Under the pieces are notes generated by a model that was given only the letters and a program-made list of their open reading frames with translations, made no database searches and was not told where the DNA came from. Shown one piece after another: positions 1 to 64,000 of a DNA stretch of 64,000 nucleotides. The translations under genes and the position numbers were made by a program. Numbering within the stretch: the stretch's first letter is position 1; the number at the start of each line of letters is the position of its first letter. This stretch comes from Sphyrna mokarran (Eukaryota): positions 8,370,001-8,434,000 of the forward strand of contig JAGIQG010000006.1 of NCBI GenBank assembly GCA_024679065.1, in the 5' to 3' direction.

Positions 1-318
1 ATGGGATTGGATAGGGTGGATAGTGAGAGCCTTTTTCCTCGGATGGTGATGACCAACACGAGGGGACATCTCTTTAAATTAAGAGGTGGTAGTTATAGGA
101 TGGATATCAGAGGCAGGTTCTTTACACAGAGGGTGATGAGAGCGTGGAATACCCTGCCTGCAGCAGTTGTGGACTCGCCTACTTTGGGGGCATACAAATG
201 TTCGGTGGATAGGCATATGGATGATATTGGAATAGTTTAGGTTAGAGGGTCCACTGGCCGGCGCAACATCGAGGGCTGAAGGACCTGTACTGCGCTGTAA
301 TGTTTTATGTTCGATGTT
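1..318 (+). mobile_element. CR1 LINE 3' end (unit 1-specific)
   Basis: TRGH..FFTQRV..WN.LP C-terminus plus a TTCTATG-like tail. Absent at the homologous site ~41963. Confidence 0.9.
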
Positions 319-691
319 CAAATCACCCATTAACCTTTTATATTCCAGCAAATGTAACCCTTGGGTATGTTGTGATCTTTCCTTCCAAGGAAAACTTGGA
401 TTCAGATATCAGTCTGCAAAATCTACACTTCCTCCAAGACCAATATAGCTTTCCTAATCTGCGGTGCTCCTGAACTGTTCAGATTCTGTCCAGCTGTGAG
501 CTTTGTACAGTTCAATCATGATCCCCTTATATTCTAATCCTCTGGATATAAAGGCCAGCATTTCATTCACCTGTATTTGATAATTTTCTGTTCATATCTA
601 TGATATTTTAATGAGTACATTTGACATATTCTGAGCAATTTTCTGCCCTGGGTCTAAGGAAGGACCTGCTGGCCCTGGGGAGGATTCAGAG

Positions 692-1045
692 AATCCATCA
701 CGCAAACCAGCCTCCCATCCATTGACTCTGTCTACACTTCCCACTGCCTCGGCAAAGCAGCCGGAATAATGAAGGACCCTGGATATTCTCTCTTCCACCT
801 TTGGAAAAAGAAACAAAAGTCTGAGGTCCCGTACCAACAGACTCAAGGACAGCTTCTTCCCTGCTGCTGTCAAACTTTTGAATCGACTTACCTTGCATTA
901 AGTTGGGCCTTCTCTACACCCTCGCTATGCATGTGTCTCTACATTCTGCAATCTCTCATTTCCTCCTGCAGGAACAGTATGTTTTTACTGTGTCATGCAT
1001 AAGAAGCAATACTTTTCACTATGTTAAAGCATGTGGCAATAAAAA
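692..1045 (+). mobile_element. Rex1/Babar-type LINE 3' remnant (paralog 42333-42692)
   Basis: IMKDP..SLFH..RTNRLKDSFFPAAVKLLN resembles the Rex1 ORF C-terminus. Confidence 0.65.
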
Positions 1046-1460
1046 TGAACCAAATCAAAAGGAGGTTCACAAGAATGATCCCGGGAATGAAAAGCTTGAC
1101 CTATGAGGAGTGTCTGAGGACTCTGGGTCAGTACTCGATGGAGTTTACAAGGAGGAGGAGATGACACTCACCACAAGGTGGAAATCCACCTCTGGCCGTG
1201 TTGGTCACAGCCAATCATTCAGTGTCTATTGACTCACTCAGCGCTGTTTCCAGATGTGGTCATTGGGACCAGGTTATTTGTGTTGGAATAATAAAGGTTC
1301 ACCTCCATCTCAGCCCCTTACTGGGAATTGACCTGGTCTTAACTTTTCACAGTGCAGAAGAGGGCATTCAGCCCATTAAAGCCACATGGACTTTTACCCA
1401 GACTTAACGCATAACCCTCATAATTATTCCAACACATGTTTGGGCACCAAAAGGCTCTAA

Positions 1461-2338
1461 GTGCTGAATTTGTGGGAAAACTGTTGTAATTCACGATTGT
1501 TTTTCCAGTGGGAGTTGACACTCAAATCTCCCACACTCTGTGCAATGCAGTGTCCACTATTAAGAACATCATTAAAAGTTCAGGGGGATGGAGCCGATCC
1601 ATGCAAAAGTCTGTCAGTTCTGGAACTCTGTCAAGGAGCAATGGCCCTGAGCTCTCAGCCTACAGTTTGCTGGCTGGCGATTGAGCTAACCAGCCTGGGT
1701 TCCTCACAGTGCTGCTCCTCCAGCCATCCGCCCACAGCCTGATCGCGGACCCCACAAGAATTCATGGGTCAGCCTCGACCCTGTCATCATCCAGGAGTGC
1801 CCCAATCTCCACTCTCACCTACCCCCAGCAGTGACGATCCCTCTTTGGCAGATCCAGTCCCCTCGGGAGGCAGACACCCCACCTCCCAGGAGACCCCACT
1901 CTCAGCAGATTGCCCATGGGAGGCAGACTCACCTGACAGAACACCCCTCTCCCCCCGGCTCGACCTGTTCACTGACCTCCCTCCAGCCCCAATCGATCAC
2001 AATGCAGAGTGGCAGTAGGATCCCCCCCCTTCCCACTAATTGCCCCCTGGGCCCCAGTCACTTGGCACAGCTCCGTAGGTCCTTCCCCTTGGCACTGCCG
2101 GGTGCCTGGTAGGCAGTGTCAAGGTGTCCCCTGGGCATGGGCCCTTTGTGTCACCTGGTACTGCCAATCTGGAACTGTGATAATGCCCAAACCAGGGGGA
2201 AGCCCTCCCACCATCCGACCCCCATGGGTCTCCAGCTACTTCCCTGAAAGCGGGTGCTACTCTAAACCCCCCCGGAATGAAGTTCTACTGGAGGTGGGAG
2301 TGGGGGGACTGTTAGTGGGCTTGGAGAATTCAGTCCCA
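1461..2338. mobile_element. GC-rich interspersed element, possibly Harbinger-related non-autonomous (paralogs 14342-15241, 44235-45109)
   Basis: Imperfect terminal inverted repeat GTGCTGAATT...AATTCAGTCC and internal GGAGGCAGACCC repeats. Confidence 0.35.
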
Positions 2339-2754
2339 GGCCCCATTATCACATTTAATTAACATTAAAAATAGATTTAAATCACTTGCCTGCTGCTGCC
2401 TCTGGTTTCCAGTGGGGTCCTGACTGCGCCAGATCTTCGGCGCTGGGTGATGTGTGTCTGTCTGGGACACACGCAAATCCCGTGAATCGGTCACCAGCGA
2501 TTCTCCCATCCCGCCGGGCTAAAAAATTAGGAAACTGGGGGGAAATTTAGCCTGGCCAATCCACCTAACCCATAAATCTTTGGACCGTGGGAAGAAACCA
2601 CACCAACACAGGAAGACCATCAAACTCCATAATGTATAAAATGATCAAAGCCGGAAATTGCCAGCACTGTGAGGCAGTAGTGCAAACCACTGTACCACCT
2701 GCTACAGAATGTTTTATACACATCCCCATATCACAAACATTGATGTTTACTTAC

Positions 2755-3120
2755 CAACAACCTGGAGTCCCATCACATCCTGAGTTACATTTTCCTGATT
2801 CCTGTTCCTGATATGTACGTGACAGAAATAATCATCGGTGTCGTTCAGCTGCAGGTTCCTCATCCTTAGGGAAGCGTTTCCTTGGGTTGGGTTTCCAATC
2901 AGTTCATATTGATCTCCTTCATTCACAGTGACTGTGTCAGTGTAGCCAGAACCAGCCCCCAGGGAACGAGAGTAACTAAAAACAGTGGAAAATTTTTTTT
3001 GATGCCTCTTCATCCAGAGGACAGTGAGGGAGCTGAGAGAACGCAGAGGAGGATTGAAGGTGCAAGACAGAGTGACAGAATCTCCCTTCACCCCAGTCAC
3101 TGCCCGTGAATCGTTCTGAC
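2755..3120 (-). CDS. Siglec-15-like receptor copy 1, V-set domain 2 exon
   Basis: 366 nt, open frame, GTAAGT donor. The C2/TM exon is expected just left of the window (319 onward is homologous to ~41963 onward). Confidence 0.88.
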
Positions 3121-3602
3121 CTGAGGGAGGGAGGATTTGAAGGAACAGATATTAATTATCATGTAGTTTTATTAAATGTAATTTCTACAATGTTTATCTC
3201 CCCTGTGATATCCCTAAAGACAGATAACACCGACCTAGATTTATACAAATACCTGGAAGTTAATGTTCCCTTCAGGAAATGAAGTTGGAAAAGTGCTGAG
3301 ATCTTGGAGGGAAATTGCTCTGGAGGATGTGACGGCACTGAGATAGAAAAGGCCATGGAGGGATTTAAGGAGCAGGATGATGATGTTAAATAATGAGGAA
3401 ATGGGTCTTGTTCCTCTGGAGAGGATTTCCTGCCGGGTCTGATGGACGATGTGATTGGTGGGATGAAAATGGATTGTGCTGGTGGCTTTTGGGACAGCAT
3501 TGGGATAAAACCATGGATAAGTTATCTCAGCCTGCCTGTACTAGACAAAGACATACTCCCATTACTCTCAATATCTACAACTGTCCCCCTCATGGGATAA
3601 CA

Positions 3603-3860
3603 TGGAGACACGGTGGTTAGCACTGCTGCCTCACAGTGTCAGGGATCTGGATTTGATTCCTGACTTGGGTTACTGTTTGTGTGGAGTTTGCACATTGTCT
3701 GTGTGGGTTTCCTCTGAGTGCTCCGAATTCTCCCACATTCTGGAAGATGTGCTGGTTAGGTGCATTGACCTGAATAGGCTCCGTATTGTGGTGACTAGGG
3801 GAATTTCACAGTAACTTCATTTCAGTGTTAATGTAAGGCTTATTTGAGACTAATAAATGA
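3603..3860 (+). mobile_element. tRNA-derived V-core SINE (paralogs 16508-16765, 46377-46632)
   Basis: Head GTGGTTAGCACTGCTGCCTCACAG and core TGTGGAGTTTGCACATT..GTGGGTTTCCTC. Confidence 0.8.
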
Positions 3861-4854
3861 ACTTTAACTAAATTCACAGCAGGCAGGGCCCAGGCATTCA
3901 CAAAGATGTAAATCTCAGTCTTGTACTTTCCCATTTCAAATCCATTTTACTCCAGAAAGCCAGTCTGTGAATTATGATCCAGGTTCCAATCTTAGTCTTA
4001 TATTTAATTACCGAGTGAATAATTACAAACAAATATCTCCAAACCCAATTGCACAGTTATAGAAATGTGTTTTGAAGATGTTCAGAAAAAACCTCCCCTT
4101 GCAGATCATTAAACACAACTCATATCCAAATAGCAAATTAAATCCTCTTTAAATCTCTCTGGTGTGTGGGCTAGGTCGGTTAGCCATGTTAAATTGTCCC
4201 TTAGTGTCTTAATCCAGTGGTGGGTTGGGGGCTTGTAACAAAGTCCAAAAAGCAAACACTTCCCATTTGGCTGATGGGCTTCCCTGGGGATCCCTTCCAT
4301 GGACATCTCTTCCATGGGGGTCCCACTCAGCACTGGATTGTGGGAACTGGGAAGCCTGCTGAGAGTTACCCCTTGTGTTTGTTGCTGACCTGCCATCCCC
4401 ACACCTTCTCTCCTGGGACTCCCCGACCCGCAATCACTCACCTGTGCCTGGCTCCATTGGTTAATGTGGTATTTGAGTGGGTGTAGTACCAGCAGCAACC
4501 ACATCCCCCTCAGTGGCACCACTGAGCCATGAAGAGTATCTGCCCTCTGATTGGGACCTCACCCAGGGACTTGGTCTCAGGAAAGGCCCAGAGCTGCCCT
4601 GCTGAGTGCCTGATTACACTGAATGGTACAAGCCTTCCTAAATTAGGTGGTACTGGTTCTCCAGTCAGCGGGTGAAATCACCATCAGGTTAAATTACACC
4701 TAATAATTACCTGTTCTGGGTTTAAGATTAATCACTTATTTAACAAACGCATAACTCTTATTTGTACAATCCATCACCAGTATCTACAAATGCCTCTACA
4801 TGTGCTCAAATTATGATCCAATGTGTGCTTCCCCCCTTGTATCTCATTAACCTT

Positions 4855-5284
4855 TGTGATAACCCCTGCGAGGCCCATGGGAAAGCATTGATTGACCTCT
4901 CTGTGGGACTCATTGAGTATGAGCTCCCCTGGTAACAGGCAGTGCCCATCTATTCCTGAGGCTTGTATAAGGCAGGCCTTGGACTGGGCCTGCTGATCTG
5001 CAGTCCCTGGCAGGGCCTAGTGGTTTGGAGATGCCTGATTGGGGCTTCATTACACTCTGGATTTGCTGCAACTGCTGCTGCCAAACTGGGAGCTGAGAGT
5101 TACTGGAGAGGGAAGCTGCTGCTTGGACAGACAGAGAGAGAGAGGCCCCGGGGCCTGGAGGCTCACAGGCCTCACAGCCAGCAATGGAGAGAGGGAAACT
5201 GGACAGAGCCTGAAAACTGCTCTGAGTGCAATTGGAGAATCCCAGCTCAGGATCAATATTAAATCAGTTTTACACTTCTACACA
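4855..5284 (+). mobile_element. Possible solo LTR (paralogs ~17760-18185, ~47191-47616)
   Basis: TG...CA ends, internal TATAAG and ATTAAA near the 3' end. No convincing TSD. Confidence 0.35.
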
Positions 5285-5809
5285 ATGTGAAACATGACAA
5301 GTCCAAATCCCTCCCTCTGAAATCCGCACACCAGATTTATCAATGTGAGCCATTCAGTTATGTCCCCACTTTTACAGGGAAACCAGAGCTGAACAATAAA
5401 TCAAATTTGATATCTAGTTTGCCCGGTACCACCCTGGTTTAAGGGCAATCCATTCCGCAGTGGCCCAGTGAATCATCAGCGATTCAGGAAGAAGATGTCC
5501 CAAAAATTTCCTGGGATGGATGATAACTATCAGCATTGCTCACAAACCAAGAGTAAACTCTTTATCATCAAAACCCGACAGTACAGAAGGAGGGCATTCA
5601 GCCCATCGAGTCTGCACTGACCACAATCCCATCTGTCCCTGTAACCCCACACATTTACTCCACTAATCCCTCTAATTTACACATCCCGGGACACTAAGAC
5701 ACAATTTAACATGGCCAATGCACCTCTGTAGCACATCTTTAAAACATTTGTGCTTGTGTTTGGATTAAACTTACATACAGTCTTATATCGAATTTGAAAT
5801 ATTCCTCAC

Positions 5810-6199
5810 CTCTCATTATGAGATCTCCATGCTCCAATTGATAAGCTGCTCCTTTTTTACCATCGAGCTCCATGCGACAGGAATATTTATTTCTTGTGTC
5901 CTCTTTATCCAGCTGTTTGATGATGATTGAAGCTTCGTTCTTCCTCGGGTTTCCCAGCGCTTGGTAACGATTATTAATATTCAGGATGACCAGATTCTGA
6001 AACTGTCTGCCCGGTGCGTTTTGTGTTGGATAATTTGTATAATTAAATATCGCTTCCTTTCCTCTGAACCATTTAACCGTGATGTTGCCATTATATCCCG
6101 AGTGAGGGTGAGTGAACTTGCAGAACAGAACAGTAGCTTTTCCTTCCCTACCCGTCACCTTCTCCGGTGTCTCCATGCTCCAGTCATTGTGACTGTGAA
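5810..6199 (-). CDS. Siglec-15-like receptor copy 1, V-set domain 1 exon
   Basis: 390 nt, open frame, intact splice sites, YSCRME (F->S before the F-strand Cys). Confidence 0.9.
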
Positions 6200-7794
6200 C
6201 TGGAAAACACAAAATGCTGTTTAAACACCTAACTGAGATGGGAGCTGTTACGGGACTCTGACGGAAGCTTTCTTGTTCTATTCCCCTCAAGTAACCAAAC
6301 AAAGTGACGGAGTGATTTGAAGATGAACTTTACAATAGCTATCGGCCCCTGAATATCCATTCAGAGTAAAGAATTCAGAGATATAAAGGCAATTAAAATC
6401 TCAGCTATGATTACAAATAATTAACATACACCAATAACAGAATATGAGTTATCTCCATCCAATCACAGTTAATACTTCATGTAACATCATATAAAATGTA
6501 ATATTTAAAACCAATCACAATCACCTTACACTTGCTTAATTATAATATCCAATAGCGGTGAGCTTTTTACTGCCTGATTTGAGTATTATTCTCCCCTATC
6601 TTTACACACTTAGACAGTGTCTACACACTCCAACATCGGTCCTTGTCCAGTGCATGATGTAAAAGACTTCTCCCAGCACAGTACCTTTCTCCCTTCTTTA
6701 CCTGAAGGTCAAACTAGTTTCTTGTAATAACCACCTTGTAATTACACATTGTGTAAGCTTTGTGATTTGTCCATGTTAATCCTTTCACTGAACACAGTTA
6801 TTCATGTGCCAATTATGTTCCTCCATAATTATTAATATGGGTATTGATCCACCTCAAGAGGCAATGGTTCCAGCCCTTCAGGATTGGCCAAGAGTCTCCA
6901 GCCTAAGAAATTATGTACTTGCCACAGAGGAAGTGCAGTGAAGGTTCACCAGACTGATTCCTGGGCAGGCAGGATTGATGTATGAGGAGAGATTGGGGGG
7001 ACAATTCACTGGAGTTTAGAAGAATGAGAGAGAATCTAACTGAAATTTTTAAATTCTAATTGAGCTGGACAGACTGGATGAGGGATAATCTTTGCCCTAG
7101 CTGGTGTCTGGAACAAAGGGTCACATTCTCAGGATGTAGGGCAGGCCATTTGTTTTATTCATTCATGGGAAATGGCTTTCAATGGAATAACATTTCAGAG
7201 GAATGTTAGGAGTCCCATCAGTATGGATCTGGAGTCACATGTAGGTCAGGCTCGGGTAATGAGGTCAGATTTCCTTCCCTAAAGGACATGAGTGAATCCA
7301 ATGGGTTTGTTTATGACAACCAACATGGTCATCGTTAGAGATTTAAATCCAGATTTTTATTGAAAAAGGGTGAAAGTTGTAAATGTTGATGTTCAGGGGA
7401 CTTGGGAGTGCTCAGGATGGGAACACAGAAAGTTAGTATACAGGTCCACCAGCAATTAGGAAGGAAACTGACATGTTAGTCTTTACTGTAAGAGGATTGG
7501 GGTAGAAGAATAACAAAGTCTTGCAAGAATGGGTGGGATTGCATCTAGAATATTTACAATTGTATTTTCCATATTTAGGAAGGATAAACTTATATAGGAG
7601 GCAGTAGCGTGAATGTTCACTAAATTTTTCCCTGGGTTGAGATTGTTGTGCTGTGGTACATAGAACATAGAGACTGAATAAACCAGCTCACTATTCTCTG
7701 GAGTTTTAAAGAGTAACAGGTTACCTCATCGATAGCTAGAATATTGTGAAAGACGTTGAAAGGGTGAACGCTGAGAGATTGTTTCCCCTGACTG

Positions 7795-8092
7795 GGGGAT
7801 TATTGTCTCACAGCACCAGCAACCAAGGTTCAATTCTGGCCTCGGGTCACTGTCTGTGTGGAAGCTGTATGTTCTTCCCATGTCAGTGTGGATTTCCTCT
7901 GGGTGCTCCGGTTTTCTCCCACAATCTAAAGATGTGCAGGTTAGGTTGATTGGCCATAATAAATTGCCTCTTAGTGTCAGGGGAAAAAAAACAGGATAAA
8001 TGAAGGTTACGGAGATAGAACCTGAATGGGATTGTGGTCAGTACAGACTTGATGGGCTGAATGGTCTCCTAGAAACGTAGGGATTCTATGAT
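7795..8092 (+). mobile_element. HE1-like SINE (paralogs 23313-23610, 50127-50424)
   Basis: B-box-like GGTTCAATTC, V core, and CR1-derived tail GATGGGCTGAATGG. Confidence 0.75.
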
Positions 8093-8269
8093 TTGACAAG
8101 GATAAAGGGCTGACTATTTTGGACAGAGATGAGGAGAAATTCCTTCACTAAAGTGTAATGATTCTATGGGAATCTCTATGCCAAAGGGTTATAACTGCTC
8201 CTGAGCTGAATAAAGTTAACTCTTGGATAGATAGATTTTTGGTCCCTCGGGGATTAAGAAGATTATTTC

Positions 8270-8616
8270 TTTTATTTATTATGTCACAAGCAGGCTTACA
8301 TTAACACAACAATGAAGTAACTGAGTTACTGTGAAAATCCCTAATCACCACACTCCGGCGCATGTTTGGGCACAATGAGGGAGAATTTAGCTAATGCACC
8401 TAATTAGCACATCTTCTACAACTGAGGGAGAATTTAGCATGGCTAATGCGCCTAGCCAGCACATCTTTCTGACTGTGGGAGGAAACCGGAGCACCAAGAG
8501 TAAACCCACACAGACACAGGGAAAGTGTGCAGACTGTGCACAGACAGTGACCCAAGCTGGGAATCAAACCCAGGTTGTTGGTGCTGTGAGGCAGCAGTGC
8601 TAACCACTGTGCCATC
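8270..8616 (-). mobile_element. tRNA-derived V-core SINE (paralogs 23788-24118, 50602-50948)
   Basis: Reverse complement of GGCACAGTGGTTAGCACTGCTGCCTCACAGC and of the core GGTGCTCCGGTTTCCTCCCACAGTC. Confidence 0.82.
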
Positions 8617-8682
8617 ATATTACGAGCTCAGTAAGAATTTAGCAACACCAATTTTAAATCCAACCGATTTATTTGATAGTAA

Positions 8683-8723
8683 AATTGCGAGCTTTCAACA
8701 CTCTGTGTCTTCGTCAGGCAAAT
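8683..8723 (-). ncRNA. Minimal hammerhead ribozyme motif in inverted pLTR (also 51015-51055, 33576-33617, 38813-38853 on minus)
   Basis: Reverse complement reads ATTTGC CTGACGA A GACAC AGA GTGTT GAAA GCTC GCAATT. Confidence 0.7.
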
Positions 8724-8947
8724 CCAGTGTTCTGGTCTGCTATAGCACACATCAGCACAGACAGTCACATATTGCTGATTAGAATGTGAATCTTTACATC
8801 TAACCTGCTATTCAAGTGTTAATGTGGCCAACAATGTGTGCGAAGGGAATCCTGAGCATTGGTTTGAGAATTGTGTATTTTCTCCAGACAGCACAGTAAT
8901 TGAGGTTTTTTGCTAACCCAGGCAAGTTACGGGGGTTACAGATAGTA

Positions 8948-9127
8948 ACACACTATCTGTAACCCCCGTAACACTATGACACACTATCTGTAACCTCTGT
9001 AACACTATGACACACTATCTGTAACCTCTGTAACACTATGACACACTATCTGTAACCCCCATAACACTATGACACACTATCTGTAACCCCCGTAACACAA
9101 TGACACACTATCTGTAACCCCCGTAAC
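8948..9127 (+). repeat. 31-bp tandem repeat, ~6 copies (ACACACTATCTGTAACCCCCGTAACACTATG)
   Basis: Units start at 8948, 8979, 9010, 9041, 9072 and 9103. Also present at 51280-51459. Confidence 0.95.
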
Positions 9128-11073
9128 TTGCCTGGGTTAGCAAAAAACCTCACTTACTGTGCTGTCTGGAGAAAATACACAATTCTCTAACCAATGCTCA
9201 GGATTCCCTTCACACACATTGTTAGCCACTTTAACACTTGAATAGCAGGTTAGATGTAAGCATTCGCATTCTAATCAGCAATCTGTGACTGTCTGTGTTG
9301 ATATGTGTGCTATTGTAGACCAGAACACTGCATTTGCCTGACAAAGACACAGAGTGTTGAAAGCTCGCAATTTTACTATCAAATAAAATGGTTGGATTTA
9401 AAATTGGTGTTGCTAAATTCTTACTGAGTTCTTACTACCCCAGTCCAACGCCGGCATCTTTACACGATCATATTACCGCATGGAAGTGTGTACTGCAGTC
9501 TAACTAGAGTGTGAAACAGTTCGTAAGGTCACTTGCTGATAAGAAATAAGCTGGGGACAGCCATTCAGCCCTTCAAGCCTGCTCCACCATTCATTAAGAT
9601 CATGGCTGATCTGATTGTGCTCTTAACTTCATTTTCCTGCCTGTTCCCACACCTTTGACTTGTAGGTTAAAAATCTGAATAAGCCTTGGCTACATTCAAT
9701 GATTCAGCATCCACTGCTGTCTGGGGAGGTGAATTCTACAAACAAATGACCCTCGGAGAGAAGAAGTTCCTGTGCATCTCCATCTTAAACTGGAGACCCT
9801 TATTCTGAAACTCTGGCCCCTCGTTCAAGATGCGGGAAAAAACTTCCTCTCAGCATCTATATGTCAGGCTCACGCAGATTCTAATATGTTTCAAGAAGAT
9901 CATCTTTCAATCTTCTAAACCCCAAAGTTATCGACACAATCTGCTCGACCTTTCCCCAAAAGACCGACTGCTGAACCCCAGAATCAGCCCAGTGAATCCT
10001 TCTGGCACCTTCTTTGCGTCTGGAGTCACATGTAGGCCAGGCTGGGTAAGGATGGCAGATTTCCTTCTCTAAAGGATATGAGTGAATCAGATGGGTTTTT
10101 ACGATAATTGATCTAGTCATCATCTGAGTTTTAGTTCCAGATTTTTATTTAAAAATGGTGCAACTTGTAAATGTTGATGTTCATGGACTTGGGGGTGCTC
10201 ACATTGGGAACACAGAAAGTTAGTGTAAGACCCACAAGCATTTCCTTTATTCATCAGAGACCAAAGTCTCTGACAGTGCGAGAGTAACTTCTCTCTTTCC
10301 ATACTCTATATATCGACTAATAACACGAAAGTTTCCCATATATCTTCGCAATGATCTTATACCCCGGGCGATCTGATTTATCCTCTCATTGTAGTATCTT
10401 ATGTTTGAGGGTTTTCATTTACTGCATTGTAAAATGTTCTTATTTGCAAAGGAAGCTAAAGCAAATACACAAATCTAACAACACAAATCCTTAACAATTC
10501 TTCTGACAGACCAGCCCCGATCCTACATCAGTATAAAATTCAGCACAATATACAGTAAGATATTTAGTGTGAAAGCATTATATTCAGTGTCATATTGAGT
10601 ATAATATTCAGCAATTGTCCATGTGTATTCTATATAATATTCAGAATACAATTCAATATACATTCAGGAACTGTAAAGTCATCATCGTGCCAGATGACCA
10701 GAGGCTGCTCTACCCTTTGAGTGGGAGAGCTGCCTGGTGATGATTTAACCTGAGGATCATTACATCTCAGCTGAGGGGCAAGGTTGAGAAGGCAGGGTCT
10801 TCATGAATAACTCCTGCAGGTACAGGAATTGAACCCACACTGTTGGCATAACTCACCAGATGGCCATCCAACAGAGCTAAACCAACCCACAGTAGCTTTG
10901 TTGGTATAATATTCCGTATAATATGAAGTTTTATATTCAGCATAATATTCCATGTAACACAAAGTCACTGATCCTTCTCACTTGCGGTGAGCCAGTGTTT
11001 TTTGACACTTTGAATTATTTTACTGAAACAGTATAGCAGAGGGAAAATGAGTTCATTCTTTAAAAATACATAC

Positions 11074-11122
11074 ATTTTGCTGAACTGGTCAGTGTGAGTG
11101 TACACAGCATGATCCACAGCAT
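11074..11122 (-). CDS. Siglec-15-like receptor copy 1, signal peptide exon
   Basis: Same sequence as 53406-53454. Confidence 0.78.
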
Positions 11123-11218
11123 TCTCTTCACTCCTGCAGTACACAGAGCTCTCTGAAGGCTCAGCACCCACTCGACGGGACTAATATCATTGCTCACTAT
11201 CTGATCTTGTTGCTTCCT

Positions 11219-11777
11219 TTATAGGACCCTTGTTAGACCTGACTTGGAATACTGTGCACAGTTCTGGTCGCCTCACTATAGGAAGGACGTGGAAGCTATT
11301 GAAAGGGTGCAGAGGAGATTTACAAGGATGTTGCATGGATTGGGAGGCATGCCTTATGAAGACAGGTTGAGGGAGCTGGGACTGTTCTCCCTGGAGAGAC
11401 GAAGGTTGAGAGGAGACCTGATAGAGGTTTACAAGATGTTGAGAGGAATAGATAGGGTGGACTCTCAGAGACTATTTCCCAGGGCTGAAAGGGTCGTGAC
11501 GAGAGGGCACAGATTTAAGGTGCAGGGAAGCAAGTACAGAGGGGATGCTAGGGGAAAGTTTTTCACTCAGAGGGTGGTGAGTGAATGGAATCAGCTGCCG
11601 TCGGTGATGGTCGAAGTGAACTCGCTGGGATCTTTTAAAAGACTTCTGGATGAGTATATGGGATCCAATGGGATTGGGGGTTATAGATAGGTCTATGGCT
11701 GGGTAGGTTTGGATGTGTTCGGCACAACTTGTGGGCCGAAGGGCCTGTTTGTGCTGTAGTGTTCTATGTTCTATGTT
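11219..11777 (+). mobile_element. CR1 LINE 3' fragment ~100 bp upstream of the receptor ATG (also 53551-54109)
   Basis: ORF2 C-terminus nearly identical to the 35192-36468 element. Flanked by TTCCTT. Empty site at ~25866-25871. Confidence 0.92.
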
Positions 11778-12771
11778 CCTTCAGTAAACTTGCTGTTAAA
11801 CAAAAATACTGCTGAAATTTTGCAAGAATGCTGACCAGTTTAAATGGGGAAGTGCATTCTAATATGAATTCAAAAACAGGATTCTATATTTATTCTTTCA
11901 CAGGATGTGGGTGGTGGTCATTGCTGGCTAGGTTACCATCAATTTCCCATGTATAATTGCCTTTCCAATGTGTTCATGAGCTGCCTTCTTGAAACGCTGC
12001 AGTCCAGGTGGTGCAGGTACACCCACAGTGCAGTTAGGAAAGGAGTTCCGGGATTTTGACCCAGTGACAGTGAGTGAACAGTGACATATTTCCAACTTAG
12101 GTTGAGTGTAGCTTGAAGGGGAACTTGTAGAGAGTGGGTGCTCCCATGGCTTCCCTTGGCCATCTAAGTGGAGGGGTTGTGGGTTTGGAAAATACTCTCG
12201 AAGGAGTTTTGGTGAGTTGCTGCAATGCCTTGTGGAAATGGTACACATGGCTAACAGTGTGCGTCAGCAGTGGAGAAAGTCAATAGTTAAAGTGATGGAT
12301 GGGATGTCAGTTAATTGGGCTGCTTTGTCCTGGATGAAGTCAGGCTTCTTGAGTGTTGTTAGAGTTGCACTCATCCCAGAAAATGGAGAGTATCTCATTA
12401 CATTCCTGACTTGTGCTTTATCGATGGTGGAACAAAAGAACAAAGAAAATTACAGCACAGGAACAGGCCCATTGGATCTCCGAGCCTGTACTGATCATGC
12501 TGCCCGAGTGAACTAAAACCCTTGGCGCTTCCAGGGAACATATCCCTCTATTCCCATCTCATTCATCTACTTGTCCAGATACTCCCTAAAAGTCACTAAG
12601 GTATCTGCTTTCACGATCTCCCCTGGCAATGACTTCCAGGCATTCACCATTCTTTGTGTCAAAAACCTGCCTCGTACATCACTTTTAAAACTTGCCCATC
12701 CCACCTTAAACCTGTGCCCCCTTGTAACTGACAATTCCACACTGGGAAAAAGCTTCTGACTATCCACTCTG

Positions 12772-13889
12772 CAGAAAATGCAGATGTGTGGGATAGAGGG
12801 TGATTTAGCTAATTGGGTTAGGAATTGGCTAGCAGGTAGAAGGCAGAGGGTGGTGGTTGATGGGAGATATTCATCTTGGAGTTCGGTGACAAGTGGTGTA
12901 CCTCAGGGGTCTGTTTTGGGGCACCTGCTGTTTGTAATTTTTATAAATGATCTGGATGAGGGTATTGAAGGATGGATTAGTAAATTTGCAGATGACACTA
13001 AAGTCGGTGGAGTGGTAGATAGTGAAGAGGGGTGTTATAGTTTGCAGAGGGACTTGGACAAGTTGCAGAGCGGGGCCGAGAGGTGGCAAATGGAGTTTAA
13101 TGTGGAAAAGTGTGAGGTAATGCACTATGGCAGAAATAATAAATGTGTAGAGTATAGGGCAAATGGTAGGATTCTTAGTTAGTCTAGATGAACAGAGGGA
13201 TCTTGGTGTGTATGTGCATAGATCCCTGAAAGTAGGCAGTCAGGTCGAGAAGGTTGTTAGGAAGGCATATGGAGTCTTGGCTTTTATTGGTAGAGGGATT
13301 GACTTTCGGAGCCGCAACGTCATGTTGCAACTGTACAAAACTCTAGTGCGGCCGCACTTGGAGTATTGTGTGCAGTTCTGGTCCCCACATTATAAGAAAG
13401 ATGTGGATGCATTGGAGAGGGTACAGAGGAGGTTTACCAGGATGTTGCCTGGTATGGAGGGCAGGTCTTATGAGAAGAGGCTGAGGGATTTGAGGTTGTT
13501 TTCGTTAGAAAGAAGGCGGCTAAGAGGAGACCTTATTGAAACATATAAGATGATTAGAGTTTAGATAGGGTGGACAGTGATAGCCTTTTTCCTAGGATGG
13601 AGAAAGCTAGCACGAGGGGAACACAGCTTTAAATTAAGGGGTATGAGTTATAGGACGGATATCAGAGGTAGGTTCTTTACTCAAAGAGTGATTAGGGAGT
13701 GGAATGCCCTGCCTGCAGCTGTTGTAGATGCGCCAAGTTTGGTGGCGTTTACGAGGTTAGTTGATAAGTATATGGAAGAGAAGGGAATGGTTTAGTTTGG
13801 AGGGGCATTGCTTTTTATATTGGTCGGCGCAACATCGGAGGCCGAAGGGCCTGTTCTGTGCTGTAATGTTCTATGTTCTATGTTCTATG
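12772..13889 (+). mobile_element. CR1 LINE (1.1 kb, frameshifted) nested in an older minus-strand CR1 (also 55104-56220)
   Basis: RT motifs GVPQGSVLG and FADD, (TTCTATG)n tail. Empty site at ~26861-26868. Confidence 0.92.
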
Positions 13890-13892
13890 ACT

Positions 13893-13992
13893 NNNNNNNN
13901 NNNNNNNNNNNNNNNNNNNNNNNNNNNNNNNNNNNNNNNNNNNNNNNNNNNNNNNNNNNNNNNNNNNNNNNNNNNNNNNNNNNNNNNNNNNN
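13893..13992. other. Assembly gap (100 N placeholder)
   Basis: Run of exactly 100 n. Confidence 0.99.
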
Positions 13993-15659
13993 GAATGGAG
14001 GATGAAAGAGTCTCCTGAACACTCACTGTTCCCGACAGGAAATGATACTCACCACAAGGTGGAAATCCACCTCTGGCCGTGTTGGTCACAGCCAATCATT
14101 CAGTGTCTATTGACTCACTCAGTACAGTTTCCAGATGTGGTCATTGGGACCAGGTTATTTGTGTAGAAGTAATAAAGGTTCCCCTCCATCTCAGCCCCTC
14201 ACTGGGAATTGACCTGATCTTAACTTTTCACAATGCAGAAGAGGGCATTCAGCCCATTAAAGCTACATGGACTTTTACCCAGACTTAACGCATAACCCTC
14301 ATATTTATCCCTACACGTGTTTGGGCACCAAAAGGTTCTAAGTGCTGAATTTCTGGGAAAACTGTTGTAATTCACGATTGTTTTTCCAGTGGGAGTTGAC
14401 ACTCGAATCTCCCACATTCTGTGCAAAGCAGCGTTCACAATCACGAATATCATTAAAAGTTTGGGGGGGTGGAGCCGATCCATGTAAAAGTCTGTCAGTT
14501 CTGGAACTCTGTGAAGGAGCAATGGCCCTGAGCTCTCAGCCTACAGTTTGCTGGCGGGCGATTGAGCTAACCAGCCTGGGGTCCTCACAGTGCTGCCCCT
14601 CCAGCCATCCGCCCACGGACTGATCGCGGACCCAACGAGAATTCATGGGCCAGCCTCGATCCTGTCATCATCCAAGAGTGCCGCAATCTCCACCCCCACC
14701 TACCCCCAGCAGTGACGATCCCTCTTTGGCAGATCCAGTCCCCTCGGGAGGCAGACCCCACTCAGCAGACATCCCACCTCCCAGGAGACCCCACTCCCAG
14801 CAGATTGCCCCACGGGAGGCAGACCCACCTGACAAAACACCCCTCTCCCCCTGGCTCGACCTGTTCACTGACCTCCCTCCAGCCCCAATCGATCACAACG
14901 CAGATTGGCAGTGGGATCCCCCCCATTCCCACCAATTGTCCCCTCGGCCCCACCCACTTGGCACAGCCCAGTAGGCCCTGCCCCTTGGCACTGCCGTGTG
15001 CCTGGTGGCAGTGTCAAGGTGTCCCCTGGGCATGGGCTCTTTGCCCCTTTGGCAGGTCCAGGTGACACAATCGGGAACTGTGATGATGCCCAAACCAGGG
15101 GGCAGCCCTCCCACCGTCCAACCCCCATGGGTCTCCAGCTACTTCCATGAAAGTGGGTGCTACTCTAAACCCCCCCGGAGTGAAGTTGTACTGGTGTTGG
15201 GAGTGGGGGGGAATGTTAGTGGGCTTGGAGAATTCAGTCCCAGGCCCCATTATCACATTTAATTAACATTAAAAATAGATTTAAATCACTCACCTGCTGC
15301 TGCCTCTGGTTTCCATTGGGGTCCTGACTGCGCCAGATCTTCGGCGCTGGGTGATGTGTGTCTGTCAGGGACACACACGCAAATCCCGTGAATCGGTCAC
15401 CAGTGATTCTCCCATCCCACCGGGCTAAAATTTAGGAAACTGGGGGGAAATTTAGCCTGGCCAATCCACCTAACCCATAAATCTTTGGACTGTGGGAGGA
15501 AACCACACCAACACAGGAAGACCATCAAACTCCACAATGTATAAAATGATCAAAGCTGGAAATTGCCAGCACTGTGAGGCAGTAGTGCAAACCACTGTAC
15601 CACCTGCTACAGAATGTTTTATCCACATCCCCATATCACAAACATTGATGTTTTCTTAC

Positions 15660-16025
15660 CAACAACCTGGAGTCCCATCACATCCTGAGTTACATTTTCC
15701 TGATTCCAGTTCCTGACGTGTACGTGACAGAAATAATCATTGGTGTCGTTCAGCTGCAGGTTCCTCATCCTGAGGGAAGCGTTTCCTTGGGTTGGGTTTC
15801 CAATCAGTTCATATCGATCTCCTTCATTCACAGTGACTGGGTCATTGTAGCCAGAACCAGCCCCCAGGGAATGAGAGTAATTAAAAACAGTGGAAAATTT
15901 TTTTTGATCCCTCTTCATCCAGAGGACAGTGAGGGAGCTGAGAGAATGCTGAGGGGGATTGAAGGTGCAAGACAGAGTGACAGAATCTCCCTTCACCCCA
16001 GTCACTGCCCGTGAATCGCTCTGAC
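15660..16025 (-). CDS. Siglec-15-like receptor copy 2, V-set domain 2 exon
   Basis: 366 nt, open frame, intact splice sites. The downstream C2/TM exon would fall in the N gap. Confidence 0.88.
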
Positions 16026-18397
16026 CTGAGGGAGTAAGGATTTGAAAGAACAGATATTAATTATCATGTAGTTTTATTAAATGTAATCTCTACAATGTTT
16101 ATCTCCCCTGTGATATCCCTAAAGACAGATAACACCGACCTAGATTTATACAAATACCTGGAAGTTAATGTTCCCTTCAGGAAATGAAGTTGGAAAAGTG
16201 CTGAGATCTTGGAGGGAAATTGCTCTGGAGGATGTGACGGCACTGAGATAGAAAAGGCCATGGAGGGATTTAAGGAGCAGGATGATGATGTTAAATAATG
16301 AGGAAATGGGTCTTGTTCCTCTGGAGAGGATTTCCTGCCGGGTCTGATGGACGATGTGATTGGTGGGATGAAAATGGATTGTGCTGGTGGCTTTTGGGAC
16401 AGCATTGGGATAAAACCATGGATAAGTTATCTCAGCCTGCCCGTACTAGACAAAGACATACTCCCATTACTCTCAATATCTACAACTGTCCCCCTCATGG
16501 GATAGCATGGAGACACAGAGGTTAGCACTGCTGCCTCACAGTGTCAGGGATCTGGATTTGATTCCTGACTTGGGTTACTGTTTGTGTGGAGTTTGCACAT
16601 TGTCTGTGTGGGTTTCCTCTGAGTGCTCCAAATTCTCCCACATTCTGGAAGATGTGCTGGTTAGGTGCATTGACCAGAATAGGCTCCGGACTGTGGTGAC
16701 TAGGGGAATTTCACAGTAACTTCATTTCAGTGTTAATGTAAGGCTTATTTGTGATTAATAAATGAACTTTAACTAAATTCACAGCAGGCAGGACCCAGGC
16801 ATTCACAAAGATGTAAATCTCAGTCTTGTACTTTCCCATTTCAAATCCATTTTACTCCAGAAAGCCAGTCTGTGAAGGATGATCCTCAACCTCTTCTTAG
16901 TCTTATATTTAATTACCGAGTGAATAATTACAAACAAATATCTCCAAACACAATTGCACAGTTATAGAAATGTGTTTTGAAGATGTTCAGAAAAAACCTC
17001 TCCTTGCAGATCATTAAACACAACTCATATCCAAATAGCAAATTAAATCCTCTTTAAATCTCTCTGGTGTGTGGGCTAGGTCGGTTAGCCATGTTAAATT
17101 GTCCCTTAGTGTCTTAATCCAGTGGTGGGTTGGGGGCTTGTAACAAAGTCCAAAAAGCAAACACTTCCCATTTGGCTCATGGGCTTCCCTGGGAATCCCT
17201 TCCATGGACATCTCTTCCATGGGGGTCCCACTCAGCACTGGATTGTGGGAACTGGGAAGCCTGCTGAGAGTTACCCCTTGTGTTTGTTGCTGACCTGCCG
17301 TCCCCACACCTTCTCTCCTGGGACTCCCCGTCCCGCAATCATTCACCTGTGCCTGGCTCCATTGGTTAACGTGGTATTTGAGTGGGTGTAGTAGCAGCAG
17401 CAACCACATCCCCCTCAGTGGCACCACTGAGCCATGAAGAGTATCTGCCCTCTGATTGGGACCTCACCCAGGGACTTGGTCTCAGGAAAGGCCCAGTGCT
17501 GCCCTGCTGAGTGCCTGATTACACTGAATGGTACAAGCCTTCCTAAATTAGGTGATACTGGTTCTCCAGTCAGCGGGTGAAATCACCATCACGTTAAATT
17601 CCGCCTAATAATTACCTGTTCTGGGTTTAAAATTAATCACTTATTTAACAAACGCATAACTCCTATTTGTACAATCCATCACCAGTATCTACAAATGCCT
17701 CTACATGAGCTCAAATTATTATCCAATGTGTGCTTCTCCCCTTGTATCTCATTAACTTTTGTGAAATCCCCTGCGAGGTCCATGGGAAAGTATTGATTGA
17801 TTTCCCTGTAGGACTCATTGAGTATGAGTTCCCCTGGTAACAGGCAGTTCCTGTCTATTCCTGAGGCTTGTATAAGGCAGGCCTTGGACTGGGCCTGCTG
17901 ATCTGCAGTCCCTGGCAGGCCCTAGTAGTTTGGAGATGCCTGATTGGGGCTTCATTACACTCTGGATGTGCTGCATCTGCTGCTGCCAGACTGAGAGCTG
18001 AGAGTTACTGGAGAGGGAAGCTGCTGCTTGGACAGACAGAGAGAGGCCCCGGGGCCTGGAGGCTCACAGGTCTCACAGCCTGCAATGGAGAGAGGGAAAC
18101 TGGGCAGGGCCTGAAAACTGCTCTGAGTGCAATTGGAGAATCCCAGCTCAGGATCAATATTAAATCAGTTTTACATTTCTACACAATGTGAAACATGACA
18201 AGTCCAAATCCCTCCCTCTGAAATCCGCACACCAGATGTGTCAATGTGAGCCATTCAGTTATGTCCTCACTTTTACAGGGGAACCAGAGCTGAGTAATAA
18301 ATCTAGTTTGATATCTAGTTTGCCCGGTACCACCCTGGTTTAAGGGCAATCCATTCCGCAGTGGCCCAGTGAATCATCAGTGATTCAGGAAGAAGAT

Positions 18398-20438
18398 CGG
18401 TTCTTCCTGATCGGTTGAAGGAAATAAGGATTACGAGGATAGAGGTGTTGGGGCTGTTAGGCAGCTTAAAGACGTATAAAGCTCCAGGACCTGATGGCAT
18501 TTACCCCAGGCTGCTAAGGGAGTTGAGGGAAGACTTGGCTGGGCCTCTAACGCAAATCTTTGTCTCTTCCTTGGACACAGGTGAGGTCCCAGAGGACTGG
18601 AGGATAGCAAACGTAGTACCGTTGTTTAAAAAAGGTCAGAGGGATCACCCAGGGAACTATAGGCCGGTGAGCTTGACTTCAGTTATAGGTAAGCTAATGG
18701 AGAGGATCCTTAGGGACAGGATGTATGAGCATCTGGAGTGCTGCGATCTGATCAGGGATACGCAGCATGGCTTCGTCAAGGGGAAGTCTTGTCTTACAAA
18801 TGTAGTGGAATTTTTTGAAGAAGTGACAAAAACAGTTGATGAAGGACATGCTGTTGATGTCGTCTACATGGATTTCAGTAAGGCGTTCGACAAGGTTCCT
18901 CATGGTAGACTGAGAGAAGGTGAAGGCGCATGGGATACAGGGCCAGGTATGTAGATGGGTCGAGAACTGGCTCGGGAGGAGGAGACAGAGGGTAGTAGTG
19001 GAAGGCTCTTTTTCCGGCTGGAAGCCTGTCACTAGTAGAGTGCCACAAGGCTCAGTACTAGGTCCTCTTCTATTTGTGGTCTACATAAATGACTTGGAAG
19101 TTGGGGTAGGTGGTGAGATCAGCAAATTTGCTGATGACACCAAGATGCTTGGATTGGCGGGTACAGAAGAGCAGTGTCAGGCAATACAACAGGAATTAGA
19201 CAGGTTGGTAGACTGGGCAGATAGATGGCAAATGGAATTTAATCCGGATAAATGCGAGGTGATGCATTTTGGCCGGAAAAATGTAGAAGAGAGTTATAGG
19301 ATAAAAGGTAAAACTATACGGAGCATAGAGACGCAGAGAGACTTGGGGTGCAGGTTCACAAGTCTCTGAAGGTGTCCTCACAGGTGGAGAAGGTGATAAA
19401 GAAGGCGTATAGTATGTTAGCTTTCATAGAAAAGGGGATAGAATACAAGAGTAGGAGTTTGATGTTGCAGTTGTATAGAACTTTGGTTAGGCCTCACTTG
19501 GAATACTGCGCCCAGTTCTGGTCTCCATACTATCGGAAGGATGTGGAGTCCTGGGAGAGAGTGCAGAGGAGGTTTACCAGGATGCTGCCTGGTATGGAAG
19601 GACTGGCTTATGAGGAACGATTAGATAGACTGGGGTTGTTTTCCCTTGAAAGACGTCGGCTTAGAGGGGATCTCATAGAGGTGTATAAGATTATAAGGGG
19701 TATAGATAGAGTAAATGGAGGTAAATTTTTTCCACCTTCAGAAATGGATAGGACGAGGGGTCATGGCCATAGGGTGAGGGGGGCTATGTATAAGACGAAT
19801 ATTAGAGGGCAGTTTTTCACACAAAGGGTAGTGGGGGTGTGGAATGCACTGCCGAGTAAGGTGGTGGGAGCAGGCACGCTGGGGCTGTTTAAGGGCCTCT
19901 TGGACAGCCACATGAGCAGTATGCAGATAGAGGGATATATTAGGACTGTTTAACTACGGCTTTTTTTCCACAGGTAATTCGGCCCATACTTGACCAACAT
20001 TGAGCATGCATTCGGCAGGTGGTGCGGGTACAGCTCTTGGATGTTGATTCATGGGTTGCCTGGTACCTCATGTCGTAAATGCGTGCTTTATGTGGACCAT
20101 CTGAAGGGCACCATGACAGCTCAGAGACTATCGATGTGGCTGTGCAGACACTTGGAATTGGGCCGGTGTCTGCGGGAGTTTGCGCGTTCTCCCCGTGGTT
20201 GCGTGGGTTTCTCCGGGCACTCCGGTTTCCTCCCACAACCCAAAAATTCGCTCTTAGGCTGATTGGGTAACAAATTGTCCCTATAGTGAGAATTTTCCAT
20301 ATTAGGAATAATATATATATTATTATATAGGAATAATAAAATAGGATAATGGATTTGCTACTATATAGTTATGACGGCGGCGCGGGCTCGTTGGGCCGAA
20401 GGGCCTGTTTCCCGTGCTGTGTTGCTCTTTAAAAAAAA
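18398..20438 (+). mobile_element. CR1 LINE (2 kb, unit 2-specific) with long SINE-core-containing 3' UTR and A tail
   Basis: ORF2 pieces 18415-19953 (KAPGPDGI, NYRPVSLTSV, FADD). Flanked by AAGAT. Empty sites at ~5492-5496 and ~47824-47829. Confidence 0.9.
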
Positions 20439-20474
20439 AAAGATGTCCCATAAATTTCCTGGGATGGACGATAA

Positions 20475-20712
20475 GAATATAGAACATAGAACATAGAACA
20501 TTACAGCCCAGAACAGGCCCTTCGGCCTTCGATGTTGCGCCGACCAATTATGAACAAAAAAGCAATGACCCTCCAAACTAAATCATTCCCTTCTCTTCCA
20601 TAAACTTATCAACTAACCTCTTAAACGCCACCAAACTTGGCGCATCTACAACTGCCGCAGGCAAGGCATTCCACTCCCTAACCACCCTCTGGGTAAAGAG
20701 TCTACCTCTGAT
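20475..20712 (-). mobile_element. CR1 LINE 3' fragment (unit 2-specific)
   Basis: (CATAGAA)n tail on plus. Empty site GGATGATAACTATC at ~5518-5531. Confidence 0.88.
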
Positions 20713-20999
20713 ATAACTATCAGCATTGCTCACAAACCAAGAGTAAACTCTTTATCATCAAAACCCGACAGCACAAAAGGAGGGCATTCAGCCCATCGAG
20801 TCTGCACTGACCACAATCCCATCTGTCCCTGTAACCCCACACATTTACTCCACTAATCCCTCTAATTTACACATCCCGGGACACTAAGACACAATTTAAC
20901 ATGGCCAATGCACCTCTGTAGCACATCTTTAAAACATTTGTGCTTGTGTTTGGATTAAATTTACATACAGTCTTATATCGAATTTGAAATATTCCTCAC

Positions 21000-21386
21000 C
21001 TCTCATTATGAGATCTCCATGCTCCAATTGATAAGCTGCTCCGTTACCATCGAGCTCCATGCGACAGAAATATTTATGTCTTGTGTCCTCTTTATTCAGC
21101 TGTTTGATGATGATTGAAGCTTCGTTCTTCCTCGGGTTTCCCAGCGCTTGGTAACGATTATTAATATTCAGGATGACCAGATTCTGAAACTGTCTGCCCG
21201 GTGCGTTTTGTGTTGGATAATTTGTATAATTAAATACCGCTTCCTTTCCTCTGAACCATTTAACCGTGATGTTGCCATTATATCCCGAGTGAGGGTGAGT
21301 GAACTTGCAGAACAGAACAGTAGCTTTTCCTTCCCTACCCGTCACCTTCTCCGGTGTCTCCATGCTCCAGCCATTGTTACTGAGAA
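21000..21386 (-). CDS. Siglec-15-like receptor copy 2, V-set domain 1 exon
   Basis: 387 nt (one codon shorter than copies 1 and 3), open frame, intact splice sites, YFCRME retained. Confidence 0.9.
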
Positions 21387-22117
21387 CTGGAAAACACAAA
21401 ATGCTGTTTAAACACCGAACTGAGATGGGAGCTGTTACGGGACTCTGTCGGAAGCTTTCTTGTTCTACTCCCCTCAACTAACCAAACAAAGTGACGGAGT
21501 GATTTGAAGATGAACTTTACAATAGCTATCGGCCCCTGAATATCCATTCAGAGTAAAGAATTCAGAGATATAAAGGCAATTAAAATCTCAGCTATGATTA
21601 CAAATAATTAACATACACCAATAACAGAATATGAGTTATCTCCATCCAATCACAGTTAATACTTCATGTAACATCATATAAAATGTAATATTTAAAACCA
21701 ATCACAATCATCTTACACTTGCTTAATTATAATATCCAACAGTGGTGAGCTTTTTACTGCCTGATTTGAGTATTATTCTCCCCTATCTTTACACACTTAG
21801 ACTGTGTCTACACACTCCAACATCGGTCCTTGTCCAGTGCATGATGTAAAAGACTTCTCCCAGCACAGTATCTTTCTCCCTTCTTTACCTGAAGGTCAAA
21901 CTAGTTTCTTGTAATAACCACCTTGTAATTACACATTGTGTAAGCTTTGTGATTTGTCCATGTTAATCCTTTCACTGAACACAGTTATTCATGTGCTGAT
22001 TATTTTCCTCCATAATTATTAATATGGGTATTGATCCGCCTCAAGAGGCAATGGTTCCAACCCTTCAGGATTGGCCAAGAGTCTCCAGCCTAAGAAATTA
22101 TGTACTTGCCACAGAGG

Positions 22118-22448
22118 AACATAGAACATAGAACATAGAACATAGAACATTACAGCACAGTACAGGCCTTTCGGCCCTCGATGTTGCGCCGGCCAGTGGA
22201 CCCTCTAACCTAAACTATTCCAGTATCATCCATATGCCTATCCACCGAACATTTGAATGCCCCCAAAGTAGGTGAGTCCACAACTGCTGCAGGCAGGGCA
22301 TTCCACGCCCTCACCACCCTCTGTGTAAAGGACCTGCCTCTGACATCCGTCCTATAACTACCACCTCTTAATTTAAAGTTATGTCTCCTCGTGTTGGTCA
22401 TCACCATCCGAGGAAGAAGGCTCTCACTATCCACCCTATCCAGTCAGT
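22118..22448 (-). mobile_element. CR1 LINE 3' fragment (unit 2-specific; same subfamily as 1-318)
   Basis: (CATAGAA)n tail and ORF2 C-terminus 22210-22434. Empty site at ~6930. Confidence 0.88.
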
Positions 22449-25400
22449 GAAGTGCAGTGAAGGTTCACCAGACCGATTCCTGGGCAGGCAGGATTGATGT
22501 ATGAGGAGAGATTGGGGGGACAATTCACTGGAGTTTAGAAGAATGAGAGAGAATCTAACTGAAATTTTTAAATTCTAATTGAGCTGGACAGACTGGATGA
22601 GGGATAATCTTTGCCCTAGCTGGTGTCTGGAACAAAGGGTCACATTCTCAGGATGTAGGGCAGGCCATTTGTTTTATTCATTCATGGGAAATGGCTTTCA
22701 ATGGAATAACATTTCAGAGGAATGTTAGGAGTCCCATCAGTATGGATCTGGAGTCACATGTAGGTCAGGCTCGGGTAATGAGGTCAGATTTCCTTCCCTA
22801 AAGGACATGAGTGAATCCAATGGGTTTGTTTATGACAACCAACATGGTCATCGTTAGAGATTTAAATCCAGATTTTTATTGAAAAGGGTGAAACTTGTAA
22901 ATGTTGATGTTCAGGGGACTTGGGAGTGCTCAGGATGGGAACACAGAAAGTTAGTATACAGGTCCACCAGCAATTAGGAAGGAAACTGACATGTTAGTCT
23001 TTACTGTAAGAGGATTGGGGTAGCAGAATAACAAAGTCTTGCAACAATGGGTGGGATTGCATCTAGAATATTTACAATTGTATTTTCCATATTTAGGAAG
23101 GATAAACTTATATAGGAGGCAGTAGCGTGAATGTTCACTAAATTTTTCCCTGGGTTGAGATTGTTGTGCTGTGGTATATAGAACATAGAGACTGAATAAA
23201 CCAGCTCACTATTCTCTGGAGTTTTAAAGAGTAACAGGTTACCTCATCAATTGCTAGAAGATTGTGAAAGACGTTGAAAGGGTGAACGCTGAGAGATTGT
23301 TTCCCCTGACTGGGGGATTATTGTCTCACAGCGCCAGCAACCAAGGTTCAATTCTGGCCTCGGGTCACTGTCTGTGTGGAAGCTGTATGTTCTTCCCATG
23401 TCAGTGTGGATTTCCTCTGGGTGCTCCGGTTTTCTCCCACAATCCAAAGATGTGCAGGTTAGGTTGATTGGCCATAATAAATTGCCTCTTAGTGTCAGGG
23501 AAAAAATACAGGATAAATGAAGGTTACGGAGATAGAACCTGAGTGGGATTGTGGTCAGTACAGACTTGATGGGCTGAATGGTCTCCTTCGGTACGTACGG
23601 ATTCTATGATTCAACAAGGATAAAGGGCTGACTATTTTGGACAGAGATGAGGAGAAATTTGTTCGCTAAAGTGTCGTGATTCTATGGGAATCTTTATGCC
23701 AGAGGGTTATAACTGCTCCTGAGCTGAATAAAGTTAACTCTTGGATAGATAGATTTTTGGTCCCTCGGGGATTAAGAAGATTATTTCTTTTATTTATTAT
23801 GTCACAAGCAGGCTTACATTAACACAACAATGAAGTAACTGAATTACTGTGAAAATCCCTAATCGCCACACTCCGGCGCATTTTTGGGCACAATGAGGGA
23901 GAATTTAGCTAATGCACCTAATTAGCACATCTTCTACACTGAGGGACAATTTAGCATGGCTAATGCACCTAGCCAGCACGTCTTCAGACTGTGGGAGGAA
24001 ACCGGAGCACCACAGACACAGGGAAAGTGTGCAGACTGTGCACATACAGTGACCCAAGCTGGGAATCAAACCCAGGTTGTTGGTGCTGTGAGGCAGCAGT
24101 GCTAACCACTGTGCCATCATATTACCCCATGGAAGTGTGTACTGCAGTCTAACTAGAGTGTGAAACAGTTTGTAATGTCACTACCTGATAAGAAATAAGC
24201 CGGGGAAAGCCATTCAGCCCTTCAAGCCTGCTCCACCATTCATTAAGATCATGGCTGATCTGATTGTGCTCTTAACTTCATTTTCCTGCCTGTTCCCACA
24301 CCTTTGACTTGTAGGTTAAAAATCTGAATAAGCCTTGGCTACATTCAATGATTCAGCATCCACTGCTGTCTGGGGAGGTGAATTCTACAAACAAATGACC
24401 CTCGGAGAGAAGAAGTTCCTGCGCATCTCCATCTTAAACTGGAGACCCTTATTCTGAAACTCTGGCCCCTCATTCAAGATGTGGGAAAAAACTTCCTCTC
24501 AGCATCTATAAGTCAGGCTCACACAGATTCTAATATGTTTCAAGAAGATCATCTTTCAATCTTCTAAACCCCAAAGTTATCGACACAATCTGTTCGACCT
24601 TTCCCCAAAAGACCAACTGCTGAACCCCAGAATCAGCCCAGTGAATCTTTCTGGCACTTTCTTTGCGTCTGGAGTCACATGTAGGCCAGGCTGGGTAAGG
24701 ATGGCAGATTTCCTTCTCTAAAGGATATGAGTGAATCAGATGGGTTTTTACGTTAATTGATCTAGTCATCACTTGAGTTTTATTTCCAGATTTTTATTTA
24801 AAAAGGGTGCAACTTGTAAATGTTGATGTTCATGGACTTGGGGGTGCTCACATTGGGAACACAGAAAGTTAGTGTAAGACCCACAAGCATTTCCTTTATT
24901 CATCAGAGACCAAAGTCTCTGACAGTGCGAGGGTAACTTCTCTCTTTCCATACTCTATATATCGACTAATAACACGAAAGTTTCCCATATACCTTCGCAA
25001 TGATCTTATACCCCGGGCGATCTGATTTATCCTCTCATTGTAGTATCTTATGTTTGAGGGTTTTCATTTACTGCATTGTAAAATGTTCTTATTTGCAAAG
25101 GAAGCTAAAGCAAATACACAAATCTAACAACACTCATCCTTAACAATTCTTCTGACAGAACAGCCCCTGATCCAACATCAGTATAAAATTCAGCACAATA
25201 TACAGTAAGATATTTAGTGTGAAAGCATTATATTCAGTGTCATATTGAGTATAATATTCAGCAATTGTCCATGTGTATTCTATATAATATTCAGAATACA
25301 ATTCAATATACATTCAGGAACTGTAAAGTCATAATCGGCCACATGACCAGAGGCTGCTCTACCCTTTGAGTGGGAGAGCAGCCTGGTGATGATTTAACCT

Positions 25401-25725
25401 GAGGATCATTACATCTCAGCTGAGGGGCAAGGTTGAGAAGGCAGCGCCTTCATGAATAACCCCCGCGGGTACAGGAATTGAACCCACACTGTTGGCATAA
25501 CTCACCAGATGGCCATCCAACTGAGCTGAACCAACCCACAGTAGCTTTGTTGGTATAATATTCCATATAATATGAAGTTTTATATTCAGCATAATATTCC
25601 ATATAACACTGACAAGTCACTGTCCCTTCTCACTTGCGGTGAGCCAGTTTTTTTTGACACTCTAAATTATTTTACTGAAATAGTATAGCAGAGGGAAAAT
25701 GAGTTCATTCTTTAAAAATACATAC

Positions 25726-25774
25726 ATTTTGCTGAGCTGGTCAGTGTGAGTGTACACAGCACGATCCACAGCAT
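25726..25774 (-). CDS. Siglec-15-like receptor copy 2, signal peptide exon (MLWIVLCTLTLTSSAK)
   Basis: Paralog of 53406-53454 with intact ATG and GTATGT donor. Confidence 0.78.
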
Positions 25775-26519
25775 TCTCTTCACTCCTGCAGTACACAGAG
25801 CTCTCTGAAGGCTCAGCACCCACTCGACGGGTCTAATATCATTGCTCACTATCTGATCTTGTTGCTTCCTTCAGTAAACTTGGTGTTAAACAAAAATACT
25901 GCTGAAATTTTGCAAGAATGCTGACCAGTTTAAAACGGGGAAGTGCATTCTAAGATGAATTCAAAAACTGGATTCGAAATTTGTTCTTTCACAGGATGTG
26001 GGTGGTGGTCATTGCTGGCTAGGTTAGCATCAATTTCCCATGTATAATTGCCTTTCCAATGTGTTCATGAGCTGCCTTCTTGAAACGCTGCAGTCCAGGT
26101 GGTGCAGGTACACCCACAGTGCAGTTAGGAAAGGAGTTCCGGGATTTTGACCCAGCAACAGTGAGTGAACAGTGACATATTTCCAAGTTAGGTTGAGTGT
26201 AGTTGGGAGGGGAACTTGTAGAGAGTGGGTGTTCCCATGGCTTCCCTTGGCCATCTAAGTGGAGGGGTTGTGGGTTCGGAAAATACGCTCGAAGGAGTTT
26301 TGGTGAGTTGCTGCAATGCCTTGTGGAAATGGTACACATGGCTAACAGTGTGCGTCAGCAGTGGGGACAGTCAATAGTTAAAGTGATGGATGGGATGTCA
26401 GTTAATTGGGCTGCTTTGTCCTGGATGAAGTCAGGCTTCTTGAGTGTTGTTAGAGTTGCACTCATCCCAGAAAATGGAGAGTATCTCATTACATTCCTGA
26501 CTTGTGCTTTATCGATGGT

Positions 26520-27170
26520 GGAACAAAAGAACAAAGAATATTACAGCACAGGAACAGGCCCTTCGGCCCACCAAGCCTGTACTGACCATGCTGCCCGACT
26601 GAACTAAAACCCACTGCGCTTCCAGGGAACATATCCCTCTATTCCCATCTCATTCATGTACTTGTCCAGATGCACCCTAAAAGTCACTAAGTTATCCCCT
26701 TTCACGATCTCCCCTGGCAATGACTTCCAGGCATTCACCATTCTCTCTGTCAAAAATCTGCCTTGTACATGACTTTTAAAATTTGCCCATCCCACCTTAA
26801 ACCTGTGCCCCTTTGTAACTGACTCTTCCACACTGGGAAAAAGCTTCTGACTATCCACTCTGTCCATGACTCTCATAATCTTGGAGACTCCTATCAGGTC
26901 TCCCCTCAACTTCCATCGCACCAGTGAGAACAAACCAAGTTTCTCCAACTTCTCTTATAGCAAATGCCCTCCATACCAGGTGATATCTGGTAAATCTTTT
27001 CTGTACCCTCTCCAAAGCCTCCACATCCTTCTGGTAATGTGACGACCAGAATTGAACACTATATTCCAAGTGCAGTCTCACTAAGGTACTACAAAGTGTC
27101 CACATGACTTGCCAATTTTTGAACTCAATACCCTGGCCGATGAAGGCAAGCATGCCGTATGCCTCCTTGG
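26520..27170 (-). mobile_element. Older CR1 LINE 3' portion (paralogs 12430-12771, 54762-56522)
   Basis: Degenerate ORF2 C-terminus (LVRLHLEYSVQFW, LERVQKRFTR, LRGDLI). Confidence 0.85.
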
Positions 27171-27184
27171 AACGGTTCCAAGGA

Positions 27185-27990
27185 GTCAGGAGGTGAGTGA
27201 CTCACAGCAGAATTCCCAGTCTCCAACCTGCTTTGTAACCACAGTCTTTATGTGGTTAGTCCAGTTCAATTTCTGGTCAATGGTAAGACTCAGGGTGTTG
27301 ATAGTGGGGGATTGAGAAATGCTAATGCAGCTGAATGTCAAGGGGAGATGGTCGGATTCCCCTGATTCCCAGTTTGTAAGGGCTGCCTCGTGCCATACTC
27401 GATCCAATGCTGCCTTGATGTGAAGGACAGTTAATCTCACCTCATCATTTCAGCTCAGCTCTTTTGTCCATGTTTGAACAAAGGCTGTAATGAGGTCAGG
27501 AGCTGAGTGACTTTGGCAGAACACAAACTGGGCCTCACTGAGCAGGTTATTGCTGAGCAGGTGCTGCTTGATAGCGCTGTCGATGACCCCTTCCATCACT
27601 TTTCTGATGATCGAGAGTAGATTGATTGAGCAGTAATTGGCCAAGTTGGATTTGTCCTGCTTTTTGTGCACAGGTTATATCTGGGCAATTTTCCACATTG
27701 CTGGGTAGTTGTCAGTGTTGTAGCTGTATTGGAACAGTTTGACGAGGGGAGTGGAAAGTTTTAGAGCACAAGTTTTCAGAACTACTATCAGAATGATATC
27801 AGGGTCCATTGCCTTTGCAGTATCCAGTGCCTTCAGCCATTTCCTGTTATCACCTGGAGTGAATCCAACTGGCTGGAGACTGGCACCTTTGATGCTGGTG
27901 ATAATTGGATGTTCTGGCTGAAGACTGTGGTGAATCCTTCAGCCTAATCTTCTGTATTGATACACTGGGCTCCTCCATCACTGAGCATAG
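27185..27990 (-). mobile_element. Degenerate CR1/L2-group LINE RT fragment; its 3' part lies at ~25990-26515 (paralogs 11890-12425, 56540-57345)
   Basis: HKKQDKSNLANYCSINLLSIIRKVMEGVIDSAIKQHL, typical of non-LTR RT domain 0-2. Confidence 0.75.
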
Positions 27991-28499
27991 GGATATTTGT
28001 GGAGCCAGCTTGGTCTGTGGTGGTACGACTGAGCTACTCTTGGTGATAGGCATTGGAGTCCTGACCCAGAGTGCTCAGATGTTCAGCTGCTGGTTTGGAG
28101 GATACTTATGGATTGACGTTTTCCAACATTCACTAATCGGTCAAACACAAGTGAAAATGAAGGACAAAATGACAGAGTGACTTGTGTTTCACTGAGTTTA
28201 ATCTGTTTGTAAAGATTATTCTCCATGAAGTTTTCAAACTGAAACTTGTAAATGCTACTGCAGACATTTAAAATTAGAAATATATGATCTGAAAAACATG
28301 GGTAATTTATTAATACTTCTACCAAACACACTCCCTGTGCTGGTACATGTGTTTACAGTAGTCTCAAATGGACAAAATATACAGTGCAATTTTTAAAATG
28401 CATTTTCTTTTGAGATGTGGCTGTCACTGGTTAGGCCAGCATTCATGGCCTTTCTCAAGTTGACCTTGAGAAGGTTGTCCCTATGGTGTTGGTATGCTT

Positions 28500-29880
28500 A
28501 TCGTAATTAAATCAGATATAGCTCTTGGCGCTGATGGGACCAGGATATTGTATTTGATGATCCACTATGATCAAGATGAATGGCAGTGCAAACTTGAAGG
28601 GCCGAATGTCCTGCTCCTGCTTCTAATGTCTGTGTCAAAATAAGGGAAGCAGATTAAGACTGAGTTGAGCAGGAATTTCTTCACATGAAGGATTGTGGAA
28701 TTCCCTGCCCAGTGAAGCAGTTGAGGCTACCCTCATTGAATGTTTTTAAGGCAAGGAAAGATAAATCTTTGAACAGTAAAGGAATTAAGGGTTATGATGA
28801 GCGGGCAGATGAGTGGAGCTGAACCCACAAAAAGATCAGCCATGATTTTATTGAATGGCAGAGCAGGCTCGAGGGCTAGATGGCCCACTCCTGTTCCTAG
28901 TTCTGATCTTATGAATTAGGAACAGGTCAGAATTCAGCAAATGATGAACAAGAGATTGATTCAGGGGTGAAAAACAGAGTAAGAGAATAAACTTACAAGT
29001 AACATAAAAGACAACTGTAAAAGCTTCTGTAAGGATGTAAAAAGAAAAAAGATCAATGAAGACAAATGTAGGTCCCTTACAGTGTGAAAGGAGAGAGTTT
29101 ATAATAGAGAACAAAGACATGGCAGAGTGATTAAACAATTACTTTAGTTCTGTCTTCATGAGGAAGAAACAAATAAATTCACAAAAATATTCAAGAACTA
29201 AGGATCTTGTGAGAGGGAGGAATTGATGGAAATTGATATTGCTAAAAAAATGCTAGAGAAATTGATTTGTCTGAAAGCTGAAGAATCCCCAGAGCCTGAT
29301 AACCGACATCCCAGGATATTAAATAGTGGATACGTGAGTTATCTTCCAAAACTCTGTATATCCTGGATCAGTCTCAGCAGATTAGGCAGGTGGCAAATCA
29401 AACCCCACTATTTTAAAAAAAAGGAGTGAGGAAGAAAACAGGGAATTACAGACCAGTTAACCTCACATCATGTGAGGGAAAATGCTGGACTCTATTGAAA
29501 CCGTTCCCATATTCCAAGGTGGCCACAGGCTGCTCCTCTCTTTGAGGGGGAGAGCTGATTGGTTGCTATTTAACCTGAAGGTCAGCACACCTCAGCGAGG
29601 GGTGAGGTTGGAGGGTTCATGAATAGCTCAGCTGGTACAGGAATTAAACCCAAGCTGCCAACATCACTCAGCAGCCATTCGGCCAACCGAGCGAACCAAC
29701 TCTCTTATTAAAGCACTGCTAACAAGACATTCAGAAAACATCAATGGGATTAGACAAAAGCAACGTGGATTTATAAAAGGGAAATCATGTTTGATAAATC
29801 CTGTGGAATTTCTTTGAGGATGTAACTAGCAGAATAGATAAGGGAGAAAGAATTTATTTGAGTTTCTGAAAGCTTTTGTG
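28500..29880 (+). mobile_element. Ancient fragmented CR1 LINE pieces (paralog 57860-59230)
   Basis: LKAEESPEPD, GKSCLINPVEFFEDVT-like remnants with many stops. Confidence 0.6.
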
Positions 29881-30579
29881 GGCAGTACAGTGACATAGTG
29901 GTCAGCATTGCTGCCTCACAGCGCCACACTGAGGTCTGCACTCCTGAACAGTTACTTCATTCATTTGTTTCCCTGCTTCTCCCACCAGCACCCCACACCA
30001 CCCCCAGCTCCACCCCAGGCTGGACACCATGTTGCCTTCTCTGTGAAGAACTCAGCACACCCTGGATCCTTCAGCCTCATCACACTCTTCCTCCCACCTC
30101 ATGAGCCCTGCACCAGGTTCAATTCCCAGCTTGGGTCACTGATTGTGTGGAATCTGCACATTCTCCCTGTGTCCCAGGTTTCCTTCGGCTGCTCTGGTTT
30201 CCTCCCGCAGTCCAAAGATGTGTGAATTAAGTGGTTTGACCATGTTGCACTGCCCCTTTTTATCTGTTAGTAAGAGATTTTGGCAGCATAAAATAAGTGT
30301 GGTGAAAAGAACAGGATATGGGGGTGGGGAGTGGGGGGGTCATTACAGCACTGAAGGAGCACAGTCTCCTGCAGCAACAAGCAGTGACACCCAGGGAACA
30401 CCCAGCGCCAGGAGACCGATGGGCCTGCAGGGCCAGAGGCCACAGCAGCCGAACAGAGGGCTCGCAGTCAAGGATGGAAACCGAGGTCACGGGTACACTT
30501 TATATGGGAGCATTGGACTGCGTTCATTTCAACTGGAGCAGGCGCAGCAGGATGGAGGGCTGCTGAAGTCCTCACAAAG

Positions 30580-31015
30580 CTATCTGCCACGTGTCACTCT
30601 ACACGCTCCTCACCATCAGGGAGCCCCCTTCATCAACACGAAAGTGTTCCATTCCAGCTGATGTGTGACCACCAGATGAAGAGGTTCATACACGTGTGTG
30701 CACATTTTCCAGGGAGTGTGAATAACAGCTACATCCTTGGCCAATCACAAATCCCTGGAATTTCTGAGGGTCACTCAAGCTGCAATGATGCCTCGTTGGG
30801 GATAAGGGATACCGCTGAGATCTTATCTGATGATGCCAGTGCAGAGGCCTGAGATTGAAGCAGAGGCCCACTACAGCGAGGGTACTGTGCCACTCAGTCT
30901 GTGATAGAACAGGGCGTTACCCTCCTCAATATGTGCTTCTGCTGCCTCGACAGATTCGATAGAGAACTGCAATACAATCCCCTGAGGATCTCTCAGATCA
31001 TGGCGGTTGCTAGTA
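30580..31015 (+). pseudogene. PIF/Harbinger (HARBI1-like DDE) transposase remnant (paralog 60180-60615)
   Basis: APHHQGAPFINTKVFHS, QLMCDHQMKRFIHVCAHFPGSVNNSYIL and VIEQGVTLLNMCFCCLDR resemble HARBI1 motifs. Frameshifted. Confidence 0.72.
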
Positions 31016-31229
31016 CCTTATGTGTACCTTTTACACATTTAACTAGTTGCAATATTGGGGTGTTTCCTAGGCTGCTGTTCAGTTTCAGTTTCTGCCTGCA
31101 CAGAGAGCAGCTTTTCAATAAATCTGTTGTGTGTTACTCTGAATCTACACATGCCAAACACATCTTTTCTTTGTGTTTAAAACCTATACCCCTTAACAGA
31201 GTTAGGACATTACAATTGCTTGGCACTGC

Positions 31230-32455
31230 ACTGGATCAACAACCTTACTGATGATGACCTTGAGTTTTTTGTAGGGGTAACCAAGAAAGTAAATAGAGGC
31301 AGTGCATTTGATGTTGTCTACATGGACTTTAGCAAGGCTTATGACAAGATACCGCATGGTAGGTTGTTGCATAAAGTTAAATCTCACAGCATCCAAAGTG
31401 AGGTAGCCAATTGGATACAAAATTTGTTTGATGACAGAAGACAGAGGGTGGTTGTAAAGGATTGTTTTTCAAACTGGAGACCTGTGATCATCGGAATCAG
31501 TGCTGGATCTACTGTTATTTGTTATTTATATTAATGATTTGGATGAGAATATAGGAGGCATGGTTAGTAAGTTTGCAGATGACACCAAGATTAGTTGAAT
31601 TGTGGAAGTGAAGAAAGTTATCTTGGATTGCAATGGGATGTTGATTAATTGGGCCAGTGAGCTGATGAATGGCAGATGGAGGTTAATTTAGATAAATGTG
31701 AGGTACTTGGTCGATCGAATGGGGCAGGACCTATTCTGTTAATGGGGAGAGTTACAGAACAAAGAGATCTCGGAGTTCAGGTTCATAACTCATTGAAAGT
31801 GGAATCACAGGTGGACAGAGAGGTGAAGAAGGCATTCAGCATGCTTGGTTTCATCGGTCAGAAAATTGAATACAGGAGCTGGGATGGAAGTTGTACAGGA
31901 CATTGGTAAGGCCATGCTTGGAATACTGTGTACAGTTCTGGTTATCCTACTTTTGAAAGAATATTGTTAAACTAGACAGAGTGCTGAAAAGATTCACTAG
32001 GATGCTTGCGGGACTTGGTCGTTTGAGTTACAAGGAAAGGCTGAATGGACAGGGGCATCTTTTCCTGGAGATTGAAGCTTGAGGGGTGACCTTATCTAGA
32101 GGTCTGTAAAATAATGAGGGGCACAGCTTGATAATCAAAACTTTCTCCTCAAAGGTAGGGTAGTCTAAAACTAGAGGGCGTAGGTTTAAGGTGAGAGGGG
32201 AGAGATACAAAAGGATCCAGAGGGGCAATATTTTCACACAGAGGCTGCTGAGTGTCTGCAACAAACTATCAGAGGTAGTAGTAAAGGTGGGTACAATTTT
32301 GTCTTTTCAAAAGCATTTAGACAGTTATATGGGTAAGATGGGTATGGAAGGATATGGGCCGAATGTGGGCAATTGGGACCAGCTTAATTGAAGAACTGGG
32401 AGGCATAGACAAGTTGGGCCGAAGGGCCTGTTTTCATGCTGTAAATCTCTATGAG
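31230..32455 (+). mobile_element. Degenerate CR1 LINE (paralog 60830-62047)
   Basis: YMDFSKAYDKIPHGRL, FADDTKI, FTQRLLSVCN, and 3' tail TTGGGCCGAAGGGCCTGTT. Confidence 0.85.
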
Positions 32456-32787
32456 CATTATTTCCTCAGATGGGAAGTCGAGGAGGGATTGGAGGAAGAG
32501 GCCGGAGAGGAGTTGGAGGATGGAGGACAGAGAGGGTCAAGGGTTTTCATGGACAGAAGGACTGATGTTCCCTCATTGCTTCCCACTTTACTCTTCAGCA
32601 ATACGGTGTTGGCCAGTAGTTTAACAAGCCCTTCATAACAGTTCTGCCATCGTGGGAGAAGGGACACAGTAAAACTTTGGTCAACTGCGTGCTGGGTCTG
32701 GGGAGTCCTTGTGCTTGCTGCCGAGTCAGTGCAGGAGGGTGATACTGATTCACAGTATGGAACCGTCTGAGATGCTCCATAGATACT

Positions 32788-33008
32788 GCTTCTGTCTGAC
32801 TCCTGTCTGTCTGTCTGTCTGACTCCTGTCTGTCTGTCTGGCTCCTGTCTGTCTGACTAACTGATTCCTGTCTGTCTGACTCCTGTCTGTCTGACTGGCT
32901 CCTGTCTGTCTGTCTGGCTCCTGTCTGTCTGACTGACTGATTCCTGTCTGACTGATTACTATCTGTCTGTCAGACTCCTGTCTGTCTGTCAGACTCCTGT
33001 CTGTCTGA
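32788..33008 (+). repeat. Compound (CTGT)n/CTCCTGT microsatellite
   Basis: About 220 bp here versus about 70 bp at the paralogous site 62383-62452. Confidence 0.9.
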
Positions 33009-35191
33009 TGCCAGTTCATTGGCTCTCTGGCTGATCTCTGAGCGTGGGTGTGCCCTAGATTCCTCTGTCCCCGAGCAATAGAGGGGGATTAGAGGTGAGG
33101 GTCTCAGTTTTACTGATTAATCCTTTCAGGAATGATGTTATTGTCACTTTGGACCGAACCATTTGCCTGACATCGAGGGCCTGTGAGAAGAGCTTTGTTC
33201 CAATGGAAAGAACCGCTATCCCATTGGGAGGAGGATTAACGAGAGTGAGATTGTAAGGTTGTGGTAACAAGAGCTTTTAATATCGTTACAAGTGCATCTG
33301 AGACATTTGATAAAGACCCCTAGCTTTCTGTGCCAACCTTGACATGTGCCCATGCTGCAACCCTGCAATTTCTCACCCTTGTGAACCCTCTCACTCTGTC
33401 GAGGTGTGTTCCCAGGATACACAGCAAAGGTGGAGGTGGTCTGCTGCATTCCACACCCTCTTGTTTGAGGTACACTTGAGGGAGGGCTGGGACCTATAGG
33501 ACCCTGGCATATTCTCAGACTCAGTAAGAATTTAGCAACACCAATTTTAAATCCAACCGATTTATTTGATAGTAAATCTGCGAGCTTTCAACACATTTTT
33601 GTCTTCGTCAGGCAAATGCAGTGTTCTGGTCTGCAATCGCACACATATCCACACAGACAGTCAGAGATTGCTGATTAGAATGCGAATCCTTACATCTAAC
33701 CTGCTATTCAAGTGTTAAAGTGGCTAACAATGTGTGTGAAGGGAATCCTGAGCATTGGTTAGAGAATTGTGTATTTTCTCCAGACAGCACAGTAAGTGAG
33801 GTTTTTTGCTAAACCAGGCAAGTTACGGGGGTTACAGATAGTGTGTCATGAAGCCAAGATCCCTGTTAAGACCATCCTCATGTGTGCGGAACTTGGCTAA
33901 CAGTCTCTGCTCAGCGACTCTGCGCTGTCGTGTGTCACAAAGGCCCCCTTGAAGAACATTTACCCGCAGGTCGGAGGCCGCATGCCCATGACTGCTGAAG
34001 TGTTCGCCCACAGAAAGGGAACTGTTTTGCCTGGTGATTGTTGAGTGATGCTCATTCATCCGCTGTCGTAGTGTCTGCATGGTCTCCCCAGCGTACCATG
34101 CTTCGGGACATCCTTTCTTGCAACGTATTAGGTAGACAACGTTGGCGAGTTGCAAGAGTATGTACTGTGTACCTGGTGAATGATATCCTCACGTTTGCCA
34201 AGCAGATGAGACAAAGAAACTACACCATTTACATGCACACCAAGAACAGGAAACTTGAAAAACTCGGCATTGCTACCAGCAACAACCAAGCCTCCCTTGG
34301 CACCACAGTAGAAAACAACACTACCGCAGGGAGGTCCATTGTTAACTTGTTGGACTACACACTTCAATCAGAGGAAATCGAAGTTCTCAGCCGAGGGCTC
34401 AATTTCTGTCCCACCACCAAAATGTACCCCATCAGTCTTGCAGCAGACACAGAGGAATTCATCAGGCGAATGAGGCTGCGTGAGTTCTTCCACAAACCCC
34501 AAGAGGCCAATAGCGGACTCAATGAGACAGCTAATGAACCAGAACAGCCGACAGAGGGATCCGCAGTGCAGCAACCGAAGAGGAATGAATCCAATTGGAC
34601 TCCTCCGGAAGGCCACTGTCCCCGACTGGACATGTATGCCCAAGCCATCAGGAGGTGCGTGAACACCAGCTTCATCAACCGCACTTACAGGACAGTCCCG
34701 AACATCACCCAAGCACAAAGCAAGGCCATCCATGCTCTCAAGACCAACTGCAACATTGTCATCAAACCAGCAGACAAAGGAGGCGCCACCGTCATACTGA
34801 ACAGAACAGACTACTGTGAAGAAGTGTACCGACAACTAAACAATGTGAAACACTACGGACAGTCACCAGCAGATCCGACCAAAGAACACACTCGTCAACT
34901 CAGCACTCTGATCAAAACCTTTGATCCGGACCTTCAGAACACCCTCCGGGCTCTCATTCCACGTACTCCTCACATTGGAGATCTCTACTGCCTCCCAAAG
35001 ATACACAAGGCAAACATACCCGGCTGTCCCATCGTATCGGCAATGAGACCCTGTGTGAGAACCTCTCCAGCTATATCGAGGGCATCCTGAAACCCATCGT
35101 ACAAAGAACCCCCAGCTTTTGTCTTGACACTACTGACTTCCTACAGAAACTCAGCACACATGGAGCAGTTGAACCAGGGACACTCCTTGTC

Positions 35192-36468
35192 CTCCTTAGG
35201 ACCTCCTAAAAGGCAGGTCGTGCCTTACGAGCTTAATTGAGTTCTTCGAAAATGTGACTGAACACATTGACGAAGGAGGAGCAGTGGACGTGGTGTACAT
35301 GGACTTCAGCAAGGCATTTGACAAGGTCCCACATGCAAGACTTCTTGAGAAGGTGAGAGGCCATGGGATACAAGGGGCTTTGGCCTTGTGGATCCAGAAC
35401 TGGCTTGCCTGCAGAAGGCAGAGGGTGGTTGTGGATGGCTCTTTTTCTGCATGGAGGTCGGTCACCAGTGGAGTGCCCCAGGGATCTGTTCTAGGACCCT
35501 TGCTGTTTGTCATTTTCATAAATGACCTGGATGAGGAAGTGGAGGGATGGGTGAGTAAGTTCGCCGATGACACGAAGGTCGGTGGTGTTGTGGATGGTCT
35601 GGAGGGATATCAAAAGTTGCAGCATGACATCGACAGGATGCAAGACTGGGCAGAGAAGTGGCAGATGGACTTCAACGTGGATAAACGTGTTGTGGTCCAT
35701 TTTGGCAGATCCAACGGGATGAATGAGTACACTATCAAAGGTAGGAGTTTTAGCTGTGTGGAAGAGCAGAGGGATCTTGGGGTCCGGGTCCATAAGACTC
35801 TCAAATCGGCCTCCCAGGTGGAGGATGTGGTTAAGAAAGCTTACGGTGTACTGGCCTTCATTCATCGAGGGATTGAGTTCAGGAGTCAGGAGGTAATGCT
35901 GCAGCTTTATAGGACCCTTGTCAGACCACACTTGGAGTACTGTGCGCAGTTCTGGTCGCCTCACTATAGGAAGGACGTGGAAGCTATTGAAAGGGTGCAG
36001 AGGAGATTTACAAGGATGTTGCCTGGATTGGGAGGCATGCCTTATGAAGACAGGTTGAGGGAGCTGGGACTGTTCTCCCTGGAGAGACGAAGGTTGAGAG
36101 GCGACCTGATAGAGGTTTACAAGATGTTGAGAGGAATAGATAGGGTGGACTCTCAGAGACTATTTCCCAGGGCTGAAATGGTCGCGACGAGAGGGCACAG
36201 ATTTAAGGTGCAGGGAAGCAAGTACAGAGGGGATGCTAGGGGAAAGTTTTTCACTCAGAGGGTGGTGAGTGAATGGAATCGGCTGCCGTCGGTGGTGGTC
36301 GAGGCGAACTCGCTGGGGTCTTTTAAAAGACTTCTGGATGAGTATATGGGATCCAATGGGATTGGGGGTTATAGATAGGTCTATGGCTAGGTAGGTTTTG
36401 ATGTGTTCGGCACAACTTGTGGGCCGAAGGGCCTGTTTGTGCTGTAGTGTTCTATGTTCTATGTTCTA
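35192..36468 (+). mobile_element. Young 5'-truncated CR1 LINE nested in the Penelope RT
   Basis: Uninterrupted 374-aa RT C-terminal ORF (DFSKAFDKVPH, GVPQGSVLGP, FADD) and (TTCTATG)n tail. It splits Penelope TLLV|TMDV with TGTC on both sides. Confidence 0.95.
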
Positions 36469-38047
36469 TGTCACAATGGATGTCTCGGCGCTCTACACCA
36501 ACATCCCCCATGACGATGGTATTGCTGCAACTGCCTCAGTACTCAATGCCAACAACTGCCAGTTTCTGGATGCAATTTTACAACTCATCCGCTTTATCTT
36601 GGACCACAATGTCTTCATCTTCAACAATCAGCTTTTCATGCAGACACATGGAACAGCCATGGGGACCAAATTTGCACCTCAGTATGCCAACATCTTCATG
36701 CACAGGTTCGAACAAGACTTCTTCACCACACGAGATCTTCAACCAAGGATATATACTAGATACATTAATGACATCTTTTTCCTTTGGACTCATGGTGAAC
36801 AATCATTGAAACAACTGTATGATGATATCAACAAGTTCCATCCCACCATCAGACTCACCATGGACTATTCTCCACAATCAGCTGCATTCTTGGACACACG
36901 CATCTCCATCAAGGACAGTCACCTCAGCACCTCACTGTACCGCAAACCAACAATCTCACAATGCTCCACTTCTCCAGCTTCCACCCTAGACACATGAAAG
37001 AAGCCATTCCCTATGGACAAGCCCTCCGTATACACAGAATTTGCTCAGATGAGGAGGATCATGACAGACACCTCCAAACGCTGAAGGATGCCCTCGTGAG
37101 AACAGGATATGGCGCTCGACTCATCGATCGACAGTTCCGACGTGCCACAACGATAAACCGCACTGACCTCCTCAGAAGACGAACACGGGACACGGTGGAC
37201 AAAGTACCCTTTGTTGTCCAGTACTTCCCCGGAGCAGAGAAGCTACGACATCTTCTCCGGAGTCTTCAACATATCATCGATGACGATGAACATCTTGCTA
37301 GGGCCATCCCCACCCCCCCACTTCTTGCTTTCAGACAACCACACAACCTCAAACAGATCATTGTTCGCAGCAAACTACCCAACCTTCAGGAGATCAGTGA
37401 CCACAATACCACACAACCCTGCCACAGCAACCTCTGCAAGACATGCCAGATCATAGACATGGACGACATCATCAAATGTGAGGATACCATTCATCAGGTA
37501 CACAGTACATACTCTTGCAACTCAGCCAACGTTGTCTACCTAATACATTGCGAGAAAGGATGTCCCGAAGAATGGTACATTGGGGAGACCATGCAGATAC
37601 TACGACAGCGGATGAATGAGCATCACTCAACAATCACCAGGCAAAACAGTTCCCTTTCTGTGGGCGAACATTTCAGCAGTCATGGGCATTCGGCCTCCGA
37701 CCTGTGGGTAAATGTTCTTCAAGGTGGCCTTCATTACACAACAGCACAGAGTCGCTGAGCAGAGACTGATAGCCAAGTTCCGCACACATGAGGACAGTCT
37801 TAATAGGGATCTTGGCTTCATGACACACTCTCTGTAACCCCCGTAACTTGCCTGGGTTAGCAAAAAACCTCACTGTGCTGTCTGGAGAAAATACACAATT
37901 CTCCAACCAATGCTCAGGATTCCCTTCACACACATTGTTAGCCACTTTAACACTTGAATAGCAGGTTAGATGTAAGGATTTGCATTCTAATCAGCAATCT
38001 GTGACTGTCTGTGCTGATATGTGTGCGATTGCAGACCAGAACACTGC

Positions 38048-38089
38048 ATTTGCCTGACGAAGACACAAGAGTGTCGAAAGCTCGCAGAT
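38048..38089 (+). ncRNA. Minimal type-I hammerhead ribozyme motif in Penelope pLTR
   Basis: ATTTGC-CTGACGA-A-GACAC-AAGA-GTGTC-GAAA-GCTC-GCAGAT: CUGANGA and GAAA cores, helix II GACAC/GTGTC, helix I ATTTGC/GCAGAT, palindromic AGCT helix III. Confidence 0.75.
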
Positions 38090-38756
38090 TTACTATCAAA
38101 TAAATCGGTTGGATTTAAAATTGGTGTTGCTAAATTCTTACTGAGTTCTTACTACCCCAGTCCAATGCCGGCATCTCTACATCATATTCTCAGATGGCCA
38201 GAGTGTTGCAGCATCACCCTGTTCAGCCCCCTGCCTCTGAGGTGCACCGTTATCTGAAATTGGGGAATCAGAAGGGCTGGTCGCTTCCAGCCTTTCCTGA
38301 GTGGAATGCCCCAGGATACACTCCAGGGAATTCCCCTCCCTCTGGAACTTGACGACACCTGGGTTAATCCATGGGATGGAGGGCAACTGGACTGAGCTCC
38401 AGAAGCCTCAGCATCATCAGATCTGCCTGTCCTGAAGACCAGCCATTGACTAATCATCAGAGTTCCTCTATCAGGAATCTGACCTCTTGCCTCAGCTTTT
38501 TTAACTCTGGTGCCACTGTTGTAATGTTGGTCTGAGTGCCACCCATTCCTGGCAGCGTGTCCTGCGGCAGGAGGCTCTGGGATTCCTGTATTCGGCCTCT
38601 CAGTGGCAGAAGTTTCACAGACACCCCTTCCTGGCATTCCTGGCTCTGCCTCCATATCTCCAGCAACTGATGGATGAACATTTCCAGAGATATCTCACTC
38701 GGTCAGGGCACAGCTGAGTTCTGGGATCAAATAGATCTCTGACTGTCTGATATGCA

Positions 38757-39716
38757 CTCAGTAAGAATTTAGCATCACCAATTTTTAATCCAACCAATTT
38801 ATTTGATAGTAAAATTGTGAGCTTTCAACACTCTGTGTCTTCCTCAGGCAAATGCAGTGTTCTGGTCTGCAATAGCACACATCAGCACAGACGGTCAGAG
38901 ATTGCTGATTAGAATGCGAATCCTTACATCTAACCTGCTATTCAAGTGTTAAAGTGGCTAACAATGTGTGTGAAGGGAATCCTGAGCATTGGTTACAGAA
39001 TTGTGTATTTTTTCCAGACAGCACAGTAACAAGTGAGGTTTTTTTCTAACCCAGGCAAGTTACGGGGGTTACAGAGAGTGTGTCATGAAGCCAAGATCCC
39101 TGTTAAGACCGTCCTCATGTGTGCGGAGCTTAGCTATCAGTCTCTGCTCAGCGACTCTGCGCTGTCGTGTATCACGAAAGCCCCCTTGAAGAACATTTAC
39201 CCGCAGGTTGGAGGCCGAATGCCCATGACTGCTTCAGTAAATGTTCTTCAAGGGGGCTTTCATGATACACGACAGCGCAGAGTCGCTGAGCAGAGACTGA
39301 TAGCTAAGCTCCGCACACATGAGGACGGTCTTAACAGGGATCTTGGCTTCATGACACACTCTCTGTAACCCCCGTAACTTGCCTGGGTTAGCAAAAAACC
39401 TCACTTACTGTGCTGTCTGGAGAAAATACACAATTCTCTAACCAATGCTCAGGATTCCCTTCACACACATTGTTAGCCACTTTAACACTTGAATAGCAGG
39501 TTAGATGTAAGGATTCGCATTCTAATCAGCAATCTCTGACTGTCTGTGCTGATGTGTGCTATTGCAGACCAGAACACTGCATTTGCCTGAGGAAGACACA
39601 GAGTGTTGAAAGCTCACAATTTTACTATCAAATAAATTGGTTGGATTAAAAATTGGTGTTGCTAAATTCTTACTGAGTTCTTACCACCCTAATCCAACGC
39701 CGGCATCTTTACATCA
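38757..39716. mobile_element. Palindromic non-autonomous Penelope derivative (inverted pLTR + endonuclease C-terminus, ~440-bp arms)
   Basis: 38757-39200 is the reverse complement of 39237-39677, followed by a ~40-nt tail. TSD TGTCTGATATGCA, with the empty site at ~63511-63523. Confidence 0.9.
39581..39621 (+). ncRNA. Minimal hammerhead ribozyme motif in pLTR (9332-9372 and 51664-51704 are core-mutated copies, CTGACAA)
   Basis: ATTTGC CTGAGGA A GACAC AGA GTGTT GAAA GCTC ACAATT. Confidence 0.65.
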
Positions 39717-40537
39717 TGTCTGATATGCATCAGAAGTTGTGTGGTGTTCACCAGATAGTAACTCAGAAGCTGCCCGCTAATGTCACCCACCGGAGTGTGT
39801 GTGTCTCTGCGCTGTGGATGGTGTGAATGATAGCTGGGGTGTTACATCCTGTCTGCATCAACAGTGACAAAGTGGAAATAGTTGAAAGTTTCGGCGTTTT
39901 GGGGAGAGTGGGGGTGGCGGGGGGTTGGTGGATGTTGTGTCAGACTTACTAATGATATTGCAATCCAGTTAAATTCATGCTAATAGGTTTTGATCAGTCT
40001 CTGGGTGAGAAGAGGTTTGTGCTGTTAAAAAGGGGCTGGGATGATCAGAAATCATTTCATGATGGGCGCAAATCAAATTTTTAGCATCTCACGCTATTTT
40101 CCCAGCTCACCACACTGATCGCTGGGTGCAGTGAGGTGGTAAAATCACACCCTTAGGAATAGCTGTCAATGTGCCCAAGTGTAAATATCTGATCCTTTCT
40201 TCTCAATAAAACAATTGAGTCTTTCTTTGATCTTTGGCAATTAAACCACCCAAATTTACTGTCACACAGGCTCCAACACATGTCACATGATGTTTTTCAT
40301 ATTCCATTTAACTACAGTTCTAAACTGTTATATTCCTATTAAAGAAATGATATAGTGTGAAAGCATCACCATCCTGTACATTTCACAAATAAAGCACTAA
40401 AAAACAAGGCCTGCTGAATCTTTACTTCTTCCACTCATCAGCACAGACACAAGAATACCAGATTTCAAACAGAATAACAACTTCTCATGGAGGAAAAGAA
40501 GGATTCTGATTGGTTGAAGATTGTGTAAGACATATCT

Positions 40538-40608
40538 TCAGTAGACTGATGATTGAGAGTGAAATTTGCTGTATTTATGTTTTGCCGATTGTCCGTTGTC
40601 ACAGTGGA
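40538..40608 (-). CDS. Probable cytoplasmic-tail exon of copy 3 ((V)HCDNGQSAKHKYSKFHSQSSVY*)
   Basis: Best nearby acceptor (CAATCTTTCCAG) in phase 1 after the TM exon. An alternative acceptor near 40569 gives a different tail. No transcript support. Confidence 0.4.
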
Positions 40609-40902
40609 CTGGAAAGATTGTACCCAATGTTTCAAAACATGAGATTTTGTTGGTAATTTCTTCATTTGACCATTGTTTGGTAAATTTAGTTATTTTGGTT
40701 TAACTTTGACCCATGGGTTTATAAGACAAAGTTATACAGGGCCACTGTAACAATTTGGTTTTTTGGATACAGATCAGCCAGGCTCTGATTGAAAAAGTGA
40801 ACAGACCCGAGGGGCTGAATGGCCTCCTCCACAAAAACTCAAAGATTTCACAATATTACCATTAATCCTTCGCAGCAGTCACATTTTTATTGTGAAACTT
40901 AC

Positions 40903-41277
40903 CTACCGTCAACATCCAGATACTAAAACAAATTATAAAATATAAGATCAGTAAAAGAACCTGCACAACATAGGAAACAATAGTGGACATGTCCTTGTCT
41001 TCAGCGATGAGGTGGATCTGACGGACGTCTCTCCCGAGTTCAGTTACAGCCACACAGCTGTATGTCCCTCTCAGTATTGGGTTACGAAACTCTCCTGTGA
41101 CTTGATACTTGTCCGGCTCTTGTGTGACTGTTGTGTCAGGGCTGTTCCCGGACACTGAGCTGCCCACAGGATCGATCCATGTGATATTGGCAGGTGGCAC
41201 CGCTTTAACCCGGCACACGATGCTCTCTCCAACTATTTTATTGGTCACTGACGACAGATTCAAGATGGTGGCTGGGT
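40903..41277 (-). CDS. Siglec-15-like receptor copy 3, C2/I-set Ig domain + transmembrane exon
   Basis: 375 nt, phase 1-1, acceptor TTCCTTTCCCAAG, donor GTAAGT. ILNLS..C..PPANITW..VTGEF..GTYSCVAVTELGR is followed by hydrophobic STIVSYVVQVLLLILYFIICFSIWML. Confidence 0.9.
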
Positions 41278-41514
41278 CTTGGGAAAGGAAAGGGACAATG
41301 AGGTTAACACCAATCCATTGATCCTTACTGGAATATAGGAACAGGGATTGGCCATTTAGCCCCTTCAACTTGTTTGACTATTCAATGAGATCAGAATTGA
41401 TCTGTGACCAAGTTTCATTGAACTGCCTGAAGAAATGTTTCTGAACTTCAATCCTGAAAAGTCTGGCTCTGATGTTTAGGCTTCTGACTCCTGCCCTGAC
41501 TTTCAAAACCAGTG

Positions 41515-41885
41515 TCATAGAGTAATAGAGTCATAGAGGTTTACAGCATGGAAATAGGCCCTTCAGCCCAATTTGTCGATGCAGCCTTTTTTTTAAACCT
41601 CTAAGCTAATCCAAGTTGTCCACATTTGGCCTATATCCCTCTATACCCATCATATTCATATAACTATCTAAGTGGTTTTTAAAAGACAAAATTGTACCTG
41701 CTTCTATTACTATCTCTGGCAGCTTGTCCCAGACATTCACCGTCATCTGTGTAAAAACAAATGCCCCTCTGGACACTTTTGTATCTTTTCCCTCTCACCT
41801 TAAACTTATGCTCTCTAGTTTTAAAATCCCCTGCCTTTGGGAAAAGACTATCTCGCTGATCTGTGCCCCTCATTATTTTATATAC
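41515..41885 (-). mobile_element. CR1 LINE 3' fragment
   Basis: (CATAGAGT)n-type tail and ORF2 C-terminal remnant (KTREHKFKVRG). Confidence 0.75.
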
Positions 41886-42694
41886 AATGACAATAATGAC
41901 AGTGGCAATAATTTCTCCCATTCTACATTTAAAATTTCTTGTAACAATTTGAAACTTTTGATCAAATCACCTATTAACCTTTTATATTCCAGCAAATGTA
42001 ACCATTGTGATCTTTCCTTGTAAGGAACACTTGGATTCGGATATCAGTCTGCAAAATCTACACTCCCTCCAAGACCAATATATCTTTCCTACTCTGCGGT
42101 GCTCCTGAGCTGTTCAGATTCTGTCCAGCTGTGATCCAAGCTGAGCTTTGTATAGTTCAATCATAACCCCCTTATATTCTGTCCTCTGGATATAAAGGCC
42201 AGCATTTCATTCACCTGTATTTGATCATTTTCTGTTCATATCTATGATATTTTAATGAGTACATTTGACATGTTCTGAGCAATTTTCTGCCCTGGGTCTA
42301 AGGAAGGACCTGCTGGCCCTGGGGAGGATTCAGAGAATCCATCACGCAAACCAGCCTCCCATCCATTGACTCTGTCTACACTTCCCACTGCCTTGGCAAA
42401 GCAGTCGGAATAATGAAGGACCCTGGATATTCTCTCTTCCACCTTTGGGAAAAAGAAACAAAAGTCCGAGGTCCCGTACCAACAGACTCAAGGACAGCTT
42501 CTTCCCTGCTGCTGTCAAACTTTTGAGTAAACTTACCTTGCGTTAGGTTGATCTTTCTCTACAACCTCACTATGACTGTGACTCTACATTCTACACTCTC
42601 TCATTTCCTTCTCTATGAAGAGTATGTTTTGTCATATTGCACACAAGAAGCAATACTTTTCACTGTATGTTAAAGCATGTGACAATAATAAATC

Positions 42695-43285
42695 AGATCA
42701 AAAGGAGGTTCACAAGAATGATCCCAGGAATGAAAAGCTTGAGGAGTGTCTGAGAACTCTGGGTCAGTACTCGATGGAGTTTACAAGGAGAAGGGGAGAT
42801 CTCATCGAAACTTACAGAATACTGAAAGGACTGGATGAAGTGAACATGGGGAAGGTTAGATATATTGATGACTACAAGCACCGGACTGTGGCAACAAGGG
42901 AATTTCACTTCATTGCAGTGTTAATGTAAGCCTTACCTGTGAGTAATAAATAAACATGAAAGATATTTCCATTAGCAGGAGAGACTAGGATCCGAAGGCA
43001 CAGCCTCAGAGTAAAGGGACAATCCTTTGGAAAGAAGATGAGGAAGAATTTCTTCAGTCAGAGGGTGGTGAATCTCTGGAATTCATTACCACAGAAAGCT
43101 GTGAAGGCCAGTTCATTATACTTCAGACAGTGATAGACAGGTTGTGGATTGGTCACGGGATGAAAGGTTACAGGAAAAAGGTGGGAAAACGGGGTTGAGA
43201 AACTGATGAGACATGATTGAATTGCAGAGCAAACCCGATGGGCTGAATGGCCTAATTCTGCTCCTATATATTATGCTCTTATGGA
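42695..43285 (+). mobile_element. Ancient CR1 3' fragment (largely deleted in unit 1)
   Basis: RRGDLIETYRILKGLD and FFSQRVVNLWNSLP remnants. Confidence 0.7.
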
Positions 43286-45528
43286 CCTGTATAACTGGAT
43301 CTCCTCGGGTCTTTGGACTGTCACTGTTTCTAGATTAATGAATGATTATTACAATTCCATGGTGCTGAGATTCATTACAAGGCTCTCAGAGAGAAAGTAG
43401 TGGAGAGAGAGGTGACACCTAACAGAAGGAGATTGGATTATAATATTCATAAAGGAACCAGATCAACCCCTGGATTTGTTGTTAATCTGGGAAGTGGATT
43501 GAATTAATCGGAGTTTATCCATGGATCTTGACAACAGAGCTGCCCAGGGAATGGAGGATGAAAGAGTCTCCTGAACACTCACTGTTCCCGACAGGAAATG
43601 ACACTCACCACATCATCACAGTTCCAGATTGGTACTGCCAAAGGGGCAAAGGGCCCATGCCCAGGGGGCACCTTGAGACTGCCCACCAGGCACCTGGCAG
43701 TACCAAGGGGAAGGGCCTACGGGGCTGTGCCAAGTGGGTGGGGCCCAGGGGGCAATTGGTGGGAATGGGGGGATCCCACTGCCACTCTGCATTGTGATCG
43801 ATTGGGGCTGGAGGGAGGTCAGTGAACAGGTCGAGCCGGGAGGAGAGGGGTGTTTTGTCAGGTGGGTCTGCCTCCCGTGGGGCAATCTGCTGGGAGTGGG
43901 GTCTCCTGGGAGGTGGGGTGTCTGCTGAGGGGGGTCTGCCTCCCGAGGGTTCTGGAAATCCACCTCTGGCCGTGTTGGTCACAGCCAATCATTCAGTGTC
44001 TATTGACTCACTCAGCGCTGTTTCCAGATGTGGTCATTGGGACCAGGTTATTTGTGTTGGAATAATAAAGGTTCACCTCCATCTCAGCCCCTCACTGGGA
44101 ATTGACCTGGTCTTAACTTTTCACAGTGCAGAAGAGGGCATTCAGCCCATTAAAGCCACATGGACTTTTACCCAGACTTAACGCATAACCCTCATATTTA
44201 TCCCTACACATGTTTGGGCACCAAAAGGTTCTAAGTGCTGAATTTGTCGGAAAACTGTTGTAATTCACGATTGTTTTTCCAGTGGGAGTTGACACTCGAA
44301 TCTCCCACACTCTGTGCAAAGCAGTGTTCACGGTCACAAATATCATTAAAAGATCGGGGGGATGGAGCCAATCCATGTAAAAGTCTGTCAGTTCTGGAAC
44401 TCTGTGAAGGAGCAATGGCCCTGAGCTCTCAGCCTACAGTTTGCTGGCTGGCGATTGAGCTAACCAGCCTGGGGTCCTCACAGTGCTGCCCCTCCAGCCA
44501 TCCGCCCACGGCCTGATCGCGGACCCCACAAGAATTCATGGGTCAGCCTCGACCCTGTCATCATCCAGGAGTGCCCCAATCTCCACCCCCACCTACCCCC
44601 CGCAGTGACGATCCCTCTTTGGCAGATCCAGTCCCCTCGGGAGGCAGACCCCCCTCAGCAGACATCCCACCTCCCAGGAGACCCCACTCCCAGCAGATTG
44701 CCCCACAGGAGGCAGACCCACCTGACAGAATACCTCTCTCCCCCCGGCTCGACCTGTTCACTGACCTCCCTCCAGCCCCAATTGATCACAATGCAGAGTG
44801 GCAGTGGGATCCCCCCCCGTTCCCACTAATTGCCCCCTGGGCCCCACCCACTTGGCACTGCCGGGTGCCTGGTGGCAGTGTCAAGGTGTCCCCTGGGCAT
44901 GGGCTCTTTGCCCCTTTGGCAGGTCCAGGTGACACAATCTGGAACTGTGATAATGCCCAAACCAGGGGGGCAGCCCTCCCACCATCCGACCCCCATGGGT
45001 CTCCAGCTACTTCCCTGAAAGTGGGTGCTACTCTAAACCCCCCCGGAGTGAAGTTGTACTGGTGATGGGAGTGGGGGGGAATGTTAGTGGGCTTGGAGAA
45101 TTCAGTCCCAGGCCCCATTTTCACAATTAATTAACATTAAAAATAGATTTAAATCACTCGCCTGCTGCTGCCTCTGGTTTCCAGTGGGGTCCTGACTGCG
45201 CCAGATCTTCGGCGCTGGGTGATGTGTGTCTGTCTGGGACACACACGCAAATCCCGTGAATCGGTCACCAGCGATTCTCCCATCCCACCGGGCTAAAAAA
45301 TTAGGAAACTGGGGAGAAATTTAGCCTGGCCAATCCACCTAACCCATAAATCTTTGGACTGTGGGAGGAAACCACACCAACACAGGAAGACCATCAAACT
45401 CCACAATGTATAAAATGATCCAAGCTGGAAATTGCCAGCACTGTGAGGCAGTAGTACAAACCACTGTACCACCTGCTACAGAATGTTTTATCCACATCCC
45501 CATATCACAAACATTGATGTTTTCTTAC

Positions 45529-45894
45529 CAACAACCTGGAGTCCCATCACATCCTGAGTTACATTTTCCTGATTCCTGTTCCTGACGCGTACGTGACAGA
45601 AATAATCATTGGTGTCGTTCAGCTGCAGGTTCCTCATCCTGAGGGAAGCGTTTCCTTGGGTTGGGTTTCCAATCAGTTCATATTGATCTCCTTCATTCAC
45701 AGTGACTGGGTCATTGTAGCCAGAGCCAGCCCCCAGGGAACGAGAGTAACTAAAAACAGTGGAAAATTTTTTTTGATCCCTCTTCATCCAGAGGACAGTG
45801 AGGGAGCTGAGAGAACGCAGAGGGGGATTGAAGGTGCAAGACAGAGTGACAGAATCTCCCTTCACCCCAGTCACTGCCCGTGAATCGTTCTGAC
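45529..45894 (-). CDS. Siglec-15-like receptor copy 3, V-set domain 2 exon
   Basis: 366 nt, phase 1-1, acceptor TCCTCCCTCCCTCAG, donor GTAAGA. GDSVTLSCTF..W..LIGNPTQGNASLRM..D..YFCHV is an Ig V-set pattern. Confidence 0.9.
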
Positions 45895-48141
45895 CTGAGG
45901 GAGGGAGGATTTGAAAGAACAGATATTAATTATCATGTAGTTTTATTAAATGTAATCTCTACAATGTTTATCTACCCTGTGATATCCCTAAAGACAGATA
46001 ACACCGACCTAGATTTATACAAATACCTGGAAGTTAATGTTCCCTTCAGGAAATGAAGTTGGAAAAGTGCTGAGATCTTGGAGGGAAATTGCTCTGGAGG
46101 ATGTGACAGCACTGAGATAGAAAAGGCCATGGAGGGATTTAAAGAGCAGGATGATGTTGTTAAATAATGAGGAAATGGGTCTTGTTCCTCTGGAGAGGAT
46201 TTCCTGCCGGGTCTGATGGACAATGTGATTGGTGGGATGAAAATGGATTGTGCTGGTGGCTTTTGGGACAGCATTGGGATAAAACCATGGATAAGTTATC
46301 TCAGCCTGCCCGTACTAGACAGAGACATACTCCCATTACTCTCAATATCTACAACTGTCCCCCTCATGGGATAGCATGGAGACACGGAGGTTAGCACTGC
46401 TGCCTCACAGTGTCAGGGACCTGGATTTGATTCCTGACTTGTGTCACTGTTTGTGTGGAGTTTGCACATTGTCTGTGTGGGTTTCCTCTGAGTGCTCCGA
46501 ATTCTCCCACATTCTGGAAGATGTGCTGGTTAGGTGCATTGACCAGAATAGGCTCCGGACTGTGGTGACGAGAGGAATTTCACAGTAACTTCATTTCAAT
46601 TTTAATGTAAGGCTTATTTGAGACTAATAAATTAACTTTAATTAAATTCACAGCAGGCAGGGCCCAGGCATTCACAAAGATGGAAATCTCAGTCTTGTAC
46701 TTTCCCATTTCAAATCCATTTTACTCCAGAGAGCAGGTTAGTGAAGGAGGATCCAGGTTCTAATCTTAGTCTTATATTTAATTACCGAGTCAATAATTAC
46801 AAACAAATATATCCAAACTCAACTGCACAGTTATAGAAAATATGTTTGAAAGGTGTTCAGGAAAAGCCACTCTTTGCATATCATTAAACAGAACTATATC
46901 CAATTAGGAAATTAAATCCTCATTAAATCCGCTGTGATGTGCTCCTTAGGTGGGTTGGCCATGTTAAATTGTCCCGTAGTGACTTAAAAAGTTTCATGAA
47001 TAACAATCCTTCCACCATGCCAACAAATATAGCCCTTAACTAGCAATTAGTGTTGATATAAGGACCTTATCCCTTCTCCATTGTTATTAATCCAGTGGTG
47101 GGCTGAGGAGAGGCTTGTAACAAAATCCAAAAAGCAAACACTTCCCATGTTATCCAATGTGTGCTTCCCCCCTTGTAACTCATAAACCTTTGTGATAACC
47201 CCTGCGAGGTCTATGGGAAAGCATTGATTGACCTCTCTGTGGGACTCATTGAGTATGAGTTCCCCTGGTAACAGGCAGTGCCCATCTATTCCTGAGGCTT
47301 GTATAAGGCAGGCCTTGGACTGGGCCTGCTGATTTGCAGTCCCTGGCAGGACCTAGTGGTTTGGAGATGTCTGATTGGGGCTTCATTACACTCTGGATTT
47401 GTTGTACCTGCTGCTGCCAGACTGGGAGCTGAGAGTTACTGGAGAGGGAAGTTGCTGCTTGGACAGACAGAGAGAGGCCCCGAGGCCTGGAGGCTCACAG
47501 GCCTCACAGCCTGCAATGGAGAGAGGGAAACTGGACAGAGCCTGAAAACTGCTCTGAGTGCAATTGGAGAATCCCAGCTCAGGATCAATATTAAATCAGT
47601 TTTACATTTCTACACAATGTGAAACATGACAAGTCCAAATCCCTCCCTCTGAAATCCACACACCAGATGTGTCAATGTGAGCCACTCAGTTATGTCCCCA
47701 CTTTTACAGGGAAACCAGAGCTGAGTAATAAATCTAGTTTGATATCTAGTTTGCCCTGTACCACCCTGGTTTAAGGGCAATCCATTCCGCAGTGGCCCAG
47801 TGAATCATCAGCGATTCAGGAAGAAGATGTCCCAAAAATTTCCTGGGATGGATGATAACTATCAGCATTGCTCACAAACCAAGAGTAAACTCTTTATCAT
47901 CAAAACCCGACAGCACAAAAGGAGGGCATTCAGCCCATCGAGTCTGCACTGACCACAATCCCATCTGTCCCTGTAACCCCACACATTTACTCCACTAATC
48001 CCTCTAATTTACACATCCCGGGACACTAAGACACAATTTAACATGGCCAATGCACCTCTGTAGCACATCTTTAAAACATTTGTGCTTGTGTTTGGATTAA
48101 ATTTACATACAGTCTTATATCGAATTTGAAATATTCCTCAC

Positions 48142-48531
48142 CTCTCATTATGAGATCTCCATGCTCCAATTGAAAAGCTGCTCCTTTTTTACCATCGAGC
48201 TCCATGCGACAGAAATATTTATTTCTTGTGTCCTCTTTATCCAGCTGTTTGATGATGATTGAAGCTTCGTTCTTCCTCGGGTTTCCCAGCGCTTGGTAAT
48301 GATTATTAATATTCAGGATGACCAGATTCTGAAACTGTCTGCCCGGTGCGTTTTGTGTTGGATAATTTGTATAATTAAATATCGCTTCCTTTCCTCTGAA
48401 CCATTTAACCGTGATGTTGCCATTATATCCCGAGTGAGGGTGAGTGAACTTGCAGAACAGAACAGTAGCTTTTCCTTCCCTACCCGTCACCTTCTCCGGT
48501 GTCTCCATGCTCCAGTCATTGTGACTGTGAA
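48142..48531 (-). CDS. Siglec-15-like receptor copy 3, V-set domain 1 exon
   Basis: 390 nt, phase 1-1, acceptor TTTTGTGTTTTCCAG, donor GTGAGG. WSMETP..VLFCKFTHPH..W..LGNPRKNEASI..YFCRME parallels the Siglec-15 V-set (WSMQVP..VLPCTFTHPH..LGNPRRNDLSL..YFCRVE). Confidence 0.92.
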
Positions 48532-50958
48532 CTGGAAAACACAAAATGCTGTTTAAACACCTAACTGAGATGGGAGCTGTTACGGGACTCTGACGGAAGC
48601 TTTCTTGTTCTATTCCCCTCAACTAACCAAACAAAGTGACGGAGTGATTTGAAGATGAACTTTACAATAGCTATCGGCCCCTGAATATCCATTCAGAGTA
48701 AAGAATTCAGAGATATAAAGGCAATTAAAATCTCAGCTATGATTACAAATAATTAACATACACCAATAACAGAATATGAGTTATCTCCATCCAATCACAG
48801 TTAATACTTCATGTAACATCATATAAAATGTAATATTTAAAACCAATCACAATCACCTTACACTTGCTTAATTATAATATCCAATAGCGGTGAGCTTTTT
48901 ACTGCCTGATTTGAGTATTATTCTCCCCTATCTTTACACACTTAGACAGTGTCTACACACTCCAACATCGGTCCTTGTCCAGTGCATGATGTAAAAGACT
49001 TCTCCCAGCACAGTACCTTTCTCCCTTCTTTACCTGAAGGTCAAACTAGTTTCTTGTAATAACCACCTTGTAATTACACATTGTGTAAGCTTTGTGATTT
49101 GTCCATGTTAATCCTTTCACTGAACACAGTTATTCATGTGCCAATTATGTTCCTCCATAATTATTAATATGGGTATTGATCCACCTCAAGAGGCAATGGT
49201 TCCAGCCCTTCAGGATTGGCCAAGAGTCTCCAGCCTAAGAAATTATGTACTTGCCACAGAGGAAGTGCAGTGAAGGTTCACCAGACTGATTCCTGGGCAG
49301 GCAGGATTGATGTATGAGGAGAGATTGGGGGGACAATTCACTGGAGTTTAGAAGAATGAGAGAGAATCTAACTGAAATTTTTAAATTCTAATTGAGCTGG
49401 ACAGACTGGATGAGGGATAATCTTTGCCCTAGCTGGTGTCTGGAACAAAGGGTCACATTCTCAGGATGTAGGGCAGGCCATTTGTTTTATTCATTCATGG
49501 GAAATGGCTTTCAATGGAATGACATTTCAGAGGAATGTTAGGAGTCCCATCAGTATGGATCTGGAGTCACATGTAGGTCAGGCTCGGGTAATGAGGTCAG
49601 ATTTCCTTCCCTAAAGGACATGAGTGAATCCAATGGGTTTGTTTATGACAACCAACATGGTCATCGTTAGAGATTTAAATCCAGATTTTTATTGAAAAAG
49701 GGTGAAAGTTGTAAATGTTGATGTTCAGGGGACTTGGGAGTGCTCAGGATGGGAACACAGAAAGTTAGTATACAGGTCCACCAGCAATTAGGAAGGAAAC
49801 TGACATGTTAGTCTTTACTGTAAGAGGATTGGGGTAGAAGAATAACAAAGTCTTGCAACAATGGGTGGGATTGCATCTAGAATATTTACAATTGTATTTT
49901 CCATATTTAGGAAGGATAAACTTATATAGGAGGCAGTAGCGTGAATGTTCACTAAATTTTTCCCTGGGTTGAGATTGTTGTGCTGTGGTACATAGAACAT
50001 AGAGACTGAATAAACCAGCTCACTATTCTCTGGAGTTTTAAAGAGTAACAGGTTACCTCATCGATAGCTAGAATATTGTGAAAGACGTTGAAAGGGTGAA
50101 CGCTGAGAGATTGTTTCCCCTGACTGGGGGATTATTGTCTCACAGCACCAGCAACCAAGGTTCAATTCTGGCCTCGGGTCACTGTCTGTGTGGAAGCTGT
50201 ATGTTCTTCCCATGTCAGTGTGGATTTCCTCTGGGTGCTCCGGTTTTCTCCCACAATCTAAAGATGTGCAGGTTAGGTTGATTGGCCATAATAAATTGCC
50301 TCTTAGTGTCAGGGGAAAAAAAACAGGATAAATGAAGGTTACGGAGATAGAACCTGAATGGGATTGTGGTCAGTACAGACTTGATGGGCTGAATGGTCTC
50401 CTAGAAACGTAGGGATTCTATGATTTGACAAGGATAAAGGGCTGACTATTTTGGACAGAGATGAGGAGAAATTCCTTCACTAAAGTGTAATGATTCTATG
50501 GGAATCTCTATGCCAAAGGGTTATAACTGCTCCTGAGCTGAATAAAGTTAACTCTTGGATAGATAGATTTTTGGTCCCTCGGGGATTAAGAAGATTATTT
50601 CTTTTATTTATTATGTCACAAGCAGGCTTACATTAACACAACAATGAAGTAACTGAGTTACTGTGAAAATCCCTAATCACCACACTCCGGCGCATGTTTG
50701 GGCACAATGAGGGAGAATTTAGCTAATGCACCTAATTAGCACATCTTCTACAACTGAGGGAGAATTTAGCATGGCTAATGCGCCTAGCCAGCACATCTTT
50801 CTGACTGTGGGAGGAAACCGGAGCACCAAGAGTAAACCCACACAGACACAGGGAAAGTGTGCAGACTGTGCACAGACAGTGACCCAAGCTGGGAATCAAA
50901 CCCAGGTTGTTGGTGCTGTGAGGCAGCAGTGCTAACCACTGTGCCATCATATTACGAG

Positions 50959-51799
50959 CTCAGTAAGAATTTAGCAACACCAATTTTAAATCCAACCGAT
51001 TTATTTGATAGTAAAATTGCGAGCTTTCAACACTCTGTGTCTTCGTCAGGCAAATCCAGTGTTCTGGTCTGCTATAGCACACATCAGCACAGACAGTCAC
51101 ATATTGCTGATTAGAATGTGAATCTTTACATCTAACCTGCTATTCAAGTGTTAATGTGGCCAACAATGTGTGCGAAGGGAATCCTGAGCATTGGTTTGAG
51201 AATTGTGTATTTTCTCCAGACAGCACAGTAATTGAGGTTTTTTGCTAACCCAGGCAAGTTACGGGGGTTACAGATAGTAACACACTATCTGTAACCCCCG
51301 TAACACTATGACACACTATCTGTAACCTCTGTAACACTATGACACACTATCTGTAACCTCTGTAACACTATGACACACTATCTGTAACCCCCATAACACT
51401 ATGACACACTATCTGTAACCCCCGTAACACAATGACACACTATCTGTAACCCCCGTAACTTGCCTGGGTTAGCAAAAAACCTCACTTACTGTGCTGTCTG
51501 GAGAAAATACACAATTCTCTAACCAATGCTCAGGATTCCCTTCACACACATTGTTAGCCACTTTAACACTTGAATAGCAGGTTAGATGTAAGCATTCGCA
51601 TTCTAATCAGCAATCTGTGACTGTCTGTGTTGATATGTGTGCTATTGTAGACCAGAACACTGCATTTGCCTGACAAAGACACAGAGTGTTGAAAGCTCGC
51701 AATTTTACTATCAAATAAAATGGTTGGATTTAAAATTGGTGTTGCTAAATTCTTACTGAGTTCTTACTACCCCAGTCCAACGCCGGCATCTTTACACGA
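50959..51799. mobile_element. Duplicate of the palindromic Penelope derivative (unit 3)
   Basis: Same sequence as 8627-9467 at offset 42332. Confidence 0.9.
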
Positions 51800-53405
51800 T
51801 CATATTACCGCATGGAAGTGTGTACTGCAGTCTAACTAGAGTGTGAAACAGTTCGTAAGGTCACTTGCTGATAAGAAATAAGCTGGGGACAGCCATTCAG
51901 CCCTTCAAGCCTGCTCCACCATTCATTAAGATCATGGCTGATCTGATTGTGCTCTTAACTTCATTTTCCTGCCTGTTCCCACACCTTTGACTTGTAGGTT
52001 AAAAATCTGAATAAGCCTTGGCTACATTCAATGATTCAGCATCCACTGCTGTCTGGGGAGGTGAATTCTACAAACAAATGACCCTCGGAGAGAAGAAGTT
52101 CCTGTGCATCTCCATCTTAAACTGGAGACCCTTATTCTGAAACTCTGGCCCCTCGTTCAAGATGCGGGAAAAAACTTCCTCTCAGCATCTATATGTCAGG
52201 CTCACGCAGATTCTAATATGTTTCAAGAAGATCATCTTTCAATCTTCTAAACCCCAAAGTTATCGACACAATCTGCTCGACCTTTCCCCAAAAGACCGAC
52301 TGCTGAACCCCAGAATCAGCCCAGTGAATCCTTCTGGCACCTTCTTTGCGTCTGGAGTCACATGTAGGCCAGGCTGGGTAAGGATGGCAGATTTCCTTCT
52401 CTAAAGGATATGAGTGAATCAGATGGGTTTTTACGATAATTGATCTAGTCATCATCTGAGTTTTAGTTCCAGATTTTTATTTAAAAATGGTGCAACTTGT
52501 AAATGTTGATGTTCATGGACTTGGGGGTGCTCACATTGGGAACACAGAAAGTTAGTGTAAGACCCACAAGCATTTCCTTTATTCATCAGAGACCAAAGTC
52601 TCTGACAGTGCGAGAGTAACTTCTCTCTTTCCATACTCTATATATCGACTAATAACACGAAAGTTTCCCATATATCTTCGCAATGATCTTATACCCCGGG
52701 CGATCTGATTTATCCTCTCATTGTAGTATCTTATGTTTGAGGGTTTTCATTTACTGCATTGTAAAATGTTCTTATTTGCAAAGGAAGCTAAAGCAAATAC
52801 ACAAATCTAACAACACAAATCCTTAACAATTCTTCTGACAGACCAGCCCCGATCCTACATCAGTATAAAATTCAGCACAATATACAGTAAGATATTTAGT
52901 GTGAAAGCATTATATTCAGTGTCATATTGAGTATAATATTCAGCAATTGTCCATGTGTATTCTATATAATATTCAGAATACAATTCAATATACATTCAGG
53001 AACTGTAAAGTCATCATCGTGCCAGATGACCAGAGGCTGCTCTACCCTTTGAGTGGGAGAGCTGCCTGGTGATGATTTAACCTGAGGATCATTACATCTC
53101 AGCTGAGGGGCAAGGTTGAGAAGGCAGGGTCTTCATGAATAACTCCTGCAGGTACAGGAATTGAACCCACACTGTTGGCATAACTCACCAGATGGCCATC
53201 CAACAGAGCTAAACCAACCCACAGTAGCTTTGTTGGTATAATATTCCGTATAATATGAAGTTTTATATTCAGCATAATATTCCATGTAACACAAAGTCAC
53301 TGATCCTTCTCACTTGCGGTGAGCCAGTGTTTTTTGACACTTTGAATTATTTTACTGAAACAGTATAGCAGAGGGAAAATGAGTTCATTCTTTAAAAATA
53401 CATAC

Positions 53406-53454
53406 ATTTTGCTGAACTGGTCAGTGTGAGTGTACACAGCATGATCCACAGCAT
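53406..53454 (-). CDS. Siglec-15-like receptor copy 3, exon 1 (signal peptide MLWIMLCTLTLTSSAK)
   Basis: ATG at 53454-53452, then 16 hydrophobic/small codons + 1 nt and a GTATGT donor (phase 1). Joins in frame to the V1 exon. Conserved in all three units. Confidence 0.8.
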
Positions 53455-56400
53455 TCTCTTCACTCCTGCAGTACACAGAGCTCTCTGAAGGCTCAGCACC
53501 CACTCGACGGGACTAATATCATTGCTCACTATCTGATCTTGTTGCTTCCTTTATAGGACCCTTGTTAGACCTGACTTGGAATACTGTGCACAGTTCTGGT
53601 CGCCTCACTATAGGAAGGACGTGGAAGCTATTGAAAGGGTGCAGAGGAGATTTACAAGGATGTTGCATGGATTGGGAGGCATGCCTTATGAAGACAGGTT
53701 GAGGGAGCTGGGACTGTTCTCCCTGGAGAGACGAAGGTTGAGAGGAGACCTGATAGAGGTTTACAAGATGTTGAGAGGAATAGATAGGGTGGACTCTCAG
53801 AGACTATTTCCCAGGGCTGAAAGGGTCGTGACGAGAGGGCACAGATTTAAGGTGCAGGGAAGCAAGTACAGAGGGGATGCTAGGGGAAAGTTTTTCACTC
53901 AGAGGGTGGTGAGTGAATGGAATCAGCTGCCGTCGGTGATGGTCGAAGTGAACTCGCTGGGATCTTTTAAAAGACTTCTGGATGAGTATATGGGATCCAA
54001 TGGGATTGGGGGTTATAGATAGGTCTATGGCTGGGTAGGTTTGGATGTGTTCGGCACAACTTGTGGGCCGAAGGGCCTGTTTGTGCTGTAGTGTTCTATG
54101 TTCTATGTTCCTTCAGTAAACTTGCTGTTAAACAAAAATACTGCTGAAATTTTGCAAGAATGCTGACCAGTTTAAATGGGGAAGTGCATTCTAATATGAA
54201 TTCAAAAACAGGATTCTATATTTATTCTTTCACAGGATGTGGGTGGTGGTCATTGCTGGCTAGGTTACCATCAATTTCCCATGTATAATTGCCTTTCCAA
54301 TGTGTTCATGAGCTGCCTTCTTGAAACGCTGCAGTCCAGGTGGTGCAGGTACACCCACAGTGCAGTTAGGAAAGGAGTTCCGGGATTTTGACCCAGTGAC
54401 AGTGAGTGAACAGTGACATATTTCCAACTTAGGTTGAGTGTAGCTTGAAGGGGAACTTGTAGAGAGTGGGTGCTCCCATGGCTTCCCTTGGCCATCTAAG
54501 TGGAGGGGTTGTGGGTTTGGAAAATACTCTCGAAGGAGTTTTGGTGAGTTGCTGCAATGCCTTGTGGAAATGGTACACATGGCTAACAGTGTGCGTCAGC
54601 AGTGGAGAAAGTCAATAGTTAAAGTGATGGATGGGATGTCAGTTAATTGGGCTGCTTTGTCCTGGATGAAGTCAGGCTTCTTGAGTGTTGTTAGAGTTGC
54701 ACTCATCCCAGAAAATGGAGAGTATCTCATTACATTCCTGACTTGTGCTTTATCGATGGTGGAACAAAAGAACAAAGAAAATTACAGCACAGGAACAGGC
54801 CCATTGGATCTCCGAGCCTGTACTGATCATGCTGCCCGAGTGAACTAAAACCCTTGGCGCTTCCAGGGAACATATCCCTCTATTCCCATCTCATTCATCT
54901 ACTTGTCCAGATACTCCCTAAAAGTCACTAAGGTATCTGCTTTCACGATCTCCCCTGGCAATGACTTCCAGGCATTCACCATTCTTTGTGTCAAAAACCT
55001 GCCTCGTACATCACTTTTAAAACTTGCCCATCCCACCTTAAACCTGTGCCCCCTTGTAACTGACAATTCCACACTGGGAAAAAGCTTCTGACTATCCACT
55101 CTGCAGAAAATGCAGATGTGTGGGATAGAGGGTGATTTAGCTAATTGGGTTAGGAATTGGCTAGCAGGTAGAAGGCAGAGGGTGGTGGTTGATGGGAGAT
55201 ATTCATCTTGGAGTTCGGTGACAAGTGGTGTACCTCAGGGGTCTGTTTTGGGGCACCTGCTGTTTGTAATTTTTATAAATGATCTGGATGAGGGTATTGA
55301 AGGATGGATTAGTAAATTTGCAGATGACACTAAAGTCGGTGGAGTGGTAGATAGTGAAGAGGGGTGTTATAGTTTGCAGAGGGACTTGGACAAGTTGCAG
55401 AGCGGGGCCGAGAGGTGGCAAATGGAGTTTAATGTGGAAAAGTGTGAGGTAATGCACTATGGCAGAAATAATAAATGTGTAGAGTATAGGGCAAATGGTA
55501 GGATTCTTAGTTAGTCTAGATGAACAGAGGGATCTTGGTGTGTATGTGCATAGATCCCTGAAAGTAGGCAGTCAGGTCGAGAAGGTTGTTAGGAAGGCAT
55601 ATGGAGTCTTGGCTTTTATTGGTAGAGGGATTGACTTTCGGAGCCGCAACGTCATGTTGCAACTGTACAAAACTCTAGTGCGGCCGCACTTGGAGTATTG
55701 TGTGCAGTTCTGGTCCCCACATTATAAGAAAGATGTGGATGCATTGGAGAGGGTACAGAGGAGGTTTACCAGGATGTTGCCTGGTATGGAGGGCAGGTCT
55801 TATGAGAAGAGGCTGAGGGATTTGAGGTTGTTTTCGTTAGAAAGAAGGCGGCTAAGAGGAGACCTTATTGAAACATATAAGATGATTAGAGTTTAGATAG
55901 GGTGGACAGTGATAGCCTTTTTCCTAGGATGGAGAAAGCTAGCACGAGGGGAACACAGCTTTAAATTAAGGGGTATGAGTTATAGGACGGATATCAGAGG
56001 TAGGTTCTTTACTCAAAGAGTGATTAGGGAGTGGAATGCCCTGCCTGCAGCTGTTGTAGATGCGCCAAGTTTGGTGGCGTTTACGAGGTTAGTTGATAAG
56101 TATATGGAAGAGAAGGGAATGGTTTAGTTTGGAGGGGCATTGCTTTTTATATTGGTCGGCGCAACATCGGAGGCCGAAGGGCCTGTTCTGTGCTGTAATG
56201 TTCTATGTTCTATGTTCTATGACTCTCATAATCTTGGAGACTCCTATCAGGTCTCCCCTCAACTTCCATCGCACCAGTGAGAACAAACCAAGTTTCTCCA
56301 ACTTCTTCTCATAGAAAATGCCCTCCATACCAGGTGATATCTGGTAAATCTTTTCTCTACCCTCTCCAAAGCCTCCACATCCTTCTGGTAATGTGATGAG

Positions 56401-59240
56401 CAGAATTGAACACTATATTCCAAGTGCAGTCTCACTACGGTACAAAAAAGTGTCCACATGACTTGCCAATTTTTGAACTCAATACCCTGGCCGATGAAGG
56501 CAAGCATGCCGTACGCCTCCTTGGAACGGTTCCAAGGAGTCAGGAGGTGAGTGACGCACAGCAGAATTCCCAGTCTCCAACCTGCTTTGTAACCACAGTC
56601 TTTATGTGGTTAGTCCAGTTCAATTTCTGGTCAATGGTAAGACTCAGGGTGTTGATAGTGGGGGATTGAGAAATGCTAATGCAGTTGAATGTCAAGGGGA
56701 GATGGTCGGACTCCCCTGATTCCCAGTTTGTAAGGGCTGCCTCGTGCCATACTGGGTACAATGGTCCCTTGATGTGAAGGACAGTTCATCTCACCTCATC
56801 ATTTCAGCTCAGCTCTTTTGTCCATGTTTGAACAAAGGCTGTAATGAGGTCAGGAGCTGAGTGACTTTGGCAGAACACAAACTGGGCCTCACTGAGCAGG
56901 TTATTGCTGAGCAGGTGCTGCTTGATAGCGCTGTCGATGACCCCTTCCATCACTTTACTGATGATCAAGAGTAGATTGATTTGGCAGTAATTGGCCAAGT
57001 TGGATTTGTCCTGCTTTTTGTGCACAGGTTATACCTGGGCAATTTTCCACATTGCTGGGTAGTTGTCAGTGTTGTAGCTGTATTGGAACAGTTTGACGAG
57101 GGGAGTGGAAAGCTTTAGAGCACAAGTTTTCAGAACTACTATCAGAATGATATCAGGGTCCATTGCCTTTGCAGTATCCAGTGCCTTCAGCCATTTCCTG
57201 TTATCACCTGGAGTGAATCCAACTGGCTGGAGACTGGCACCTTTGATGCTGGTGATAATTGGAAGTTCTGACTGAAGACTGTGGTGAATCCTTCAGCCTA
57301 ATCTTCTGTATTGATACACTGGGCTCCTCCATCACTGAGCATAGGGATATTTGTGGAGCCAGCTTGGTCTGTGGTGGTACGACTGAGCTACTCTTGGCGA
57401 TAGGCATTGGAGTCCTGAACCAGAGTGCTCAGATGTTCAGCTGCTGGTTTGGAGGATACTTAAGGATTGAGGTTTTCCAACATTCACTAATGGGACAACC
57501 ACAAGTGAAAATGAAGGACAAAGTGACAGAGTGACTTCTGTTTCACTGAGTTTAATCTGTTTGTAAAGGTTATTCTCCATGAAGTTTTCAAACTGAAACT
57601 TGTAAATGCTACTGCAGGCATATAAAATTAGAAATATATGAGGTGAAAAACATGGGTAATTTATTAATACTTCTACCAAACACACTCCCTGTGCTGGTAC
57701 ATGTGTTTACAGTAGTCTCAAATGGATAAAATACACAGTGCAATTTTTAAAATGCATTTTCTTTTTTGAGATGTGGGTGTCACTGGTTAGGCCAGCATTC
57801 ATGGCCTTTCTCAAGTTGACCTTGAGAAGGTTGTCCCTATGGTGTTGGTATGCTTATCGTAATTAAATCAGATATAGCTCTTGGCGCTGATGGGACCACG
57901 ATATAATATTTGATGATCCACTATGATCAAGATGAATGGCAGTGCAAACTTGAAGGGCCGAATGTCCTGCTCTTGCTTCTAATGTCTGTGTCAAAATAAG
58001 GGAAGCAGATTAAGACTGAGTTGAGCAGGAATTTCTTCACATGAAGGATTGTGGAATTCCCTGCCCAGTGAAGCAGTTGAGGCTACCTCATTGAATGTTT
58101 TTAAGGCAAGGAAAGATAAATCTTTGAACAGTAAAGGAATTAAGGGTTATGATGAGCGGGCAGATGAGTGGAGCTGAACCCACAAAAAGATCAGCCATGA
58201 TTTTATTGAATGGCAGAGCAGGCTCGAGGGCTAGATGGCCCACTCCTGTTCCTAGTTCTGATCTTATGAATTAGGAACAGTTCAGAATTCAGCAAATGAT
58301 GATCAAGAGATTGATTCAGGGGTGAAAAACAGTAAGAGAATAAACTTACAAGTAACATAAAAGACAACTGTAAAAGCTTCTGTAAGGATGTAAAAAGAAA
58401 AAAGATCAATGAAGACAAATGTAGGTCCCTTACAGTGTGAAAGGAGAGAGTTTATAATAGAGAACAAAGACATGGCAGAGTGATTAAACAATTACTTTAG
58501 TTCTGTCTTCATGAGGAAGAAACAAATAAATTCACAAAAATATTCAAGAACTAAGGATCTTGTGAGAGGGAGGAATTGATGGAAATTGATATTGCTAAAA
58601 AAATGCTAGAGAAATTGATTTGTCTGAAAGCTGAAGAATCCCCAGAGCCTGATAACCGACATCCCAGGATATTAAATAGTGGATACGTGAGTTATCTTCC
58701 AAAACTCTGTATATCCTGGAACAGTCTCAGCAGATTAGGCAGGTGGCAAATCAAACCCCACTATTTAAAAAAAAGGAGTGAGGAAGAAAACAGGGAATTA
58801 CAGACCAGTTAACCTCACATCATGTGAGGGAAAATGCTGGACTCTATTGAAACCGTTCCCATATTCCAAGGTGCCCACAGGCTGCTCCTCTCTTTGAGGG
58901 GGAGAGCTGATTGGCTGTTATTTAACCTGAAGGTCAGCACACCTCAGCGAAGGGTGAGGTTGGAGGGTTCATGAATAGCTCAGCTGGTACAGGAATTAAA
59001 CCCAAGCTGCCAACATCACTCAGCAGCCATTCGGCCAACCGAGCGAACCAACTCTCTTATTAAAGCTCTGCTAACAGGACATTCAGAAAACATCAATGGG
59101 ATTAGACAAAAGCAATGTGGATTTATAAAAGGGAAATCATGTTTGACAAACCCTGTGGAATTTTTTTGAAGATGTAACTAGCAGAATAGATAAGGGAGAA
59201 AGAGTTTATTTGAGTTTCTGAAAGCTTTTGTGGGCAGTAC

Positions 59241-59484
59241 AACATAGAACATTAGAGCATAGTACAGGCCTTTCGGCCCTCAATGTTGTGCCGAGCTACG
59301 TCCAATCCCAAGATCAAGCTATCCCACTCCTATCATTCTGGTGTGCTCCATGTGACTATCCAATAACCGCTTGAATGTTCCTAAAGTGTCCAATTCCACT
59401 ATCACAACAGGCAGTCTATTTCACTCCCTAACCACTCTCTGAGTGAAGAATCTAACTCAGACATCCCTTCTATATCTCTCACCT
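59241..59484 (-). mobile_element. CR1 LINE 3' fragment (unit 3-specific) inserted in a SINE head
   Basis: AACATAGAACATT tail, flanked by TACA. Empty site at ~29886-29889. Confidence 0.8.
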
Positions 59485-62400
59485 TACAGTGACATAGTGG
59501 TCAGCATTGCTGCCTCACAGCGCCACACTGAGATCTGCACTCCTGAACAGTCACTTCATTCATTTGTTTCCCTGCTTCTCCCACCAGCACCCCACACCAC
59601 CCCCGGCTCCACCCCAGGCTGGATACCATGTTGCCTTCTCTGTGAAGAACTCATCACACCCTGGATCCTTCAGCCTCATCACACTCTTCCTCCCACCTCA
59701 TGAGCCCTGCACCAGGTTCAATTCCCAGCTTGGGTCACTGATTGTGTGGAATCTGCACATTCTCCCTGTGTCCCAGGTTTCCTTCGGCTGCTCTGGTTTC
59801 CTCCCGCAGTCCAAAGATGTGTGACTTAAGTGGTTTGACCATGTTGCACTACCCCTTTTTATCTGTTAGTAAGAGATTTTGGCAGCATAAAATAAGTGTG
59901 GTGAAAAGAACAGGATGTGGGGGTGGGGAGTCGGGGGGGTCATTACAGCACTGAAGGAGCACAGTCTCCTGCAGCAACAAGCAGTGACACCCAGGGAACA
60001 CCCAGCGCCAGGAGACCGATGGGCCTGCAGGGCCAGAGGCCACAGCAGCCGAACAGAGGGCTCGCAGTCAAGGATGGAAACCGAGGTCACGGGTACACTT
60101 TATATCGGAGCATTGGACTGCGTTCATTTCGACTGGAGCAGGCGCAGCAGGATGGAGGGCTGCTGAAGTCCTCACAATGCTATCTGCCACGTGTCACTCT
60201 ACACGCTCCTCACCATCAGGGAGCCCCCTTCATCAACACGAAAGTGTTCCATTCCAGCTGATGTGTGACCACCAGATGAAGAGGTTCATACACGTGTGTG
60301 CACATTTTCCACGGAGTGTGAATAACAGCTACATCCTTGGCCAATCACAAATCCCTGGAATTTCTGAGGGTCATTCAAGCTGCAATGATGCCTCGTTGGG
60401 GATAAGGGATACCACTGAGATCTTATCTGATGATGCCAGTGCAGAGGCCTGAGATTGAAGCAGAGGCCCACTACAGCGAGGGTACTGTGCCACCCAGTCT
60501 GTGATAGAACAGGGCGTTACCCTCCTCAATATGTGCTTCTGCTGCCTCGACAGATTCGATGGAGACGTGCAATACAATCCCCTGAGGATCTCCCAGATCA
60601 TGGCAGTTGCTGGTACCCTATCTAACTTCTACACATTTAACTAGTTGCAATATTGGGGTGTTTCCTAGGCTGCTGTTCAGTTTCAGTTTCTGCCTGCACA
60701 GAGAGCAGCTTTTCAATAAATCTGTTGTGTGTTACTCTGAATCTACACGTGCCAAACACATCTTTTCTTTGTGTTTAAAACCTACACCCCTTAACAGAGT
60801 TAGGACATTACAATTGCTTGGCACTGCACTGGATCAACAACCTTACTGATGATGACCTTGAGTTTTTTGTAGGGGTAACCAAGAAAGTAAATAGAGGCAG
60901 TGCATTTGATGTTGTCTACATGGACTTTAGCAAGGCTTATGACAAGGTACCGCATGGTAGGTTGTTGCATAAAGTTAAATCTCACAGCATCTAAAGTGAG
61001 GTAGCCAATTGAATACAAAATTTGTTTGATGACAGAAGACGGAGGGTGGTTGTAAAGGATTGTTTTTCAAACTGGAGACCTGTGATCATCGGAATCAGTG
61101 CTGGATCTACTGTTATTTGTTATTTATATTAATGATTTGGATGAGAATATAGGAGACATGGTTAGTAAGTTTGCAGATGACACCAAGATTGGTAGAGTCG
61201 TGGAAGTGAAGAAAGTTATCTCGGATTGCAATGGGATGTTGATTAATTGGGCCAGTGAGCTCATGAATGGCAGATGGAGGTTAATTTAGATAAATGTGAG
61301 GTGATTGGTCGATCGAATGGGGCAGGACCTACTCAGTTAATGGGGAGAGTTACAAAGAGATCTAGGAGTTCAGGTTCATAACTCATTGAAAGTGGAATCA
61401 CAGGTGGACAGAGAGGTGAAGAAGGGATTCGGCATGCTTGGTTTCATCGGTCAGAAAATTGAATACAGGAGCTGGGATGGAAGTTGTACAGGACGTTGGT
61501 AAGGCCATGCTTGGAATACTGTGTACAGTTCTGGTTATCCTATTTTTGAAAGAATATTGTTAAACTAGACAGAGTGCTGAAAAGATTCACTAGGATGCTC
61601 GCGGGACTTGGTCGTTTGAGTTACAAGGAAAGGCTGAATGGACAGGGGCATCTTTTCCAGGAGATTGAAAGTTGAGGATGATCTTATATAGAGGTCTATA
61701 AAATAATGAGGAACACAGCTCGATAATCAACACTTTCTCCTCAAAGGTAGGGTAGTCTAAAACTAGAGGGCGTAGGTTTAAGGTGAGAGGGGAGAGATAC
61801 AAAAGGATCCAGAGGGGCAATATTTTCACACAGAGGCTGCTGAGTGTCTGCAACAAACTATCAGAGGTAGTAGTAAAGGTGGGTACAATTTTGTCTTTTC
61901 AAAAGCAGTTAGACAGTTATATGGGTAAGATGGGTATGGAAGGATATGGGCCGAATGTGGGCAATTGGGACTAGCTTAGTTGAAGAACAGGGTGGCATAG
62001 ACAAGTTGGGCCGAAGGGCCTGTTTTCATGCTGTAAATCTCTATGAGCATTATTTCCTCAGATGGGCAGTCGAGGAGGGATTGGAGGAAGAGGCCGGAGA
62101 GGAGTTGGAGGATGGAGGACAGAGAGGGTCAAGGGTTTTCATGGACAGAAGAACTGATGTTCCCTCATTGCTTCCCACTTTACTCTTCAGCAATACGGTG
62201 TTGGCCAGCAGTTTAACAAGCCCTTCATAACAGTTCTGCCATCGTGGGAGGAGGGACACAGTAAAACTTTGGTCAACTGCGTGCTGGGTCTGGGGAGTCC
62301 TTGTGCTTGCTGCCGAGTCAGTGCAGGAGGGTGATACTGATTCACAGTATGGAACCGTCTGAGATGCTCCACAGATACTGCTTCTGTCTCTCTGGCTCCC

Positions 62401-64000
62401 GTTTGTCTGCCTGGCTGGCTCCTGTCTGCCCGTCTGCCTGGCTGGCCGGCTCCAGTTCATTGGCTCTCTGGCTGATCTCTGAGTGTGGGTGTGCCCTACA
62501 TTCCTCTGTCCCCGAGCAATAGAGGGGGATTAGAGGTGAGGGTCTCAGTTTTACTGATTAATCCTTTCAGGAATGATGTTATTGTCACTTTGGACCGCAC
62601 CATTTGCCTGACATTGAGGGCCTGTGAGAAGAGCTTTGTCCCGATGGGAAGAATCGCTAGCCCATTGGGAGGAGGATTAACGAGAGTGAGATCGTAAGGT
62701 TGTGGTAACAAGAGCTTTTAATATCGTTACAAGTGCATCTGAGACATTTGATAAAGACCCCTAGCTTTCTGTGCCAACCTTGACATGTGCCCATGCTGCA
62801 ACCCTGCAATTTCTCACCCTTGTGAACCCTCTCACTCTGTCGAGGTGTGTTCCCAGGATACACAGCAAAGGTGGAGGTGGTCTGCTGCATTCCACACCCT
62901 CTTGCTTGAGGTACACTTGAGGGAGGGCTGGGACCTATAGGACACTGGCATATTCTCAGATGGCCAGAGTGTTGCAGCGTCACCCTGTTCAGCCCCCTGC
63001 CTCTGAGGTGCACCGTTATCTGAAATTGGGGAATCAGAAGGGCTGGTCGCTTCCAGCCTTTCCTGAGTGGAATGCCCCAGGATACACTCCAGGGAATTCC
63101 CCTCCCTCCGGGAACTTGACGGCAGCTGGGTTAATCCATGGGATGGAGGGCAACTGGACTGAGCTCCAGAAGCCTCAGCATCATCAGATCTGCCTGTCCT
63201 GAAGACCAACCATTGACTAAACATCAGAGTTCCTCGATCAGGAATCTGACCTCTTGCCTCAGCTTTTTTAACTCTGGTGCCATTGTTGTAATGTTGGTCT
63301 GAGTGCCACCCATTCCTGGCAGCGTGTCCTGCAGCAGAAGGCTCTGGGATTCCTCTATTTGGCCTCGCAGTGGCAGAAGTTTTACAGACACCCCTTCCTG
63401 GCATTCCTGGCTCTGCCTCCATATCTCCAGCAACTGACGGATGAACATTTCCAGGGATATCTCACTCGGTCAGGGCACAGCTGAGTTCTGGGATCGAACA
63501 GACCTCTGACTGTCTGATGTGCATCAGAAGTTGTGTGGTGTTCACCAGATAGTGACTCAGAAGCTGCCCGCTAATGTCACCCACCGGAGTGTGTGTGTCT
63601 CTGCGCTGTGGATGGTGTGAATGATAGCTGGGGTGTTTCATCCTGTCTGCATCAACAGTGACAAAGTGGAAATAGTTGAAAGTTTCAAGTTTCAGGGTTT
63701 TGGGGAGAGTGGGGGTGGTGGGGGGTTGGGGGGGTGAGGAGCGATGTTGTGTCAGACTTGCTAATGATATTGCAATCCAGTTAAATTTATGCTAATAGGT
63801 TTTGATCAGTCTCTGGGTGTGAAGAAGTTTGTGCTCTTAAAAAGAGGCTGGGATGATCACAAATCATTTCATGATGGGCACATATCAAATTTTTAGCATC
63901 TCACGCTATTTTCCCAGCTCACCACACTGATCGCTGGGTGCAGTGAGGTGGTAAAATCACACCCTTAGGAATAGCTGTCATTGGGCCCAAGTGCAAATAT

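What the first reader, a model, noticed from the sequence alone, without database searches (positions are those of the whole stretch)
40538..53454. Tandemly expanded Siglec-15-like receptor family with a non-canonical V-V-C2-TM architecture
Seen: four well-supported exons (leader, V1, V2, C2+TM) plus a probable tail exon join in frame via phase-1 GT-AG introns into a ~416-aa type I membrane protein. At least three paralogs are arrayed head-to-tail. Known: Siglec-15 is normally a conserved V-C2-TM gene. Its signature motifs (WSM, FTHPH, GNPR.N, YFCR.E; C2 N-x-S, VT.E, G.Y.C.A...LGR) are all recognisable here, and V1 has the canonical B-F Cys pair. Inference: this is a lineage-specific multigene immune lectin family in a cartilaginous fish, produced by internal V-exon duplication followed by tandem gene duplication. 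It is invisible in the ORF track because the leader exon is only 49 nt.
Basis: partly seen in the sequence, partly recalled or inferred. Interest (0 to 1): 0.85.

Follow-up and report, generated by a model that had tools for sequence, protein, structure and literature searches.

The report
Shark Siglec-15-like two-V receptor gene array
This stretch holds tandem copies of a shark immune-receptor gene whose first domain closely resembles the sugar-binding head of Siglec-15 and is followed by a second, different V domain; the same design is already predicted in many sharks, rays and chimaeras, so it is real but not unique to this animal.

Summary
On the minus strand there are a 49-nt leader, a V1 exon, a V2 exon and a C2+TM exon. 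All have AG/GT borders and phase-1 junctions. Leader+V1+V2 occur three times.

V1 is clearly Siglec-15-type: human Siglec-15 7ZOZ scores E 8e-18 by sequence and TM 0.83 by fold. The strand-F Arg is kept.

V2 is a distinct V-set with His at that position. It is as close to B7-H3/B7-H4 V domains as to Siglec-15's.

The V1-V2-C2-TM design is not specific to this lineage. [quoted passage not shown] A duplication of V1 inside this family is disfavoured (AU p 0.020). An older duplication is not excluded (p 0.18).

Gene A belongs to the uncharged-TM, Arg-keeping arm. No ITIM exon was found.

The V1-to-V2 junction has no direct RNA support. One contig shows only that a V2 exon is spliced at both edges.

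First-stage notes report similar V-V genes elsewhere in this genome. These notes are unchecked.

Verdict: a real, recently expanded member of a family that is annotated in databases but that I did not find described in print.

The parts
53406..53454 (-). Gene A leader exon (49 nt: ATG plus 16 codons plus 1 nt)
   Evidence: The ATG and the GTATGT donor are seen. The 16-residue peptide shares M-L-.-I-.-L-C...S-A-K with the N-termini of P0007/P0161 and resembles those of P0003 and P0154. Identical or 97.8% identical copies lie at 11074-11122 and 25726-25774.
48142..48531 (-). Gene A V1 exon: Siglec-15-type V-set with WSM, FTHPH, GNPRKN and YFCR(Arg)MEL
   Evidence: Borders are AG|...|GT. Pfam V-set scores 29.9 bits. 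Human Siglec-15 7zoz_A scores E 8e-18. The AlphaFold model has pLDDT 90.6. Its best Foldseek hit is 7zoz_A, with TM 0.83 and rmsd 1.7 A.
45529..45894 (-). Gene A V2 exon: second V-set, YFCH(His)VRV on the F strand
   Evidence: Borders are AG|...|GT. Pfam V-set scores 62.4 bits. It is 82% identical to V2 of the Mustelus asterias model P0151. One 514-nt contig of run X1 covers 45529-45896 and leaves the stretch at both edges.
40903..41277 (-). Gene A C2-set plus transmembrane exon (uncharged TM, one Gln; no Lys)
   Evidence: The AG acceptor and the G|GTAAGT donor are seen. It aligns with C2+TM of P0166 (56.6% over 122 residues), P0003 (58%) and P0151 (64%). The family-profile C2+TM matches C2+TM of human Siglec-15 at 29.3 bits.
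40538..40608 (-).
   Evidence: There is an AG acceptor and an open frame ending in TGA at 40540-40538. The tails of six homologues give no similarity here, and no ITIM-like motif lies in this exon.
40862..40902 (-). Alternative read-through tail (13 residues, then a stop) if the donor at 40903/40902 is not used
   Evidence: The ORF 40862..41368 runs through the donor. The Scyliorhinus canicula model P0126 aligns across it (41272-40865; 40903-40865).
25726..25774 (-). Copy B leader exon
   Evidence: 97.8% identical to A's leader with its flanks. The ATG and GT donor are intact.
21000..21386 (-). Copy B V1 exon (387 nt, one in-frame 3-nt deletion, Arg kept)
15660..16025 (-). Copy B V2 exon
11074..11122 (-). 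Copy C leader exon
   Evidence: 100% identical to A's leader with its flanks. Borders are shown.
5810..6199 (-). Copy C V1 exon (Arg kept; 3 amino-acid differences from A)
2755..3120 (-). Copy C V2 exon
13893..13992 (.). Assembly gap (N run) where copy B's 3' part and the spacer before copy C would be expected
   Evidence: The N run is listed. Homology of B to A stops at 14060. The 2893 bases before the gap (11000-13892) are 100% identical to 53332-56224.

Best explanation
Gene A and the partial copies B and C are recent tandem duplicates of a Siglec-15-related type I receptor found across cartilaginous fishes.

Shown:
- The ectodomain is encoded as V1, V2 and C2.
- V1 is a Siglec-15-type lectin head that keeps the Arg, Trp and B-F cysteines used by human Siglec-15 to hold sialic acid.
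- V2 is a distinct V-set with His at the Arg position.
- The TM of gene A is of the uncharged class, not the Lys class that couples Siglec-15 to DAP12.

Shown from database models of other species: the family has two arms.
- One arm is a single gene with a highly conserved Lys-TM, which has mostly replaced the V1 Arg by Leu.
- The other arm has a variable number of uncharged-TM genes that keep the Arg and often carry ITIM-like tails.
- Within a species the two arms share nearly identical V2 and C2 but differ in V1 and TM.

Inferred: gene A makes a leader-V1-V2-C2-TM protein on leukocytes. This protein recognises sialylated ligands through V1, with V2-C2 acting as a shared stalk or second binding surface. 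It does not signal through DAP12. Whether it inhibits, acts as a decoy or needs a partner is open, because its cytoplasmic tail is unresolved.
For: Exon anatomy and three intact copies.

V1 against human Siglec-15:
- E 8e-18, with W of WSM, the B-strand Cys and the C-R of the F strand aligned.
- Fold TM 0.83 and rmsd 1.7 A, four orders of magnitude better in E-value than the next hit.
- R143, W44 and C64-C142 are the functional residues according to passages of PMC10264397.

Family profile against the PDB:
- V1 to Siglec-15 V: 75.3 bits.
- C2+TM to Siglec-15 C2+TM: 29.3 bits, with the family's TM Lys aligned to the Lys of the human TM.

Collinear V1-V2-C2 models occur in 19 species. The closest is Mustelus asterias P0151: V1 54%, V2 82%, C2 75% identity.

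The two arms:
- Of 18 Lys-TM models with a V1 motif, 15 have C-L-V, 2 have C-R-V and 1 has C-W-V.
- Of 9 uncharged-TM models, 7 have C-R-V.
- Gene A has C-R-M and a TM that aligns with uncharged-TM models.

Within-species identity between the arms:
- Pristis: V1 54%, V2 83%, C2 91%.
- Heterodontus: V2 85%, C2 99%.

In the careful tree the Lys-TM V1 domains form their own clade (92/94) that excludes the window's V1. The window's V2 groups with Mustelus Lys-TM V2 (100/99).

A V2 exon 97% identical to A's is present in run X1 with breaks exactly at the exon edges.
Against: - No read or contig joins V1 to V2 at this locus. The X1 contig carries 104 nt upstream of V2 that do not lie on A's V1 at 85% likeness or more, and V1 had zero depth. 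X1 is only guessed to be RNA. Its V2 is a mosaic of variants that matches none of A, B or C.
- Database support consists of automatic gene models, not cDNAs. Eight such models lack all or most of V1: P0060, P0163, P0191, P0198-P0201 and P0205.
- No ITIM-type tail exon was found in the 15 kb downstream of the TM exon. The basic stop-transfer residues seen in relatives (KR or KK) are TV here.
- All 10 inferred changes among the three V1 copies are nonsynonymous (pairwise 9:0, 3:0, 8:0). This fits relaxed constraint as well as diversifying selection.
- Part of copy C is 99.4-100% identical to A up to an assembly gap, so the copy number may be inflated by the assembly.
- The C95-C104 disulfide of human Siglec-15 is absent.
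Confidence: 0.7

Rival explanations
1. V1 and V2 are alternative heads. The leader is spliced to one or the other (V1-C2 or V2-C2), so the V-V protein is a product of gene models, not of the cell. Because all introns are phase 1, either choice keeps the frame.
For: All junctions are phase 1. Eight RefSeq models in relatives lack all or most of V1. The only contig on the locus shows V2 with an upstream partner that is not A's V1, and V1 had no depth. First-stage notes on other pieces raise the same idea, unchecked.
Against: Nineteen species have models with complete V1 and V2 in one protein. No model with V1 joined directly to C2 was seen; P0141, which looked like one, keeps a truncated V2. The laid part of the X1 contig overshoots the V2 exon by two bases (to 45896). 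That fits an upstream exon ending in AG, as V1 does, and not the leader, which ends in AT. This is a weak hint, about 1 in 16 by chance.
Confidence: 0.15
2. The copies in this window are decaying or incomplete duplicates, or partly an assembly artefact, and not working receptors.
For: No ITIM or other recognisable tail was found, and the stop-transfer KR is lost. V1 changes are all nonsynonymous, and pN/pS for V2 is 0.46-2.4. B has no C2+TM exon in the window. A block of 2.9 kb is 100% identical to another block up to the N gap.
Against: All nine leader, V1 and V2 exons have open frames and canonical splice sites, and the single indel is in frame. The Arg, Trp and cysteines are kept in all three V1 copies. 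C's V2 region differs from A's by 6%, so C is not simply A assembled twice.
Confidence: 0.15
3. The gene arose: a canonical V-C2 Siglec-15 duplicated its own V exon in this lineage.
For: V1 and V2 are each other's best match within the window apart from their own copies (E about 1e-10, 28% identity). V2 also hits human Siglec-15 (6e-7). Independent V duplications of this kind do exist in the lungfish and a salamander, where d1 and d2 cluster together.
Against: V2 is present with the same His motif in sharks, rays and Callorhinchus. V1 and V2 lie on opposite sides of a 91/87 branch. The one-clade tree is 20 log-likelihood units worse, p-AU 0.020. V2 together with C2 aligns as one unit with the IgV-IgC of CD276 at 44-47 bits.
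Confidence: 0.1
4. It is basically a B7-family or CAR/CLMP-like adhesion molecule (as some RefSeq names suggest) that only resembles Siglec-15.
For: RefSeq names for family members include 'CD276 antigen homolog' and 'CXADR-like membrane protein'. V2's top sequence hit is CD276. V2-C2 matches CD276 and PD-L1 as a unit. The V2 fold search gives generic V-sets: Nav beta4, CRIg, nectin, CAR.
Against: V1 is specifically Siglec-15-like by both sequence and fold. The family TM with its Lys aligns to the Siglec-15 TM. For V2, Siglec-15 had the highest TM-score of the rows listed (0.79).
Confidence: 0.05

Closest known systems
Siglec-15 of mammals and teleosts (human structure 7ZOZ)
   Same: N-terminal V-set with the WSM, FTHPH, GNPR.N and YFCR motifs, the B-F disulfide, and the Trp and strand-F Arg of the sialic-acid site. 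One membrane-proximal C2 domain. In the Lys-TM relatives of other species the TM Lys aligns with the human one.
   Different: A second V-set exon lies between V1 and C2. Gene A has no TM Lys. There is no C95-C104 pair. The gene is multicopy and tandem, not a single conserved gene.
[quoted passage not shown] Mustelus asterias XP_ model P0151, Heptranchias perlo P0003, Heterodontus francisci P0150/P0166
   Same: Same domain order and same exon-sized blocks, with 50-82% identity per domain. Same His in V2. Gene A's TM resembles the uncharged-TM members P0166, P0126 and P0003.
   Different: Gene A shows no ITIM-bearing tail like those of P0003 or P0166. Its V1 is only 54% identical to that of the nearest species' annotated (Lys-TM) gene.
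CD276 (B7-H3) and other B7-family IgV-IgC proteins
   Same: V2 plus C2 align as one IgV-IgC unit with each of the two V-C units of CD276 (43.8-46.8 bits) and with PD-L1 (about 40 bits). Siglec-15 is said to share over 30% homology with the B7 family (passage of PMC6713637).
   Different: B7 proteins have no Siglec-type lectin domain in front. V2 scores no better with CD276 per domain (about 29 bits) than with Siglec-15 (33 bits).
Primate paired Siglecs (Siglec-5/14, Siglec-11/16)
   Same: An activating, charged-TM member and uncharged-TM members with ITIM-like tails sit in one cluster, with part of the ectodomain kept nearly identical within a species.
   Different: In primates the ligand-binding end is what gene conversion keeps alike (abstract of PMC5701461). 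Here the membrane-proximal V2-C2 is alike and the lectin head V1 differs, and the activating arm has mostly lost the Arg.
Lungfish Siglec-15 isoform X2 (P0006) and salamander 'Siglec-12' (P0012) with two V domains
   Same: Two V-sets in front of the membrane in a Siglec-15-related protein.
   Different: There both V domains are Siglec-15-type and cluster with each other, which indicates recent internal duplications. In the shark family V2 is a separate old lineage.

Membership tests
Siglec-15 (as characterised in mammals and teleosts) | N-terminal V-set specifically similar to the Siglec-15 V domain | tested here: met
   phmmer gives 7zoz_A E 8e-18 against 2.6e-6 for CD33. Foldseek gives 7zoz_A E 2.8e-11, TM 0.83 and rmsd 1.7 A, with the next entry at 5.5e-7.
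Siglec-15 (as characterised in mammals and teleosts) | Essential strand-F arginine (human R143), plus W44 and the C64-C142 disulfide | tested here: met
   The residues are aligned. The Arg is present in V1 of A, B and C. The residue roles come from passages of PMC10264397.
Siglec-15 (as characterised in mammals and teleosts) | Second V-domain disulfide C95-C104 (C'-C'' loop) | tested here: not met
   There is no cysteine in the corresponding stretch of V1. The feature is taken from PMC10264397.
Siglec-15 (as characterised in mammals and teleosts) | Architecture of one V-set, one C2-set and a TM | tested here: not met
   A second V-set exon lies between V1 and C2.
Siglec-15 (as characterised in mammals and teleosts) | Lysine in the TM helix for DAP12/DAP10 | tested here: not met
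   Gene A's TM has no Lys, Arg, Asp or Glu. The Lys is present in 21 models of other species. The feature is described in passages of PMC7226832.
Siglec-15 (as characterised in mammals and teleosts) | Orthology by position (SIGLEC15 neighbourhood) | not testable with these tools
Siglec-15 (as characterised in mammals and teleosts) | Binding of sialylated glycans | not testable with these tools
   This needs protein and glycan assays.
Chondrichthyan V1-V2-C2-TM Siglec-15-like family (database models) | Collinear V1, V2 and C2+TM with family-level identity | tested here: met
   blastp and tblastn against 15 or more models give V1 44-57%, V2 46-82% and C2 40-75% identity. The alignment is A1. fam_V1 (95/91) and fam_V2 (90/80) clades include the window's domains.
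Chondrichthyan V1-V2-C2-TM Siglec-15-like family (database models) | V1 and V2 joined in one mRNA | tested here: inconclusive
   Only one run was available, kept as contigs. V2 is spliced at both edges, but its partners were not seen.
Chondrichthyan V1-V2-C2-TM Siglec-15-like family (database models) | For the uncharged-TM arm: a cytoplasmic tail with ITIM-like motifs | tested here: inconclusive
   None was found between 25900 and 40905 using six homologous tails or a motif scan. Short exons can escape such a search.
B7 family (CD276-like) | An ectodomain made only of IgV-IgC unit(s) of B7 type | tested here: not met
   V2-C2 resembles a B7 unit, but a Siglec-15-type V1 precedes it.
CD33-related Siglecs | V-set closest to CD33-type Siglecs | tested here: not met
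   CD33, Siglec-8, -5, -7 and -10 score 2.6e-6 or worse, against 8e-18 for Siglec-15.

The most novel reading that the evidence does not exclude
The V1-V2-C2 genes of cartilaginous fish preserve the ancestral, chimeric form of Siglec-15: a Siglec-type lectin V domain placed in front of a B7-H3-like IgV-IgC unit. On this reading the canonical V-C2 Siglec-15 of bony vertebrates arose by loss of V2, which would explain why Siglec-15 looks both like a Siglec and like a B7 protein. In sharks the module became a paired-receptor system. The stalk (V2-C2) is kept alike between activating and non-activating genes, while the lectin head diverges and the activating arm gives up sialic-acid binding.
Probability: 0.15. 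Interest if true: 0.7.

Novelty: new member of a known kind. Interest (0 to 1): 0.42.

Why it matters
Siglec-15 is treated as a single, conserved V-C2 gene from fish to man, and it is a drug target in bone disease and cancer. This locus, and the database models it led to, show something different in cartilaginous fish: a multigene, two-V, two-arm family. That family appears in automatic annotation, but none of the six literature searches run here found a description of it.

It offers a natural experiment on three points:
- what the Siglec-15 head does when uncoupled from DAP12;
- how paired receptors evolve;
- whether Siglec-15 and the B7 family share a modular origin.

For the scan itself, it shows that the many 'V-V Siglec-15-like' notes on this genome belong to one annotated family and should be judged together.

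Tried and rejected
- The search for homologous proteins with the V2 exon alone found nothing (1 candidate, none scored). The tool's length window (0.55-1.75x) excludes the 300-500-residue relatives, so this blank says nothing.
- A search with P0126 added only two more distant models.
- I searched for ITIM-bearing tail exons downstream of the TM exon, using the tails of six homologues and a motif scan. This gave only chance-level hits, four motif matches in or near repeats.
- The ESM Atlas search for V2 gave generic V-set clusters: nectin-2, CD33-like, PD-1, CD22-like. This did not discriminate.
- The fold search for V2 was likewise generic.
- I first read P0141 as a V1-C2 isoform with V2 skipped. 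Its sequence shows a truncated V2, so I dropped that claim.
- I considered that the X1 contig came from copy B or C. Its ten differences from A are shared only in part with each (6 of 10 with C, 4 of 10 with B), so it comes from another copy, individual or close species.
- The nearest non-family rows in the first tree (P0022, P0077) turned out to be PILR-like. Deep relations among V1, bony-vertebrate Siglec-15, the chondrichthyan V-C2 genes and PILR-like domains stayed unresolved (polytomy). I therefore do not claim that the V-V-C2 family, rather than the V-C2 genes (P0048, P0177, P0094, P0075), is the one true orthologue.
- Literature: searches found no description of a shark or ray V-V-C2 Siglec-15-like family. 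I read passages of PMC7226832, PMC9630641, PMC10264397, PMC6713637 and PMC8455134, and search-listing abstracts only for the rest. Bornhofft et al. 2018, cited in PMC9630641, is not in the library. Supplementary file 9 of PMC8455134 (gene-family lists) could not be seen. Either may mention shark Siglecs.
Translation, searches, alignments and folds were done exon by exon, and the total length was obtained by adding exon lengths.

Full report
What is there.

- Leader: a 49-nt exon beginning with ATG at 53454 and followed by GTATGT.
- V1: a 390-nt exon at 48531..48142.
- V2: a 366-nt exon at 45894..45529.
- C2+TM: an exon starting at 41277.

Each exon is preceded by AG and followed by GT, and each junction splits a codon after its first base. 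By my reading the C2+TM exon ends at 40903, before GTAAGT.

Pfam finds a V-set domain above its curated cut-off in both V exons (29.9 and 62.4 bits against 26). The third exon gives only sub-threshold Ig matches.

Every search, alignment and fold was made exon by exon.

Copies.

tblastn and blastn find leader, V1 and V2 three times on the same strand:
- A: 53454-45529
- B: 25774-15660
- C: 11122-2755

All nine exons are open and have canonical borders. B's V1 has one in-frame 3-nt deletion.

The repeat unit includes the spacer. A's upstream region 54108-64000 matches B's upstream region 25866-40188 at 93-98%, apart from an inserted retroelement.

Only A has a C2+TM exon in the window. C's would lie just before base 1. 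B's homology to A stops at 14060, next to the N run 13893-13992.

The 2893 bases before that gap are 100% identical to 53332-56224, and 4816-11268 is 99.4% identical to 47152-53600. C's V2 region, by contrast, is only 93.6% like A's. So C is either a very young mosaic copy or partly an assembly effect. I left the gap alone.

Among the three V1 exons every difference is nonsynonymous (pairwise 9:0, 3:0, 8:0). V2 is mixed. The counts are too small to separate diversifying selection from relaxed constraint.

What the domains are.

V1's best solved relative is human Siglec-15 (7zoz_A, E 8e-18). CD33 follows at 2.6e-6. The alignment keeps the Trp of WSM, the B-strand Cys and the Cys-Arg of strand F. 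Passages of PMC10264397 identify these as W44, C64-C142 and the essential R143. The extra C95-C104 pair of the human protein is absent.

An AlphaFold model of the V1 exon (pLDDT 90.6) hits 7zoz_A first, with TM 0.83, rmsd 1.7 A and E 2.8e-11. The next entry is at 5.5e-7.

V2 is different.
- Its top sequence hit is CD276 (B7-H3), about 29 bits for each of the two V domains. Siglec-15 scores 33 bits and VTCN1 32 bits.
- Its model (pLDDT 88.6) matches many V-sets about equally. Siglec-15 has the highest TM-score among the rows shown but ranks 21st by E-value.
- It has His where V1 has the Arg.

Relatives.

A full scan of 1.84 billion representatives with V1 gave 133 hits, led by proteins with several V matches. 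Names, and domain maps, show collinear V1-V2-C2-TM models of about 400 residues in 19 chondrichthyan species:
- Callorhinchus, Heptranchias, Heterodontus, Cetorhinus, Carcharodon, Mustelus
- two Chiloscyllium, Rhincodon, Stegostoma, Pristis, Hypanus, Hemitrygon
- Leucoraja, Amblyraja, Rhinoraja, two Mobula, Narcine

Scyliorhinus has V1-poor models. [quoted passage not shown]

The nearest relative is Mustelus asterias P0151 (V2 82%, C2 75%, V1 54%), so the window probably comes from a related shark.

Variants with extra V1 or V2 repeats, and eight models lacking all or most of V1, also exist. These are automatic models. No transcript-derived member turned up in the clusters I could list.

A family profile (alignment A1) against the PDB gave these matches:
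- V1 to Siglec-15 V: 75.3 bits.
- C2+TM to Siglec-15 C2+TM: 29.3 bits, with the family's TM Lys on the human Lys.
- V2+C2, as one unit, to each IgV-IgC unit of CD276: 43.8-46.8 bits.
- V2+C2 to PD-L1: about 40 bits.

Two arms.

I tabulated the models. The rows include isoforms and orthologues, so they are not independent.
- Eighteen Lys-TM models with a V1 F-strand motif have C-L-V in 15, C-R-V in 2 and C-W-V in 1. Their TM is almost invariant.
- Nine uncharged-TM models have C-R-V in 7, and several carry ITIM-like motifs.
- V2 is nearly always C-H-V.

Gene A has C-R-M in V1, C-H-V in V2, and a TM that aligns with the uncharged class (P0166 56.6%, P0003 58% over 122 residues including the TM).

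Within a species the two arms share V2 and C2 but not V1:
- Pristis: V1 54%, V2 83%, C2 91%.
- Heterodontus: V2 85%, C2 99%.
- For comparison, the same arm between species: 68-80% in all three domains.

The tree agrees. Lys-TM V1 domains form a clade (92/94) without the window's V1, while the window's V2 sits with Mustelus Lys-TM V2 (100/99).

This is the reverse of primate paired Siglecs, where conversion keeps the extracellular, ligand-binding part alike (abstract of PMC5701461).

Origin of V2.

In the careful tree (70 domains, 126 columns) several things hold:
- The family's V1 (95/91) and V2 (90/80) are each monophyletic.
- V2 is sister to the second domain of another chondrichthyan V-V-TM family (97/69).
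- That pair is split by a 91/87 branch from V1, bony-vertebrate Siglec-15, the chondrichthyan V-C2 'Siglec-15' genes and PILR-like domains. Those groups form an unresolved polytomy.

Forcing V1+V2 of the family into one clade costs 20 log-likelihood units (p-AU 0.020). Adding both domains of the V-V-TM family gives p 0.179.

So a recent internal duplication is disfavoured, and an ancient one is open.

Expression.

Only one run held any of the stretch. It was guessed to be RNA and is kept as contigs. Laid on 45300-48800, it put one 514-nt contig on 45529-45896. That is the V2 exon plus two bases, with ten mismatches. A further 104 and 42 nt of the contig lie nowhere in the stretch. V1 had no depth, and everything else was repeats.

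The breaks at both exon edges argue for a spliced RNA of some family member. The ten mismatches are a mosaic of B-like and C-like variants, so the contig is not from A, B or C. Because V1 differs strongly between arms while V2 does not, an upstream V1 of the other arm would not have been laid.

The junction V1-V2 at this locus is therefore untested.

Tail.

Six homologous tails and a motif scan found no ITIM-type exon between 25900 and 40905. The read-through resembles the end of the Scyliorhinus canicula model P0126. Signalling by gene A is therefore unknown.

Literature and limits.

Six searches and passages of five papers gave no description of this family in cartilaginous fish. PMC7226832 treats fish Siglec-15 as a Lys-TM, Arg-bearing activating receptor and does not mention sharks.

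First-stage notes of this scan report further V-V Siglec-15-like genes before, after and away from this window. I used them as leads only.

Verdict.

It is wrong on lineage specificity and probably wrong on a recent internal duplication.

The locus is a new, recently duplicated member of a family that public annotation already contains but that I did not find described in print. Interest is moderate.

Noticed in passing
window 11000-13892 and 53332-56224; 4816-11268 and 47152-53600: A 2.9-kb block is 100% identical to another block and ends exactly at the N run. It follows a 6.4-kb block at 99.4% identity. This is either a very young segmental duplication or an assembly duplication at a contig end.
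   Followed up: partly
window 33500-38200 (+), e.g. ORFs 34038-35090, 35254-36378, 36398-37758: There are long reverse-transcriptase-type ORFs of a retroelement. The element is inserted in copy B's upstream spacer and absent from the matching spacer of copy A (54108-64000). A 148-residue fragment of the same kind lies at 53576-54022.
   Followed up: partly
window 45300-45416, 46353-46703, 47874-48107; related copies near 50100-50950, 8430-8610, 23320-24130: These are short interspersed repeats inside the introns. Contigs of run X1 pile up on them at summed depths of 10,000-30,000, so they are very abundant in that run.
   Followed up: no
window 43611-43956 and 44627-44955: This is an inverted repeat pair (84% identity) in the V2-C2 intron that carries proline-rich ORFs on both strands. 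Related copies lie at 1870-2185 and 14734-15088.
   Followed up: no
proteins P0048, P0177, P0094, P0075 (Carcharodon, Cetorhinus, Amblyraja, Mobula): Chondrichthyans also have one-V V-C2-TM genes named Siglec-15. These keep YFCRVE but lack WSM and FTHPH, have an uncharged TM, and carry a tyrosine motif (LDYSEV in the Carcharodon model P0048) in the tail. By RefSeq accession order they lie close to the V-V-C2 genes.
   Followed up: partly
proteins P0001, P0006 (Protopterus), P0012/P0013 (Pleurodeles and a relative): Siglec-15-type V domains were multiplied independently in the lungfish (seven V plus one C2 in P0001; V-V-C2 in P0006) and in a salamander (V-V). The paired domains cluster with each other.
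   Followed up: partly
proteins P0154/P0155 (Pristis), P0166/P0150 (Heterodontus): Within a species the Lys-TM and uncharged-TM genes share V2 (83-85%) and C2 (91-99%) but not V1 (54%). This suggests gene conversion limited to the membrane-proximal half.
   Followed up: partly
proteins P0018, P0017, P0169, P0173, P0062, P0047: This is a second chondrichthyan family with two V domains, no C2, and ITIM-like tails. Its first domain falls on the V1 side and its second on the V2 side of the tree, so the V1-V2 pairing predates both families.
   Followed up: partly
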